IMG/VR virus record: IMGVR_UViG_3300036398_003294 | Span: 8,400 to 72,399 of that record | From: a virus | DNA: 64,000 nucleotides | Reading direction: 5' to 3' (one strand) | In this document: one piece after another, positions 1 to 64,000 of the stretch | Layout: each line of letters opens with the position of its first letter | How positions within the stretch are numbered: the first letter of the stretch is position 1 | Program-made: the position numbers and the translations under genes | The notes under the pieces: generated by a model | Seen by the model: only the letters and a program-made list of their open reading frames with translations | Told to the model about the DNA's origin: nothing | Database searches by the model: none

Positions 1-93
1 TTCATCTAAAAGATATTTACCATTCATGTCTGTGATAGTAAGTTCGCTTGATCTTTGAATGACAGAGTTATTTTTTCTGTTTACGATTATCAT
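1..93 (-). CDS. Partial CDS running off the window edge (MIIVNRKNNSVIQRSSEL...), next gene of the tail/baseplate operon
   Basis: ATG at 93 on minus strand with AAGGA upstream, open to position 1. Confidence 0.7.
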   Translation of the reverse strand, partial: MIIVNRKNNSVIQRSSELTITDMNGKYLLDE

Positions 94-113
94 TTTATTT
101 AAATCCTTATTTC

Positions 114-2552
114 TTAGTTAATTTGAACAGCACCATAAATACTAGACACCCACCAACCTGTAGAATACCAATAAAGAGTGATGGCTTCATTTTGATCTAA
201 TTTTATTGTGTGTGTATTATCACCATCGATATAAATAGGATCGACTATTTTTTGAGTATTGCCTACATTTTTAATGTGTACAGTAGTACCATTAATAGTA
301 GCATTAGGCAAAGTAACAGTATATCCTACACCATTACCTTCTAAATGGAAAATTGCACCTGATGCTAAATTTAATGTGCCTGCTGTAGTAACGACTACAA
401 CTTTTTGAATAAAAGTAGAATTAAAGGTAGCGATACCTTCAAAAGTAGCAATAGAATTTACTACAGTCACATCACTAGTAGCATTATTGCCTATATACAC
501 ATCAGATAATAAAGAAACAGAATTTTGAAAATCCGTATTACCAATGACATTAAGACCTGAAGAGATTTCCCATCTATTATTAGATTCATCCCACTTGATA
601 TAGCTATTAGTATCAGTACCTCTTTCTACTTCAATAGCTATAACATCAGCTTCTTGACCTACTCCTGTTCTATCTGCATTTAATAAAATAGCTGGTGTTG
701 TAGATGGGGTGGATGGCTTTTCAATCTTTAATTGACTATCCGTGTTTAGATATAGACCATAATTAAAATCCCATCTATCATTAGTTTCATCCCATTTAAT
801 GTTAGATGAGATTTCTTCTCCTCGATTTACCGATAAAGCAATCACACTTGATTCTTCCCCGGGTCCACTTCGATCAGCATTTAATAGGATAGCTGGTGTT
901 GTAGATAGAGAAGGCATATTAGTGCTGATTTGACCATTTGCAAAAACATCTCCTCCACCTGTAATTGTGAAAGAATTGTTAAGTGATGTGTTTTTTACAT
1001 ATAAAACAATATCTTCATTTTCATATCCACCAGAATAATTAAAAGTTCCTACCTCAGCTTGAATATCAGAAGTTTTTAATTGTTCTGTAGATACTGTGTT
1101 TGATAAGAACCACCAATTATAAGTTTCATCCCATTTAATTTGAGCATTAGTTAAAGTACCTCGTTCTACTTCAAGGCAAATAATATCAGCTTCTTGACTA
1201 GCACCTGTTCTATCACTATTAAATAAGATGGCAGAAGTAGTAGCAGTATTTGTAGGCTTTTTAAATTTAATTTGCTGATCTGTGTCTATTGTCAAATGAC
1301 CTGAAATATTTGTGGTGTAGAAATTACTTGTACCATAAGTAGCATCTATATTTGCCAAAAATTGAGCAGTTGCACCCGTACCACCCAACATTAAATTTCC
1401 ACTATTATTAACATAAAAATAAGGATAAGCTAAACCTGTTTTTTGGATTTGGAAAGTTCTAGTAGTACCACTTGCCCAATTGATCTGAACATTATTACCT
1501 AATGTTGTAGCACCTGTAACACCTAATGTGGAAGAAAAAGAACCTGTGGTGGCAGTCAATGCTCCCATATTTAATGCTGTTGGTGTTTGAGATAAAGAAT
1601 GAAGATTTGTTGAAGTGGCAGTTGCACCTGTAACAAGAGCAAGATCAAAACGATTATTATAAAGACTATTCCAATAAAAAACAGGTTTTGGATCTACTGA
1701 CTTTGAGAATAAAAATCCCATATCTACAGATAAAGTACCATTTCTATTTAATTCAATGATCGTATCTTCTACACTTAAATTTGTTGTGTTGATTGTAGTA
1801 GTAGTACCATTGACTGTTAAATCACCTGCAATTATAACATCACCATCTATAGAAGTTGAACCATCACTTGAATCAATAGAAAAAACTACTGAAGGGGTTT
1901 CACTATCTGCTTTATTAGAAATAGATGATCCTGCTAAAAGTGTTTCTCTAGTCCATGCACTACTATCTAAAACAATTTTCCATGTAACATCATTACCTTC
2001 ATCATTCGTGTTTGGCAATAAATTAATATAACTAAATCCTTCAGCACTATCACTTGCTGAGATATATGCTTGAAAATCTAAATTTAAAGTATCATTTGCT
2101 GTGAATATACAGATATAATATGTATACAAGGGATCAAAAACTAAAGAAGCATTATATGTAGGTGGTGTTGTATTTGCATAAGGATTTCCTAAACCAAGAC
2201 CTGATCTATATCTTGAATAAGAAACATTAGGAATCCCATCCCCCGGCGATCCCACAAATAAAGATAATGTGTTTCCTATCAAAGTTAATGGGATTACTTC
2301 TCTAGTAGCACCACCATCATTCGTTCTGAAAACATAAATATATTCAAAATCTTGAAAAGAATCACTATCAAATTTGACATACAAGTATGCTAAAGGTGCA
2401 TCTTTTTTTTGATTATACACTTGAACATCACCATAAATATTTGCATATCCTGTGATGTCTTTATTGCCTTTGTCTTGAACATAAATGACATTATTTACAT
2501 TTTTATTAATGCCACTACCTGCACTGCCACCTGTAAATGAACTTGTAGGCAT
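114..2552 (-). CDS. Tail fibre-like virion protein with three internal ~45-aa repeats
   Basis: GDLTVNGTTTTINTTNLSVEDTIIELN motif typical of phage fibre shafts; AILxNxDR...VxRG...IKWDE three times; T/S/G/N-rich; in baseplate operon. Confidence 0.65.
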   Translation of the reverse strand: MPTSSFTGGSAGSGINKNVNNVIYVQDKGNKDITGYANIYGDVQVYNQKKDAPLAYLYVKFDSDSFQDFEYIYVFRTNDGGATREVIPLTLIGNTLSLFVGSPGDGIPNVSYSRYRSGLGLGNPYANTTPPTYNASLVFDPLYTYYICIFTANDTLNLDFQAYISASDSAEGFSYINLLPNTNDEGNDVTWKIVLDSSAWTRETLLAGSSISNKADSETPSVVFSIDSSDGSTSIDGDVIIAGDLTVNGTTTTINTTNLSVEDTIIELNRNGTLSVDMGFLFSKSVDPKPVFYWNSLYNNRFDLALVTGATATSTNLHSLSQTPTALNMGALTATTGSFSSTLGVTGATTLGNNVQINWASGTTRTFQIQKTGLAYPYFYVNNSGNLMLGGTGATAQFLANIDATYGTSNFYTTNISGHLTIDTDQQIKFKKPTNTATTSAILFNSDRTGASQEADIICLEVERGTLTNAQIKWDETYNWWFLSNTVSTEQLKTSDIQAEVGTFNYSGGYENEDIVLYVKNTSLNNSFTITGGGDVFANGQISTNMPSLSTTPAILLNADRSGPGEESSVIALSVNRGEEISSNIKWDETNDRWDFNYGLYLNTDSQLKIEKPSTPSTTPAILLNADRTGVGQEADVIAIEVERGTDTNSYIKWDESNNRWEISSGLNVIGNTDFQNSVSLLSDVYIGNNATSDVTVVNSIATFEGIATFNSTFIQKVVVVTTAGTLNLASGAIFHLEGNGVGYTVTLPNATINGTTVHIKNVGNTQKIVDPIYIDGDNTHTIKLDQNEAITLYWYSTGWWVSSIYGAVQIN

Positions 2553-2558
2553 TTTTCT

Positions 2559-5453
2559 TTACTCCATCATCAATCTGTTTTTAGTGTTGTAGATACTTGC
2601 AATTGTGTAATTACTACCTAAAGTAATCTTATTCTCACTATCCAATTCTGCATACCTACTGATCAAAACTAAAAGCATTTCACCTTTTCTAAAATAAGAT
2701 GTGTTCGCTTTCGCTTTGCATAATAAAGGCAATACATTTTTATGACTTACTTCACTTGAAAATGGTGATGTATAAGTGACAGGTAAATATCCTGTTGCAC
2801 CTTGATAAATCGTATTGCCTTGTGAATCTGTTGTCTTGCTAGTAAAAGTCAAATCTGTATTAATATCTATAGGCATGAAGTTATTAAGATTTAACATACC
2901 TGCATTAATATTAAAGTCACTGATAGAAACCTGTGCATTTGCTCTTAAATCCCATTCGTCTATGTCAAAATCACTATGGATACCTACCATGTCACTTGCA
3001 CTTGAATATGGATAAGATATACTTAAACTGCCTTTGCTCGTTTGGATAGCATACATAGATTTAGAAATATAAATAGGCTCAACTTCAATTGTTAAACCTG
3101 ATGGAATTGTGGTTTGAGATGCTAGGTATCTATAATAGACCATCGTTCTAGCTTTGTTTGCTAGTAAAGGATAATATTTTAAGCTAACTAAGGTTTGACC
3201 TGCATTTGTTAAAGCATTGACCAAAACACTAGCATCTGATTTATTGTAATCAGATGTATTAAGCACATTTGAAAAACCTGCACCAACCTCTTGATCTTCA
3301 TACTGCACAAAATAAGTAATGCCATCACCATAAAATTTAAAAGGTGTTTGGATTTCAGTAGGTGATTTACTAACAAGATCTATGGTCTGTTCTTTTTTAA
3401 CATATTCTAAAGCAATTTCTCTATTCGTATCATTAAACGATGCTAAGACACCTGCCTCAAATTCTGAAAAGAAAAGACTTGATTCGTTAATAACACTACC
3501 ATGTGGATAAATGCTTGTATCAGGATTTAACAAAATAGGTGTTGCTCTTAATCCATTGCCTTCTGGATAACATAAAGCAAGTTCAATAAAGATATTTCTA
3601 GGACTGCCTACATCACCATCAGTAGTATTGCCAACCATTTGATAATTACTTGTAGCAGATAGACCACCATTTACAGTGAAGTCATTTTTATCTAAGATAA
3701 GAGAAACCTTTGTAGCAGAAATGAACTCAATTTTCTTAAATTGGATATTTTGACTAACTGCTGTAGTAGTATGTCCATCATCATGCCATGCTCTTAAAAC
3801 ATCAATGATCTTTGTACCTGCAGGGAATGAATCGGTAACAGGATTTGGAAAGCCTACATTATAATAATTAGCGAAGTCTAAAATAATCTCATCATTTTCA
3901 TACCATTTAAATGTACCTACAACTTTATCTACATAAGCGAAAGCTGTTGGATCATCATCTGAAATGGTTATTGTTGCGATTACTTTTTCTACATTTGGAT
4001 AACTTGTAAATCTTCTTCTAAGACCATCTACATATCCGATCAAATTGCCATAGGTATTTGGTTGAGTAAAACCATAATATTCAATCGCATCACAAACCAA
4101 AGGCTGTGTACTGCGATCACCATCTGTACTTTGATTGCCTATATAAAATCTATTTCTACCATCTTTTTGAACAGTCTTAATGTTATTGTCTAAAAGATAT
4201 TGTGTTTGCTCTGTTAATAGCTTTTCACTATCTAAGATCTCAATTACTTTCTTTCTTAGATCTGTAACATCTACATCAGCTATTAAATCAGCAAATAAAC
4301 CATCAGGTCTATCACTTATGCCTGCAGGAATAACAATAGGGTCAAGATCTAACCAAGTAGCAGTAGAGCCTGTATGTGTAGATAATAAAGCACCATTAGG
4401 ATTAATGGGATTGAAACCACCACTATTTCTACGATTGACAAAACAAATAGGCAAACCATAAACATAGCCATCTACAGTACCTAAAGCAGTAGCAGATGCT
4501 TGGTTACCTGTGCCTGCAATCCATAAACCATTATCTGTTGAACTTGCACTAAAAGAATAAGAAGTAGGTGATCCATTAGTGCCTTGTGCTTTAACATTAG
4601 TAGTATCAGAAAAGCCATCTTGATAGGTATCTACTGCAAAGTTATTTACTGTTCGGAAACGATATTGATATTGGATTCTTTTAGTAGACTCTGCATTTAA
4701 AGTAGTATCGTAAATATCATCATTTAACCATGAGCCTGTTAAAGATTGCACATTACCATAAATGTAAATCTTATTATTCGCAGGGATATTTAAACCACTT
4801 GATTCACCTGTAGCTGGTGTGACAGTAATAGCAAGAGATGTAGTACTAATAGAAACAGTAGTGTCTAAAGTTAAGAAAATAAAATCTGTACCTTTGCTAT
4901 CTGAACTGATTACATTAGATAAGCCACTTAAAGCAGTAGCAATATTTAAAGCAGTGACATATTTATCAGCACCTAAAACAAAATCCACACCACAAGTGAT
5001 TGTATCTGTACCAATGGTAATCGTATCACCATTAATAACATTATCACCTATTCTTAATCTAGCATTAGGTAAAGTAGCTGGACTAACCAATGCTTTCCAA
5101 ATCTCTAAGAAGACAAAGGTGGTGGATTTTTGAGTAGCTGGTGGACTAGATAAAGAGATTTGATTTGAGCCTGAATTGTCATTCGCATAAGCAATTCGGA
5201 TAACTTTATTATTAACACGGACATCAAAAGCATTTAAAGTTAAGGTGTTTGGTGTAGTGTCAAAAACATAGTCATCAAAAATATCTTTTTTATTTGAGAT
5301 GATGCCACTAGGTTTGGAATTGACTAGACTAATATCTTGAACTAAGTTTAATTCACTATCAAGTAAAGGTTTGCCTGTTTGAAAGACAACACTTTCATAA
5401 TTCGTTAAACTCGGATCAAGATTTCTTGATGTAGTAGTAATATATTTTGTCAT
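2559..5453 (-). CDS. Baseplate/tail-fibre attachment structural protein (DUF4815-like N-terminus)
   Basis: N-terminal YESVVFQTGKPLLDSELNLVQD resembles the start of DUF4815-type baseplate proteins; operon context. Confidence 0.55.
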   Translation of the reverse strand: MTKYITTTSRNLDPSLTNYESVVFQTGKPLLDSELNLVQDISLVNSKPSGIISNKKDIFDDYVFDTTPNTLTLNAFDVRVNNKVIRIAYANDNSGSNQISLSSPPATQKSTTFVFLEIWKALVSPATLPNARLRIGDNVINGDTITIGTDTITCGVDFVLGADKYVTALNIATALSGLSNVISSDSKGTDFIFLTLDTTVSISTTSLAITVTPATGESSGLNIPANNKIYIYGNVQSLTGSWLNDDIYDTTLNAESTKRIQYQYRFRTVNNFAVDTYQDGFSDTTNVKAQGTNGSPTSYSFSASSTDNGLWIAGTGNQASATALGTVDGYVYGLPICFVNRRNSGGFNPINPNGALLSTHTGSTATWLDLDPIVIPAGISDRPDGLFADLIADVDVTDLRKKVIEILDSEKLLTEQTQYLLDNNIKTVQKDGRNRFYIGNQSTDGDRSTQPLVCDAIEYYGFTQPNTYGNLIGYVDGLRRRFTSYPNVEKVIATITISDDDPTAFAYVDKVVGTFKWYENDEIILDFANYYNVGFPNPVTDSFPAGTKIIDVLRAWHDDGHTTTAVSQNIQFKKIEFISATKVSLILDKNDFTVNGGLSATSNYQMVGNTTDGDVGSPRNIFIELALCYPEGNGLRATPILLNPDTSIYPHGSVINESSLFFSEFEAGVLASFNDTNREIALEYVKKEQTIDLVSKSPTEIQTPFKFYGDGITYFVQYEDQEVGAGFSNVLNTSDYNKSDASVLVNALTNAGQTLVSLKYYPLLANKARTMVYYRYLASQTTIPSGLTIEVEPIYISKSMYAIQTSKGSLSISYPYSSASDMVGIHSDFDIDEWDLRANAQVSISDFNINAGMLNLNNFMPIDINTDLTFTSKTTDSQGNTIYQGATGYLPVTYTSPFSSEVSHKNVLPLLCKAKANTSYFRKGEMLLVLISRYAELDSENKITLGSNYTIASIYNTKNRLMME

Positions 5454-5469
5454 TTTACTTATCTACCTT

Positions 5470-6093
5470 TTAAAAAGTCAATCGCCAAGTGATTGCCAAA
5501 ACAGAATTTGAAGGTTTATTGATCACAGGGAATGTTAGATAATTAATGAGAATGTCATAATTGGTAACATTCAAAGTAGTATCATAATCAGGAAAACTAA
5601 CAGGATCACCACTACCATCTAATAAAGGTGTTGTTACTAAAGGATCTGCATCATAAGGACTAACCAATCCCATTTCATTTAAAGCACCTACTGCTTCACC
5701 TTCATTATAAACTGTTGTAAAGTCCACAACATTTGTAGGTATTGTACTGACTGCAAATGTTGTAGGATTTCGAAATAAAACAGATGCAAATTCTTTACGA
5801 GCAATTTCCGTGTTTAATCTTCTTTGTCTTTGATCTGCAACACTTGGTACTAAACTTGTGCCTGTTGCACCTGTGCCTACTGCTAACATAGTAATAGGTG
5901 ATCGAGTTGGATATAAGCCTGAAAAGAGAATAGATGCGAGTAAGCTACCATCTAAAGTATAAACATTATCTACTTTAATCTCTTTATCATCTAGCTTAAT
6001 AAACACTTCACCTTTTACACGATATGTATTCTCATTAAATCCAAATCCAAAAGCTACAGAACTTTGTGGTCTTTTAATATTTTCACTAATCAT
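5470..6093 (-). CDS. Tail collar/fibre-anchoring baseplate protein (DUF3751-like)
   Basis: MLAVGTG...EIARK...EAVGALNEMGL...FPVINK...ITWRLTF pattern; follows baseplate wedge genes. Confidence 0.6.
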   Translation of the reverse strand: MISENIKRPQSSVAFGFGFNENTYRVKGEVFIKLDDKEIKVDNVYTLDGSLLASILFSGLYPTRSPITMLAVGTGATGTSLVPSVADQRQRRLNTEIARKEFASVLFRNPTTFAVSTIPTNVVDFTTVYNEGEAVGALNEMGLVSPYDADPLVTTPLLDGSGDPVSFPDYDTTLNVTNYDILINYLTFPVINKPSNSVLAITWRLTF

Positions 6094-6110
6094 TTTTTCT
6101 TATCCATCCT

Positions 6111-8492
6111 TTAAAGTGATATGAGTATTATTTCAACACTTGCAGTTCCATCATATATAACTTGAGTGTTATTATTTAATACATATTGCTCAAGATTTAA
6201 GATGCCATTATTTAACAGAAATGGTGCATTATTTACTCCACTGCCTTTAAATACAGGACAAACATCTTCAAAAACAAAGGTTTGCTCCAAGCCTATCCAT
6301 TCATCTTTAAAAAAACTAAACTCACTAGCTAAACCATTATTATCTGTTATCGTATCTTTAATTTTAGTTTGTCTTGGTTTTTCAGGTGAACTTGCATTGC
6401 CTAATGGATTTGCCATAAATTCATCTACATTAAAGGCAACTTGCTTAACAATATTCTTAAATGGTATCATGCCTTCATTTAAGTCATCAGGTCTAAACCA
6501 ATCACCACTTTGACTTACTGAACGATTTGTTAAGCATACAACATCGATCATCGTACCATTTGCTATGCCTGTAAAGATTAAACTATTGCCATTTACTTTA
6601 TATGAAGTGACATTTGTTAATCCTTGCTTAACAGATATGATTTGTTTCACATGAAAAGGTAAAGTAATTTTGTTATCTAAAACTGCAACACTTGCAGTAG
6701 CAGGTGAAAGCACTCTATGCACAGCATTAATGACATTATATCTGTTTAGCTTACTCTTAGAATTTAAAAGCAGAGAGGTGTTATTAAGAGCATCTGTATT
6801 ACTATGTGCATAAAAAGATCTCATCCATTCTTTTACTAAAGGATATTTAGTCTTATGGTGGAATAAAACCTGTCCATTTCTTTTCTCAATTCTATTCGCA
6901 GGCAAAAGATTTGTTGTTGGTCTTTGGTTTCTAGGTCTATAGGAATTAAGCACAAAGCTAGTATCATTTAAAGCAGTAAAACACACTTGATCTGTTTCAT
7001 CATAAGGATAAGTGATTTCAATTTCAGTAACAGAAGTTATTAAAGAAACGACACGAGTAAATGGATTATACTCTTGGATCTCAACACTGCTAATAAAATC
7101 ACTAGGTAAAATAGGCATACCATAAATCGTATATGGTGTAGAAAAAGGCAAAGTGAATTGACTTGTCAAATATGGAAAGGTTTGAGAATATGTTTTATAT
7201 CTTAAAGGTCTAGTCTTAAAAGAGGATTGAGTATTTTCTATCAGATATAAATTAGCTGTGGTTGCAGTCAAAGGTCTATCTAAAGTAAAAACCTGTGCAG
7301 ATAATTTATAGGTATATGGATTTACCTTTAAGATGAAATAAGCTGATGCACCTATTAAGACTAATTCACCTTCTTGCATTTCATATGTAGTAGATACAGG
7401 CACAGGTACAATTAAACAATGATTTACAATATCACCTGTGCCTGTAAGTTGAAGTCTTGGTACAGAATAAGTAACATTTGAAATATCATCAGCTAAGACA
7501 GTATTAATAGCAACAATCTTTCTCTCTTGATTATTGACACGGATACGATCATTTATTTTAAAACCACTGTCATAAACTCTTAAAAATTTAGAGTTTGCTG
7601 TTGTGTATCCATAAACACTAGATAAATAAATGCCTTGATCTGTCTTTCTCAAATCCTCTTGAAACATAAGACCAGCTGTCAATGAGAAATCAAATGTAGG
7701 TTTATTGACAAGTTCTTTAAATAAAGTGCTTGGTCTGTTGCCTATATTGACATGAGCAGGTTTAGTTTTTAAGAGTAGCTTATATAGGTTGTCTTGCAGT
7801 GTAATAACATCCTGTTGAAAACCATAAAAGACTTCGTGGATATGTCCACTAGCAGTTTGGACGATGCCATCTAAAACATCATGTTGGTGTAGATCATCAC
7901 CCCATTTATATCCTATTGGTGCAGATGTTTTACCTAAACCTAAAATAGGTGCATATACATAATGTTTATGTCCATTGACTTCTGTTGTCAAAGCATAAGA
8001 TGAGATAAGACAGTCAATAAGGAAAGCACCAATTTCATTAATCTCAACAAGACTATTTGGTTGAATTTTATTAAGAAGATCAATAATAGCTTTACCTGTA
8101 CTGCCTTGTAATAATGCTTGGATGAGATTTAAGATAGTATTTCTTAATTCAGTTTCATTATTAAAAGAAGGTCTATCTACTGCTTTGGGAAAAAGTAGTC
8201 CATAAAGTCTATCATTAAAAAATTCAGGTCTTATTTGGGAATAATCTACTTCATTCACAAGGTCTAAGCAATCAAGTAAAAGACTAGAAAGAGTTCTACC
8301 AACACCTTCATATAAAATTCTGTTATTGCTACCATATTCAGAAAGATAATTAGATGCTAAAGAACCTGAAAGAGCATTAGCATAAGCGACTACAAGTGAA
8401 TCCTGCAATGATTTTTTTTCTTCACTTTTACTGCCTATAGGATCAGTATTAGCAATTGGGAAATCAGGATAAAAAGGAATTTTATCACTCAT
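6111..8492 (-). CDS. Baseplate wedge protein (P2 gpI-like N-terminal region) with HxH insert
   Basis: KPAH motif; immediately downstream of baseplate J; GHKH/LHQH/GHIH cluster. Confidence 0.55.
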   Translation of the reverse strand: MSDKIPFYPDFPIANTDPIGSKSEEKKSLQDSLVVAYANALSGSLASNYLSEYGSNNRILYEGVGRTLSSLLLDCLDLVNEVDYSQIRPEFFNDRLYGLLFPKAVDRPSFNNETELRNTILNLIQALLQGSTGKAIIDLLNKIQPNSLVEINEIGAFLIDCLISSYALTTEVNGHKHYVYAPILGLGKTSAPIGYKWGDDLHQHDVLDGIVQTASGHIHEVFYGFQQDVITLQDNLYKLLLKTKPAHVNIGNRPSTLFKELVNKPTFDFSLTAGLMFQEDLRKTDQGIYLSSVYGYTTANSKFLRVYDSGFKINDRIRVNNQERKIVAINTVLADDISNVTYSVPRLQLTGTGDIVNHCLIVPVPVSTTYEMQEGELVLIGASAYFILKVNPYTYKLSAQVFTLDRPLTATTANLYLIENTQSSFKTRPLRYKTYSQTFPYLTSQFTLPFSTPYTIYGMPILPSDFISSVEIQEYNPFTRVVSLITSVTEIEITYPYDETDQVCFTALNDTSFVLNSYRPRNQRPTTNLLPANRIEKRNGQVLFHHKTKYPLVKEWMRSFYAHSNTDALNNTSLLLNSKSKLNRYNVINAVHRVLSPATASVAVLDNKITLPFHVKQIISVKQGLTNVTSYKVNGNSLIFTGIANGTMIDVVCLTNRSVSQSGDWFRPDDLNEGMIPFKNIVKQVAFNVDEFMANPLGNASSPEKPRQTKIKDTITDNNGLASEFSFFKDEWIGLEQTFVFEDVCPVFKGSGVNNAPFLLNNGILNLEQYVLNNNTQVIYDGTASVEIILISL

Positions 8493-8497
8493 GTTTT

Positions 8498-11400
8498 TTA
8501 CTCTGCTCTGTAAGTGAAGTTTAAGTTGCCAACAGTGAAATAAGAAAATGGATTTAAAGATAAGTTATTAACAAATCCTAAACCATCTGCTGTTTGGTAG
8601 TTTACATGAAATGTATATTCACTTGGTGATTTACCTACAGGCAAAGCAACAAGGATTTTATTTTTACTATTTGCAATAGGATTGCCACCTATGACAAGAT
8701 CTGCATTACCTATAATGCACACACTATTTGGAGTATTTCCTAAAGTAGTGACAAGCGATTGGGAAACAAGATTAAATTCTAAACCATTGCCATAGACACG
8801 ACCAAGTTCACCACCATTGGTAGATACAGGTTGTGATAGATTTACATCTATAAGCCATGCGATTGCAACACCTGTGGTTAAAGCTACGATTTGAGTATAT
8901 GAGTTATTAGGTATAATTTCTTCTCGAATGACAGGTGTATTTACTGAAAAAGATAATTGAGTTAAAGGCAAGTCTATAAAAGCAACACCATCTGCATTAT
9001 CCAGCACTCTTACTACATCACTCACTCTTAGATTAGATCCTAGATTGAGATAAGAAATATAATTTTGTAGATTGTTTCTAATAGCAAGATCAATTTGGCT
9101 GACTTGATATCCTTTACGAACAACAATATTTGCTTTTACATCTACAGGACAGGGGATACATTCTTTAACAAGAATATCAGCAGTAAGGTGCTTAGCTATA
9201 TTGATTTGAGATTGGACATTTTGTAGTACTTGATTATAGGTATATGTGACTTCAAGATTTAAGAGATAGCTATAATTGACTTTGACTGCTACATTTTCAG
9301 GGATGGTGGAATTAGAAGTTCTAGTTAAAGTAGTATATCCATCATCAGTAGTTTCAATAATGAAATCAGGATTTTCTTCAAAAGAAGAATTATAGAAAGT
9401 AAAACCTGTTTCACCATCACCACTAGAATCAAGTCTAAGTTGGATGCTTAAAGCATCCACACCTTTTTTAGTCAATTGGTATGGATAAAAACCTATAAAG
9501 CTAAACACTTCTGAAGTGGAATAAAAATCAGAAGTGATCACACCATTATTGATTAAAATATTATCTTTAGCTTTAGTGGAATAACCTTCAAGTAAAGGAT
9601 CTTGTGTTTTCTTAAACAAGTAATCAGTGCCTTGTGCATATTCTACATTATTTTCATCTATTAAAGAAGTGATGCTTTCAACAGGCTGTCTAGTAAGATA
9701 AATGATTTCACTAATATTTTCTTGCCAATCACCAATGATAACATCCGTGATATTGTAATCAGGTTGGGATAAGCTAGTGTCTAAGATAACAATATTATCA
9801 TCTGTGATGGAATGGTTAGTGAGATCAAACCATTGACCTGTAGTGGCATTTTTTAAGCCATAACCTAGTGTTTGGTTATCAATCATTTTATAAAGAGTAG
9901 CAGAGAGATCACCTAATTTAAATTGGTAGATGCCTTCAGCAATGGGAATGAAAAGACTATCTTTATGAGTTTGGAAATTTGGAGCATATAAATCAGTAGC
10001 AGTAGCTAAAGATACACCACGAATCCATACATCGACTTTACCATCACCTCTAAATTGATAAGGTGATTCAGCACCTGCGATAAAAACTTCAGTAACACCA
10101 GCTGTAGCACTAGCTAATCTTTCAATACCTGATTTAGTGCCTGTATCTACACTAGCAAGAGTATTAATAGATCTTGAACTTAAATCTAAATTTGATTCTA
10201 CTTCTGAGCCACCAAAGGTAGGATTTTCATTATTAACAGAAAGACCATTAATAGAAGAGTTTCTAATTTGATTACTAGTGACATTACCTGCAATACCTAT
10301 ATTTAATGCTTGGACAGGTACATAAACTGCATATCTATCTTTAACAGGATCATAATAAGAAGACAAAGTATCTGTGGAAATTCTAGCAAATTGAGTAGTT
10401 TGAAAAGGAATACTACCAGCATAGATTGTTGTATATGCAGGAATATTAATTGTTCTAGTAGGAGCAGTCTTAACAAAAAAGACAACTTCACCAATTGCAC
10501 GAGTACCTAATCTTCTTTTAATGCCAAAATTATATGCAAGTTTATCAAAGGCTGAATCAATAACAGCTTGAACTCTATTTTGTTCACTAAAGAAAAGTGC
10601 TTGACCAAGAGCAGTTTTATAATTTGAGTTATTGACTGCGATACTTTTACCTGTATTTCTAGGATCATCAATAGCAAGTAAAGTAGTAAAAGACATAGCA
10701 CGGTAAGTGAAGTCTAATAAGAATCTTGCTCTTTCCATTTCATTGACAAAAGGATCAATAATGACATCTCTTGTAACTGAGCCCGGGTTGACTAAAGCAT
10801 CAGGTTGTAATTTATGGATAGTGGTGATCATATCTGTGGTTAAGGTTTGACGACTAACCACAGGCAAAGAAACATTAGATTGGTTAATATTGACAGGCTT
10901 GCCTACAACTTCTAAAGAGTATGCACTTTCAATTTCAGTACCATCCACAACTTTAACAGCAGTGGCAACATAGTAAAGCACATTTTCATTAGATAGAGAT
11001 GCGAAAGCACCTATTTGGATAGTAGGTGGAGTAGAATTTTGAGTAGCTTGTCTATTATGTTTAAAGACGATTTCAGTTTGGATATCAATGGAAGATAGGT
11101 TAGCAGTAAGTCTTAATCGTTTAACAGATTCAGTGACTTCACTATTAAAAATAACATCACTAGCAAGGTTGGTTGAGCCATCAGTTTGGATAAAGTTTAA
11201 TTTAGCATATAGTGGATCAGCAGTTTCTGTATTTGCATTAAAGGTTTCATCTGCAATGGTAGTAAGAACTTCTTTGCCTATGCCATAGCTAATAGGATCT
11301 AAAGGTTCAAAGTTAATTTTTTGATAACCATTGATGCCACCACCACTAGAAACACTAGCATACAAGTTATAATATTTGATTTCATTATCTGTATGTTGGA

Positions 11401-11782
11401 ATTTAATAAGAACATCTTGAGCAAGTCTTTCGATATAGATGCCTTGAGGTTGAGCAGGTGGTTGGTAGAGGTTAACGATAGGTTGGATAACATTAAGATA
11501 AAAGGTTTCACTAATAGAAAGACTAAGAATGAGATTGTTATTACCATTATAAAGGATAAGACCATCAGGACTAAGAGCAGGATTAGGAAAGGTAAAGTAA
11601 TCACCATCAAAGAAAATATCTGCACCTGTGTAGGTTTGGTTTTCGATAGTGATGGAAAGATTACTAGGATCATCAGTAATGCCTTTAATAAAGATAGCTT
11701 TTTGAGTGGTGGAATAGGTAGCAGGACTATCTAATAAAGAACCACTAGGTGAAATAATTTGGATCATTTTTTTATCTTTCAA
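8498..11782 (-). CDS. Baseplate J-like wedge protein
   Basis: NPGSVTRD, FDKLAYNFGIKR..GTRAIGEVVF, GIAGNV, NENPTFGGSEVES, GKVDVWI, LGSNLRVSDVV..L....GV motifs. Confidence 0.85.
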   Translation of the reverse strand: MKDKKMIQIISPSGSLLDSPATYSTTQKAIFIKGITDDPSNLSITIENQTYTGADIFFDGDYFTFPNPALSPDGLILYNGNNNLILSLSISETFYLNVIQPIVNLYQPPAQPQGIYIERLAQDVLIKFQHTDNEIKYYNLYASVSSGGGINGYQKINFEPLDPISYGIGKEVLTTIADETFNANTETADPLYAKLNFIQTDGSTNLASDVIFNSEVTESVKRLRLTANLSSIDIQTEIVFKHNRQATQNSTPPTIQIGAFASLSNENVLYYVATAVKVVDGTEIESAYSLEVVGKPVNINQSNVSLPVVSRQTLTTDMITTIHKLQPDALVNPGSVTRDVIIDPFVNEMERARFLLDFTYRAMSFTTLLAIDDPRNTGKSIAVNNSNYKTALGQALFFSEQNRVQAVIDSAFDKLAYNFGIKRRLGTRAIGEVVFFVKTAPTRTINIPAYTTIYAGSIPFQTTQFARISTDTLSSYYDPVKDRYAVYVPVQALNIGIAGNVTSNQIRNSSINGLSVNNENPTFGGSEVESNLDLSSRSINTLASVDTGTKSGIERLASATAGVTEVFIAGAESPYQFRGDGKVDVWIRGVSLATATDLYAPNFQTHKDSLFIPIAEGIYQFKLGDLSATLYKMIDNQTLGYGLKNATTGQWFDLTNHSITDDNIVILDTSLSQPDYNITDVIIGDWQENISEIIYLTRQPVESITSLIDENNVEYAQGTDYLFKKTQDPLLEGYSTKAKDNILINNGVITSDFYSTSEVFSFIGFYPYQLTKKGVDALSIQLRLDSSGDGETGFTFYNSSFEENPDFIIETTDDGYTTLTRTSNSTIPENVAVKVNYSYLLNLEVTYTYNQVLQNVQSQINIAKHLTADILVKECIPCPVDVKANIVVRKGYQVSQIDLAIRNNLQNYISYLNLGSNLRVSDVVRVLDNADGVAFIDLPLTQLSFSVNTPVIREEIIPNNSYTQIVALTTGVAIAWLIDVNLSQPVSTNGGELGRVYGNGLEFNLVSQSLVTTLGNTPNSVCIIGNADLVIGGNPIANSKNKILVALPVGKSPSEYTFHVNYQTADGLGFVNNLSLNPFSYFTVGNLNFTYRAE

Positions 11783-12807
11783 TTGGTTAAGTCAATAGAA
11801 CCGGGGACTGCAAACACAATGTTAATTTCAACAGGTGTATTTGCTCTGCTAACAAGACTAATATCAACAAGGTAGGCATTATTAGTATTGGCAACTTGTT
11901 GCACATCAATTTTCCGAACAGATGCGATTTGTTCTTCTAAAGATAGCTTTTGTATTTTACCAACTTGATTTTGAATATTGATATGTTGATTAAGAGCCTG
12001 TCTAACAGATTCTTGTATGCTAAGTTTAGCAAGGTTATCTTGTTTAGCACCTACAAAATCAAAAGCATTAGTACCATACCAAGAGTGTTGAGGATTAGAA
12101 TTAATTTTAGTAAGGCAAACTTTAGCAACTTGCTGGTAAAGAAGATCATGTTTCTCTACTTGTTTAATTTCACCATACTCATTAAATCTAAGATCATTTT
12201 CGATACCTGTGCTACTGCATCGATTACAATAATTCTTTTCTGTTGTATATGAAACAAGGTAATTGCCTTTAACATTTTCATTAAAGCGAATGAAATATCC
12301 TAAGCCATCATCTCTTTTAAATAATTTCCAACCTGTATGTAATAACTTTCCTTGTGCTTTAAATTTCTCATAAGTAAATCCGAACTTATTTAAATCACCT
12401 TGTAATTCTAATCTCGAAGATAAACCTGTGGACTTATCTTTTATTTGAATAGATTGGTTTACTAGATTGACTTCTACCTTATTCATAGGCAGTGATGCAG
12501 TAAGTGTCTTTTGAATTTGTGTTGCAGACAAAAGACCTGTATCAAATTTAATAGGATAAGATACATTTTGATAAACAAAATTGTAGTTTGGATTGAGGAT
12601 TTTATATGGAGCATTAGCAGGGAAGATAATTTCAGCAGATGAATAAAGACCTTCTTGATTTATGGTTATATTATTTTTAGTGATGGTGAAAAGACTAGAA
12701 CCATTGATAGGTGATCTAGTGACAACATCAGTAATATTATCTAAAGTGTAGGATTCAAACCTAATATAGTGTGGACATAGGTGTGAAACATGAATGTCTT
12801 TACTCAT
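11779..12807 (-). CDS. Baseplate wedge protein with C-terminal gp25/GPW-like domain
   Basis: LYQQVAKVCLT...HSWYGT...IQESVRQAL...LVDISLVS pattern; CxxC; overlaps the start of baseplate J. Confidence 0.6.
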   Translation of the reverse strand: MSKDIHVSHLCPHYIRFESYTLDNITDVVTRSPINGSSLFTITKNNITINQEGLYSSAEIIFPANAPYKILNPNYNFVYQNVSYPIKFDTGLLSATQIQKTLTASLPMNKVEVNLVNQSIQIKDKSTGLSSRLELQGDLNKFGFTYEKFKAQGKLLHTGWKLFKRDDGLGYFIRFNENVKGNYLVSYTTEKNYCNRCSSTGIENDLRFNEYGEIKQVEKHDLLYQQVAKVCLTKINSNPQHSWYGTNAFDFVGAKQDNLAKLSIQESVRQALNQHINIQNQVGKIQKLSLEEQIASVRKIDVQQVANTNNAYLVDISLVSRANTPVEINIVFAVPGSIDLTN

Positions 12808-12873
12808 TTCTATATATGCCTTTCTTGTCTATCATATAAAGAGTATATATATTTAAAAAAAACTTTTAAAAAG

Positions 12874-12902
12874 TTGCAATCAAAGCTAATCGGTAAGTGT
12901 TT
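12874..12902 (+). promoter_or_regulatory. Conserved motif TTGCAAT-N4-GC-N8-AAGTGTTT, copy 1 (putative early promoter)
   Basis: ttgcaat caaa gc taatcggt aagtgttt, upstream of 12959 ORF. Confidence 0.75.
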
Positions 12903-12958
12903 TATTACCATAGGTATGTAGGTAATGAACAAAAAACTCAAACAAAGGATGTCATCAA

Positions 12959-13201
12959 ATGATGAATGAACTTGTAAATCTCTGTAATACAAATGAAAAT
13001 CTTGGCACTAGATACCATTGGTATCAAGAAAATGGTGTTATGTACTTTCTAGGTTTTGGTCTTAAAGGCTCTTTTACTTTCAATGAAAAAACTTTTGAGT
13101 ATGAACTTGTGCTTGATAACAAAGTACTTGCTAAAGATCAAATTGAAGAAAGTGATGACATTGCATATAGTTGTATGAGAGCAATTAGAAAAGAAATCTA
13201 A
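12959..13201 (+). CDS. Small hypothetical accessory protein
   Basis: ORF with AAAGGA RBS behind motif copy 1. Confidence 0.75.
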   Translation: MMNELVNLCNTNENLGTRYHWYQENGVMYFLGFGLKGSFTFNEKTFEYELVLDNKVLAKDQIEESDDIAYSCMRAIRKEI

Positions 13202-13204
13202 GTC

Positions 13205-13354
13205 ATGCAGTCAATATTAAATGATGTATATGCTTTGCTATATACTTGTAAAAGTTATCAAATAAGAACAGAAGTAGAATCTGTTCTTGTTAAAAACAAA
13301 CTCAACATAAAAATCCTAACTGCCTTAAAGACAAAACTCTTAAAGCATCAATAA
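13205..13354 (+). CDS. 49-aa hypothetical protein absent from the ORF track (MQSILNDVYALL...)
   Basis: ATG 3 nt after previous stop, fills the gap; weak resemblance to the repeat unit of the next two genes. Confidence 0.5.
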   Translation: MQSILNDVYALLYTCKSYQIRTEVESVLVKNKLNIKILTALKTKLLKHQ

Positions 13355-13370
13355 AAGTTTTTTTTGAGAG

Positions 13371-13399
13371 TTGCAATAGAAGCTAATCCACAAGTGTTT
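13371..13399 (+). promoter_or_regulatory. Conserved motif copy 2
   Basis: ttgcaat agaa gc taatccac aagtgttt. Confidence 0.75.
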
Positions 13400-13438
13400 T
13401 ATTACTGTAGGAAACTTAACAAAACATGGAGTAAAAAA

Positions 13439-13858
13439 ATGGATACACAAGCCTTTATCAATAATGCCAAAGCTATTCTTATGGTAAGCAATGATGAGTG
13501 GACAAAGAAATTTGCACAGTCATTATTAGACCAAGTCAATACAGGTAAAGCATTATCAGAAAAACAAATAAATCTTTTCAATGCTAAGTTGGATTTGATT
13601 TTCAATCCACCTGCACCTATTGAGATAGATCAAGAGTTTGTCAATCAAGTAAATGCTTTAAAGACTAAGACCAAATCTGAATGGCTTTTGACTTTCTGTG
13701 ATTCAATTCTCACTCAAATGAGAGCAGGTAGAGCATTAACAGAAAAACAAAAAGCAGTCTTTAAAGCTAAATATGACAAGTTAGTCTTAAAGATTAAACC
13801 TGTGAAATCTGAAGTTGATCCTGAATGGAATGACTATATGGATCAAGACAATAATTAA
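13439..13858 (+). CDS. Hypothetical protein with two W..F..S.L.Q...G.AL.EKQ repeats (start revised to MDTQAF)
   Basis: GGAG RBS before ATG 13439; longer ORF start overlaps the promoter motif. Confidence 0.8.
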   Translation: MDTQAFINNAKAILMVSNDEWTKKFAQSLLDQVNTGKALSEKQINLFNAKLDLIFNPPAPIEIDQEFVNQVNALKTKTKSEWLLTFCDSILTQMRAGRALTEKQKAVFKAKYDKLVLKIKPVKSEVDPEWNDYMDQDNN

Positions 13859-14277
13859 TGGATACACAAGCCTTTATTAATAATGCAAAATCTATTCTGA
13901 TTTGCAGTAATTCTATATGGACTAAAAACAAAGTTCAAGTTTTATTAGATCGAGTTCTTGCAGGCAAGTCTTTAGATACAGATCAAATTCATTTATTTGA
14001 ATATCTTTTAAATCGTGTCTTTCATCCAACACAGATCACAATAGAACTTAACTTTTACACAGTCACAGACCTTGCTACAGAACTTATTCGTATTTATTTT
14101 ACATCATGGCAGTTAATTTTTGTAGCAGAATTGAGAAAAAGCCTGCTAGAAAAGCAAGACATTTCTTATAACAAGCATTACATCTTTGATGTTTTATATA
14201 GGCAACTTGTCTTAAAACAAAAAACCTTAGAGGATGGACTAGATAATCAAATCTTATTTGAGATGGCTAACGAATAA
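13858..14277 (+). CDS. Diverged tandem paralog of the preceding gene
   Basis: Same N-terminus MDTQAFINNAK; stop/start overlap. Confidence 0.8.
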   Translation: MDTQAFINNAKSILICSNSIWTKNKVQVLLDRVLAGKSLDTDQIHLFEYLLNRVFHPTQITIELNFYTVTDLATELIRIYFTSWQLIFVAELRKSLLEKQDISYNKHYIFDVLYRQLVLKQKTLEDGLDNQILFEMANE

Positions 14278-14329
14278 AATATTTATACTTATTATCTTTT
14301 ATATATGCTTTAAATAAAGGATAAAGATT

Positions 14330-15697
14330 ATGCCTGCAGGTTGGGAATTTTCAAGATCACCTTATCCAATGCCACCTAGAAATACATCAGCTAATTCACC
14401 TTTTCTTAAAGGTGCAATAGATTTAAGATGGGATAGTCCTTCTTTTATTCATGAAAATGAAGGTTGGATTATTCGTGGTGTCAATATCTATAGATCAAAT
14501 ACATCAGATCGGGGTCCTTACCAAAGGATTAACCAACAGCCTATATCTGCTACTTTTTATAGAGATACTAATATTACTGAAATGATTTATGATGAAGTCA
14601 TTACAAATTGGATTAGTAAAGGCAGTAATGCAGATGGTTCTTATCGTTTCAGAACAGCAAGACCAATAGCTAGAATAGGTAGTGCAATTGAGCCATCTAC
14701 ATCATATAGAGATGTCATTGTTAAAATAGATGGTCAAGTAGCTTATCCTGCTAGTGTCTTTGGTCAAACAGGTGATATTGTATTAAGACAAGGTGCAACA
14801 ACATCTGTAATCACTTTAATGAATGACATACAGCTTGCATTTGATCCAAATACAAGTGTAGTTACTTGTACATACCTGTCATATTTACCTGAAGGCAAAA
14901 TCAGTGCTATTATAGATAAAAAGACATATTATAGAGTAACAACAGTGGCAGAAGATCCTACTACAGGTGCTTTACATGAAAGTCCATTAGATTATACTCA
15001 ACCATTTAGTGATATTGAAATTGAGAAAGTAGATTGGATGTGGAGGGAAGGTGTAAGAAGAAATCAATGGGCATTAGAGCAAGGTGGTGAACGAGTTCGC
15101 TTATTCTTAAAGAAAGTAGTTGGTCAACCATGCGAGTGTGGAGCATTTAATAGATTTACATTAGAATATGGCAAGCAACCTGATTCAAGGTGTATTAGGT
15201 GTTTTGGTACAGGTTTAATAGGTGGATATGATGGACCCTATGATATTATAGTTGCACCTGATGATGCAGAAAGAAGAATAAGTCAAGCAACACAAGGTAG
15301 AAGGAAAGAACATAGCTATGAAGTGTATATAGGACCCTCACCTATAGTATCTCAAAGAGATTTTATAGTTAAGCAAAATAATGATCGGTATAGCATAGGG
15401 CCTGTAAGAAGACCAAATGCTAGAGGCAATGTATTGCAACAGCATTTTAATTTAGGATATTTTGAGCCTGCTGATATAAGATATTCTGTACCAATGGATG
15501 GAGTACCTGTATTATGGCATAAGACAAAATACACATATCAAACAATAAGAGATACATATTCAGCTAGGAATGATGCACCATATTCAACACAGCCTGATTC
15601 AGCGATACCAATGATGACAGAGAAAGATAGTGTATCTGCAAATCATGAATTAAGAGGCAGAACAGCAGTATGGGAAAACCATAATCATGGTGGATAA
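14330..15697 (+). CDS. Putative neck/head-closure virion protein with Cys-rich Zn-binding segment
   Basis: FN3-like start (LRWD...GVNIYRS), CEC...CIRCFGTG..GGY; upstream of tail genes. Confidence 0.45.
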   Translation: MPAGWEFSRSPYPMPPRNTSANSPFLKGAIDLRWDSPSFIHENEGWIIRGVNIYRSNTSDRGPYQRINQQPISATFYRDTNITEMIYDEVITNWISKGSNADGSYRFRTARPIARIGSAIEPSTSYRDVIVKIDGQVAYPASVFGQTGDIVLRQGATTSVITLMNDIQLAFDPNTSVVTCTYLSYLPEGKISAIIDKKTYYRVTTVAEDPTTGALHESPLDYTQPFSDIEIEKVDWMWREGVRRNQWALEQGGERVRLFLKKVVGQPCECGAFNRFTLEYGKQPDSRCIRCFGTGLIGGYDGPYDIIVAPDDAERRISQATQGRRKEHSYEVYIGPSPIVSQRDFIVKQNNDRYSIGPVRRPNARGNVLQQHFNLGYFEPADIRYSVPMDGVPVLWHKTKYTYQTIRDTYSARNDAPYSTQPDSAIPMMTEKDSVSANHELRGRTAVWENHNHGG

Positions 15698-15714
15698 GAT
15701 TTATTTTAAATAAG

Positions 15715-15743
15715 TTGCAATGAAAGCCTTTCGATAAGTGTTT
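15715..15743 (+). promoter_or_regulatory. Conserved motif copy 3
   Basis: ttgcaat gaaa gc ctttcgat aagtgttt. Confidence 0.75.
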
Positions 15744-15800
15744 ATATATTGTTAGTAAAAAACGAAATGAAAAACACTTTCAAAAAAAAGGACAAAGCAA

Positions 15801-16097
15801 ATGAGTGACGAACTTATTAAAGCAATGGAATGGTTAATGTGGCAACTTGGCATGATGTACACTGTTGATGAACACAGTTCAAGATACATTGAAGTATGTG
15901 GCAGTGAAAGTCATGCAGTGATTGAATACAGATGGCAAGGATTTGTTCAAGTTGTCATTTCTTCTGATTCAGATGATGAAGAAGAAAAAAGAGAAGATTT
16001 GATACAAAGATGGGAAATTAAAGAAGATGAAGAGAATGAAGATTTACTTCAGATTGAAATGGAAAGCATCTTAAATTATGTAAGAAACAATATGTAA
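15801..16097 (+). CDS. Small acidic hypothetical protein
   Basis: AAGGA RBS; behind motif copy 3. Confidence 0.75.
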   Translation: MSDELIKAMEWLMWQLGMMYTVDEHSSRYIEVCGSESHAVIEYRWQGFVQVVISSDSDDEEEKREDLIQRWEIKEDEENEDLLQIEMESILNYVRNNM

Positions 16098-16149
16098 TAA
16101 ACTTTAATCCTTTTATAAATGTTATCTTATATAAAAGGAATATTGAAAA

Positions 16150-16731
16150 ATGGATAGATTAAAAAAGCAATTTGTCTTTAAACAGCCTTTAAAAGATAAG
16201 ACAAAAAAAGAAATAAAGTTCATTGCAGAAATGATCTTAAATGAAGTAAGAGAAGAGGCAAAAAGAGCAGGTCAATTATTTAGTGCAGTACCTAAAACAC
16301 AAGAATTTATTTATTCGTTTGGTGTGCAAATCAAAGACAATGGTGATGTGGTCTTATATTCTACATGGCAACATATCAAATACCATTTAAAAAATAAGCC
16401 TGCATATCCAATGTATTGGTTAAAGACAGATAGAAATAAACCAAGACAAGCAATCCCTGTTAAAAATAAACAAGGTGAAATAGAATTTAGAACATTACCT
16501 TTAGTAACAGAAAAGTCATGGATTCATCCAGCTATTGTAAAATACTCATGGATAGAAAAAGCAATAGATAGAGCAGTGATGCAAGCTACTGCCATTTTAG
16601 CTTATGAGAAATTGACAGGACAAGAAATGCTTGATAGAAAAAAGCTAATGCTACAAGCTAAAAGAAAGCAAACTAGATTTAATGCTTTAACAACACGGAG
16701 TAAAAAAGATGGTGGACAAAATAATCGATGA
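16150..16731 (+). CDS. Basic hypothetical protein, possible virion morphogenesis (neck) factor
   Basis: FRT...SWIHPA resembles the WIHPG motif of myophage neck-region proteins; context. Confidence 0.4.
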   Translation: MDRLKKQFVFKQPLKDKTKKEIKFIAEMILNEVREEAKRAGQLFSAVPKTQEFIYSFGVQIKDNGDVVLYSTWQHIKYHLKNKPAYPMYWLKTDRNKPRQAIPVKNKQGEIEFRTLPLVTEKSWIHPAIVKYSWIEKAIDRAVMQATAILAYEKLTGQEMLDRKKLMLQAKRKQTRFNALTTRSKKDGGQNNR

Positions 16732-16768
16732 AGTTCTTAAAAGCATCTTCAAAAGGAGCAAATAAAAA

Positions 16769-17878
16769 ATGTTTCATTACTTAACATTAGAGGTTCGTAA
16801 TCTGATGATTGAAGAACTTAGGAAGTATTGGTCAGATCATCCAAGATATCCTGAATTAGCAAATAATATTCAAGGCAAATACAGCTTTGACCAAAGACCA
16901 CAATTTGGGATGGTGATTAAGACAGGTGGTGCAAATAATGTAGTGATGAGTGCAGATAACTATTTATCCACAGTAAGAGGATATGTTTATCTAGCTAAGA
17001 CAAAAAAACTACAATATGGATCTATTGAATGGGTAAAAGAAAATCCACAATTTAGAGCAGAAGAAGGCATCTATATTTTAGATATTACTCAAATGGAAGA
17101 TCAATATGAAACCTATCGTATAGATATTACTAAATATAAAAGAGTAAAAGAAACTGAGCCTGTCTTTATTAGTCCAACAGAAATTCAATTGTTAGGTACA
17201 CCTATTGAGAATAGTTTAAGAATTATTGAGAAACCATCATATATGCGATATGTGGAAGGTGTAGACTATACTTTAAATGGTGATGTGATTGAATTAGCAG
17301 AAGAATTATTAAATGGTTTAAATATAGAGATCACATATACAGAATTGCAGGTAGATGTGATTGAGCCTAAATATGTAAGACCTGATCAAGTTTATCATAA
17401 GATCATCCCCGGGGTTTTAATTTATTTTGGTCGCAGGTTAAGAGGTGGTGATCAACAAGCAATCGTGGTTTTGGATGAACCTGATGATATTTATAGAGAG
17501 TATGGTGGCAGATGGGATGTATCAGTAGAAATAGAAATTATAGCAAGAGATGTGCATTCACAAGCAGATTTAGCAGATAGGACAACAGTGTGGCTGTGGG
17601 CAGTATTAAAAGACCAGCTTGCATCAAGAGGCATTAATATGAATGAAGTGAGTTTAGGTGGTGAATCAGAAGAAGTGTATGATGAGAATGGTGATGATTA
17701 TTTTTACACAGCGAGTGTATCTACAACCTTGCAAGTGGATTGGTTTATGCACATCCCATTGATAGCACCATTAATGTCTTATGGGAAATCTTTAAGTTTA
17801 GAAAAAGAATTACCTGATGCTGAAAATCAAGTAGGATATACGGGTTTAGTGAAATATAAAATCCAAGATCTTAAATAA
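16769..17878 (+). CDS. Putative tail completion/terminator protein
   Basis: Upstream of sheath; C-terminal WDVSVEIEIIARD....DLAD and YFYTASVSTTLQVDW strands. Confidence 0.45.
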   Translation: MFHYLTLEVRNLMIEELRKYWSDHPRYPELANNIQGKYSFDQRPQFGMVIKTGGANNVVMSADNYLSTVRGYVYLAKTKKLQYGSIEWVKENPQFRAEEGIYILDITQMEDQYETYRIDITKYKRVKETEPVFISPTEIQLLGTPIENSLRIIEKPSYMRYVEGVDYTLNGDVIELAEELLNGLNIEITYTELQVDVIEPKYVRPDQVYHKIIPGVLIYFGRRLRGGDQQAIVVLDEPDDIYREYGGRWDVSVEIEIIARDVHSQADLADRTTVWLWAVLKDQLASRGINMNEVSLGGESEEVYDENGDDYFYTASVSTTLQVDWFMHIPLIAPLMSYGKSLSLEKELPDAENQVGYTGLVKYKIQDLK

Positions 17879-17923
17879 TTTATTTATTATATCAATGTTA
17901 TTAAACAAAGAGGAGTAATCTTA

Positions 17924-18349
17924 ATGCCTATCTTAAAATTCCAATGTAGATCATGTGGTTTATCTTTTAGTAAAAGAGTTGCTACTGATATCAATTCTCA
18001 ATCCTGTAATTCATGTGGAAAAGAAGCCTTTTCTTCACTACAAGGTACAAAGAGTGTTGGATATAATGCAATTCAAGTAGCAGAAGTGAAACCACAGTCA
18101 ACAGGTATTGAAAGTTTAGATACTAACTTTGAACGAGTATTAATGCAAGATTCTATAAGAAAATGGGAAATTGCAAAGATGAGATATAAAGACAAAGTTA
18201 AGCTACTAGAAGAAACCAAAGGTAATCCATTAGATATAATCGTTGGATATGACAACGAGTATGTTATGGATAAGCATTACCATGAAACTCAAAGAGATAT
18301 TAAAAACCAAGTCAGAAAAGAAATTGGATGTAACTTCCAACAAAAATAG
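17924..18349 (+). CDS. FmdB-like zinc-ribbon protein
   Basis: MPILKFQCRSCG...CNSCG. Confidence 0.7.
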   Translation: MPILKFQCRSCGLSFSKRVATDINSQSCNSCGKEAFSSLQGTKSVGYNAIQVAEVKPQSTGIESLDTNFERVLMQDSIRKWEIAKMRYKDKVKLLEETKGNPLDIIVGYDNEYVMDKHYHETQRDIKNQVRKEIGCNFQQK

Positions 18350-18361
18350 GAGCAAAAGATT

Positions 18362-21300
18362 ATGGCTATTCAAGGTGGCTATGCACCGCCCGGTGTCTAT
18401 ACTCAAACAGTTTTTGATTCACCTTTACCATCTAGCAATTTCACAGGACAAATTCCTTTATTGCTAGGTGCTGGTAAAGAAACCATTCAATCTGTTGGTG
18501 TTCAAATGATTCGTGGATCTTCTTCATCTGTAGATCAACGAATAGTGAATGAAAACATGAGTGGTCGTGCAGTATTAGGATTTAATCCTGATGGCACACC
18601 CATTCTTGGTGATTTCAATGGAACTGCAACTAAAGTGCAAGTTCAAAAATTTCCTATGGTAGATGGCACAGGTGGTGGTGTTGTTGCTACTGATAGTTCT
18701 AGTGTTACAGCTTATGTCAATGGTCAAGTCACTGTTGTTTTAAGTGTAGATGGTGCTAAAGGCATTGTAGATACTGTTTTGGTTTCTTATTTTTTTAAGA
18801 GAACAGATACCTTAGTTGAAGATGAAAATATTTCATCTCAAATCACTACTACACAAGCTGAAATCATTGGCTCAAATGGTAGCTTTGATTTCGATGCTTT
18901 AAGTAATGTTTTTGTTTTCTTAGTAGATGGTGTTCAATATTCTATTTCTTTGCCAACAGTTTCTACAGGCACAAGAGAAGATGATCTTAATAGAGTAGTT
19001 GCTATTATTAATTCAGGTTCTTATGGATCTTTAGAGGCATCTTCATACACAGATAATTTCAATCAAGAGAACTTACAATTAAATGCTAATGGTTCTATTG
19101 TTATTGGCAATGGTTCAGCTAATGCTAAACTTGGTCTTGTGGTTAATCAATCTACATCAAGAAACAAAACTTTCTTTACAAGTCATTATCCTATCGTTGA
19201 TGGTACTAATGGTGGTATCACTACTACTGATATTACTGATGTTGTAGTTAAACTTAATGGTGCTGTTATTAGTCCAGCTAGTGTAGATGGTTCTAATGGT
19301 AGTATTACTCTTAAAGATGCTCCTGCAACAGATGCTACTTTAACAGTAACCTATTACTTTAATAACTTTAGAGATCAATTTGACTACATCCCAAGCACAG
19401 GTGTTGTTAGTGTTGAATCTATTTCTCTTGTTTCTGATGGATCAGGTGGTGCATCTTCTAATTTTATTGAAGGTGTTTCATGGGTTCTTAAAGATGATAA
19501 GATTGTTTGGGGTACTTCTGTTCTTGTTGGTGCAGGTGAAACTTCTTTAGGTGCTACTGCATTTAATGACAGCCAAATCACTGCATCTTTAAAAGATGAT
19601 AAAGTTTATCTTGTTGAATGTGAAAGAGTGATTGATACAAGTGTAGTACCACCTAGAGCATTGCCAAGTACCTTTAAATTACCTTACCAACCTGTTGATG
19701 GTACAGGCTCAGGTACACCAACATCAAGAGCAGATTTAGTTGAAGTCAAGGTAGGCTATAATTTTACTGATGCGATTGAAAAAGCTAATTCAGTAGTCGT
19801 TCGTGTTAATCCTTCTGATTCTACAATCGTTTTGGCTGAAGAAGTAGAAGAAGGCAAACAAGTATATGCTACTTTCTATTATAACACTTTGACTGATTCT
19901 ACCATTGGTGGAAATAATCAATATCAATTTGTTTGTTTATCTGATGGTGCTAGTGGTTCAGGTAAATATCAAGTCTTAAAGCAAGGTAGTGCTTTGCATG
20001 ATGTTACTTTAGGTACAAAAGGTTCATCTTTAAATGGTGTAGATTTATCTTTCCCAAGTGGCAGTGAATTATTGCCTGATGCTCGTATCACTACAGGCAC
20101 ACCTGTAAATGAAACAGTAACAGTAACATTTACATCAAGCAAGCCAGCAAGTGCTTTATTTATTAGTGGTGGTGCTAGTCCATATTTCACCATTAAAGAT
20201 ACAAGTGATCAAATCAATTTATCTATTGATGAGGCAGTTGTTACAGGTGGTGTAAGTTTATCTGCTCCAACAGGTACAGGTAGATTTGGTGCGATTGCAC
20301 ATATCGTAGGTGATGTATTGCCATATACAGTAGAAAGTGGCTTGCAAGATTTAGGTACAATTAGTGCAGGTAATGACAGTCTTCAATTAAAGCTAGATAA
20401 TGATGATGTAGTCGTCAATATTGGTACTGTTGCAAATTGTACTGCTGATGATATTGCAAATGCTATTAATATTGCTTGTAATAGTGTTTCTGCTAAATAC
20501 CAAGCGATGACTACCATGAATGGTGGTGTTGAGATTATTGCAAACAGTCATGATACTTTATCTTTCCAATTTGTAGGTAATACACATGGTACAGTAGGTG
20601 AAATTGCAATCACTTTGACAGATGCTGTTTATTCCACTGCAAATGCTTTGGCAACAGAACTTGAAACACAAATTAATAGTGCATTAGTAGATGCTTTACT
20701 TCAATATGAAGTAAATGGTGTTACTCAAGGTATTATTATTTCTGTTAGTGCAAATTCACAAGGTCGATTAATTTTTAGCTTAGATCAAATTGGTAAGAAA
20801 TTTGAAATCTTAGATGCAGTAGATATCATTCCGGGCGAAGTTTATGTTATTAAAACAGTAGGTGGTACAGACTTTACAGCAGTTGGTAGTGCAGATAATA
20901 ATATAGGTACAACCTTTACTGCTGATGAGTTCGGTATCATTTTAGGTGGTGTAGGTACAGTCGTTCATGCGATTACAGAACTTGTAGAAGAAACAGCAGG
21001 TTCTTTTGTTGTTGGTGAAACATATACAATTACAGTAGCAGGTACAACAGACTTTACTTTGATTGGCGCCGCTAATAACTTAGTAGGTACAACCTTTATT
21101 GCTTTAGGTGCTGGTGCTTTAGGTACAACAGGTAAAGCTGAACGAAATGTAGACCTTGAAGATACTTATGGTTACCTTGAATTTATTAGTCAAGCTGATC
21201 CTGAAGATGATTTTGCTATTATTGCAGGTATTGACACAGATGATGCAGATGGTACACAAACTAAGTTTGGTCTTTTACCTGTTGCTCAAGTTGCATCTAC

Positions 21301-23560
21301 TTCTTTAGGTGGTGGTGCATTAAAAGAAAGATTGATCTTAAGAAATCGTTTCTTTCAAGGCAACACTTATTTCTTACCAAGTGGTGAATTAGGTATCCGT
21401 GTAGTAGCAGGTAGCTTATTAACAAAAGCAGGTTTGAAATCAAGTTTTGCATCTGCAATTAAAGGTGCAGTCGTTCAACAACCTACATTAAAGTTATTAA
21501 CAGGTTGGACAGAACAAAAGACTGCTGATAGTCAACCTGCTGTGAAGTTCTATAATGGTACTAACAATTCATATCCTGCCAATAATACTTTATTGTTAGA
21601 TGTGAATGGTACTATTGTTAGTGTAGAATTTACATCTAGTGCCACAGGTACTTTAACTTGTGTAGGTGAAAGCATTGTAGATGGTTTGATTTTGATTTCA
21701 AATTCTATTGTAGATCAAATCAATAATGCTTTTGCTGATGCAGGTGTAGATGCGATTGTAGAGGCAAGTCAAGAAGGTGCAGGCATTCGTATTGTAGGTG
21801 GTGGATCTTTTGTAAATAGTTATCTTAAAGTTTTAAATGGTAGTGCAAATGAAACTTTAGGTTTAACTGCAAACCAAACTTCTACTTCTACAAATGTAAG
21901 TGCAAGTCAAATTGTAAGTGCATTAATGAGCCATCAATCAAATACTTTAACAGATTTGCTTTTTGGTGAAACTCTTGCAAATGACTACTTTAAATCTAAG
22001 GCTGTTGCTTTTGTACATATTTCAGCTACCAATAAGCAATATTTGGCAATTGAAAGTTTAAGCACAGGTGTTGGATCTATTGTAGATTTCACAGGTGGTA
22101 ATGCAATCACAACCAAAGGCACAGGCTTAAAGATTACTACTACAGATGGTGCAGTTGGTGAAGATGCTAAACAAGGTTTCTATGTAAAATCAAGTATCTC
22201 TAATGGATCAGGTTCAGCAAACACTTCTATTTTTAATAGTGGTGTTGGTCAAGATGGTTTCATTGGTCAAACTTATGTAGATGCAGTAACAGGATTGACA
22301 TTTACCATTTTGCCAAGAGATGGTGGTGTAGATTATCCTCAAGATGCAAATGCTTTCTTTAAATGGAATGTAAGTCAAAACATCACTTGTAATGCAAATA
22401 TTCCTAAGAACTTTGTTAATGGTGTATCTGTAATCGTATCAAATACAACAGGTGTAGCAGTAGGTGATACAGCAAACCTTGAAACATTTGATAAAGGTGG
22501 CAGTGAACCTGATATTGGTCAAGTATATTATATCTCTTATACACAAGAGAAAGTAGACTACACAACAAAGGTCTTTAATAGCATTGCAGATGTAGTCGCT
22601 GAATATGGTGATATATCAACACAAAATCCATTATCTTTAGGTGCATACTTAACGATTTTGAATGGTGCAGGTACAATTGCTTGTAAGCAAATTAAGAGAT
22701 TAGCAAATACAGCTGAAATCACAGAAACACAAATGATCGAGGCAATCGATTCAATTGAAGGTGGCATCACAGCAACCTTAACACCATCTGTAATTTTGCC
22801 ATTAATCCCTGCAAGTGAAAGTTTGTTAAGTCATATTAGCAAGCATTGTGATTTACAAAGTTCATTAAGATTTAGATCTGAAAGAACAGCGATTTTAGGT
22901 TTTGCTAGTGGTACTATTCCTAAAGAGGCAGGTCGTTTGGCAAACCTTACAGGATCAAGTCGTGTTCGTGTAGTATATCCTGATATTGCAAGTTTAACTT
23001 TGACAAACACTTTGGGAAATCCTGTTACTTATATTGTAGATGGTCGTTATCTTGCTTGTGCAGTAGCTGGTACAACAACATCTCTTAATATTGATGTTGC
23101 TACCCCATGGGAATCAAGACAAGTAAATGGTTTCAATGGTGTATTGAGAAACCTTACACCTGTTGAGGCAAATGCTACAGCAGTTAAAGGTGTATCTATC
23201 CTTGAAAATGCAGGCACTACCATTAAGATTAGACATGGTTTAACAACCAATATGTCTTCTGTATTGACTAAGACACCTACAATCATTCAAATTGCAGATC
23301 AAGTTCAAAGAACGATGAGAGGTGTTTTGGATGGATTTATTGGTGTTAAGAATTTACCTGTGATTCAATCACAAGTATTGTTAGCAGTCAATAATGAATT
23401 TCAAAGACTTGTATCTAGTGGCATCATTGAATCATATACAGGTTTAGCAGTCGTTCAAGATCCTGAAGATGCAACAGGGTTATTGATTAATGCTTTCTAC
23501 AAGCCTGTATTCCCATTATTGTATATTCAATTTACATTCAATGTTCGCTCTAATGGATAG
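18362..23560 (+). CDS. Contractile tail sheath protein with large inserted domains
   Basis: N-terminal YAPPGVYTQT; C-terminal ERTAILG, RVRVVYP, IRHGLTT, YKPVFPLLYIQFTF sheath core. Confidence 0.9.
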   Translation: MAIQGGYAPPGVYTQTVFDSPLPSSNFTGQIPLLLGAGKETIQSVGVQMIRGSSSSVDQRIVNENMSGRAVLGFNPDGTPILGDFNGTATKVQVQKFPMVDGTGGGVVATDSSSVTAYVNGQVTVVLSVDGAKGIVDTVLVSYFFKRTDTLVEDENISSQITTTQAEIIGSNGSFDFDALSNVFVFLVDGVQYSISLPTVSTGTREDDLNRVVAIINSGSYGSLEASSYTDNFNQENLQLNANGSIVIGNGSANAKLGLVVNQSTSRNKTFFTSHYPIVDGTNGGITTTDITDVVVKLNGAVISPASVDGSNGSITLKDAPATDATLTVTYYFNNFRDQFDYIPSTGVVSVESISLVSDGSGGASSNFIEGVSWVLKDDKIVWGTSVLVGAGETSLGATAFNDSQITASLKDDKVYLVECERVIDTSVVPPRALPSTFKLPYQPVDGTGSGTPTSRADLVEVKVGYNFTDAIEKANSVVVRVNPSDSTIVLAEEVEEGKQVYATFYYNTLTDSTIGGNNQYQFVCLSDGASGSGKYQVLKQGSALHDVTLGTKGSSLNGVDLSFPSGSELLPDARITTGTPVNETVTVTFTSSKPASALFISGGASPYFTIKDTSDQINLSIDEAVVTGGVSLSAPTGTGRFGAIAHIVGDVLPYTVESGLQDLGTISAGNDSLQLKLDNDDVVVNIGTVANCTADDIANAINIACNSVSAKYQAMTTMNGGVEIIANSHDTLSFQFVGNTHGTVGEIAITLTDAVYSTANALATELETQINSALVDALLQYEVNGVTQGIIISVSANSQGRLIFSLDQIGKKFEILDAVDIIPGEVYVIKTVGGTDFTAVGSADNNIGTTFTADEFGIILGGVGTVVHAITELVEETAGSFVVGETYTITVAGTTDFTLIGAANNLVGTTFIALGAGALGTTGKAERNVDLEDTYGYLEFISQADPEDDFAIIAGIDTDDADGTQTKFGLLPVAQVASTSLGGGALKERLILRNRFFQGNTYFLPSGELGIRVVAGSLLTKAGLKSSFASAIKGAVVQQPTLKLLTGWTEQKTADSQPAVKFYNGTNNSYPANNTLLLDVNGTIVSVEFTSSATGTLTCVGESIVDGLILISNSIVDQINNAFADAGVDAIVEASQEGAGIRIVGGGSFVNSYLKVLNGSANETLGLTANQTSTSTNVSASQIVSALMSHQSNTLTDLLFGETLANDYFKSKAVAFVHISATNKQYLAIESLSTGVGSIVDFTGGNAITTKGTGLKITTTDGAVGEDAKQGFYVKSSISNGSGSANTSIFNSGVGQDGFIGQTYVDAVTGLTFTILPRDGGVDYPQDANAFFKWNVSQNITCNANIPKNFVNGVSVIVSNTTGVAVGDTANLETFDKGGSEPDIGQVYYISYTQEKVDYTTKVFNSIADVVAEYGDISTQNPLSLGAYLTILNGAGTIACKQIKRLANTAEITETQMIEAIDSIEGGITATLTPSVILPLIPASESLLSHISKHCDLQSSLRFRSERTAILGFASGTIPKEAGRLANLTGSSRVRVVYPDIASLTLTNTLGNPVTYIVDGRYLACAVAGTTTSLNIDVATPWESRQVNGFNGVLRNLTPVEANATAVKGVSILENAGTTIKIRHGLTTNMSSVLTKTPTIIQIADQVQRTMRGVLDGFIGVKNLPVIQSQVLLAVNNEFQRLVSSGIIESYTGLAVVQDPEDATGLLINAFYKPVFPLLYIQFTFNVRSNG

Positions 23561-23579
23561 TAGAAAAATTTAATAAAAG

Positions 23580-23608
23580 TTGCAATGAAAGCCTTTGTGT
23601 AAGTGTTT
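23580..23608 (+). promoter_or_regulatory. Conserved motif copy 4
   Basis: ttgcaat gaaa gc ctttgtgt aagtgttt. Confidence 0.75.
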
Positions 23609-23640
23609 TATATATGTAAAGAAAAACACTTACACAAAGG
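23592..23640. repeat. Perfect 18-bp inverted repeat (13-nt loop) overlapping motif copy 4 and the RBS of the next gene
   Basis: cctttgtgtaagtgtttt (23592-23609) / aaaacacttacacaaagg (23623-23640). Confidence 0.85.
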
Positions 23641-23649
23641 AAAAACAAA

Positions 23650-24000
23650 ATGGAAAACTTAGATCAAGTTATTCAAAATCTTAATGACAAAAATTGGAAT
23701 GAAGAAGAATGTTGCATTGATGGTGCAGAAGTTCTTTGCAATATGTTAAATAGTTTTGATGATCTTCAAGTAAAATTTAAACTCAAAGCAAAGAGTTTTA
23801 CTAGAGAAGAAAATAGAATTTATTTTGGTAGAAACTTGAAATTTCAAATTGTCATCCTTGAAGACAAAATGGCATATGTTGCAAGAAATGATGGTTGGTT
23901 TGGACATGATTCTGAATCAGGACATCCATACTCATGGCATAAACTAGTGACTAAACCTGAATGGTTGAAGAAAGTGATTTTACATTATATCAATCAATAA
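23650..24000 (+). CDS. Hypothetical accessory protein
   Basis: RBS AAGGA; behind motif copy 4. Confidence 0.75.
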   Translation: MENLDQVIQNLNDKNWNEEECCIDGAEVLCNMLNSFDDLQVKFKLKAKSFTREENRIYFGRNLKFQIVILEDKMAYVARNDGWFGHDSESGHPYSWHKLVTKPEWLKKVILHYINQ

Positions 24001-24050
24001 TTATTTAATTGACTGATCCTTTGTATATCTCAACATAAAGGATCATTTAA

Positions 24051-24785
24051 ATGAAGTATTCATATATTAGTAAATATGCTAGTCCAACTTCGATTGTGAA
24101 ATTAGCTTTTGGCAATCTCTTTAATTTAATTCCTATCGATAAAGAAAAGATTGTAGCAGATGCTTTGATAACAGCTTTAGCAGATGCCATTTTGAATTTA
24201 AAAGTGTATGCTACTAAATCACTCACACCATTAGAAAAGATTTTAGGTGAAGCGATTTTGACTAAACCAAGTTTTGCAAATTCTAAAGAAATCAAAGTGG
24301 ATGATGTAATTGTAGGATTTAGAATGTTCTTTCAAGGTAATATCTTACATACCGACATGGCTAAAAAGTTATTAAAGGCAGTCAAGAATTATGGCAACCA
24401 AACGGATCTTTTAAATGCTATTAAATCTGACTTGTCTACTGATGCTGGTAAAACACAATTGATGAAAGAAATTCAAAGTCAAATTAAAGGCTTTGAAGAT
24501 GGTGAAGAGGATGACAGTTGGGATGATAGTGAGGAAGGATTTTTTGAAGATGAACAAATCGAAGATTTTATTGATAAGGTATTTCAAGAAAATATTAATT
24601 TGGCAAAAGAGAATGTTGGACAAATTCCGGGCATTGGTGTGATTGTGATTGACGAACAAAATCTAGCTGAAACAGAATTAGAAAAGATTGTGATGTCTTT
24701 TGAAGTGAATCGCTTAAATGTAGGCATTGAGATGAGTTGCGAATATAAAATCAAAGCACATAGATATATTGACGAAGAAATGTAG
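24051..24785 (+). CDS. Hypothetical protein with acidic tract
   Basis: 244-aa ORF, AAAGGA RBS. Confidence 0.75.
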   Translation: MKYSYISKYASPTSIVKLAFGNLFNLIPIDKEKIVADALITALADAILNLKVYATKSLTPLEKILGEAILTKPSFANSKEIKVDDVIVGFRMFFQGNILHTDMAKKLLKAVKNYGNQTDLLNAIKSDLSTDAGKTQLMKEIQSQIKGFEDGEEDDSWDDSEEGFFEDEQIEDFIDKVFQENINLAKENVGQIPGIGVIVIDEQNLAETELEKIVMSFEVNRLNVGIEMSCEYKIKAHRYIDEEM

Positions 24786-24831
24786 CAAAATAATATAATA
24801 TGATTGAACTCTTTTTATTAAAAGGACAATC

Positions 24832-27432
24832 ATGTTTTCAGATTTCTTTGAATCACTACAAAGACCAGATGTTAAACCTAAAAAATGGATGAGAGAAGTA
24901 GATCTCATTTTAGGTACAAAAGATAATATTAAACAAGCTATTGATGAGTGTTTAGCATCTAGTCATTATGGCATAGACTTAGAAACAACAGGTTTAGATA
25001 ATCGTGTTTTTCATGGTAGAACAAGAGCATCTATTGTAGGTATTTCTATTGCACCTAATGAAAAGAAAGCATATTATTTTCCTATTAGACATAGTGCAGG
25101 TACAGAACATAATGTTTCATGGTCAATTATAGATAGAGAATTTAGTCGCTTGCTCAGTGTAAATGCTACAGCTATTCCTGTGTTTCATAATGGTGCTTTC
25201 GATCAAGAGTTTTTAGAATATAATGGAGAAACTCTTTTAGGTAAAGAACGATTTGAAAATCCAAAGTTATGGGAAGATAACTATATTATGGCTTGTCTTA
25301 TGAATAGTCGTGATAAAGGTGGTCGTGGTCTTAAAGATATGTCTAAAGATAAATTAGGTTGGGAAATGATCGAACTTGATGAACTCATTCCTAAATCTAA
25401 AATTAAAGATTATTCTACTCTTGATCCATCTTGGGAAGCCTGTGTTTGGTATGCAGGTGCAGATGCTTTATGTACTCTTAAACTCTATAATATCTTAAAA
25501 GACTTGTTTCCTAAAGAAATGATTAGTCTTTATATGATCGAAAAGAAATGCAATACTTCAGTTAGGTGGATGCACAGAAACAGAGTTTATATTGATCAAA
25601 AGAAAACACAAGAGTTTATTAAGATTGGTCAAAAGGAATGGATGGATAGTCTTATTGAAGTGTATGAAGGTGCAAAGGAATTACTTGGTAGAGATGTCAT
25701 GCCTGCATACATTAAAATTATGAAAGGTGATCTAAAAGGTGTCAATAAGTTTAACACGGATAATACAGACAGCTTTAAAGATTGCATAGACGAGGCAAGA
25801 AAAGAAGCTGATCGTATGTATCCACATTTAGATATGGCAGGTGAAGATTTTGTAGCTAGAAAAATGGTAGCATCTTTGACTAATCCAAAACAAAAAGAAG
25901 AAGTAGTCTTTGAATATAAATATGATATTTTATCATCTCAACAATTAGGCATGATGTTTAGAGAATTAGAAGTACCTAATTTACAAACTACAGCAAGTGG
26001 ACAAGTCGCAACAGGTGCAGATGTTTTAGATGAAGTGATTGAAGAGGCATCGGATACTTTTCCATTTGTAAGAAAGATTAAAAGATTAAGAGAACTAGCT
26101 AAAGCACTTGGTCAATATCTTATACCTATGAAAGAGGATGTTGCAGATGATGGTACATTAAAACCAAAATTTAATCAGTTTGGAGCAGATACAGGTCGTT
26201 TTAGTTGTGGTACAACAAGTAAGCCATGGGAGACAAAAGATGGTGGTTGTAGAGTACCTTTTCAAGGCATACCATCAGGATATGATCCAAAAAGACCAAT
26301 GATTACTTCAAGGTTAAGAGAATGTATAGCAGTAAGAAATCCTGATCATTATTTAGTGGCAATTGACTATGCAGGTGTTGAATTAAGAATTGTAACAAAT
26401 ATTAGTCAAGAGCCTTTATGGATTGAAGAATTTTTTAGATGTTCATCATGCAATCGTAAATACACTAAAGAAAGAGGTGAAGATGGATTTCCTATCGTAC
26501 CACCAGCTATTTGTATTTGTGGATCAGATAAGATAGGTGATTTGCATACATTGACAGCAGTTGCTTTTTATGGCGAAGAGGCAAAGAAAAGACCTGATTG
26601 GAAAGCATTAAGAGGCAATGCAAAAGGTGTAAACTTTGCATTATGTTATGGTGGTACAGGTAAAGCAGTGGTTAGAACGATTAACTGTACACAAGAAGAA
26701 GGTGATGAGAAATACCAAACCTTTACAAAGACATATAAAGGTTTAACAAAGTGGTGGAAAAAGGAAGTGGATTTTGCCAAAGAGAATGGATATGTATTAA
26801 CAGCATTTGGTCGAAGAATGTTGATGCCTGATATTAAATCTAAAGAGTTTTCTTTGAGATCAAAGGATGAACGAAAGGCAGTAAATTCACCTGTGCAAGG
26901 TACAAGTGCAGATATTACTAAGATTGCAATGAGTTTAATTTATGAGAATGTTAAAAAGAGAAATTGGTTTGACAAGCTAATGATGATTTTAACAGTGCAT
27001 GATGAAATTGTATTTGAAATCCATAAAGATATCATAGGCGAGGCAATACCATTGTTATGTGATATTATGGTAAGGAATAAAGCATTGCAAAATAAGAATT
27101 GGATTGTGCCTTTAACAGTGGATGTAGAAATAGGTAAAGATTGGTCTGTGCCTTATGATTTGAAAGAGTTAAGAGAAGGCAAAGGAGAAGATGAATTTTT
27201 AGTGAATGCTTTTAAAGTGGATCATAGTGGACAGCCAAAGCCAAAGGTATTAAATGAAACTACCTTAAGCACAGAGCAAGAAGAAAAAACAAAGCATTAT
27301 GAGATTTACGAATTGAATGAGTTATCGTATAGTGAGGCAGATCGATTATCTGAATGGATTAAGTTAAATACAGGTAAAGACATTAAGATTATGTATCAAG
27401 GTAGAGATGTATCTATCTTATTAAAGGATTAA
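24832..27432 (+). CDS. polA: Family A DNA polymerase with 3'-5' exonuclease
   Basis: ExoI DLETTG, ExoII FHNGAFD, ExoIII YAGAD; TGRFS; motif A DYAGVELRI; motif B KGVNFALCYG; NSPVQGTSADI; motif C VHDE. Confidence 0.97.
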   Translation: MFSDFFESLQRPDVKPKKWMREVDLILGTKDNIKQAIDECLASSHYGIDLETTGLDNRVFHGRTRASIVGISIAPNEKKAYYFPIRHSAGTEHNVSWSIIDREFSRLLSVNATAIPVFHNGAFDQEFLEYNGETLLGKERFENPKLWEDNYIMACLMNSRDKGGRGLKDMSKDKLGWEMIELDELIPKSKIKDYSTLDPSWEACVWYAGADALCTLKLYNILKDLFPKEMISLYMIEKKCNTSVRWMHRNRVYIDQKKTQEFIKIGQKEWMDSLIEVYEGAKELLGRDVMPAYIKIMKGDLKGVNKFNTDNTDSFKDCIDEARKEADRMYPHLDMAGEDFVARKMVASLTNPKQKEEVVFEYKYDILSSQQLGMMFRELEVPNLQTTASGQVATGADVLDEVIEEASDTFPFVRKIKRLRELAKALGQYLIPMKEDVADDGTLKPKFNQFGADTGRFSCGTTSKPWETKDGGCRVPFQGIPSGYDPKRPMITSRLRECIAVRNPDHYLVAIDYAGVELRIVTNISQEPLWIEEFFRCSSCNRKYTKERGEDGFPIVPPAICICGSDKIGDLHTLTAVAFYGEEAKKRPDWKALRGNAKGVNFALCYGGTGKAVVRTINCTQEEGDEKYQTFTKTYKGLTKWWKKEVDFAKENGYVLTAFGRRMLMPDIKSKEFSLRSKDERKAVNSPVQGTSADITKIAMSLIYENVKKRNWFDKLMMILTVHDEIVFEIHKDIIGEAIPLLCDIMVRNKALQNKNWIVPLTVDVEIGKDWSVPYDLKELREGKGEDEFLVNAFKVDHSGQPKPKVLNETTLSTEQEEKTKHYEIYELNELSYSEADRLSEWIKLNTGKDIKIMYQGRDVSILLKD

Positions 27433-27439
27433 ATTAAAA

Positions 27440-27664
27440 ATGATCTGTTGGTTTGAAAATCATAGCAATACCATACAATACAATCCCACTCATGTATTTT
27501 TGTCGTCTTCAATATCTAATAACAAGCATGGTTTTCCTATATTAAATAAAGAGAGTTTTAGAAATTCAGTATCTCTTTTTTTAAGTAGGTCAAATACAAA
27601 TAGCAATTGGATAATCCAGCCTAATGTGTACTTAAAACCAAGTAAAGGAAATAAGTTAAAATGA
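27440..27664 (+). CDS. Array member 1 (putative TRD-like mini-protein)
   Basis: MICWFEN...SFRNSVSLFLSR...W...YLKP. Confidence 0.85.
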   Translation: MICWFENHSNTIQYNPTHVFLSSSISNNKHGFPILNKESFRNSVSLFLSRSNTNSNWIIQPNVYLKPSKGNKLK

Positions 27665-27888
27665 TTTTTAGTTTTGAGATGTCGGCAAATGAAGTGAAAA
27701 GAAATACAAGATTTGTGTTAATCACATCAAGTTCTTTTGGTAATACAGGAGTTCCTATTCAAGAAAACAATTTTAGAGATGCCTTAGCTTTCTATATTGT
27801 TAGGACAGGTGGTCTTATGGATTCAAGAAAATATGAGAATTGGCATCGTGCTAATGATATGTATTTTAAACCTAATGGGGATAAATAA
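27661..27888 (+). CDS. Array member 2 (most divergent)
   Basis: MIFSFE...NFRDALAFYIVR...W...YFKP. Confidence 0.8.
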   Translation: MIFSFEMSANEVKRNTRFVLITSSSFGNTGVPIQENNFRDALAFYIVRTGGLMDSRKYENWHRANDMYFKPNGDK

Positions 27889-27891
27889 AAA

Positions 27892-28119
27892 ATGATCTGT
27901 TGGTTTGAAAATTCAAATAATGACATCACTTCTATTGATTCTCATGTTTTCTTTTTATCTTGTGTATCAAGTAGGCATTCAGGATATTATATAGATGAGA
28001 AAAACTTTAGGCAGAATATATCTATATATATAGCAAGAGGAAGGGATGTTATAAATAGAACATGGGTGAATAATTGTGATCGGTATTATGCACCACATCT
28101 TAATAAGGAGGGTAAGTAA
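27892..28119 (+). CDS. Array member 3
   Basis: MICWFEN...NFRQNISIYIAR...W...YYAP. Confidence 0.85.
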   Translation: MICWFENSNNDITSIDSHVFFLSCVSSRHSGYYIDEKNFRQNISIYIARGRDVINRTWVNNCDRYYAPHLNKEGK

Positions 28120-28121
28120 AA

Positions 28122-28340
28122 ATGATCTGTTGGTTTCACTCACATGGCAATTTAGTTCGATATAATAAAGAGATCGTGTTTCTGATAAACAATTATCAAG
28201 GAGCAGGTTTCCATATACATAAGGGAGATTCATTTAGAAGATCAATCGCTTTATTTAACACAAGAGCCTTAGTACAGCCTAACGGAAAAAATTGGTATAT
28301 GGATTGTGATGTTCATTTAGCACCAAATGGAGATAAGTAA
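28122..28340 (+). CDS. Array member 4
   Basis: MICWFH...SFRRSIALFNTR...W...HLAP. Confidence 0.85.
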   Translation: MICWFHSHGNLVRYNKEIVFLINNYQGAGFHIHKGDSFRRSIALFNTRALVQPNGKNWYMDCDVHLAPNGDK

Positions 28341-28342
28341 AA

Positions 28343-28567
28343 ATGATATGTTGGTTTGAAAATGATAGTAATAATGTAATGTCAAATACAAATTTTGTAT
28401 TTCTAATGAGTTCGATCTCAAGTCGTCATTCAGGTATGTATTTACAAGAAGAAAATTTTAGATTAGGAATAGCTTTATACATAGCTAGAGATAGAAAACT
28501 CATTAAACCAAATTGGAAGTATGATATTGATCCGTATTTTAAGCCAAATGGAGATAAGTTAAAATGA
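28343..28567 (+). CDS. Array member 5
   Basis: MICWFEN...NFRLGIALYIAR...W...YFKP. Confidence 0.85.
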   Translation: MICWFENDSNNVMSNTNFVFLMSSISSRHSGMYLQEENFRLGIALYIARDRKLIKPNWKYDIDPYFKPNGDKLK

Positions 28568-28782
28568 TTTGTTGGTTTGAGAATGATAGTAATGATGTTC
28601 GCTCAATAGATAACTATGTTTTTCTATTAGGTTCTATATCTAGTCGTAAAACAGGATTCCATTTACACAACCAAAATTTTCGTTTAGGTATGGCATTATA
28701 CCTAGCAAGAGGAAGGGATGTTATAAATAAGACATGGATAAATCAATCTGATGCCTATTTAGCACCAAAGGATAAAAAATGA
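28564..28782 (+). CDS. Array member 6
   Basis: MICWFEN...NFRLGMALYLAR...WINQSDAYLAP. Confidence 0.85.
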   Translation: MICWFENDSNDVRSIDNYVFLLGSISSRKTGFHLHNQNFRLGMALYLARGRDVINKTWINQSDAYLAPKDKK

Positions 28783-29003
28783 TTTGTTGGTTTGTCAATA
28801 AAGGTAATGCACCTGAAGCTAATGAACATAATGTTTTTTTATTGTCTAGTGTATCGCCCAAAAGAGTAGGTGAGATGGTAGATGAAAGAAACTTTAGAAG
28901 GTTTGTAGCTTTATCTACAGCAAAGGGTAGAGAAGTCGTAGGTCGAGGTGAGTGGATTTTAAACCATAATTTATATTTAGCACCTAAGAAAGGATTAAGA
29001 TAA
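28779..29003 (+). CDS. Array member 7
   Basis: MICWFVN...NFRRFVALSTAK...W...YLAP. Confidence 0.85.
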   Translation: MICWFVNKGNAPEANEHNVFLLSSVSPKRVGEMVDERNFRRFVALSTAKGREVVGRGEWILNHNLYLAPKKGLR

Positions 29004-29004
29004 A

Positions 29005-29223
29005 ATGCTATATTGGTTTCATCATGGTGGAAATAGATTTCAATATAATGAAAAGCTATGTCACTATATCAACAATTATGAGGGAGCTGGTCTTGTGATC
29101 ACAAAAGAAAACTTCAGAAGATGTATGGCATTGTCGATTGCAAGAGCAAGAGAAATCGTAGGCAGGAATAATTGGATAGTGGACTCTGATTTATATATTT
29201 CACCAAAGGATAAGATAAAATGA
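29005..29223 (+). CDS. Array member 8
   Basis: MLYWFH...ENFRRCMALSIAR...W...YISP. Confidence 0.85.
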   Translation: MLYWFHHGGNRFQYNEKLCHYINNYEGAGLVITKENFRRCMALSIARAREIVGRNNWIVDSDLYISPKDKIK

Positions 29224-29450
29224 TCTGTTGGTTTGAGAATGTAGGCAGTTGCACTACAACAAATAGAGTAGTTTGTTATATGGTATCTTATCCGTCACCT
29301 AGTGGAAATGGTATTTGTATCTATGCAGGCTCAAACTTTAGAGAATTTATTTCTTTTTCTGTTTGTAAAAGTGATTATCTCATTCCACAATCAAATTGGC
29401 TTACACATAGTAATAGATACCTAGCACCTAAGAAAGATAAGTTAAAATGA
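29220..29450 (+). CDS. Array member 9
   Basis: MICWFEN...NFREFISF...W...YLAP. Confidence 0.85.
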   Translation: MICWFENVGSCTTTNRVVCYMVSYPSPSGNGICIYAGSNFREFISFSVCKSDYLIPQSNWLTHSNRYLAPKKDKLK

Positions 29451-29659
29451 TCTGTTGGCTTAATAATAATAGTAATGATGTTTTTCAGAATACAATGACT
29501 GTGTTTTTAATATCCTCATTTGCAAGTAAGGCACATGGACTTTATGTACATAAAGAAAATTTTAGAAATTCGATATCTCTTTTTTTAAGTAGATCTAATA
29601 CAAATAGCAATTGGATAAATCAATCAGATGCCTATCTAGCACCTAAGAAAGATAAATAA
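29447..29659 (+). CDS. Array member 10
   Basis: MICWLNN...ENFRNSISLFLSR...WINQSDAYLAP. Confidence 0.85.
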   Translation: MICWLNNNSNDVFQNTMTVFLISSFASKAHGLYVHKENFRNSISLFLSRSNTNSNWINQSDAYLAPKKDK

Positions 29660-29661
29660 AA

Positions 29662-29877
29662 ATGATCTGTTGGTTTGAAAACCTAAACAACACTGTGCAA
29701 ACGATTCAATTTCAAGTTTATTTTATGTCTTCTAAATCATCACAAGCACATGGATATTATTTGGATGAAAAAAGTTTTAGACAAAATATATCTATCTATA
29801 TAGCAAGAGGAAGAGATGTTATATTTACTACATGGATAAACCAATCAGATGTGTATTTAGCACCTAAGAAAGGATAA
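29662..29877 (+). CDS. Array member 11
   Basis: MICWFEN...SFRQNISIYIAR...WINQSDVYLAP. Confidence 0.85.
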   Translation: MICWFENLNNTVQTIQFQVYFMSSKSSQAHGYYLDEKSFRQNISIYIARGRDVIFTTWINQSDVYLAPKKG

Positions 29878-29884
29878 AGTTAAA

Positions 29885-30388
29885 ATGAAAGATTTATTAT
29901 TTGAATGCAATGATCAAGGCATGACAGAAAAAGAATTTACTGAAATGTTTTGTAAGGTATGCAAAAATAGAAAATGTGCAAGAGCAAGTTGGGCATTTTC
30001 TTCATGGGATGAAAGAATTAATACTCAATATGATAGATTTTTTCATACACCTACTATAAAGCAATCTGAAGCCTCTCAATATAAAGGCATCAGTGATTTT
30101 GAAGAATACCATATCAATCCTGTAGTCGATATATGGACACCTGCAAGTTTAGATTTTAGTAAATCACAACCTAAACATTATAAGATAGAACAAGATATTT
30201 CTCAATCATCCATTGAGAAACCTATCTTATCACAGCATGATGAAATAAACACACCTGTGCAAAACCTATATTTTATAGGTGACAGTAAACAACAAGTACA
30301 ACCACAACAACAAACCATTCAACAAGACGAATGGTCTTTGCCACCTAAAACTTTAAAAGTTGGTGGCAAGTTTCAAATGGGAAAATAA
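29885..30388 (+). CDS. Hypothetical protein with N-terminal Cys cluster
   Basis: C...CKVCKNRKC; low-complexity Q-rich C-terminal half. Confidence 0.75.
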   Translation: MKDLLFECNDQGMTEKEFTEMFCKVCKNRKCARASWAFSSWDERINTQYDRFFHTPTIKQSEASQYKGISDFEEYHINPVVDIWTPASLDFSKSQPKHYKIEQDISQSSIEKPILSQHDEINTPVQNLYFIGDSKQQVQPQQQTIQQDEWSLPPKTLKVGGKFQMGK

Positions 30389-30390
30389 AA

Positions 30391-30603
30391 ATGTTAAACT
30401 CAACAATCATTCAAGCTATTAATGATGGCTATCAAGTCGTTTTACCAGCTACAGTAAAAAGAGATTTAAAGATCGAGTTAAAGTATTATAACTTGGTTAT
30501 CTGTACAAAAGAAGAAGTGAAAAACAAAGAAAAGTTAATTTTCTTGAAATGGGAAGATGCTAATGAACTTGAAAGATTATCTTGGAAACAATTTTTACTT
30601 TAA
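30391..30603 (+). CDS. Hypothetical protein
   Basis: Starts 2 nt after previous stop. Confidence 0.65.
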   Translation: MLNSTIIQAINDGYQVVLPATVKRDLKIELKYYNLVICTKEEVKNKEKLIFLKWEDANELERLSWKQFLL

Positions 30604-30931
30604 GCGATGGATTGATCCTGTGTTGGTCTTGCCACCTGATCTCATACCTAAAGTAAATAAGAAACAAAAAAGAGCAATGAAAGAGGCAGAGGCATGGGTC
30701 TTAAAATATGGCAGTACAATTTTATATCTTAAAGGACTAATCCGAAAAGATGAATTTGTATATATGGAAGAAAATCATGTTTTTGTGAACACGATTATTA
30801 AACCTACAATGCAAGAATTGATAGACATAGCTAAGATCTGTGGTGAAGAACAATTTCAGACAGTGATAAAAATGACATCACATAAAAAAATTGTTGAGTA
30901 CCTGCGACAATATTATTGTATAATTAAATAA
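30557..30931 (+). CDS. Hypothetical protein
   Basis: 124-aa ORF overlapping previous gene end; start uncertain. Confidence 0.6.
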   Translation: MLMNLKDYLGNNFYFKRWIDPVLVLPPDLIPKVNKKQKRAMKEAEAWVLKYGSTILYLKGLIRKDEFVYMEENHVFVNTIIKPTMQELIDIAKICGEEQFQTVIKMTSHKKIVEYLRQYYCIIK

Positions 30932-30955
30932 ACTCAAACCAAAGGATATGTTCAA

Positions 30956-31219
30956 ATGACAGTATCAGAAAAATTAGCACAAGCGATTGCACAATTACAA
31001 GCAGTAGTTTCCGATGTTGAATCTGCTGAAAAAGGTAAGCTCAAACCAAGTGTACGAGCAAGAAAAGAACTTTTAACAGTTTCTAAATCTTTAAATGGTT
31101 TAAGAAAAGAATTGTTGGAAGTAGCTAAAGCAGAAAAAGAAAAGAGAAAAGCTGAAAAGGAAGCCAATCCTAAAAAGAAATATGCAACAGGCTTTGCGAT
31201 TAAGAAAGCTAAAGCCTAA
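30956..31219 (+). CDS. Histone H1-like (Hc1-family) basic DNA-binding protein
   Basis: D.E..EKG......RARK.L....K....LRK pattern and K/A-rich tail. Confidence 0.65.
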   Translation: MTVSEKLAQAIAQLQAVVSDVESAEKGKLKPSVRARKELLTVSKSLNGLRKELLEVAKAEKEKRKAEKEANPKKKYATGFAIKKAKA

Positions 31220-31268
31220 TCATTAAATATCTTTATCTTAAGTATCTCTTAAGATAAGGATATACATA

Positions 31269-31493
31269 ATGTTAATAGTATGGATAGCTTTATGCACTCT
31301 CCCTATGTATGTAGGGATTACTCTTAAAGTAAGCATCATACTATTAGACAGCGAGTTGGCAATACAGGATAAGGTAGTTTGGTATGTAAAAATATTAGGC
31401 TACCTTTTTTTATTTTGGTATGTAGAGATACTAGATTATATGATTGATAAAGATTTATGGACGATCAAATGGTATTTAAAATTTAAGACTTAG
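31269..31493 (+). CDS. Small membrane protein
   Basis: Two hydrophobic stretches; AAGGA RBS. Confidence 0.65.
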   Translation: MLIVWIALCTLPMYVGITLKVSIILLDSELAIQDKVVWYVKILGYLFLFWYVEILDYMIDKDLWTIKWYLKFKT

Positions 31494-32487
31494 GACTATA
31501 GAACATATAACTAGCAACATCCATAATATTTTGATGTGCATGAGCAAGTTTACTTTCAACCCAATCTTCTAAAGGTGTATCATGCTTAATAATATCTGCA
31601 AGAGAAGAAAGTTGAGTAAGCATTTGATTGATGTTAGAAACAGACATATAAGAACCATCAGAATCAGCTTGAAGATCCATAATAGCATTAGCTTTTTTAC
31701 CTAGCTTTCTAGCTTCTTTTCTTTTAGTCTTAGCAGTCGTTTTAAGATCTTTAACAGCTTTCTTAACAAGTTCTTCTGCACTCTTAATAATATCAAAAGA
31801 CGAAGCTAGTTTGTCATGCAAATCAGCTGGAATAACATTAGATTTTTTAAGGTATGGTAGATCTTGTTTAGACCATGCAGTTTTATATTCTTTAGCTTTT
31901 TCATCAGCTTTATCTGCTTCAGCTAAAAGTTCATTCATTTCGGATTCAATAGATGCGATTAACATTCTAGCAGTTCTATTAAGAAACTTATTTTGACCAG
32001 CTTGTTTATTAATAAACTTATTAGCTACTCTTGATGCAAGTTTAACATTAAGTTCTTTTTCACAAGACTCTTGAGATTTAGGTGCTTGACCTGTAATTGT
32101 ACCACCATACATACAGGTATTTACTTTCCATTCATCTTCAAAGTCTTGTTCTTTAATCCATTTTTGCCATTCTTTCTTACCTTTGGGTCCTTCATGAAAT
32201 CTTGATTCTCTTTGAAGATCTGCTTTCTTAAATTGATCTTTATATTTCTCAGTGTTTTCTTCCCATTCATCTTGAAAATCTTTAGGTTGGTCTTCAAACC
32301 ATTCTTTAAATTCTTTCTTACCTTTGGGGCCTTCATGAAATCTTGATTCTTTATCAAAATCAGCAAACATATCATTTGCCTCAATGCTACCATAATCTCT
32401 TCTCATCATTAGAGGTTGAGATAAGCCTTGATCAGTATCACTACAGCCACAGGCTGTAAAACGATTAAATTTATTTCTTCTTAACAT
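31483..32487 (-). CDS. Charged modular protein with duplicated ESRFHEGPKGKKE unit, possible internal head protein
   Basis: 40-bp repeat at 32170-32209 and 32311-32350 (1 mismatch); C-terminal LEDWVESKL module. Confidence 0.6.
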   Translation of the reverse strand: MLRRNKFNRFTACGCSDTDQGLSQPLMMRRDYGSIEANDMFADFDKESRFHEGPKGKKEFKEWFEDQPKDFQDEWEENTEKYKDQFKKADLQRESRFHEGPKGKKEWQKWIKEQDFEDEWKVNTCMYGGTITGQAPKSQESCEKELNVKLASRVANKFINKQAGQNKFLNRTARMLIASIESEMNELLAEADKADEKAKEYKTAWSKQDLPYLKKSNVIPADLHDKLASSFDIIKSAEELVKKAVKDLKTTAKTKRKEARKLGKKANAIMDLQADSDGSYMSVSNINQMLTQLSSLADIIKHDTPLEDWVESKLAHAHQNIMDVASYMFYSPKS

Positions 32488-32491
32488 TTTA

Positions 32492-33052
32492 TTAAAATCC
32501 TTTTCTTTTTCTTAGAGATGCCATCACTTGACGACCTTCTGTGTTAATTTCACGATCTACCATAAGAGCAGGTCTACGAACCATGTAGTTGGGCCATTTT
32601 TCTGACCACTTGGAATAAAAGGTACTTGAATCCACAATGCGAACAGTTTGATCAGGATCAGGGATATTTGGATCAGCTACATAAACATCCATATTACCAT
32701 CAGGTTTTTCAACTACATCAAAGACTAAACTAGCATGACTCCATTCTCTACCTTCAGGATTCCAAGAGATAAGAACAGGTTTACCTAGATCAGTCCAGCC
32801 TTTAACTTGCTTTAATGTGGAAGGTACAACTAAAGTGCCTCTACATCCATAATGTTGAAGGCAAGCTAAAACTTCTTCCCATCTAGCACCTTGCATAGGT
32901 TTAGCACCAATTACTTTTTGAACTTCATCTTCTGATGTATCAAAACCTAAAGCATTTAATGCCATAGCTGTAGATGCAGATACACAAGAGTATTGTGTTC
33001 TTTGCCTTACAGGATTGACATTAGCTTTGGCAATACGATTATTAAAAAACAT
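32492..33052 (-). CDS. C39-like cysteine peptidase (start revised to MFFNNR)
   Basis: QRTQYSC (Q...C), WSHASLV (H), YVADP (D); AAAGG RBS before 33052. Confidence 0.8.
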   Translation of the reverse strand: MFFNNRIAKANVNPVRQRTQYSCVSASTAMALNALGFDTSEDEVQKVIGAKPMQGARWEEVLACLQHYGCRGTLVVPSTLKQVKGWTDLGKPVLISWNPEGREWSHASLVFDVVEKPDGNMDVYVADPNIPDPDQTVRIVDSSTFYSKWSEKWPNYMVRRPALMVDREINTEGRQVMASLRKRKGF

Positions 33053-33130
33053 AGGAATAGAACCTTTCATCTTTATATGTATGCAAGATAGATTGAATAT
33101 AAAAAGAATATGAAAAAAAGTTTTAAAAAG

Positions 33131-33159
33131 TTGCAATAGATGCTTATCCATAAGTGTTT
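33131..33159 (+). promoter_or_regulatory. Conserved motif copy 5
   Basis: ttgcaat agat gc ttatccat aagtgttt. Confidence 0.75.
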
Positions 33160-33196
33160 TAGGTATGTAAGAAACGAAATGAAAGGAAAGGAAAAA

Positions 33197-33508
33197 ATGA
33201 TGAAGTCAATTCTTAATACTCTTGCTCTTAATGGTTTCACTCTCAATATTGAAGTTGAGAATGATCTTAGTATCTCTGGTGACATCTCTATGAATGACAT
33301 AAAGAGAGATTTCTATCTCACAAACAAAGACTTTACTTTGATTGAGTTTGTGTATGACTATTCAACAGGTACTTATAATGACAATGTGTTATTAGAAGTC
33401 TTAACAGATGATCTTGGTCTTATTACTACTATGACTAAAGAAATCTTTGATAACATAGACAATGAGATCAAAGGTGAAGAACTCTACTTAGAATACATGA
33501 AAGGATAA
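33197..33508 (+). CDS. Acidic hypothetical protein (start revised)
   Basis: AAGGA RBS before ATG 33197. Confidence 0.7.
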   Translation: MMKSILNTLALNGFTLNIEVENDLSISGDISMNDIKRDFYLTNKDFTLIEFVYDYSTGTYNDNVLLEVLTDDLGLITTMTKEIFDNIDNEIKGEELYLEYMKG

Positions 33509-33512
33509 AAAA

Positions 33513-33788
33513 ATGAACAACAGTCAACCAACAAAGGAGTTATCCAAAATGGAAGAACTAGAAAATTTAATTGCCAAGAATGGCAAAGTAGAAGGCAACC
33601 TTGTAGGCATAGATGGTAATGCTATTGCTTTGATAGGATATACATCACAATGCTTAAGAAGAGCAAAGTGGTCTAGAAAAGATATTGAAACATTTCAAAA
33701 GATTGCTTTAAGTGGTGATTACAACAATGTGATTTGTTGCTGTGTATTGGTCTTAACCTTTGAAGATGAAAGTGGAGACTTATGCTAG
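33513..33788 (+). CDS. Small phage protein of the LVG.DGNA...SGDY type
   Basis: Motif recalled from uncharacterised phage proteins. Confidence 0.7.
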   Translation: MNNSQPTKELSKMEELENLIAKNGKVEGNLVGIDGNAIALIGYTSQCLRRAKWSRKDIETFQKIALSGDYNNVICCCVLVLTFEDESGDLC

Positions 33789-34012
33789 TAGGAGTTGCAC
33801 TTGATTTTGAAAATCTCTGTAAAAAGCATGGTTGGGAAAAGAAAAACAATTACTTGTATGTTGATTCAGAAACAGGATTGGTTTTGAAAATCAAAAGTGA
33901 TTGTGTAATTCTTTCACATGAAGATGGTCTTGATGATGAAATCCCTTTAATAGGATCAGCCATAGAAACAATGGCAGTGGTCAAAAGTCTAAGAAAAGAA
34001 TATTTATATTAA
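33782..34012 (+). CDS. Hypothetical protein
   Basis: GGAG RBS, overlaps previous stop. Confidence 0.7.
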   Translation: MLVGVALDFENLCKKHGWEKKNNYLYVDSETGLVLKIKSDCVILSHEDGLDDEIPLIGSAIETMAVVKSLRKEYLY

Positions 34013-34088
34013 GATTGTAAAAATCTGTGAATATACTCTAAGCAATAACACACACACTTATCAATCTATCAAAAAAGGATTTAAAAAG

Positions 34089-35366
34089 ATGAGTACCTTA
34101 CTTACATTAACATCTAATACAGATGTGAAAAATATCAAAGCACTATTTGATAATCCAAATAGCTTTCAAATCACTAATGACAACCTTAATTTTCCATTTC
34201 AATGCTACTTTGTAGGTGGCAGGTTGGAAAACATTAAAGAAGTGATTTTACCTGCATTAAGAAAAGAATTAGGAATGCACCTTGTCTTTGGTGGACATAA
34301 AGATCCAACTAAAAAATCTTTTCCTGTTATTCCATTTACAACAATGGTTGTGTTTCATTTAAAAGATATGTCAGGACATCCCATAAGAGAATGGGCAAAA
34401 AAAGAAGCTGATGATATTGGTGTGCCTTTCATTGAGATTGTGCAAAAAATCAAGCCTACTATTGATACCATACAAAAGCATTATCCAAACTTTTGGGAAA
34501 TATCACAAAGGTTTAAAATGTTAAGGTCTTTACTACCTGCAGAAGACTGCAAGCAAGAAAGTGAGTTTTTTGTGTTTACCATTGAGAATTTCATTAAAAC
34601 TCTTACTGAAAAAGAAGATTGGTTAGTGATTGAAAAGAACTGTATGGCAAAACCATATAGACTACTGCCTGTAAATGTGCATAATGAAAACACTACTGCT
34701 TTTTATAGGAAGTGTGCAAAAGAAAACATCAATAAATTTTTAGATGGTGTTGAAAATCCTATGGATAAAAAGACAGACAATATCCCACCTAGAATGCAGT
34801 CTTGGTATGAAGAAGGTGCTGATTTATTATCAGCACATATCTTATCTATTCTACAAGGCAAATCAGATAGGTATAGCAAAGAGCAATACCTTGAGATCAA
34901 AAGACAGTGGCTTATTGATATGATCACAGATCCTACTCTTGATAAAGAATGGACTAAAAACTTTCACAAAATAGATTTAGCTTTTAAAGGCATCTTTGGT
35001 TGTGGCATTCCATCTGTATTAAAAACAGAAGTAAAAGACATGATGGAAATGAAATACCAAGATGATTTTAAACATATTTTACCAGCTGTTAAGCAAGAAC
35101 AACCTATTGTTGTTGAGCAACCTATTGTTGAGCAACCTATTGAAAAGGATATACCTGTTATGAAACAAACAGATACTATTATTAAAACTGAAACCAAACT
35201 CTTAAAGAGTGCAGGTATTAATGGCATGAGATTCCAAATGACAGAAGGTGCTACCTTGATCATTGAGAATATCCAAATCACTGATTTGGACTTAAAGGAA
35301 TGCACTCAAGTGGTTATTAAAAATGTAAATGGTAATCAAGTTGGTGAATTAAAGATTACTTTCTAA
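34089..35366 (+). CDS. Hypothetical protein with short EQPIV linker repeats
   Basis: 425-aa ORF with RBS; EQPIVVEQPIVEQPIE. Confidence 0.8.
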   Translation: MSTLLTLTSNTDVKNIKALFDNPNSFQITNDNLNFPFQCYFVGGRLENIKEVILPALRKELGMHLVFGGHKDPTKKSFPVIPFTTMVVFHLKDMSGHPIREWAKKEADDIGVPFIEIVQKIKPTIDTIQKHYPNFWEISQRFKMLRSLLPAEDCKQESEFFVFTIENFIKTLTEKEDWLVIEKNCMAKPYRLLPVNVHNENTTAFYRKCAKENINKFLDGVENPMDKKTDNIPPRMQSWYEEGADLLSAHILSILQGKSDRYSKEQYLEIKRQWLIDMITDPTLDKEWTKNFHKIDLAFKGIFGCGIPSVLKTEVKDMMEMKYQDDFKHILPAVKQEQPIVVEQPIVEQPIEKDIPVMKQTDTIIKTETKLLKSAGINGMRFQMTEGATLIIENIQITDLDLKECTQVVIKNVNGNQVGELKITF

Positions 35367-35857
35367 AATAGAATTTTTTTAGCATCATTTTGAATTTTCT
35401 TAATATACTTATTTATAATGGTTGAACTCACACCTTTTGAATGTAATAATTTCTCAAGCACTGCTTCTGAATGAGAACTAAAATTTTCCATAATATATTC
35501 TTGAGTATATTCAAAAATCTCACCATCATCATCATCAATATGACTAAAGTTTTCTAAGTATTTAATACCATCAAAAACAATATCCATAATCATATCTTTT
35601 ACAGCACCAGCACTTTTGAAACTAGCTTTCTTACCTGTAAAGTATTCGCTTGGATCTTTTTTACAATGGACTTTATCGCCCGGGTTCTTATATTTACAGT
35701 AAATGCTCCAAGCTGTACTAAAAGCATATCCTGTATCATATCCTTTTTCTTTTTCAAAAAACTCTGCCTTGTCTTGAACATATTTTGGAATATCTCTATC
35801 TTCAGCAGATAATCTTTGTAACATAGCTTTTCTAATAGCATTGTGCTTGAAATTCAT
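35363..35857 (-). CDS. Hypothetical protein (start revised to MNFKH)
   Basis: AAGGA upstream of ATG 35857. Confidence 0.7.
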   Translation of the reverse strand: MNFKHNAIRKAMLQRLSAEDRDIPKYVQDKAEFFEKEKGYDTGYAFSTAWSIYCKYKNPGDKVHCKKDPSEYFTGKKASFKSAGAVKDMIMDIVFDGIKYLENFSHIDDDDGEIFEYTQEYIMENFSSHSEAVLEKLLHSKGVSSTIINKYIKKIQNDAKKILF

Positions 35858-35943
35858 GGCTTCACACTTCCTTTTCTTTATTTTCAATAAGACAAACAAA
35901 ATAAATACATTATTAAAAGTAAAACACAATCCCAATCATATAT

Positions 35944-36720
35944 GTGAATATATCCATACCATCACTGAAGGTAAACCTTATGTCAAACCTACTCTTTCAA
36001 AAATTTGAACAAATCGTTCGCAAACGAATTGAAGAAAATGATCAAGATATTAAAGATTTTCTACAATCTCTTGATCCAGAGTTCTACTCTCAATCTGAAT
36101 TTTGGTTAAATGTTTTCCAACACCATACAGCCTTTGAACTTAATACAGATAAATATAAATCTCTTTATGCTTTTATGCTTTACCAATTAGATGCCACTAC
36201 TTTAACAGATACTCGCAAAGCAGGTATAGATACTGCTACTATCTTAGGTAAAGAAATCGGATCTATACCTTTACAGGAAGAAATGGTCTTTTCATTTAAA
36301 GATGAACATGGTCTTTTATGTCCAACTACACTGCATACTCGCATTAAAGATAAAAAACAATTTTCTGTTCTTGATTACTGCATTTCTAAATACCTTGAAT
36401 CAAATGATCCATATTACTTCACTTTCTATTACCTTACTCTTGGTGATGTTCTTTTAAACACACTACAAAATGTTTTATTAGACCATTCAGCACAGCAATG
36501 GATTTTTAAACAATTATCTATTGCACTACAGGTAGAGGCTGATTTATGTTCTTTAAAACACCTACCTACTTTAGAAGATTTACATGATCTCATGGTCAAT
36601 AATTATGGTTCAAATCTTAAAGATTTGAATAAAATGGAAGCATTTCAAGAACAGTATGGTTTATATTATCAATATAGAAGAAAGCCATTAGATTATTTTT
36701 TTAAAAAGTTTTTTTTCTAA
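35944..36720 (+). CDS. Hypothetical protein (start may be MSNLL)
   Basis: 258-aa ORF. Confidence 0.75.
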   Translation: MNISIPSLKVNLMSNLLFQKFEQIVRKRIEENDQDIKDFLQSLDPEFYSQSEFWLNVFQHHTAFELNTDKYKSLYAFMLYQLDATTLTDTRKAGIDTATILGKEIGSIPLQEEMVFSFKDEHGLLCPTTLHTRIKDKKQFSVLDYCISKYLESNDPYYFTFYYLTLGDVLLNTLQNVLLDHSAQQWIFKQLSIALQVEADLCSLKHLPTLEDLHDLMVNNYGSNLKDLNKMEAFQEQYGLYYQYRRKPLDYFFKKFFF

Positions 36721-36722
36721 AG

Positions 36723-36751
36723 TTGCAATGAAAGCCTTTTGGTAAGTGTTT
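36723..36751 (+). promoter_or_regulatory. Conserved motif copy 6, heading the unit that contains the methyltransferases
   Basis: ttgcaat gaaa gc cttttggt aagtgttt. Confidence 0.75.
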
Positions 36752-36774
36752 TATATATGTAGGAAACGAACACT

Positions 36775-37026
36775 ATGGAGCAAAAAATGACAAACTCTAC
36801 AAAAGGTAATGAAACTATGACAAATCAAAAAACATGGTCTACCAACCAACCAGCTTACAATTGGTCTAACATTTCTGAACATCCAGCATCACCTACTTGG
36901 GGTCAAATGGATACTTTGCCTAAATCAACAGATGAATGGCATCTTTCTGATATTGATCCAAGTGAATGGATGTCTAGTGAAGATGAATTTATGGAAGAAA
37001 ATGAAACTGAAGCCAAAGGGAAATAA
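36775..37026 (+). CDS. Small Trp-rich acidic hypothetical protein (start uncertain)
   Basis: ORF behind motif copy 6. Confidence 0.65.
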   Translation: MEQKMTNSTKGNETMTNQKTWSTNQPAYNWSNISEHPASPTWGQMDTLPKSTDEWHLSDIDPSEWMSSEDEFMEENETEAKGK

Positions 37027-37028
37027 AA

Positions 37029-37229
37029 ATGACTACTGAAGAAAAACTTTTAGAAATCATTGCTAAAATAGCAACAGATAAAGCACTACAAACAAAAGTG
37101 ATTGCTCTTTATGAAGAACATAAAATTGAACCACTAAAAAAATATGCTTGGTTTAATGAATCACAAAAGAAAGATGAGTTTAAAAATCCACTCTTTGATT
37201 CCTTGTTTGGACACCAATTTAAAAGATAA
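37029..37229 (+). CDS. Hypothetical protein
   Basis: Coupled to previous stop. Confidence 0.65.
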   Translation: MTTEEKLLEIIAKIATDKALQTKVIALYEEHKIEPLKKYAWFNESQKKDEFKNPLFDSLFGHQFKR

Positions 37230-37247
37230 TTTAAGAAAGAAAACAGA

Positions 37248-40241
37248 ATGCTTACTGCATACCTAAACCAACTCAAAGATATTAAATCTCGTAACGGTTC
37301 TGAATACTCTTACAGACCTGCACTTAAATCCATTCTTAAAGGTCTTGTCTTTACTGATGAACCAACAGGCAAAGGTAAAAATAAAATCGATATGGAAGTC
37401 TATACTCAAAATTCTTTGGTAGCTTTCTATATCGAAACTAAAAACCTTAATGAAGACTTATCCCATCCAAAACACCAAGACCAATTCAATAGATATAAGC
37501 AGGCATTTCCTAAATTGCTTATCACTAACTTTATTGACTTTGAATTTTACCAAGATGGCAACTTGCTGGATAAATGCACATTATCTGATGCTCTTAGCTT
37601 TGATAAGTTTAACACCTTGCTAGATAATTTCATGGCAAGCACTATCCAATTTAATAGTCCTTTGGCATTAGCTAAAAAACTTGCAGATAAAACCAAATCC
37701 TTAAAATCTGAAATCCTGTCTACTTTAAATACAGATGATCTTGAAATTGAGCAGAAGATTAAAACTAAAAAGAAGTACAAGCTAGTAGCATATAGGAATG
37801 AATTTAAGAAAATGCTTATTGAGGATATTGATAACAATCAATTTGCAGACCTGTATGCACAAACTTTAACTTATGGTTTATTTGCATCAAGATACTATGC
37901 TTATCAAAAAGATCCTAATGCTATCTTTACTAGATCAGATGCCTCGAATCTTATCCCAAATACCAATCCTTTATTAAAGCAATTCTTTGATACCATCAGT
38001 AATGATAAAAATGAATTATCCCAAAGCATTAACAATTTAATTGATGCCATCACTGTCATTTTAGCTAATACAGATATGTCTAAAATCATCTCTTCTTTAA
38101 AGCTGGCTAACAATGATATTGTCATTCACTTTTATGAAAACTTCCTTGAGCAATATGATCCAGAATTAAGAAAGCAAATGGGTGTTTGGTATACACCTGT
38201 AGAAGTAGTGAACTATATTGTCAAAGGTGTAGATGAATTATTAAAAACTAAGTTTGCTATTAAAGATGGTATTTCATCTAGTGAAAAGCAATCATATACC
38301 TATACTAAAAAAGTAAAGGTAGGCAAAGATTCATATAAAACAGAAACCTGCATTAAAGATAATGTGCATAAAGTACAGATTTTAGATCCTGCTACAGGCA
38401 CAGGTAATTTTTTAAATTCAGTAGTGGAATACATTAAGACAAATTACAAGTACTCATCCTTATGGAATGACTATGTAAATAAAGACTTGATACCTAGATT
38501 AAATGGATTTGAATTGATGATGCCTTCTTATGTGATGGCTCACATGAAGATGTATGAATTATTAAAAGACAGTTTAACAGAAGATACAGACAGGTTTAAC
38601 ATTTACTTAACAAACACCTTAAATGGTGCAGTGGATGTAGAAGAGCATTTATTAAGTGTAAGTGATTTGGTATATCAATTAAATGAAGAGGCAATAGGTG
38701 CAAATAGAGTAAGACAAGAACAGCCTGTGATGGTAGTCTTAGGTAATCCTCCTTATAATGGTAATAGTAAGAATAATGGTACTTTTATCACTGAACTTAT
38801 GAGTGAATATGCACAGAAAGGTAAAAATATTGGCAAAGGTCTTAATGATGATTACATTAAGTTTATTAGATATGGACAATCTCTTATTGATCAAAACCAA
38901 TCAGGTATTCTAGCTTATATCTCAAATAATAGTTTTATCAAAAGCCTTGCCTGCTCCAAAATGAGAGAGTCTTTATTAGGAAGTTTTGATGAGATTTATA
39001 TTCTCAATTTACATGGTGATAAAGATGAGAATATTTTTAGTATCACCACACCTGTCTGCATATCATTCTTTGTTAAGACTAATAAGAAAGCAGTAGGTAA
39101 ATTAGGTAAAGTCTTTTATCATGAGATTAAAGGTTTAAAATCAGATAAAATCTCTTATTGTACTAATCAAGTCTTGAATGAAGATTTTAAAGAGATTGAG
39201 ATTATAGGTGATGAGAAGTATTTTTATTCTCAAGATGTTACAATTTTCAATCAGTATAATCAAAACTCTTTTGCTTTGTGTGATTTATTCTTAGAAAAAC
39301 AGCAAGGGGTTTTAACAGCTTGTGATGATTTAGTCGTGGATACTAATAAAGAAAGATTAGAACTAAAAATAAAATTATACCAAGATGTAGGTCAACTACC
39401 CATTTCTATTGAAAAAAGCAAAGAAACAAAAAGAAGTGCTAAATATCATTTAAAAAACTTAAAAAATAAAAAAGGGAAGATTAAATTGTTTCCTTATAGA
39501 CCTTTTGATATTAGAGTGCTTTATGATTCAGATATGGTTCTTTTTAAGAAAAAAGAACTAACACAGCATGAACAAGTACATGAAAATATCTATTTTAATT
39601 TCACTCCTAATTGTTGGGATAAAAACAATTACTCTCATATCTTAATATCCAAAAATACACCTTGTAATCATCTTTTTGCACATGGGACTACATACACAGC
39701 ACCTTTATATCTCCACTCACCTAATGTTATTGATCCATCTGCTCCTCAATTCACATCTAACCTAAACACTACCATCACAGCTAAATTCACTTCCCTTGAA
39801 TCCACCATCACAGATTTAGATATTGTAGACTATATTTATGGTGTGCTTAATGATAAAGCATACACTACTAAATACAATCAGTTTCTTAAATCTAATTATC
39901 CAAAAGTACCTTATCCAAAAGATATTGATACTTTCAATACTTATAAAGATGCAGGCAGTAAACTTAGACAAGTTCATCTCGATGATAACACTCAAGATGC
40001 ACAATCCACTTATAATGCCACTACCAATAATAAGATTGAAAAAGTTTCTTTTGATGCAGATAAAGTATATTTCAATAAGTCCAGCTACTTCGATAACATT
40101 TCTCAAGAGATGTGGGATTTTAAAATAGGAGCAAGCCAACCTTTAAAGAATTGGTTAGAAAGTAGAAAAGAAGATACCTTTGACCAAACCATGATTGAGC
40201 AATATTTAAATGTTGTATATAAAGTAAGAAACTCTCTATAA
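37248..40241 (+). CDS. Single-chain RM protein: putative PD-(D/E)XK N-terminus, N6-adenine MTase, Type ISP-like C-terminal specificity domain
   Basis: SEYSYRPAL, ID...YIETK; GVWYTP; ILDPATGTGNF; GNPPY; YRPFD; APLYL; DYIYGVL...FLK..YP.VP. Confidence 0.88.
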   Translation: MLTAYLNQLKDIKSRNGSEYSYRPALKSILKGLVFTDEPTGKGKNKIDMEVYTQNSLVAFYIETKNLNEDLSHPKHQDQFNRYKQAFPKLLITNFIDFEFYQDGNLLDKCTLSDALSFDKFNTLLDNFMASTIQFNSPLALAKKLADKTKSLKSEILSTLNTDDLEIEQKIKTKKKYKLVAYRNEFKKMLIEDIDNNQFADLYAQTLTYGLFASRYYAYQKDPNAIFTRSDASNLIPNTNPLLKQFFDTISNDKNELSQSINNLIDAITVILANTDMSKIISSLKLANNDIVIHFYENFLEQYDPELRKQMGVWYTPVEVVNYIVKGVDELLKTKFAIKDGISSSEKQSYTYTKKVKVGKDSYKTETCIKDNVHKVQILDPATGTGNFLNSVVEYIKTNYKYSSLWNDYVNKDLIPRLNGFELMMPSYVMAHMKMYELLKDSLTEDTDRFNIYLTNTLNGAVDVEEHLLSVSDLVYQLNEEAIGANRVRQEQPVMVVLGNPPYNGNSKNNGTFITELMSEYAQKGKNIGKGLNDDYIKFIRYGQSLIDQNQSGILAYISNNSFIKSLACSKMRESLLGSFDEIYILNLHGDKDENIFSITTPVCISFFVKTNKKAVGKLGKVFYHEIKGLKSDKISYCTNQVLNEDFKEIEIIGDEKYFYSQDVTIFNQYNQNSFALCDLFLEKQQGVLTACDDLVVDTNKERLELKIKLYQDVGQLPISIEKSKETKRSAKYHLKNLKNKKGKIKLFPYRPFDIRVLYDSDMVLFKKKELTQHEQVHENIYFNFTPNCWDKNNYSHILISKNTPCNHLFAHGTTYTAPLYLHSPNVIDPSAPQFTSNLNTTITAKFTSLESTITDLDIVDYIYGVLNDKAYTTKYNQFLKSNYPKVPYPKDIDTFNTYKDAGSKLRQVHLDDNTQDAQSTYNATTNNKIEKVSFDADKVYFNKSSYFDNISQEMWDFKIGASQPLKNWLESRKEDTFDQTMIEQYLNVVYKVRNSL

Positions 40242-40262
40242 TTGATTGTAGGATAATACACA

Positions 40263-42287
40263 ATGACTTATGAAAATACACTTCCTATAGAAGTTAGAAA
40301 AAAATTAGGTGTTTGGTACACACCAACCGAAATAGTAGAATATATGGTTAAAGGGATTGAGAACTTATTAAATTCTAAATTCAATCTTCCTTTAGATAGT
40401 CAAGATATTCAAATCCTTGATCCTGCTACAGGCACAGGAACTTTTATTGACTGTCTAGTCAATAAAGTTTCTTTAGCAGAAATACATGGGATTGAAATTG
40501 ATCCTGATGCTTATGAGATAGCATCAGAGAAGTTTAAAGATTTAGATAATGTGAAGGTATATAATTTAAATACTTTGGAAGGTGCATTAAAACTAAAATC
40601 ATCTAAAGTGAGAGTAGTCTTAGGCAATCCACCTTATAATGGCAACAGTAAGAATAATGGTGATTTTATCACTGAACTTATGAACTCTTATAAGGTTAGT
40701 AATAAAAATATAGGCAAGGGACTTAATGATGATTACATTAAGTTTATTAGATATGGACAATCTCTTATTGATCAAAACCAATCAGGTATTCTAGCTTATA
40801 TCTCAAATAATAGCTTTATCCAAAGCCTTGCTTGTTCTAAAATGAGAGATTCGTTATTAAATAGCTTTGATGAGATTTATATCTTAAATTTACATGGGGA
40901 TAAAGATGAGAATGTTTTTAGTATCACTACTCCTGTTTGTATCTCATTCTTTGTTAAGACTAATAAGAAAGTAGCTGGTAAAGTCTTTTATCATGAGATT
41001 AAAGGTTTAAAATCAGATAAAATCTCTTATTGCCTTAACAGCACTCTAAATTTAGATTTTAAAGAGATTGAGATTATAGGTAGTGAGAAATATTTTATTC
41101 CACAAGATGTGGATGCTATAAAGGATTATAACAAAAACTCTTTTAGTTTAGATGATTTGTTCTTAACTAAGGGACAAGCTATATTAACAGCTTGTGATGA
41201 TCTTGTAATCGACACTAATAAAACCAATCTCTTAAATAAGATCAATGACTTTCAAACAAAAGGATGGCTACCTGAGAAAATAGAAAATGGTGCAGACTCG
41301 GAACATACAGGTAAGATTAAATTAAGATCATTAAAAAATAAAGATGGTGAAGTTAAACCATTTGCATATAGACCATTTGACAATCGCTTTATTTATGATT
41401 CGGATATGGTGCATAGAAGAAAAACTGAACTAACACAACATGATCAAGTACAAGGCAACATTTATTTGAATAATGCTAGAACAGGTAAGATTAAATTAAG
41501 ATCATTAAAAAATAAAGATGGTGAAGTTAAACCATTTCCATATAGACCTTTTGATACTAGATTTATTTATGATTCGGATATGGTTTTGTATAGAAAAGAA
41601 ACACTGACAGAACATGATCAAGTCATAGGAAATATCTATATTAACTTTAAACATAATTGTTGGGATAAAAACGACTTTACACATATCTGTATCTCAAAAA
41701 ACACACCATCAAATGAATTTTTTGCACATGGTGCAACATACACAGCACCTCTATACCTACACTCTCCATATCATTTAAATCCTACTGCTCCTCAATTCAC
41801 ATCTAACTTAAACCATATCATTAAATCTAAATTCACTTCCCTTGATCCTTCTATCACAGACTTGGATATTATTGACTATATTTATGGTGTCCTCAACGAT
41901 AAGAACTACACCACTAAATATAACCAATTCCTTAAATCTAATTATCCAAGAGTACCTTATCCTAAAGACACTATTGAATTTAATGTCTATAAGGATAAAG
42001 GCACTACTCTTAGACTTGTTCATCTTGATGATAAAACAGAAGATGAACAGTCTACCTTTAATGCCACCACTAATAATAAGATTGAAAAAGTTTCTTTTGA
42101 TGCAGATAAAGTGTATTTCAACAAGACTAGCTACTTCGATCAAATCACACAAGAGATGTGGGATTTTAAAATAGGTGCAAGTCAACCTTTAAAGAATTGG
42201 TTGGAAAGCAGGAAAGAAGATACTTTTGACCAAGCTATGATTGAGCAATATTTAAATGTCATTTATAAAGTAAGACATTCTATCTAA
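40263..42287 (+). CDS. N6-adenine MTase paralog lacking the nuclease-like N-terminus
   Basis: GVWYTP, ILDPATGTGTF, GNPPY, YRPFD twice; long near-identical blocks with upstream gene. Confidence 0.88.
   Translation: MTYENTLPIEVRKKLGVWYTPTEIVEYMVKGIENLLNSKFNLPLDSQDIQILDPATGTGTFIDCLVNKVSLAEIHGIEIDPDAYEIASEKFKDLDNVKVYNLNTLEGALKLKSSKVRVVLGNPPYNGNSKNNGDFITELMNSYKVSNKNIGKGLNDDYIKFIRYGQSLIDQNQSGILAYISNNSFIQSLACSKMRDSLLNSFDEIYILNLHGDKDENVFSITTPVCISFFVKTNKKVAGKVFYHEIKGLKSDKISYCLNSTLNLDFKEIEIIGSEKYFIPQDVDAIKDYNKNSFSLDDLFLTKGQAILTACDDLVIDTNKTNLLNKINDFQTKGWLPEKIENGADSEHTGKIKLRSLKNKDGEVKPFAYRPFDNRFIYDSDMVHRRKTELTQHDQVQGNIYLNNARTGKIKLRSLKNKDGEVKPFPYRPFDTRFIYDSDMVLYRKETLTEHDQVIGNIYINFKHNCWDKNDFTHICISKNTPSNEFFAHGATYTAPLYLHSPYHLNPTAPQFTSNLNHIIKSKFTSLDPSITDLDIIDYIYGVLNDKNYTTKYNQFLKSNYPRVPYPKDTIEFNVYKDKGTTLRLVHLDDKTEDEQSTFNATTNNKIEKVSFDADKVYFNKTSYFDQITQEMWDFKIGASQPLKNWLESRKEDTFDQAMIEQYLNVIYKVRHSI
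41307..41654 (+). repeat. In-frame 174-bp (58-aa) tandem duplication in the specificity domain
   Basis: TGKIKLRSLKNKDGEVKPF.YRPFD starts at 41307 and 41481; first 57 bp identical. Confidence 0.92.
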
Positions 42288-42342
42288 AACATTTATTTCT
42301 TATCTAAAACATTTATAAATTAAGCATACCTATCTAAAACAA

Positions 42343-43644
42343 TTATTCTTCACCATCGCCAAAGAAATCATCATCATCCATATCTTCACTAATGCCATCA
42401 TCATATTCTTCTTCTGATGCTTGCTCTACATCATCATCACTTGGCTCAGTACTCCAAAGATTTTCTAATTCTTCATCTTCAGATGATGTTCTTAATGGAC
42501 TTGAGTTATTAGCAAAACCTTTATTATCAGGAATGACTTTAGCTGATCCACCACTTTGCACAACTTCTGTAATGTTATTTAAAGCAGTAGCAGGTGTTCT
42601 ACCATGACTATCTGATCTATCTAAATTCAAAGTCTTATTGACAGGTGAATCAGGTGCAGTACTGCCTATATCATCTGAATAACCTTTAGGTAAACTTTCT
42701 TTGCCTTTAAAATTATCTACACCACGATTTGTTTGCACACCTGTTGAAAAGCTATCTCTATTTGGTGGAATAACATCTCTTTGAAAATCAGCACTCTTAG
42801 TATTTAAAAATCCTGATGCTTGGATCATTTCACTAACAAAAGCATTTCGTTCTGTTTGACCACCTAAAGTAGTTTTAATATTTTGCCATGTAGCTGATTT
42901 TTGCAATGCTACATTAATGGTATTCATATTGCCTGCTTTTACAAATGGTTTCATTTCTTTAATAATAGATGCCATCACCATATTCTTTTGTGATTTAGCT
43001 AACTTTTGCTTTCTAGCTTCGACCATTTCTAATTGCTTTTGCTCTTCAGCTTGCTTTAATAATGCTTGCTTTTGCATTAACAGTGCTTGCTTTTTTCTTA
43101 ATTGAGCCTGCTCTTGTTCTTGTGCATACTTTTGATCTAACCTATCTTGAATAAGTTCATTTACAGATGATACGATGGATTTAATAGAATTGTTATCTAC
43201 TGCATCTTTAATCTCATTCCAAGTATTTGATTGCTTAAACAATACTCTCAAATCATATTCTTCATCTTTTACTTTTGGTAAAATCTCATTACCTATCCTT
43301 ACTGCAAATGACTTAATCTTATCATCTGTTAAACTTGCTTTTTTTATCTGATTGACAACCATAGGTTTTGGTGCAGTAGTTTGCTTTGGTCTTTCACTTC
43401 TTAAAGATGCAATTCTCTCTGCCATTGATAATGTTTTTTGTGATGGATTAATAGGCATTACTTCTACCTTTTTTGCTACTCGTGGCTGTTGTTCTTCTTC
43501 TTCATTCAAATCTTCTTCATTTAATTTCATCAATGCCATTGATGCTGTCTTTACAACTTCCCATAATGCTTTTTGGATTTGTGCTTTTTCATCAGATGCA
43601 AATTTCATTTTTTCCACCTTTGTTTGTGTATGATTTATATACAA
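42343..43644 (-). CDS. Coiled-coil/low-complexity protein with acidic tail, possible scaffold or internal virion protein (likely start MKFASDE)
   Basis: Q/K/A-rich helical centre; D/E tail; AAAGGTGG RBS before MKFAS. Confidence 0.65.
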   Translation of the reverse strand: MYINHTQTKVEKMKFASDEKAQIQKALWEVVKTASMALMKLNEEDLNEEEEQQPRVAKKVEVMPINPSQKTLSMAERIASLRSERPKQTTAPKPMVVNQIKKASLTDDKIKSFAVRIGNEILPKVKDEEYDLRVLFKQSNTWNEIKDAVDNNSIKSIVSSVNELIQDRLDQKYAQEQEQAQLRKKQALLMQKQALLKQAEEQKQLEMVEARKQKLAKSQKNMVMASIIKEMKPFVKAGNMNTINVALQKSATWQNIKTTLGGQTERNAFVSEMIQASGFLNTKSADFQRDVIPPNRDSFSTGVQTNRGVDNFKGKESLPKGYSDDIGSTAPDSPVNKTLNLDRSDSHGRTPATALNNITEVVQSGGSAKVIPDNKGFANNSSPLRTSSEDEELENLWSTEPSDDDVEQASEEEYDDGISEDMDDDDFFGDGEE

Positions 43645-43685
43645 TACATATTATGTATAAATAGAATACAAAGGATTTTTCACAC

Positions 43686-44246
43686 ATGGCAATTTCACCA
43701 CCTTTAATTGCATCCACCCTACTCGCAAGTAATCCTGCTCTTAAAGGTCAAAGCTGGATTTTATCCACTAATGCTCTTGGTTTAGGTATCTTTAATTGGA
43801 TTAATTCTTCCGTGATTGCTAATGTTACTTGCACAGGCACTCTTGGTCTTGGTAATGCTAATGGTAAAGTTATTATCATCCCAAACACACCTTTAGCTTT
43901 AGCTGGTTTTACTGCTAATGGTCTTGTTAGTTCTAATGCTACTGCTATGGCATCTGCAATTGCCACTTGCTTAAGCACCCTGCCTATGCAATTCACAGGC
44001 ATTAGTCCTCTTGTTGGTACAGGTGCTTGTGCAATCGTTAATATCATTGCTCCTTATCCTACTCTACTTGCTAGTCTACAATCTGCTTTCCCTGCTAGTG
44101 GAATACCTAATCCAAATCCTTTACTTTTAAATTCTTTTGCTCTAAGCATAAGCAACTTGTTTCTCACAGGCACAGGTGCAGGTCTTGTTATTGGCTCTGC
44201 TAGTGTAGTTCCTTCTGCATCACCTATCATCTGTAAAATAGGATAA
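43686..44246 (+). CDS. Small hydrophobic A/G/P-rich putative virion protein
   Basis: AAAGGA RBS; almost no charged residues; coupled to the giant structural gene. Confidence 0.6.
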   Translation: MAISPPLIASTLLASNPALKGQSWILSTNALGLGIFNWINSSVIANVTCTGTLGLGNANGKVIIIPNTPLALAGFTANGLVSSNATAMASAIATCLSTLPMQFTGISPLVGTGACAIVNIIAPYPTLLASLQSAFPASGIPNPNPLLLNSFALSISNLFLTGTGAGLVIGSASVVPSASPIICKIG

Positions 44247-44252
44247 TAAAAT

Positions 44253-47200
44253 ATGTCTAGTAAAATCATCTTAGATACAAAAAATGCTAACACTAACCAA
44301 TCCACTACAAGCCTTGCTACTAGGTTCATTGGTAATCGTGATGCCTATCGTCAAGGCACTTTATGCTTTGATCAAGGTCAAGTTGAATATCTTCTCATCT
44401 CTATGAATAACTCTAAAATCGCTTGGTCTTTAAATCCTGTTCGCAATTTTACTCTTAATCCAACAGGCAATATGGATGGCAATTACTACGAATATAAAAT
44501 CCAAACCTATGATGCTATTAAAAGTCCTGTACCTACTTCCACCAAATTCCTTAAGCCTAACCTTTTCTACTCTCTTGTTAATAACCTTACTGATGCTGAT
44601 TTCTATCTTGAAGAACCTTTATTCCATTGGACTAGAAATGATTCATCTAAACAAAGATTTGATTGGGATGGTCAAAATTGGAAACTCTTAAAAGGTGGAT
44701 CACCTGTCAGTTTAGGTATCTTAACTACTTCAGAATACTCTTTGCCTAAAGGTCTTATTGATGAAGATAATGTTTTTGTTAATCTTATCTACATTGGTCA
44801 AGATCTTATCCCTGCCACCACTAAAAAGTTTTCTGTTAAACCTGATCCTTTTACCTTTGATGGTACTTTTGATGTTGCTATCTTTGTAGATCAAAATAAA
44901 GTTCAATTTAAAGATGCTTTTATCCAAGCAAATGCAGGTAAAGAAATTTGGTTTTTTAATGAATCACTAGATACTTCAGACGGTATCGTTCATCCTATCT
45001 ATGATTCTTATTACCTATCACCTAAACCACAAGGCTTTGAAACACCTTTATTAAGATTAGGCAACAGAGAATACCTGTCTGTTCAATATTATGATGATGA
45101 AAGTCTTTTTCCTTTATCCTTAGAAAAAGGTATTGCATATATTAGTAAACAAACAAGCAAGGTTTCTTTACTCAATCCTGATAACTACACTTTATATTAT
45201 GATGGTCTTGTCTTATCATCTAAACCTGTTTCTTTTGTTGAGCCTGTCTTAATTGAGAATGGTAAAATTAATCCTAAAACTAACTTCACTGCTGGATTTG
45301 ATGTTATTGCTGATGGCACAGGTATCTTACCTACAGGTGATAATCCTACAAGTTCAAGACCTGATGGCAGTGGTTTAAAAATCGCTGTCTTAAATAAATA
45401 TAATTATGTGATCAATGATGTAGGTGATATGATTGATGTCAATATTTATCCTACCTATGAAGATTTACCTAATGATCTCAAATGGTCTAAAGCATATTTG
45501 ACACTTGTTAAAAATCCAAGCGACTTCACTATTAATATTGAGTTCAAATCTACATTCCTATCTTTTCAACAAGATAAAGGTAGATCTCTTTACTTTACTC
45601 AAAGTGCAATCCCTCTTAAATCCTACACTAAATACAATGACACAGATTTTAGAATTTATTCAGCTAAACAAGACAAATACACAATTACAGGTGGTGTTCT
45701 TAGATTAGTCATTAATGGCATCACTAGAAATCTTGATTTTAATAGCTTAACAGGTAATAAACAAGCATGGGAAATTCAAGATCACTTTGACACTTTACTT
45801 GGATCTTCTAATAATCCTATTAAATCTGAAAACAGATACCTTGTGATTAAAGCTAGTTCTTCTGTTCAAATCTTAGATACTTCTGATTTAGAAATCCTGC
45901 AGGCTTTAGGTTTTGTCACTCATCAAAATATTACAGATTGGTATTTAACCACAGGTCTTTATTTTGATCTGCAAAAAAGAAATGATAATAATGCAGACTA
46001 TGACTTCACTAGCACCATTCTTTATAATGATATTCAAGTCACTAAAGAAATCATCCAATCCACTTATGCTTTCTTAGATTTTATCCCAAGAGAAGATTTT
46101 GATGGTTATAGTGAAAACACCTTTTTTAAAGTAGGTAAAAACACTTTAACTGCTGATGTAGAAATTCAACACCTTTTCAATGAAAGCAAATTTGCTTGGA
46201 TTAGAAATATTACTCGAACTAGAAAAATTGACACTCCTACTGCTATTTTAGATCTTGAGCCCGGTGTCGTTGACCAATCCACTTCCATCACTCTAACAAA
46301 AGATAAGTTCACTGCGAATCTTGTAGAAAATGAAACCTTTGATACAAATATTGCAGGCTTTGCTAGATACTTCACTAGATACTCTAAACAAATTGAACAA
46401 GGATTTAATGCAGTTATCAATGATGAAGAATATACTTTAGATGCCACCTATGACATCAATCCTAATGATTGGATTCAAACTTCTACTCATTTCTTTAAAG
46501 TCTTAGATGTTAATGCGAATGTCTTAAGTTTATCTTCTATCCCTTCAGATACTTCGTGGAAAGCATTTAAAGGATATTCCGAACCTGATCCAAGTCTTTT
46601 GACTTCTGAATGTTTCATTTCTCTTAATAATGTGAGATCTTTCTTAAAAGTTAAGAAAGTTCATGCAACAGGCTCAAATACTCTTAAACAAACCATTACT
46701 GCTAAATGCTCCATAGAAGAAAATCTTATTGCTAGATTTAATGATAATACCGAACAAGCTGTCACTATCCTTAAAGATGTTGCTTTAGGTTTATCCACTG
46801 ATCAATGCTTTGTTGATATTACTGATCCAAGAGTTTTAGATTTACAATTTAAAATCCGTGTAGGCAGTGATGCTACTTTATATACTCCTGTCTTTGATAC
46901 ACCATCAGCAGATGTTTCTATTAATAGCTCTACAGGTGAAATCACTTTATCTACTGCCTTAACTTCTTTGACAGGTGATGTTGTTTTTATTCCTTTAGCT
47001 TATCAAAATATTGAAGTGCTTATCTCATCTGAAACAACAAGTGAATTTTATGGTGTAAATAAACCTGCATACATTATTGAAGAAGTATCTCATGATGACT
47101 ATGTTGTAGAAACCACAGGTGGAAACATTTCTTTCTTAAGTCCTTTGGATGCTGGTGTGAGTATTGAAGTTGAATACTACACGGATGAAAACACTCAAAT

Positions 47201-50200
47201 TGTTGAGCCTATTCTTTTCACTATTCAAAATGAAACGACTACTAAAATCACTTCAACCAAATATAGCTTTAATCCAAATGACTACACAATAGAGCAAACA
47301 GTAACTCCTCAAGTTTATGTAGGTGCTGAAATTGTAGGTATCTTTGATGATACTCAAATTCCTACTTTTGACTACACAACAAATATCTTAACTTTACCTA
47401 ATGCGAACACAGAAGATTACACAGTCAAAATCTCTTATTCTATTAAACAAGCTATTGGTGGTGAATACACTATTAAAGTTGTTAATCCTATTTGGTTGCC
47501 TTTAATGCAAATTCCCAAAGGCAGTACAGGTTTTGATATTTATGGCGACTACACTAGCATCGTTAAAGCAAACTCTGTTATTAAATCCACTACTGAATTT
47601 TTTGTTGTAGATACTGCTACCTATGCAAATGGTAAAACTACTATAACCTTTGATGGCAATCCAGCTAAATTTGATAGTGGTGCTAGATCACCAAGTGATG
47701 ATCCCAAAATCTTTGTCTTATCTAATGAAAATATCTTTATTGCTTTAAGCACACTCACAGGCAATAATAACCATGTCATCAATGCCAAACCTTTATCTAG
47801 TAGTATAACCATCAGTGAAGATGTTACTGCATTTATCCAAGTAAATACCTTGATGTTCTTAGATACAGATTGCTATCAAGTAAAGTCCATCCAATTATCC
47901 GATGATCAAACAAGAACTATCATTACATTTACAAGTGTTTTAAGCATAGATGTAAGCAGTGAACCTATAATTACTGTTAGTGCAAGACCTGTCTATAATC
48001 AAAATGATACTAAGATCTATGGCAAACCTTTCTTAGCTGATCAAGACTATAAACTTATTAAATACGATACAGAATTTGGCATAGGCAGTGAATTAGTACC
48101 TAACTTTGATTATTCTATTAATGATACTACAGGTGAAATCCAATTAAATCTTAACCATTCCGTGCAACCTAATATCTCTTATTATTTCTTCCACACTAGA
48201 CCACAAAGCCTTAGTCCTTTTCTTTCTAATGGCAGATTGATTTATCCTACCTTTAAAGCAAACTTCAATCAATATATCGAATCACCATATATAGGTAAAA
48301 AACTTTTTGCCAAATGTGTGATCAATGCACAAGACCAATTTTATTTAAGAGTAGTAGAACAAGATGATTATGAAAGCGAAGTCAATTTTACTACTTCTTC
48401 AACTAATGGCAGATCTAAGTCTTTTGGTGATACTCCTAAAGGTGTAGGCTTAGGTATTTATGATGATCTAGCTAAAGATGTCATTGCTCGTAAAAACTTA
48501 TCTGATTATAATCAAGTAATCACAAACCTAGAAAACCTTGACCTTGATCGTTCTGTTGGTGATCAAGATGGTGCTTTTAAATTTGAAATCATTCAAGCCA
48601 CTTCAGATTATTTTGGCACAGGTTTAGAAGATCCACTCACTAGAGAATTAAATCCTAGATATGTTGCTTTAGAAATTCTTAATGTAGAAAATCCTAGTAC
48701 CTATCTTTTACCTACTGATCCTATTAAAATCAGTGCATCTTATAATCCTGTTACAGGTGGTTTAACAGTAGGATCTAATCCTACTGCTAGTCAAATCGAT
48801 ACCATTATCAATAAACAAAAATCTCTCATCTATAATGATATTGACGATCTTGTTTTAACAGACACTAAATCTGTATCCACCTTTTATTTCTTAGGTATCA
48901 ATTCTACTTTGTATTTCATTTGGAAATCCATGTCCAAAGATAGTGTCTTTTCAAGACTTTATCCTGAAAAAATGCAATCAGCTTATTTCCTAGCAGATGG
49001 TGATTTTAATTTTCTAGATACCTATGGCAAACGAATTGGATCTGTTTCTAATCCACTGCTCAATCCTATTACTAATATCTCTTCTCTTACCATGAGAAAA
49101 AGAGCAGGTGCTTATTTCGTCTATGACTACTCAAGCACAGGTTATGCAGGTATATCCACTAATCCTACTCTTATCTTATCTTCTGTACCTTTAAGCGAAT
49201 TTCCTATCGATCAAGATACAGGCTTGCCTAATACCAATGAACTTATCCATTCCTCTAATCCTACAGGCTCAACATATTCTGTTGCATCAGGTAATCCTAC
49301 TCTTGTTATTCCTCCACTCTCTATTGGTAATCTTATTGCTATCAGTAATGATAATAATACTTTCACTTCTATTAAAGATAGAAATAGTCCTGTCATTAGC
49401 TTAACTTCTTTTGACTATCGCAATGCTCAAATCCAAGATATTATTCAAGGTTGCTATGTTGTCTTAAATACTACAGCTCCTATCGTAGATAATATTTCCT
49501 TAAATGCTACCTTTGGTCAAACCATCCTCCAAAATCTATCAGGTGGTGATATCGATAACCAAACACCTTCTCTCTTTGAATATCGTATTGGTTTTGATGT
49601 TAAAGTAAATTATAAATCAGGTAGCATCATAGATAATAGCTACCCATCTTTAAATGATCCCAACTTGCCTATTAAAGAATTTGTTGAACAAAATCCTCCT
49701 AGTCCTAATGAATGCCTTGAAGGTGATGTTTTCTTTAATTACACAGCTACAGAACCTTTTGAACAACTGCCTGCTCTTAATGGTCTTAACCAAAATGATT
49801 CAGGTCTTTTGTCTATCCCTTATGCTAACCTCAATGGCAAAGAAAGAGAACTCCTAAACAGACTTACTAGAGATATTAAAGCTATCCTATATAAACAATA
49901 TGCAGGCAACCTTGTTTATCCTGATGAACTTCGTTTCGATTTAAATATTGACACTTCAACAGGCACGATTATCAATCCTAATATTGACCCTACTGATAAA
50001 AATGATCTTGTTATCATTAAAGGTCATGGTTTCTACCAATCATCCAGCGATTCCGAACTCATTATCCCAAGAATGAATATCTCCTCTAATAACAATATTG
50101 TAGAATATAAACTCTCTAACTTTATCACAGGCAACGAATTTATTGTTTATCCACCCTCTCTTATTTCTGTATTCCCAACTACTGTCTACCAATACAGATT

Positions 50201-52814
50201 AAAATTTATTCCTCCTAATACAAATTATGATTTCACTTCTCTTTTTAATACTCAACAAACTCCTATCCTATTTAAATTTATACAAGCAGGTGCTTATACT
50301 GATACTTGTGTTCAATTTACTTTCAATGGTTCACAATGGTCTGTCACCACTAGCATCTTATCCCCCACAAGCTATAATATTTCTAACCTTGACCTTTCTA
50401 CTATTAATGAAATCAAATTTCAAACTGTTGGTGTTCTTTCCTCTATCTATGGTCTAACTCCTGATATTCCTTTTAATACTATGATCCCTTTCACCTGCTC
50501 TCTTAATGATTCCCATAATGATAATAACCTCACTATTAATGAAGATAGATGCTCCATTACTCACCAATATATAGACTTCTCTTATTTTGCTCCTACTAAT
50601 ACGACTATCGATAATGTAAATGTCCAAACTGAACTTATTATAGGTATCACTAATGTTGCTTATTATGACTTAAATTTATCTACACCATCTATTCAACCTA
50701 TCGCAACTAATTCTTCTTTCTCTTCTAATGCTCTACAACCATATACCTTCTACTCTTCTTCAAATCCAAACACTTTACTTATCCCTTCTTTCTTTGGCAA
50801 AGGTAACATACCTCTATCCTACAATAATATCACAGGCAATTTATTTACTTCTGCTAAAGTTGACACTGACTCAACACTCCCCACTAACTACACTGCATAC
50901 TTCCACCACTCTTCTAATTCTAATTATTTTCTCACTCTCTTTAATATCTCAGCACCAATAGATAATGTCTTGCCTAATGATCTTGTCTTCTTTAATGGCA
51001 TTTCTCTTTTAGGTATCGTTAAAGAAACTGCATTAACTCCTACCATAACCATCAATCTCAATCCTGCTTTTCCTACATTCTCTTCTGCTAATAATACAGA
51101 AATCCAAATGATTGATGCTTTCGATACTTCTACCTTCACTAACACTACCATTTACATCCAAATCGATGCAGATCAATCTATGTATAAATGCACAGGTATC
51201 TCATATAATCCTGCCACTAAAATTATCTCTATTGGTACGATCGTTCAATATGACTATAATACAAACTCCACTACTCCTATCCTAACTCCTATCTCTTTAT
51301 CTTCAGGTTATGTTACAGGTCAAACTATCGTACCCTTTGACAACTTTTCTTCATCCTTCCCTTTTAATTCCAATGCCACTGTTAATAACCATACCAAGAC
51401 TTTTAACACAAACACCACTGCTAATAATAAAATCACTTTCTCCACTGAAACTATTTTTCTTAGAGCATATATAACCACTGCCACACTTACATACTCTATT
51501 ACTACACCTGCCATTAAACTTAATTCTACTGCTCCTAGTCTTCTTAATGCTAACCTTGCTACTCTTAATACTTCTACTCTTTTCACTGACTACCTTACTA
51601 ACATCAACACATACCTTTTCCCATCTCCACCACCCGTACCACCTAACGACAACCTTACTCTTCCTGTCACTTTCTCTATTAGACGAACTAGACGATTTGA
51701 TCAAAAATTCTCTTCTTTCCAAGCTGACTACATTAAAAATTTCTACCTAAGAATCCAAACCTCTTCACCTTCCATCTCATACTCTAATCCTTATCTTATC
51801 ACCTTTAATAATCCTACTAATATCGATGCACTCTCTATCGGTGATATCCTTGCACAAGCTAATACTCCTTTTGCTCGTATCACTAATATAGACAATAATA
51901 ACTTCACTGCTCTTATCTTTGACCAATCTGTTACACCTACTGCAAACACTTATTATTATGCCTACAAACAAAACAGTAAACCTATAGAACAATCTCTTAT
52001 CCAGCTTATTAATAATAATCTCATCACTAAAAATAATATACTAGCATCACAATCACCTATCTCTATCACTAACCTAAATGAATTTACTTTTCCTTTAACA
52101 GAAGACATCACACCTATTAAAACAGGTCAATATCTTTTCATCTATCCTAATCCACTTGGTGAAGCTAGATCTAGCACTACTCATCCTTCTCTTGATGATA
52201 ATCGTGGTCTTTATCTTATTACTAATATAGATACAAACACTAGAATTTTATCTCTTGATCCTATTATAGGCACTGACTATCTTACTTATGATAATGCTTA
52301 TCCTACTAATTACTCTTTTGATCTTATTCCTACTGTAGATATTCCTATCTCACAATGGTCTATTATAGATCTTGCTCAATCAAATGATCTACCTATCATT
52401 GCTTATCTTCTTTATGAGAGATTATTATCTTATGTCTATAATCTTTCTTCTTTATATGCCTCTCAACCTTATCTACCTACTTGGCAAGATTTCTTTTATG
52501 CAGGTTATGCCTCTTCTACTGATCCTGATATTTTAGGTATTGATGATACTACTACTATTACTAATCCTCAATTCTTAGATGTTATAGGTAATGTAGATAC
52601 ATATCCTTATCAACCTACAGACCAAAGACTTTCTATTTTAGATAGACGATATTATATTGAAGATCCTTTCTTAATTTTAGATGGTTATCTTAATAGCTTA
52701 CCTAGTGCTTTAAAGTCTTTTCTTGAAGACACTATTGATGGTTTTGATTTGCGATCTAGTAGATATTATTGGTTAAACATCCGTGCAAATAAAGTTTATG
52801 GCACTAAAAAGTAG
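44253..52814 (+). CDS. Giant (2853 aa) beta-rich virion structural protein, probably baseplate/tail-associated
   Basis: T/S/N/D-rich with recurring DYSINDTTGEIQL / SINSSTGEITL-type strands; no enzyme motifs seen. Confidence 0.6.
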   Translation: MSSKIILDTKNANTNQSTTSLATRFIGNRDAYRQGTLCFDQGQVEYLLISMNNSKIAWSLNPVRNFTLNPTGNMDGNYYEYKIQTYDAIKSPVPTSTKFLKPNLFYSLVNNLTDADFYLEEPLFHWTRNDSSKQRFDWDGQNWKLLKGGSPVSLGILTTSEYSLPKGLIDEDNVFVNLIYIGQDLIPATTKKFSVKPDPFTFDGTFDVAIFVDQNKVQFKDAFIQANAGKEIWFFNESLDTSDGIVHPIYDSYYLSPKPQGFETPLLRLGNREYLSVQYYDDESLFPLSLEKGIAYISKQTSKVSLLNPDNYTLYYDGLVLSSKPVSFVEPVLIENGKINPKTNFTAGFDVIADGTGILPTGDNPTSSRPDGSGLKIAVLNKYNYVINDVGDMIDVNIYPTYEDLPNDLKWSKAYLTLVKNPSDFTINIEFKSTFLSFQQDKGRSLYFTQSAIPLKSYTKYNDTDFRIYSAKQDKYTITGGVLRLVINGITRNLDFNSLTGNKQAWEIQDHFDTLLGSSNNPIKSENRYLVIKASSSVQILDTSDLEILQALGFVTHQNITDWYLTTGLYFDLQKRNDNNADYDFTSTILYNDIQVTKEIIQSTYAFLDFIPREDFDGYSENTFFKVGKNTLTADVEIQHLFNESKFAWIRNITRTRKIDTPTAILDLEPGVVDQSTSITLTKDKFTANLVENETFDTNIAGFARYFTRYSKQIEQGFNAVINDEEYTLDATYDINPNDWIQTSTHFFKVLDVNANVLSLSSIPSDTSWKAFKGYSEPDPSLLTSECFISLNNVRSFLKVKKVHATGSNTLKQTITAKCSIEENLIARFNDNTEQAVTILKDVALGLSTDQCFVDITDPRVLDLQFKIRVGSDATLYTPVFDTPSADVSINSSTGEITLSTALTSLTGDVVFIPLAYQNIEVLISSETTSEFYGVNKPAYIIEEVSHDDYVVETTGGNISFLSPLDAGVSIEVEYYTDENTQIVEPILFTIQNETTTKITSTKYSFNPNDYTIEQTVTPQVYVGAEIVGIFDDTQIPTFDYTTNILTLPNANTEDYTVKISYSIKQAIGGEYTIKVVNPIWLPLMQIPKGSTGFDIYGDYTSIVKANSVIKSTTEFFVVDTATYANGKTTITFDGNPAKFDSGARSPSDDPKIFVLSNENIFIALSTLTGNNNHVINAKPLSSSITISEDVTAFIQVNTLMFLDTDCYQVKSIQLSDDQTRTIITFTSVLSIDVSSEPIITVSARPVYNQNDTKIYGKPFLADQDYKLIKYDTEFGIGSELVPNFDYSINDTTGEIQLNLNHSVQPNISYYFFHTRPQSLSPFLSNGRLIYPTFKANFNQYIESPYIGKKLFAKCVINAQDQFYLRVVEQDDYESEVNFTTSSTNGRSKSFGDTPKGVGLGIYDDLAKDVIARKNLSDYNQVITNLENLDLDRSVGDQDGAFKFEIIQATSDYFGTGLEDPLTRELNPRYVALEILNVENPSTYLLPTDPIKISASYNPVTGGLTVGSNPTASQIDTIINKQKSLIYNDIDDLVLTDTKSVSTFYFLGINSTLYFIWKSMSKDSVFSRLYPEKMQSAYFLADGDFNFLDTYGKRIGSVSNPLLNPITNISSLTMRKRAGAYFVYDYSSTGYAGISTNPTLILSSVPLSEFPIDQDTGLPNTNELIHSSNPTGSTYSVASGNPTLVIPPLSIGNLIAISNDNNTFTSIKDRNSPVISLTSFDYRNAQIQDIIQGCYVVLNTTAPIVDNISLNATFGQTILQNLSGGDIDNQTPSLFEYRIGFDVKVNYKSGSIIDNSYPSLNDPNLPIKEFVEQNPPSPNECLEGDVFFNYTATEPFEQLPALNGLNQNDSGLLSIPYANLNGKERELLNRLTRDIKAILYKQYAGNLVYPDELRFDLNIDTSTGTIINPNIDPTDKNDLVIIKGHGFYQSSSDSELIIPRMNISSNNNIVEYKLSNFITGNEFIVYPPSLISVFPTTVYQYRLKFIPPNTNYDFTSLFNTQQTPILFKFIQAGAYTDTCVQFTFNGSQWSVTTSILSPTSYNISNLDLSTINEIKFQTVGVLSSIYGLTPDIPFNTMIPFTCSLNDSHNDNNLTINEDRCSITHQYIDFSYFAPTNTTIDNVNVQTELIIGITNVAYYDLNLSTPSIQPIATNSSFSSNALQPYTFYSSSNPNTLLIPSFFGKGNIPLSYNNITGNLFTSAKVDTDSTLPTNYTAYFHHSSNSNYFLTLFNISAPIDNVLPNDLVFFNGISLLGIVKETALTPTITINLNPAFPTFSSANNTEIQMIDAFDTSTFTNTTIYIQIDADQSMYKCTGISYNPATKIISIGTIVQYDYNTNSTTPILTPISLSSGYVTGQTIVPFDNFSSSFPFNSNATVNNHTKTFNTNTTANNKITFSTETIFLRAYITTATLTYSITTPAIKLNSTAPSLLNANLATLNTSTLFTDYLTNINTYLFPSPPPVPPNDNLTLPVTFSIRRTRRFDQKFSSFQADYIKNFYLRIQTSSPSISYSNPYLITFNNPTNIDALSIGDILAQANTPFARITNIDNNNFTALIFDQSVTPTANTYYYAYKQNSKPIEQSLIQLINNNLITKNNILASQSPISITNLNEFTFPLTEDITPIKTGQYLFIYPNPLGEARSSTTHPSLDDNRGLYLITNIDTNTRILSLDPIIGTDYLTYDNAYPTNYSFDLIPTVDIPISQWSIIDLAQSNDLPIIAYLLYERLLSYVYNLSSLYASQPYLPTWQDFFYAGYASSTDPDILGIDDTTTITNPQFLDVIGNVDTYPYQPTDQRLSILDRRYYIEDPFLILDGYLNSLPSALKSFLEDTIDGFDLRSSRYYWLNIRANKVYGTKK

Positions 52815-52857
52815 TCGGTATTCGTCTTTATATTATATGAAACATTAGTTTATTTGT

Positions 52858-52890
52858 ACATAACCTCGTTTTGAAAAAACATGGTTATGT
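52858..52890. terminator. Stem-loop between convergent genes (possible bidirectional terminator or origin element)
   Basis: acataacc / ggttatgt outer arms with gtttt / aaaac inner arms. Confidence 0.4.
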
Positions 52891-53100
52891 GTGTGCAGGT
52901 CTTGTATGTGCAGAAAAGACTAAACCCATATTGAAAATGGAAAAGAAAAAATTGAAAATGAAATAGTTTTTGGAAAATAAATTATATAAGCAGTTTATCC
53001 GATTTTTGAAAAGTATATCTATATGGGAAAAAGTTTATCTAAGTTATTGAAAAGATTGAAATCGAAAAAATTGAAATAAATAAAGTAAATAAAAAGGGAA

Positions 53101-53562
53101 TCAGATTTTATAGAGTCTAACAAAAGGTAGATAGAGCTGGATATTGGGAAGGATGTGAACAAAAAGGGAATTGATGTTAGACATTTTATGTAAAAGACCA
53201 TCATAGGATTGTAGTTGTTCATTAGAGATAAGACCAAGAACATAAAGATTTTGATCATTATCAGAGAAATGGGAAAGGGAATGAGTAGGTAGTAAAGAGT
53301 TGGTAGTGGATAGGTAGTACTGGTATTTAAGATGAAGGGACTGTTGGAGAGCAAGTACAGCTTTTTCAGCATCCTCAAAGGAAAAGTTTTCATCATGAAA
53401 GAAAGGATAGAGAAGTGCTTTAGCAGGAGTATGTAAAAATTCTGAGAGAATGGAAAGGTCTTGCTGGTAAAGTTGAGTAAGAGTATCAACAGAGATAGGT
53501 AGGATTTCAATCTTTGCATAAGATTGATTAATAGGAAAAGATTTATGAAGGATTTTAAGCAT
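53101..53562 (-). CDS. Hypothetical protein
   Basis: Starts 5 nt after upstream minus-strand gene; the overlapping 166-aa frame looks spurious. Confidence 0.55.
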   Translation of the reverse strand: MLKILHKSFPINQSYAKIEILPISVDTLTQLYQQDLSILSEFLHTPAKALLYPFFHDENFSFEDAEKAVLALQQSLHLKYQYYLSTTNSLLPTHSLSHFSDNDQNLYVLGLISNEQLQSYDGLLHKMSNINSLFVHILPNIQLYLPFVRLYKI

Positions 53563-53567
53563 AGTGG

Positions 53568-53810
53568 TTAATCCATATAAGGAAGGTTGTTAAATTGTTT
53601 GGGATTGACAACAAGAACATTGCCTGTAAGAAAAGGAAAGAAAGGATTAGCAGGAAGATCTAAGACCAAACCTTCTTCATTAAAAAGAAGAGTATTAGAA
53701 CCTTTATTAAGGATTTGAACAAGACCACCTACAAGAGATTGAGCATGAGAAAAAGAAGTGATTTCAATTTCTGATTGAACACCATTAGAAGAGAAAAGAG
53801 TAGCTTTCAT
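53568..53810 (-). CDS. DUF3846-like small protein
   Basis: Q.LVGG.VQ....NEEG....LP.N....G.VLV. Confidence 0.75.
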   Translation of the reverse strand: MKATLFSSNGVQSEIEITSFSHAQSLVGGLVQILNKGSNTLLFNEEGLVLDLPANPFFPFLTGNVLVVNPKQFNNLPYMD

Positions 53811-53842
53811 AGCTGTAAGTCCTTTGTTGAGTTACTGTAATA

Positions 53843-53871
53843 AAACACTTGTGTGTAAGCAATCATTGCAA
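53843..53871 (-). promoter_or_regulatory. Conserved motif copy 7
   Basis: minus strand ttgcaat gatt gc ttacacac aagtgttt. Confidence 0.75.
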
Positions 53872-53874
53872 CTT

Positions 53875-54162
53875 TTAAAAAGTTTTTTTACTAAGTAGGA
53901 ATTTGAGTTTAGGTTTGATTGAAGCAGGATTTGTTTCTTCAATATAGAAACTTCTTGACTTGCCTAAGTCATTGCCTAAATCTTTTCTGACTTGGACAAA
54001 GAAATAGACCTTACCTTTTTGTATGTGTTGCATACCATGTATGTGTATGCAGGTAGTATCATCAAGTTGATGATAGATGCAACCAGATGCTTGTGCATCA
54101 GTAGTCATATTTGGATAAGCAACAGAAAGAGCAGAGATGATATGTTGAGATAAAGTGTTCAT
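53875..54162 (-). CDS. Hypothetical protein
   Basis: AAGGAG RBS. Confidence 0.75.
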   Translation of the reverse strand: MNTLSQHIISALSVAYPNMTTDAQASGCIYHQLDDTTCIHIHGMQHIQKGKVYFFVQVRKDLGNDLGKSRSFYIEETNPASIKPKLKFLLSKKTF

Positions 54163-54171
54163 AGTGACTCC

Positions 54172-54465
54172 TTATTTGATGTTTTTGGGAAAAAAGGTTT
54201 TGAGTATTTTTATGCAGTCATCTGCTTTACAGGATTCATACCTGTCTTCAATATGGACTTCATGTTTGTCCATGATAGACATAGAGAAGGTGCAGATTGC
54301 TCTACATATAGGTGTTTTGTAGACAAGAGTAAATCTTGTTGTGTCTTGGTGCTTACCTGTATAAACACAAGTAAATACATAGCCATCAAAATCACATTCA
54401 GAAGTGATTTCTAGGTTGCTGTACTTTGCTCTAAGAGAGTTTAACAAATCATTAAAGTGGATCAT
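54172..54465 (-). CDS. Hypothetical protein
   Basis: AAAGGA RBS; behind motif copy 8. Confidence 0.75.
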   Translation of the reverse strand: MIHFNDLLNSLRAKYSNLEITSECDFDGYVFTCVYTGKHQDTTRFTLVYKTPICRAICTFSMSIMDKHEVHIEDRYESCKADDCIKILKTFFPKNIK

Positions 54466-54503
54466 TTTTCATTTCCTTTCGTTTTACATTACCTACATAT
54501 ATA

Positions 54504-54532
54504 AAACACTTGTGGATTAGCTTTGATTGCAA
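54504..54532 (-). promoter_or_regulatory. Conserved motif copy 8 (divergent from copy 9)
   Basis: minus strand ttgcaat caaa gc taatccac aagtgttt. Confidence 0.75.
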
Positions 54533-54573
54533 TTTTGAGAAAGTTTTTTTATGGGAAAAATATTTTTATAAAG

Positions 54574-54602
54574 TTGCAATGGATGCTTATCCATAAGTGT
54601 TT
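54574..54602 (+). promoter_or_regulatory. Conserved motif copy 9
   Basis: ttgcaat ggat gc ttatccat aagtgttt. Confidence 0.75.
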
Positions 54603-54653
54603 TATTACCATAGGTATGTAGGTTGTGATTAAACAAAACACGGAGTAAAAGCT

Positions 54654-54956
54654 ATGTCAAAGCTAAAAATGTTAAATGATCTTAAGCTCAAATTAGAAAA
54701 TTCAAAAATTGAGTTTAGTCATGTAGTGGCAAACAAGATGATTGAGATCAAACACCAAGCACTTGCAAATAGCAAGATTGAGATCAAGGTTTCTTGTGAA
54801 AAAGATGAGTATGGTGCATATCTCAAAGTCCATGTGAATGATGATTGTCTTGGGATGTTTGCAGAAAACACAGACACAGAATTTACAAGTGTAGTGAAAC
54901 TAACCAACAGTATTAAATCAGTGATTAAATATGAAAGTGAGTATTGGGGATGTTAG
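54654..54956 (+). CDS. Hypothetical protein
   Basis: GGAG RBS. Confidence 0.75.
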   Translation: MSKLKMLNDLKLKLENSKIEFSHVVANKMIEIKHQALANSKIEIKVSCEKDEYGAYLKVHVNDDCLGMFAENTDTEFTSVVKLTNSIKSVIKYESEYWGC

Positions 54957-55204
54957 AAGTCAGTAAAGAAAAGTTGAAGTCAGCAAATGACTACCTAGTG
55001 CAAGCAAATGGTAGTTTGTCATACAAGACAATCCTACTAGAAATCCTACCAGATATTTTGGATTTAGATATTCACAAAGTGAGTGCAACTGAGTTGGTAG
55101 GAAAAAACTACTTTTTATATGATCATATAAAAAGAGAACATAAAGATGAATATCCAGCTTTATTGAGTGCATTGGCATTATCAGTGCCTAATGAAAAGCA
55201 GTAA
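54944..55204 (+). CDS. Hypothetical protein
   Basis: Overlaps previous stop; start probably the second Met. Confidence 0.65.
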   Translation: MGMLEVSKEKLKSANDYLVQANGSLSYKTILLEILPDILDLDIHKVSATELVGKNYFLYDHIKREHKDEYPALLSALALSVPNEKQ

Positions 55205-55220
55205 AGTTTTTTTCATAAAG

Positions 55221-55249
55221 TTGCAATAGATGCTTATCCATAAGTGTTT
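55221..55249 (+). promoter_or_regulatory. Conserved motif copy 10
   Basis: ttgcaat agat gc ttatccat aagtgttt. Confidence 0.75.
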
Positions 55250-55299
55250 TATTACCGTAGGTATGTAGGTTGTGATTAAACAAACAAAGGAAAAAACAA

Positions 55300-55632
55300 A
55301 TGATTAAGTCAATTGTAAAAAAAGTTGCTCTTGCTCTTGCTAACCACTCAATTTCATTAAAAGTGGAAACACTAGATAATGAAGAGGCTTTTGTCACAGT
55401 GGAAAAAGAAGGTGTGTATTATTCACTAATTTTGCTTAGTGATTATGCAGAATTTTCTGAAACATATTTCAATGATGACATTGGATGTGAAGATCAGAGA
55501 ATTCTTCTTGAAGAAAAAGACTATGAGATTGAAACTTTAGTAGGCAAGATTGCAGGCATTATGGATGCACAGATTGAATCTTTTAGAAAAGAATTAGAGT
55601 TTCTAATGTCTTTAGGTGCAAAAAATAATTAA
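55300..55632 (+). CDS. Acidic hypothetical protein
   Basis: AAAGGA RBS. Confidence 0.75.
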   Translation: MIKSIVKKVALALANHSISLKVETLDNEEAFVTVEKEGVYYSLILLSDYAEFSETYFNDDIGCEDQRILLEEKDYEIETLVGKIAGIMDAQIESFRKELEFLMSLGAKNN

Positions 55633-55639
55633 TATTTTT

Positions 55640-55668
55640 TTGCAATGAAAGCCACTTGGCAAGTGTTT
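55640..55668 (+). promoter_or_regulatory. Conserved motif copy 11
   Basis: ttgcaat gaaa gc cacttggc aagtgttt. Confidence 0.75.
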
Positions 55669-55702
55669 TATAAACAGACAAACAACAACAAACAAAAAAA
55701 GG

Positions 55703-56569
55703 ATGAAAAGAAAAATGATGAATACCTATTTTTCCCCTGATTACATTTCTCTCTCTAACTCACTAGAAACAGTGAGAAAATCTGAATGGCTTGCCAAGAA
55801 AATTCTTGGTAATGGTGGATTTTTGGTAGAGCCAAAACCTATTAATAGAGAGGAATTAGCTGAGTTCTTAGATCATGATTATGTAGCAAGTCTATTTGAT
55901 TTGACTTTGGATTGGTCTGCATTAGGTTCAAGGTGGAATAGTGATTTGCTCAAATCCATTAGACACTCAAATGGTGGAGTAAGAGATGCAGTGTTATCAG
56001 CCATTGAAAATGGATATGCAGGAAGTCTATCATCAGGCTTACACCATGCAGGTAGAAATTATGGCATGGGGTTTTGCCAAGTGAATGGTTTAGCTATGGG
56101 AGCAATCATAGCTAAACAGCATGGTAAAAGAGTAGGTGTCTTAGATGTAGATGCACACTTTGGTGGAGGTACTTATGACATCATAGGTGATTTAAATATA
56201 CCTATTGCAGATTTATCTACAAGTCAATTAGACAGTTGGAGATCTACAAGTAATATCCACCATGTAGATTTCTATACTGTTAGAGATAGACAATCCTATT
56301 TATCTAAGGTTCAAAAGGCTTTGGATCATTTAAAGGCTTGTGATGTGGACTTCATTATGCACAATGCAGGAATGGACCCAAGTCTAAATGGTATTAGCAA
56401 AGAAACCTTAGAGATGAGAGAAGAAATGGTAGCTAATTGGTGCAAAGACAATAACATCAAGGCTTGTTGGGTTTTAGCAGGTGGTTATCTATCAGATACC
56501 ATTACACCAGCAGTCTTAACAGATATGCACTATGCTACCTATAATAGTTTCAATAAGATTTCCCAATAA
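55703..56569 (+). CDS. Zn-dependent histone deacetylase/AcuC-family protein
   Basis: GLHHA, GFC..N, LDVDAHFGGGT, NAGMDP, LAGGY. Confidence 0.92.
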   Translation: MKRKMMNTYFSPDYISLSNSLETVRKSEWLAKKILGNGGFLVEPKPINREELAEFLDHDYVASLFDLTLDWSALGSRWNSDLLKSIRHSNGGVRDAVLSAIENGYAGSLSSGLHHAGRNYGMGFCQVNGLAMGAIIAKQHGKRVGVLDVDAHFGGGTYDIIGDLNIPIADLSTSQLDSWRSTSNIHHVDFYTVRDRQSYLSKVQKALDHLKACDVDFIMHNAGMDPSLNGISKETLEMREEMVANWCKDNNIKACWVLAGGYLSDTITPAVLTDMHYATYNSFNKISQ

Positions 56570-56583
56570 GAAAAGAGAAAAAC

Positions 56584-56823
56584 ATGAAAAGCCTTATCCA
56601 TACAACATCACATGAGTTACACACCTTAGAAGGATATGCTACCTATAACACAGTAGTAGAAAATCTTTCTGATCCAAACAATCCTTTCTTTTATCCACAT
56701 GGTGTAGAAAAGCCTTATGGATGGAATGACTATAATGACATTGAGATTTTTGTAGAAATGGAAAATGAAATAGGTGCAGATTTTTGGTCAATGGCACATC
56801 AGGTATATGTAAAGCAACTTTAA
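56584..56823 (+). CDS. Hypothetical protein
   Basis: 79-aa ORF in operon. Confidence 0.65.
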   Translation: MKSLIHTTSHELHTLEGYATYNTVVENLSDPNNPFFYPHGVEKPYGWNDYNDIEIFVEMENEIGADFWSMAHQVYVKQL

Positions 56824-56873
56824 ATTTTTAATTTATAGTCCTTAGATATAATATATAGAAAGGACTTTTTAAT

Positions 56874-57335
56874 ATGATTGAACAGCATGATGAGAAAACC
56901 AAAGGCTGGTGGTTTAGTGTTTTATTTATGGTCTTGATATTGGGATTGATCGTATTTTTGTCATTCTTTCAGATAGTGGATAGCAACAGGGAATTATTAA
57001 TAGGTGCTTTAGGTATCTTAACAGGTCAAATCCCAAGTATGCTTACGATTGCTTCAGGAAGATCACCTGAAGAGATAAATGAATTGAAAGATAAGTTATC
57101 CCAAGCGAATGCAGATCGAGTAGCTTTAATAAGTAGGTTGAGAGATGCACAAATACAATTACAGATGAAATCAGATCAGCTATTTGAGATACAGAATGCT
57201 TTAATAGAAAAGTTAAGCATCTTTGCTGGTGGAGAAAAGCTAGTAAAGACAAAAGACGATAAAGATGTAGTGCTAGATAAGAACATAGAGAATTGGATGC
57301 CAAAGGTATCTAAGGAAGAAAAAGAAAATGATTAG
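56874..57335 (+). CDS. Membrane protein (2 TM) with C-terminal coiled coil
   Basis: WWFSVLFMVLILGLIVFLSFF and LLIGALGILTG; heptad region. Confidence 0.7.
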   Translation: MIEQHDEKTKGWWFSVLFMVLILGLIVFLSFFQIVDSNRELLIGALGILTGQIPSMLTIASGRSPEEINELKDKLSQANADRVALISRLRDAQIQLQMKSDQLFEIQNALIEKLSIFAGGEKLVKTKDDKDVVLDKNIENWMPKVSKEEKEND

Positions 57336-58350
57336 ACAAAGTAAACTTATTAAATTACCAGCAGTGTTACTACAAAAGCTATTATCCGAATTAAATGTGC
57401 ATATAGGATATTTAATGAAGAATTTTGAGTATGTAGCTAACCTAACAGAAGAAGACATTCAAATCTTGGATGATACGAAAGAAGTCTTTAGGAAATTTCT
57501 AAATGCTAAAACAGATTTAAAAGAAGCTTATGATGATTTTGTAGATCAGGCAACTTTAATAGATGATATTAAAGTGGATGTAATTTCTTTTGGATCATAT
57601 CAGTTTAAAGTGCAAACAAAAGAAGGATATGAGTATTTAAAAAAGTACACGGATAGCATTTATGTAAAGCAAAAGAAGTTTTTAGAAAGAATGGAAGTGG
57701 TTTATATGGGGGTGCCAAATGTAAAAAGGTATTTGTCACTGCCTAATCCTTATTTTGTAGATAAGAAAGAAATCAAGTCTAAGAAAATGGTTTTAAAGAG
57801 TTCAGATTTTGCAGGCTTACCATATTTAAAAAAAGAAGATATGGATATAATAGATCAAGAAGGATATACTTTAGAACTGATAACAGAGGAAGTAAAAAAC
57901 ACACCACCTAAAAATGGTGAGTGTTTTTTTTATCCTAAACAAAAAAGGTTTATGATTTATATTTATGTAAATAGTGAGATGTTTGGGAAAAACATGAGAT
58001 ACACGATTATGGAAATGGAAAAGTCCATAGAACATGAACTAACACATTTGGTGCAGTATCTAATGAGAGATTTAACATCCATAAAGACATGGGGCTTAGG
58101 TAAAACACAAGTGCTTGTAAAAGAAAATGATAAGACCACATGGGGAGATTTAAATATTGAATATAAATCACAGCTAAGAGATATTTCCAATAGGATGTTA
58201 TCAATAGGTATAGATTTTAGCAGTTATGACAGGTATCTTAAAGACATCGAAAAGAATATTGGGTATTTGCCATTCTTATCTAGATTACAGGCAGTTAGCC
58301 AAAGAAAATATGATTTAGCTTTAAGAGAACTTTATAAAGAACATAAGTAA
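57328..58350 (+). CDS. Putative HExxH zinc metallopeptidase
   Basis: IEHELTHLVQY with downstream Glu (NIEYKS). Confidence 0.6.
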   Translation: MIRQSKLIKLPAVLLQKLLSELNVHIGYLMKNFEYVANLTEEDIQILDDTKEVFRKFLNAKTDLKEAYDDFVDQATLIDDIKVDVISFGSYQFKVQTKEGYEYLKKYTDSIYVKQKKFLERMEVVYMGVPNVKRYLSLPNPYFVDKKEIKSKKMVLKSSDFAGLPYLKKEDMDIIDQEGYTLELITEEVKNTPPKNGECFFYPKQKRFMIYIYVNSEMFGKNMRYTIMEMEKSIEHELTHLVQYLMRDLTSIKTWGLGKTQVLVKENDKTTWGDLNIEYKSQLRDISNRMLSIGIDFSSYDRYLKDIEKNIGYLPFLSRLQAVSQRKYDLALRELYKEHK

Positions 58351-58424
58351 CTGTTCATTTTTTAGATATTTTGAACACATGGGATAAGCTACTGTTCATT
58401 TTTTACATATTTTGAACAGTAGCT
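58350..58424. repeat. Two 28-bp direct repeats, each a TGTTCA-N14-TGAACA palindrome, between convergent genes
   Basis: actgttcatttttta(g/c)atattttgaaca at 58350 and 58391; second extends to 12-bp arms agctactgttca / tgaacagtagct. Confidence 0.85.
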
Positions 58425-59208
58425 ATTTTTGATATATGATACCTATACTTAATAAGATCTGTTCTCTAAGCACAGGATCAAAGAATAAATAAAATAGCAG
58501 TAAGAAAATCACAGTAAAGCTAAGAATAAAGATCCAACCAACAGCTTGGACAATATAATTATAGAAAGCAACATCTTTTTCATTCATAGATAAGACATTT
58601 AATCCACCCATTCGTTTAGCTTTTTCACTATCAGCTGGTACTCTTAAGCTATCTTTATCTAAACCTAAAGCATATATGCCTATATATTGTTTAAGACCTT
58701 TAAATTGATAAGCACCTATAAAGGTATGTTTAGTGCCTTTAGGAGTAAAGCTATTAACACCTTGTTTTTTAAATTCATCCATAGCATCTTTAGTAAGCAG
58801 GACTTGACCTTTGCCACATAAAGACATTGCTCTAGCTGTAATGTTTTTACCAACACCTTCAAGTTCCATTCGTTTAGCACCACCTTGAACATATTTAGCA
58901 TCTTGATGCACAATAATGATCTTAGACCAATGGATACCTATTCTGCAGGCAAGTTTAGTTCGTTCAGGCACATTCATTTGGTAATACAGACCAAAGTTGA
59001 CTGCATCTTGGATGGTTTCAAAGTAAATGAGAAAGCCATCTGATCTATCTATCTCTTGACCACTAAAGCGAATGATTAAATCTCTAACCATTTTGTCATG
59101 TACTTGGAAGATCATGGTAGCTTTCAGATCACCTGCGATTTGGACGAACTTCGTACTGCCTATAATATCAAGTAAGACGATAGCTAGTGTTTTCTCTTCT
59201 ATTCTCAT
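58423..59208 (-). CDS. Class III nucleotide cyclase with C-terminal transmembrane helix
   Basis: LLDIIGST, SDGFL, RIGIH, G...NITAR, GQVLLT, YQFKG; hydrophobic C-terminus. Confidence 0.88.
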   Translation of the reverse strand: MRIEEKTLAIVLLDIIGSTKFVQIAGDLKATMIFQVHDKMVRDLIIRFSGQEIDRSDGFLIYFETIQDAVNFGLYYQMNVPERTKLACRIGIHWSKIIIVHQDAKYVQGGAKRMELEGVGKNITARAMSLCGKGQVLLTKDAMDEFKKQGVNSFTPKGTKHTFIGAYQFKGLKQYIGIYALGLDKDSLRVPADSEKAKRMGGLNVLSMNEKDVAFYNYIVQAVGWIFILSFTVIFLLLFYLFFDPVLREQILLSIGIIYQK

Positions 59209-59498
59209 TTTTTTATTTCCATTAAGATAGCATCTAGCTTAGAGATAATAACATTATTAGGTTTATGGAAGAGATCTACAATAAGATTACTAAAGAAACC
59301 TGTGATGCCTGCCAATAACCATTCGTTTGTGGTTGGCACTACAGGATCATAGATAAGCCATAATACAAATATAGCAATGCTGGATGAAAACAATTTAGGA
59401 TATTGAAATTGGTATGTGTATGCAAGCTGTGTAGCTATATATCCAGCACCTGCACATATTGATATAATTTCGTTATGGTCTATTTGTTTTTCTAGCAT
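59205..59498 (-). CDS. Small multi-pass membrane protein coupled to the cyclase
   Basis: Up to three hydrophobic segments; 4-nt overlap with cyclase start. Confidence 0.7.
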   Translation of the reverse strand: MLEKQIDHNEIISICAGAGYIATQLAYTYQFQYPKLFSSSIAIFVLWLIYDPVVPTTNEWLLAGITGFFSNLIVDLFHKPNNVIISKLDAILMEIKK

Positions 59499-59686
59499 AT
59501 ATCTTTTCCTTTCACAATATAGACAAAGTATAGATAGAAAAATAGATATGAAAAAATGGATTGGCAGTTTATTTACTTGAATAAAAACGATTTTTGATGA
59601 AATGAATAAAATTAAGTACTTAGATTGTATCTGCTTATGGAAAGTATGTCACTTGAAAAGTTGGATTACCTATTAAAGTAGTTTAG

Positions 59687-60232
59687 TTATTGAGCAATAA
59701 GACCAAATTTATTACTAAGTTTAGCAATGGTTTTCCACATATGAGGTTTCATCATATCAGGCATGGTTTCATAAATAGAAAGCATTTTATCAATGTGTCT
59801 TTGGATATTGGGATCAATAACACCTGTGTTATAGTCAATGATAACAGAGTCATCATCACTAGTAGTGATTTGAACATTGTTATCATTTTTTTCCCAAGAG
59901 ATGAAAGCATTGGTAAAGGAGTCAGAGATTTTGATCTTGCCTGTAGGACTGCTAAGATAAAAGAAATCAGCTTGACCATCATTTTGAGGATCTTTTTTGG
60001 TAATGTGTTTAGCAATGTTGCCATCTACTACAGAGATAGAGAATTTATCACCATGCTTATAACCAAGACCAAAGGAGTTGAGATAGATAACAGGAGTGTT
60101 ATCATCAGTGAGAGCAAGATTGACATGAGTAGTTAAACTGATTTCAATAGAGTAATCTACATCATGGTCAAAGTCAAAAGAGGCAGTGTGGAAAGAAGGA
60201 GCATTATCTCTATCATTAATAAATTTGAACAT
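59687..60232 (-). CDS. Hypothetical protein, paralog family N.FGL.YKH.DK (copy A)
   Basis: NSFGLGYKHGDKF, ISDSFT...SWE. Confidence 0.8.
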   Translation of the reverse strand: MFKFINDRDNAPSFHTASFDFDHDVDYSIEISLTTHVNLALTDDNTPVIYLNSFGLGYKHGDKFSISVVDGNIAKHITKKDPQNDGQADFFYLSSPTGKIKISDSFTNAFISWEKNDNNVQITTSDDDSVIIDYNTGVIDPNIQRHIDKMLSIYETMPDMMKPHMWKTIAKLSNKFGLIAQ

Positions 60233-60270
60233 AGTTTTTTCCTTTCTAGTGTCAAAGTATAAGTGAGATT

Positions 60271-60621
60271 TTATTGCAGATCAGTTTGATAAAGTTCAAT
60301 AATTTTATTGAGATTATCAAGAGCAGTAGGCAATTCTGAGTTATCACCTGTGTTTAAGGCTGTTGAGATGATTTTTGCATTTTGTCTATCAAGTTCATAA
60401 ATGATTTCAACTTCATCTTTAGAGAGGAAACCAAAATCATAGATGTAAAATCTGGGACCAGCACTTGCATAACACATATTTTCAAAACTGCCATAACCAT
60501 TGTCAACAATCCACCATTGGTGAATGGCATGAGCATCATTGTTTAAGAGCATACCTTTGCAGGTAGAGATGCTATCTTTAACAGCATTGTAAATATCAAG
60601 ATTATTGATCATTTTGACCAT
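60271..60621 (-). CDS. Hypothetical protein
   Basis: ORF in minus-strand accessory unit. Confidence 0.7.
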   Translation of the reverse strand: MVKMINNLDIYNAVKDSISTCKGMLLNNDAHAIHQWWIVDNGYGSFENMCYASAGPRFYIYDFGFLSKDEVEIIYELDRQNAKIISTALNTGDNSELPTALDNLNKIIELYQTDLQ

Positions 60622-60811
60622 CCTTTACTTTGAGAGTGTAAACACCATGATTTGTAGTTAATTCAATTTCATCAAAGTGTCTTAAAAGAAAGATACCTTC
60701 AACAACATCTTCATCTTCAGAATTATTTTCTAACCAAGATGCAACAGTATCTTCACAAACTAAAATGTTTTGTTTATCAAACATTTGGATCATAGTGTCT
60801 TTAGTAAGCAT
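60602..60811 (-). CDS. Small acidic hypothetical protein
   Basis: AAAGGA RBS behind motif copy 12. Confidence 0.7.
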   Translation of the reverse strand: MLTKDTMIQMFDKQNILVCEDTVASWLENNSEDEDVVEGIFLLRHFDEIELTTNHGVYTLKVKDGQNDQ

Positions 60812-60842
60812 TTTGCTTTTCCTTTCGTTTTCGACATAGTAT

Positions 60843-60871
60843 AAACACTTGTCGAAATGCTTTCATTGCAA
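60843..60871 (-). promoter_or_regulatory. Conserved motif copy 12
   Basis: minus strand ttgcaat gaaa gc atttcgac aagtgttt. Confidence 0.75.
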
Positions 60872-60873
60872 TT

Positions 60874-61269
60874 TTATTGTTTTTTTTCAAAAAAAGATTT
60901 TAAGGTGTCAAAGAGTTCTTCACTACATCCAAACTGTTTATCTTTTTTAAGGATGGTGCAAGTTTCATTTAAGAGCATATCGTCTTGATCTTCATAAGCG
61001 ATATGTGGAGTAATGAGAATACGATCACTATCATTAATAACTTCAACTGCATAAAAGTTGCCTAGTCTTAGTTCATTAGAGTTCTTTGCGATAAAGAACT
61101 TGTATGTGTAGTCTTTTGGTGCAGTGGAGATGTCAATATCTAGTTCACCAGCAGTATTGTTTTTGGTTTGGATAAACTCAGGTAGTGGAGCAAGAGTAAA
61201 GAATTGGTCTTTGGCAAGCATTTTAATAATGAAAGCTAGTCGCATGGTGTTAAGAATTTGGTTTTTCAT
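60874..61269 (-). CDS. Hypothetical protein
   Basis: AAAGGA RBS. Confidence 0.75.
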   Translation of the reverse strand: MKNQILNTMRLAFIIKMLAKDQFFTLAPLPEFIQTKNNTAGELDIDISTAPKDYTYKFFIAKNSNELRLGNFYAVEVINDSDRILITPHIAYEDQDDMLLNETCTILKKDKQFGCSEELFDTLKSFFEKKQ

Positions 61270-61343
61270 TTTATTTATATCCTTTCTTCTTTAAGTACTT
61301 ATATTTTTATTTGTTTTATTTTCTATCTTAATAGTGAGAAAGG

Positions 61344-62240
61344 ATGTGTTTTATGAGAAGACTATCAAATTTTGGTAAGAGTGTTTTAGATAAAGCACTT
61401 ACAGAATACCATAACAATAAAAAACAAAACATATATACCTATTTTGAATTGCTAGAAGATTTGGAATATGTATTAAAAGAGTTTTTTAATGGTGCAAAAG
61501 AATTGAAGACCTTTGTAGAAAATGAACTAAACAATGATGATCTTTTTTTAAAGACCATCAAAAGTGAATATGGTTTGTCTTATGCAGGTGTTATAGGAAG
61601 ACTAGAGATCACAACACCTAAGATAATAGAAATTTCTACAATGAATATCTATACACCAAAAAAAGGTAGTGGTTTTAAAATAGATGAGATCTTAAAAGAT
61701 TTAGATATTGCACATAAGATTGCCAGCAGAAAAATTCTTCTCAACAGGACTTTTTTAGAACCTAAACAAGTTCCATTAAAGCTAATGGATATTGATGTAA
61801 ATAAAATCCACCAAGTGAGATCAGCTAGTATTGCCATGTTATTAAAAAAAGAGATTATTAAATTTCATAAAAACAAAGAAGTGTTCTTATATAGCTTTAC
61901 AGCTAGACTAGAGTACTTAAATGATATTCTCTTATCATTTAAAGAACCTGTGCAAAACCTAAACAACTTTGCATTAGAAAATGAACTATATGACAAGAAC
62001 ACTAGAAAAATGTTATTAGTGAAATTTGGTTTGGACTATGCACCTATCAATAAATTGCAGTTAAACTTAACACTTTCTATTAAAGATACTTTATCCGATA
62101 TGTCTGCTAGTATTTCTCATTTTAGAGAATACTTGAATAGAAAAATTGAAGTGAATGAGTATATTGTGAATAGGAATAAGCAAACCAAAAGTGTTCAGCC
62201 TGTTGAGGTATCGAACCTTTTATTTGAAAAGAGAATTTAG
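61344..62240 (+). CDS. Hypothetical protein with an internally duplicated domain
   Basis: L..F.ENEL.........(Y/F)GL.YA.. occurs twice. Confidence 0.7.
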   Translation: MCFMRRLSNFGKSVLDKALTEYHNNKKQNIYTYFELLEDLEYVLKEFFNGAKELKTFVENELNNDDLFLKTIKSEYGLSYAGVIGRLEITTPKIIEISTMNIYTPKKGSGFKIDEILKDLDIAHKIASRKILLNRTFLEPKQVPLKLMDIDVNKIHQVRSASIAMLLKKEIIKFHKNKEVFLYSFTARLEYLNDILLSFKEPVQNLNNFALENELYDKNTRKMLLVKFGLDYAPINKLQLNLTLSIKDTLSDMSASISHFREYLNRKIEVNEYIVNRNKQTKSVQPVEVSNLLFEKRI

Positions 62241-62806
62241 TTAATAGAATTTCTTTCTGTGTATTTAGCTATTTGCCTGTCTAGTCTTGCTATTTCAATT
62301 TCATCTGTAGTTTGTTTTCTACATTGCTGTAAAAAATCAATCATCATGAGATTTGACTCTTGGTTTGGAATGTCAATCACACCTTGATCAAAATGAATCA
62401 TCACTTTATAGTTATTCTGTTTTAAGAATAGGTGTTCTTTAGTCATTTCCCAAGACAAGTTATGAGTTGTAAAGCTATCTGTGATTTGGATAACACCAAT
62501 ATCAGTAGCTGGAGTGATATGCACTTGTAAACAGTTTTCACTGCCTGTTGGATGACCTATTGGTGATAAAGTGTGTTCAATATCAGATGCTGATCCATTA
62601 ACAACAGTGATTTTGAATTTATCAAAGTGTTTATATCTTAGACCAAAGCAATTGAAATAAATCATGCAGGAGTTATCATCATTGACAATTGCTTTGGGAA
62701 AGACAGCCAAGTAAGGCTGGTTTCTTTCAAAAGACACATTATGGGAAAAATCCAAAGTAGGTTTCCAAGATGGAGCATTTAAGTATGTAGTTTCAAACTT
62801 GATCAT
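62237..62806 (-). CDS. Paralog family N.FGL.YKH.DK (copy B; start revised to MIKFET)
   Basis: NCFGLRYKHFDKF, ITDSFT...SWEM, ESNLMMIDF. Confidence 0.8.
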   Translation of the reverse strand: MIKFETTYLNAPSWKPTLDFSHNVSFERNQPYLAVFPKAIVNDDNSCMIYFNCFGLRYKHFDKFKITVVNGSASDIEHTLSPIGHPTGSENCLQVHITPATDIGVIQITDSFTTHNLSWEMTKEHLFLKQNNYKVMIHFDQGVIDIPNQESNLMMIDFLQQCRKQTTDEIEIARLDRQIAKYTERNSIN

Positions 62807-62819
62807 AGTCAGTTTCCTT

Positions 62820-63365
62820 TTAGTTATAAGAGATTTCTTTTTGGAGTTTAGCAATAAGTCTGTTTAACCTATCTAGTTCATCTTGTTTTTTGGTGTGTGT
62901 TTTACAAAGGTTATAAAAATCAATCATCATGAGATTGCTTTCTACATTAACCATTTTCACTACACCTGCAGTATAGTCAATCATCACACCATCATTACCA
63001 TGCTTTAGAATGATATGCTTATCATTCATTTCCCAAGTCAAATGAACACTTGTGAAACTGTCAGTAATTTCAAGTATGCCTGTTTCACTTGTAGGAATGA
63101 TTTGGACTTGTAAAAACTTTTCTTTGTCTTGGATAACATTCATATCAAGAGATTGGACTGCACCATCAATAATATTGAATTTAATCTTGTCACTGTGTTT
63201 ATAATCTAAGCCAAAGCAATTGATCATAAACATATTAACTTTGTTAGTGAAATGTAAAACATTTGGATACACATCAAATGTTTTACCAAAAAGGATGCAG
63301 GTATTTAATCTTGCATGATACTCTATATTCATAGAGGTTTCCTTTGGTTGAGAGTGGTTTGTCAT
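62820..63365 (-). CDS. Paralog family N.FGL.YKH.DK (copy C)
   Basis: NCFGLDYKHSDKI, ITDSFT...TWEM, ESNLMMIDF. Confidence 0.8.
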   Translation of the reverse strand: MTNHSQPKETSMNIEYHARLNTCILFGKTFDVYPNVLHFTNKVNMFMINCFGLDYKHSDKIKFNIIDGAVQSLDMNVIQDKEKFLQVQIIPTSETGILEITDSFTSVHLTWEMNDKHIILKHGNDGVMIDYTAGVVKMVNVESNLMMIDFYNLCKTHTKKQDELDRLNRLIAKLQKEISYN

Positions 63366-63398
63366 TTTTCTTTTTCCTTTTCATTACTGACATTGTAT

Positions 63399-63427
63399 AA
63401 ACACTTGTGGACTAGCTTTTATTGCAA
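63399..63427 (-). promoter_or_regulatory. Conserved motif copy 13
   Basis: minus strand ttgcaat aaaa gc tagtccac aagtgttt. Confidence 0.75.
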
Positions 63428-63444
63428 CTCTTTGAAAAAAAAGT

Positions 63445-63765
63445 TTGAGAAGAAAAATAATGACATTAAAACATTTATTAGAAATCCTGTTAAGAGAGGA
63501 CAAGCAAGTATCTTTCTATTATCCGAACTACATTTGGATAGAGAATTTAAAAATGCGAATGGAAATTTTTATGAGTGAAGGGAATGATGTGCATTATGCT
63601 GTGATAGTGCCTGTAGGCAAGCAACATAAGATACTAGGTAACCTATTAATCAAAGTGGCAAGTCGGAAGAATATATCTAGCATAGATGTCAGTGATGTTT
63701 TAGAATTAAGCGAAAGTGATTTGGGAAAGCTATTAGAAGATTTTAATAACTTATTTATGAGATAG
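63445..63765 (+). CDS. Hypothetical protein (start may be MTLKH)
   Basis: 106-aa ORF. Confidence 0.55.
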   Translation: MRRKIMTLKHLLEILLREDKQVSFYYPNYIWIENLKMRMEIFMSEGNDVHYAVIVPVGKQHKILGNLLIKVASRKNISSIDVSDVLELSESDLGKLLEDFNNLFMR

Positions 63766-63804
63766 TCTTTTTAAAGATATTACTTTAAAAGAGGCATAAA
63801 TAAA

Positions 63805-64000
63805 ATGAGTTACTTTCGTAAAAGAGCATTTAATAAATCAAATGACTTGACTCCAGCGATTGGCAGTAAAGGTGATGATGGTGGATGGTGTTTAGTAAAG
63901 CATCGAGTAAAAAAGAATTATCCAGCTGGATATAAGGATTTGGATAACTATTTAAATACACAATCCTTAAATATAGATGCTTATGGGAAAAAGAAACAAA
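63805..64000 (+). CDS. Partial CDS running off the window end (MSYFRKRAFN...)
   Basis: GAGG RBS, open to the end of the window. Confidence 0.65.
   Translation, partial: MSYFRKRAFNKSNDLTPAIGSKGDDGGWCLVKHRVKKNYPAGYKDLDNYLNTQSLNIDAYGKKKQ

Follow-up and report, generated by a model that had tools for sequence, protein, structure and literature searches.

The window analysed here is a 64,000-nt stretch of viral DNA (positions 8,400 to 72,399 of IMG/VR record IMGVR_UViG_3300036398_003294). On its plus strand, between positions 27440 and 29877, the ORF listing gives 11 intact tandem paralogous reading frames of 70-76 aa, located directly behind a family-A DNA polymerase gene (24832..27432, plus strand, 866 aa; recognised by tblastn to annotated phage polymerases) whose product is 98.0% identical to the polymerase of the related phage G002 and 90.9% identical to that of G001. 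The first mini-gene starts 7 nt after the polymerase stop, and the ten junctions that follow measure, in order, -4, 3, 2, 2, -4, -4, 1, -4, -4 and 2 nt, comprising five ATGA-type overlaps of 4 nt and five gaps of 1-3 nt. The ORF coordinates bear out the layout given in the first-pass annotation, which had described 11 intact paralogs beginning 7 nt behind the polymerase and coupled by ATGA overlaps or 1-3 nt gaps; its statement that no copy is a pseudogene also holds, as all 11 frames are intact, with ATG starts and no internal stops in the ORF listing, and terminate in TGA (five) or TAA (six). Adjoining frames differ at nine of the ten junctions, copies 2 and 3 alone being in the same frame, which rules out a single long gene translated through a recoded stop. 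Each cassette carries its own ATG, an upstream purine-rich stretch and an intact frame, and is flanked by conserved junction sequences of about 36 nt; the last codons of the polymerase gene resemble the 3' end of a cassette. No terminator-like site is present on the plus strand inside the array, and a conserved gene of 167 aa without a Pfam match (29885..30388, plus strand) marks its downstream edge in the window, G001 and G002. The host of the array is a large freshwater phage.

The 11 mini-genes all lie on the plus strand. Mini-gene 1 (27440..27664, 74 aa) is a free-standing module with a profile match at E 3e-30, while mini-gene 2 (27661..27888, 75 aa) has an 89% identical ortholog in G002 and a 96% identical copy in an enzyme-adjacent array at locus L162. 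G002 also holds orthologs of mini-gene 3 (27892..28119, 75 aa; 85%), mini-gene 4 (28122..28340, 72 aa; 83%, with a 92% identical enzyme-adjacent array copy at L162) and mini-gene 8 (29005..29223, 72 aa; 94%). Mini-gene 5 (28343..28567, 74 aa) is defined by its ORF, by its place in the alignment of the 11 copies (A1) and by a profile match. Counterparts at L162 exist for mini-gene 6 (28564..28782, 72 aa; 90%), which was the copy folded alone and co-folded with a module-less methyltransferase, and for mini-gene 7 (28779..29003, 74 aa; 86%). Mini-gene 9 (29220..29450, 76 aa) is 74% identical to its ortholog in G001 and 89% identical to an L162 copy, mini-gene 10 (29447..29659, 70 aa) shares 43% identity with the module inside the 835-aa enzyme P0055, and mini-gene 11 (29662..29877, 71 aa) is 87% identical to an enzyme-adjacent array copy at locus L158. 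An HMM search across the full 72.4-kb record yields 11 module copies and no more, each of them in the array. Contigs from four other lake-water runs, belonging to four studies, cover the array piecewise with 0 differing letters, which rules out an assembly artefact; one contig from run X2 has other sequence of almost equal length in place of copies 7 and 8.

Copies closely related to those in the window occur beside enzyme genes elsewhere: window copies 2, 4, 6, 7, 9 and 11 share 86-96% identity with enzyme-adjacent copies of other phages, and the best counterparts of copies 1, 3, 5, 8 and 10 among the enzyme-adjacent copies sampled are 40-65% identical. The position behind the polymerase is kept in the window, G001 and G002, and the number of copies at one locus varies among close relatives (2, 7 and 11); G001 carries two copies behind its polymerase and seven behind its enzyme. 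Across four ortholog pairs, the pooled dN/dS is 0.10 at a dS of 0.75, and selection therefore acts on the protein; the ortholog mini-proteins are under purifying selection. The variable N-terminal segments are identical between orthologs and the paralog-specific loops are retained. An ongoing hypermutation or diversity-generating mechanism is rejected because orthologs share these variable segments despite divergence at synonymous sites.

Pairwise amino-acid identity among the 11 copies ranges from 25 to 65%, with a median of 37%. In alignment A1, residues M1, G31, F40, R41, W57 and P67 (copy-1 numbering) are invariant and I2, W4, F5, N10 and Y64 nearly so, which agrees with the earlier description of a fixed scaffold, although that description was slightly overstated, since the start reads MIFSF in copy 2, MLYWF in copy 8 and MICWL in copy 10. 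Likewise, in the D.Y..P tail, P67 is invariant and Y64 near-invariant, but the aspartate, also taken to be fixed, is an asparagine in three copies. Variable positions cluster at about 6-9, 11-18, 24-30, 32-37 and 50-62. The model of free copy 6 (pLDDT 82.5) is a single small alpha/beta unit with the order strand-strand-strand-helix (E3-7, H14-18, E19-22, E31-34, H36-48). Foldseek returned no PDB match for the isolated module model at E<=0.001, and the best VIA-align score among 48,161 chains was Z 2.4 (rmsd 3.9, 52 aligned). Scans of the 11 mini-proteins against Pfam and PHROGs produced sub-threshold chance matches only, PADLOC matched none of them, and the 11-member profile met PDB sequences at E>1 only. 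Among 50,697 phage records, neither the array (blastn) nor copy 6 (tblastn) had a match.

To place the mini-proteins in a wider context, we searched with the 11-member profile and obtained 275 proteins at E<=1e-3; among the best 150 of these matches, 80 are 100 aa or shorter and 42 exceed 450 aa and contain the module internally. In the long proteins the module is a segment of about 68 aa, preceded by the catalytic domain and followed by a C-terminal helical domain, in a large unnamed family of gamma-class (NPPY) N6-adenine DNA methyltransferase-like proteins in which the NPPY motif is invariant. Profile E-values run from 1e-7 to 1e-12 for single-module enzymes and down to 1.7e-42 for multi-module enzymes; by module HMM, P0001 contains five modules in cis, P0004 four, P0002 three, and P0016 and P0031 two each. 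Window copy 10 aligns with residues 596-670 of P0055 (43% identity, E 1.9e-13), and in alignment A2 the window copies fall in exact register with the module of single-module enzymes. At the level of sequence, the mini-proteins are shown to be homologous to the internal module of the NPPY enzymes. The first-pass annotation had pointed to such a likeness to an internal segment of a specificity region, and the profile match confirms it, the family consensus fitting the pattern it had given. Full-length members occur widely in bacteria and archaea, 319 of 419 candidate stretches being confirmed. Searches for the origin of the multi-module proteins yielded no viral locus for P0004 and only 30%-identical loci for P0001. 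Two of the 25 long hits scanned, P0030 and P0032, have eight short stretches each and an EB-module or neuropeptide Pfam match; they look like unrelated repeat proteins and are left out of all arguments.

The family carries no name in NCBIfam. An MTase-type Pfam match is absent from the 11 mini-proteins and from 23 of the 25 long hits scanned, Type_ISP_C (PF18135) matches none of the 11 mini-proteins (E up to 1) or the 25 long hits, and MmeI and Type ISP specificity-domain models likewise match no mini-protein or long hit scanned. PDB sequence searches with P0055 returned nothing relevant and no solved relative, and PADLOC gave weak generic Type II methyltransferase matches for P0055 and P0081 and none for the module-less P0151. 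In structure comparison, the P0081 model (pLDDT 92.6, pTM 0.90) resembles DNA-bound N6-adenine methyltransferases and Type IIL/ISP enzymes, with DrdV at Z 19.3 (rmsd 4.0, 274 aligned). The alignments to MmeI (Z 18.4, rmsd 4.0, 259 aligned; model 1-393 on chain 171-818), CamA (Z 18.1, rmsd 4.7, 372 aligned; model 11-558) and M.TaqI 2np6_A (Z 17.1, rmsd 4.1, 299 aligned; model 30-406) run through the module, the ranges giving the first and last aligned residues and not residue-level equivalence. The structural matches to the catalytic half of P0081 include Type I M subunits and BsaXI. Within this model the module (E331-335, E347-350, E359-362, H364-379) has the same strand-strand-strand-helix pattern as the free form. 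In the full-length family, the module (mean entropy 1.85 bits) varies more than the catalytic domain (1.52) and less than the preceding linker (1.98), and the stretch 251-280 of the catalytic half reaches 2.2-2.6 bits, so that variability does not peak in the module. One full-length member lies in a defence-island-like setting, and many members have an N-terminal segment with what we read as a D..ExK-like motif, which has no family match.

The first-pass annotation had predicted a modification enzyme lacking this segment, and sister phages do encode one: an NPPY-family enzyme of about 520 aa from which the module core is cleanly deleted, always followed by free modules. P0151 and P0152 match P0055 on both flanks of the module within one open frame and have no module match by HMM, and the linker that replaces the module is conserved in 14/14 representatives of the module-less clade. 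The internal module is absent from all 28 non-duplicate module-less enzymes. In each of the 24 non-duplicate module-less loci with at least 250 nt downstream, a free module starts within 200 nt of the enzyme stop (-3 to +186 nt for the first), and these loci hold 1-12 free modules each, 150 in total; among 39 module-bearing loci with at least 250 nt downstream, none has a free module within the fetched flanks. Free modules number at least 13-19 per genome. That sister phages encode an enzyme missing exactly this piece suggests that one enzyme takes many swappable reader parts. The record to which the window belongs, a 72.4-kb fragment rated 23% complete, does not contain the partner enzyme, and the partner of the window array is deduced from G001, G003 and 26 other loci. 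The two methyltransferases encoded at 37-42 kb of the window had been put forward for co-folding with the mini-proteins, but the analysis does not support them as partners: they have their own Type ISP-type specificity domain (Type_ISP_C, PF18135) and share only the catalytic domain with the NPPY family, and for these reasons are not expected to be partners. Neither contains a module-like segment, and hhalign of A1 against both gave a probability of 0.2%.

The mini-proteins are predicted to dock physically on the module-less enzyme. The co-fold of window copy 6 with the module-less methyltransferase scored 0.90 (runs 0.88, 0.90 and 0.90). Of 80 solved complexes, 58 attain this mark, as do 2 of 110 mismatched pairs. 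The score may reflect only likeness to the fused form, because the two chains are halves of a split gene and the core alignment included module-bearing relatives. The best of three controls scored 0.00, contact agreement among runs was at least 92% and partner pLDDT at least 86. On the enzyme, conservation is stronger at the predicted interface than elsewhere (0.13 vs 0.69 bits, p 2.4e-10). Of the 72 module residues, 54 belong to the predicted interface and 18 stay exposed. Over 84 sequences, module variability is lower at the interface than at exposed positions (2.26 vs 2.70 bits, p 0.014); the 11 window copies taken by themselves show no significant contrast (1.56 vs 1.95 bits, p 0.06).

From these data, we consider it somewhat probable that the mini-proteins are exchangeable specificity modules acting in trans on a module-less core, leading to multispecific self-methylation with an anti-restriction role. 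This phage lineage would have taken the module out of the enzyme, making a core of about 520 aa from one gene and the modules as separate small proteins. The modules would be expressed from two translationally coupled arrays, the first following the core gene and the other, represented by the window array, following the DNA polymerase gene. Each module would dock non-covalently in the conserved pocket normally filled by the in-cis module, through its conserved scaffold (first strand, NFR helix and W..D.Y..P tail), and its paralog-specific loops, left exposed, would choose the DNA sequence methylated by the complex. We infer that the module sets DNA sequence specificity and that the outcome is multispecific methylation serving anti-restriction: one core with at least 11 modules could mark the phage genome at many motifs during replication, and such marking could protect it from many host restriction systems. 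The conserved cassette junctions would allow cassettes to be gained, lost and exchanged by recombination. A more ambitious version, conceivable but one that we would sooner doubt than adopt, is a three-way split of a single-chain Type IIG-like enzyme into a nuclease-like N-terminal protein (seen in G001), an empty-pocket core and 13-19 or more plug-in readers of 70 aa, which would be the smallest autonomous specificity subunits known; many motifs would be written and perhaps cut by a single catalytic apparatus, with specificities gained and lost through cassette recombination.

Other roles can be envisaged for a protein that docks. The mini-proteins could be interchangeable regulators or adaptors, perhaps controlling activity, timing or recruitment to the replisome or other partners without reading DNA, a reading that we judge unlikely; for docking as such it draws on the distribution and the co-fold, as the main reading does. 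It would also accommodate the array that immediately follows the polymerase in the window, G001 and G002, the absence of detectable likeness between the isolated module and solved recognition domains, and the fact that other parts of the full-length family vary more than the module; yet regulation has no need of 11-19 diverged paralogs whose variable loops are kept in each ortholog, proteins with two to five modules in cis look more like multispecific than regulated enzymes, and the module lies within the range of the protein that aligns overall with the DNA-recognition halves of MmeI, M.TaqI, CamA and M.BseCI. A function for the polymerase or for replication, apart from methylation, with the module similarity reflecting domain re-use, seems very improbable: while the 7-nt distance to the polymerase stop, the terminator-free plus strand of the array and the location kept in G001 and G002 all agree with it, near-identical cassettes follow the methyltransferase in other phages, G001 has two copies behind the polymerase against seven behind the enzyme, and the conserved scaffold residues coincide with the predicted enzyme contacts.

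The first-pass annotation had also raised decoys or inhibitors of host restriction-modification enzymes. In that case the mini-proteins would block restriction by binding host enzymes that belong to the NPPY family, or the DNA sites of such enzymes, with variants matched to many host enzymes. Counter-defence typically uses diversified small phage proteins, and the wide occurrence of the full-length family in bacteria and archaea (319/419 confirmed), the member in a defence-island-like setting and the D..ExK-like N-terminal motif in many members by our own reading, though without a family match, would all suit such a role. The complementary distribution makes it less likely, and we hold it to be improbable, because free modules lie beside module-less enzymes only (24/24 vs 0/39). 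Moreover, host enzymes carry the module in cis and would offer no empty pocket for a free one, the phage's own enzyme lacking exactly this module would stay unexplained, and orthologs are under purifying, not diversifying, selection. That same selection (dN/dS about 0.10) argues against a silent store of cassettes, recombining into an expression site as in phase-variable hsdS, in which the small ORFs would not be functional proteins. The junctions of about 36 nt around each cassette, the 2, 7 and 11 copies among close relatives and the two cassettes replaced in one contig are what a store would produce, but none of the 28 non-duplicate module-less enzymes has a module at the expression site and every window cassette keeps its ATG, purine-rich upstream stretch and intact frame, which leaves this proposal scarcely credible.

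Under the preferred reading of in-trans specificity modules, the recognition unit is apparently now a separate protein of about 8 kDa, encoded in arrays that expand, shrink and exchange cassettes, and, if each module confers a motif, this would constitute a new architecture for sequence-specific DNA enzymes. Such a role would explain many small unannotated tandem phage genes (80 of the best 150 profile matches), define a function for a widespread methyltransferase family of bacteria and archaea, and provide a compact scaffold for engineering methyltransferase specificity. Should the three-way split be true, the phage would possess a DNA-targeting platform of natural origin, both modular and programmable.

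Self-methylation of DNA is a known route by which phages evade restriction, and a few Bacillus phages broaden this protection with several recognition units in one enzyme. A literature search of open PMC papers and bioRxiv found no description of free-standing mini recognition modules or of such arrays, and we know of no single-chain Type IIL/IIG/ISP enzyme or orphan gamma-class methyltransferase whose recognition part exists as a separate 70-aa protein. With MmeI, DrdV, LlaGI/LlaBIII, BrxX, CamA, M.BseCI and M.TaqI, its best structural matches (Z 15.7-19.3), P0081 shares the plan of a catalytic domain followed by a C-terminal DNA-recognition part, while Pfam, NCBIfam and PDB sequence searches gave no match that would assign the family to Type IIL/IIG/ISP. 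An HsdS-type subunit is several hundred residues long, its two recognition domains are connected by long conserved helices, and each enzyme has one. In contrast, the mini-proteins are single units of 70-76 aa, with 1-12 genes per locus and at least 13-19 per genome, and have no detectable fold match to solved S subunits by Foldseek or VIA-align. In Type I and Type IIB systems, DNA specificity comes from an S subunit, a polypeptide of its own that attaches to a gamma-class N6-adenine methyltransferase, and its gene lies beside that of the methyltransferase, often with stop/start overlap (PMC3510504). As with HsdS and the Type IIB S subunits of BsaXI and BcgI, the free modules are separate, translationally coupled genes beside a methyltransferase in 24/24 loci, whereas the window array is coupled to a polymerase gene instead.

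According to an EcoSal Plus review, in the temperate Bacillus phages of the SPR, phi3T and rho11 type one C5 core combines with several short, independent target-recognising units and many restriction sites are protected (PMC12707154, citing Trautner et al. 1996). A catalytic core served by several short independent recognition units is likewise what we propose here, and the in-cis multi-module proteins P0001, P0002, P0004, P0016 and P0031 would be the direct N6-adenine counterpart of these enzymes. The working principle may therefore be the same, although the present family falls outside that group: the Bacillus phage enzymes are C5-cytosine methyltransferases with their units in one polypeptide, while here the enzymes are of N6-adenine type (NPPY, gamma-class fold) and, in the window lineage, the units are separate proteins of about 72 aa encoded in arrays and the enzyme itself carries none.

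Eleven intact ORFs encoding mini-proteins of 70-76 aa (W1-W11), identified by ORF listing, occupy positions 27440-29877 (+) of the window, directly downstream of an 866-aa DNA polymerase gene (24832-27432, +) recognized by tblastn to annotated phage DNA polymerases. The first mini-gene begins 7 nt past the polymerase stop; of the ten junctions among the ORFs, five overlap by 4 nt and the other five leave 1-3 nt between genes. Their coordinates place neighbouring ORFs in different frames at 9 of the 10 junctions, which rules out that the array is one gene under another genetic code. Six positions of the aligned mini-proteins are invariant and five nearly so; pairwise identity is 25-65% (median 37%), and variability is confined mostly to a few segments. 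An HMM search of the whole 72.4-kb record yields exactly these 11 copies, and the array was recovered piecewise, with zero differing letters, in contigs from four other lake-water runs of four studies. The intact array described in the first-pass annotation is thus borne out, as is, overall, its fixed scaffold; the sole inaccuracy of that observation is the N-terminal motif, which varies in copies 2, 8 and 10. Variants were also seen: 433 nt of copies 7-8 (28776-29210) are swapped for 429 other letters in one contig of lake-water run X2, weak evidence as a single contig with a short flank, and an additional ATA follows position 29209 in single contigs of runs X2, X3 and X4. These differences suggest array variants co-existing in lake populations.

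The mini-proteins have no match in Pfam, PHROGs, phage records or PDB sequences. A profile search against 1.84 billion representatives returned 275 matches at E ≤ 1e-3; the best 150 of these include 80 small free-standing proteins (≤100 aa) and 42 proteins of more than 450 aa that hold the matching segment internally, as a module of ~68 aa. Two motifs of N6-adenine methyltransferases, F-x-T-P and N-P-P-Y, are present in the long proteins, and the search verified the likeness to an internal segment of a methyltransferase-like family that the first-pass annotation had proposed. Only 2 of 25 long proteins scanned match Pfam N6_Mtase and no NCBIfam name was found for them; in effect, this is an undescribed family. 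Its members are widespread in bacterial and archaeal genomes, where 319 of 419 candidate stretches were confirmed; one Clostridium member has AAA ATPase, reverse transcriptase and TnpB genes as neighbours. Several members carry more than one module per chain according to the module HMM, namely five in P0001, four in P0004, three in P0002 and two each in P0016 and P0031. In P0001, a database protein of 1004 aa, the usual C-terminal helical domain stands at the N-terminus, ahead of the catalytic domain, and the chain ends directly after the fifth module, a permuted domain order.

The AlphaFold model of P0081, a 561-aa enzyme with a single module, is confident (pLDDT 92.6, pTM 0.90) and matches DNA-bound gamma-class enzymes: DrdV (Z 19.3, rmsd 4.0, 274 aligned), MmeI (Z 18.4, rmsd 4.0, 259 aligned, model residues 1-393 on chain residues 171-818) and CamA (Z 18.1, rmsd 4.7, 372 aligned, model residues 11-558), with further matches to M.BseCI, M.TaqI, LlaGI and BrxX. 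The module (residues 330-397) is located between the catalytic domain and the C-terminal helical domain, and is predicted, from alignment end-points only, to lie inside the region matching the recognition halves of the solved enzymes. A free mini-protein folded alone (pLDDT 82.5) adopts the same strand-strand-strand-helix arrangement as the P0081 module; the isolated module model has no recognisable solved relative in structure comparisons. Across the full-length family, mean entropy is 1.85 bits in the module and 1.98 in the linker before it, and a stretch of the catalytic half exceeds both, so that the module is variable but not uniquely so.

The window's record is a fragment rated 23% complete, within which the family is represented by module matches only, with no partner enzyme gene. 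Its relatives include the viral contigs G002 and G001, whose polymerases are 98.0% and 90.9% identical to the window's and whose loci between the polymerase and a conserved gene (161-167 aa) hold 7 and 2 copies, respectively; G001 is 316 kb long and rated 100% complete. In G001 and in a third related contig, G003, a ~520-aa ORF matches residues 259-592 and 654-834 of the 835-aa single-module enzyme P0055 in one frame, and is a family member without the module core. In an alignment of the window copies with the enzymes (A2), the columns absent from the module-less enzymes of these sister phages (P0151 and P0152) are exactly those filled by the window mini-proteins, and the module HMM detects no module in either. 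A modification enzyme lacking this segment, as the first-pass annotation had predicted, was therefore found in both contigs. The ~40-aa linker in place of the module is kept across 14 clade representatives at 67-91% identity, which speaks for a stable architecture and rules out decay as the source of the module-less enzyme. Directly behind the enzyme gene, with overlapping stop and start, lie 7 mini-genes in G001 and 8 plus 4 in G003.

Two further loci of G001 touch on this family. At a third place in the genome (L020, 208287-208942), three more stretches match the module weakly (E 4e-6 to 8e-5) and could be cassettes that have diverged or decayed. At locus L189 (1305-2291, -), a free-standing 328-aa protein matches, at 28% identity (E 6e-10), the N-terminal ~150 aa found in the 835-aa enzymes of the family and retains a D..ExK-like motif; no counterpart was found in the window's fragmentary record. 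This lineage may have divided the single-chain enzyme among three kinds of genes.

To survey the arrangement more widely, 86 loci from viral and metagenome contigs were collected with the module-less clade as query, and every ORF was scored with the module and enzyme HMMs. The module-less clade accounts for 30 loci (28 non-duplicate), and none of the 28 enzymes has an internal module. Wherever at least 250 nt of downstream sequence are available, a free module starts at most 200 nt from the enzyme stop (24/24), each of these loci having 1-12 free modules for a total of 150; the four loci with less than 250 nt have 0, 1, 0 and 0 free modules. The other family members comprise 56 loci (46 non-duplicate), of which 43 have an internal module and three are truncated with none detected; free modules occur in the fetched flanks of 0/39 module-bearing loci for which 250 nt or more of downstream sequence are available. 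The contrast of 24/24 with 0/39 indicates that the module is always present, in cis or in trans but not in both forms.

Co-folding of P0151 with window copy 6, with alignments supplied for both, gave scores of 0.88, 0.90 and 0.90 (best of three controls, 0.00); 58 of 80 solved complexes attain this mark, as do 2 of 110 mismatched pairs. The co-folded partners correspond to halves of one chain in relatives, some of which were included in the core alignment, and the pass may stem from resemblance to the fused form instead of attesting binding independently. The runs have at least 92% of contacts in common, with a partner pLDDT of at least 86. Within the module-less clade, enzyme residues at the predicted interface are far more conserved than the rest (entropy 0.13 vs 0.69 bits, p 2.4e-10). 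On the module side the predicted interface is formed by the conserved scaffold, and two hypervariable loops (about 14-18 and 28-31 of copy 6) are among the exposed positions; module entropy over 84 sequences is 2.26 bits at the predicted interface vs 2.70 at exposed positions (p 0.014), a difference that is not significant in the 11 window copies alone (1.56 vs 1.95, p 0.06). The docking details are coherent, within the limit set by the fused form.

The window array is placed behind the polymerase, not the enzyme; however, other phages of the clade have enzyme-adjacent copies that are 86-96% identical to W2, W4, W6, W7, W9 and W11, and the best enzyme-adjacent matches of the remaining five are 40-65% identical. 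Both kinds of array are drawn from a common set of cassettes. Nucleotide conservation within the array is highest at its ~36-nt junctions (27423-29680), each consisting of a purine-rich cassette end, a stop and the start of the next cassette; likeness to this unit is also seen at the 3' end of the polymerase gene and where the downstream gene starts. Such junctions would fit gain, loss and exchange of cassettes by recombination, as do the copy numbers of 2, 7 and 11 in close relatives and the replacement of copies 7-8 in X2. The copies could alternatively be silent cassettes or products of continuing hypermutation. Both alternatives are argued against by four pairs of orthologs from the window array and G002, with a pooled dN/dS of 0.10 at dS 0.75 (polymerase, 0.04 at dS 0.28): the segments most divergent among paralogs are identical between orthologs, and ortholog changes cluster in the last few residues. 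By this pattern, each copy is probably a maintained, specialised protein.

The window also has two adjacent methyltransferase genes (37248-40241 and 40263-42287, +; 997 and 674 aa), both with Pfam N6_Mtase and Type_ISP_C. Both strongly match one Type IIG enzyme model in PADLOC (1096 long; E 8e-168 over 1-502 and E 3e-91 over 546-817) and may represent a split or duplicated Type IIG-like enzyme. Their proposed role as partners of the mini-proteins is not supported: they carry their own Type ISP-type specificity domains and have only the catalytic domain in common with the family. Elsewhere, a 1732-aa ORF (18362-23560, +) resembles the phage tail sheath C-terminal domain in its last ~90 residues, slightly below the Pfam cut-off, and would encode an unusually long sheath-like protein. 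An 87-aa lysine-rich protein (30956-31219, +) resembles chlamydial histone-like Hc1 (22.9 bits, cut-off 23.5), and a 219-aa C39-like peptidase is encoded at 32492-33151 (-). In a 2853-aa ORF (44253-52814, +), the last part coincides with a GC skew that is extremely negative (-0.48 to -0.58 at 50-52 kb) and well outside the values seen elsewhere in the window. Among the polymerases of the phage collection, the closest (48% identity) belongs to LR745208.1, a 485-kb uncultured phage, where the match falls in three pieces across 4.9 kb (285050-289927), suggesting insertions such as introns or inteins.

Taken together, we consider it highly probable that the mini-proteins function together with the module-less enzyme, and we favour, with less assurance, the full mechanism in which they would serve as in-trans specificity modules on a module-less methyltransferase. 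No description of such an array layout was found in the open-access literature. The closest working principle is that of multispecific Bacillus phage C5 methyltransferases, in which a single polypeptide arrays several recognition domains (review PMC12707154), whereas the present chemistry is of the N6-adenine type and the units are separate proteins. Type I and Type IIB systems, with their separate S subunits, are also close in working principle; however, those subunits are several hundred aa long, against 70-76 aa here, and differ from the mini-proteins in fold and in number, which here reaches 13-19 or more per genome.
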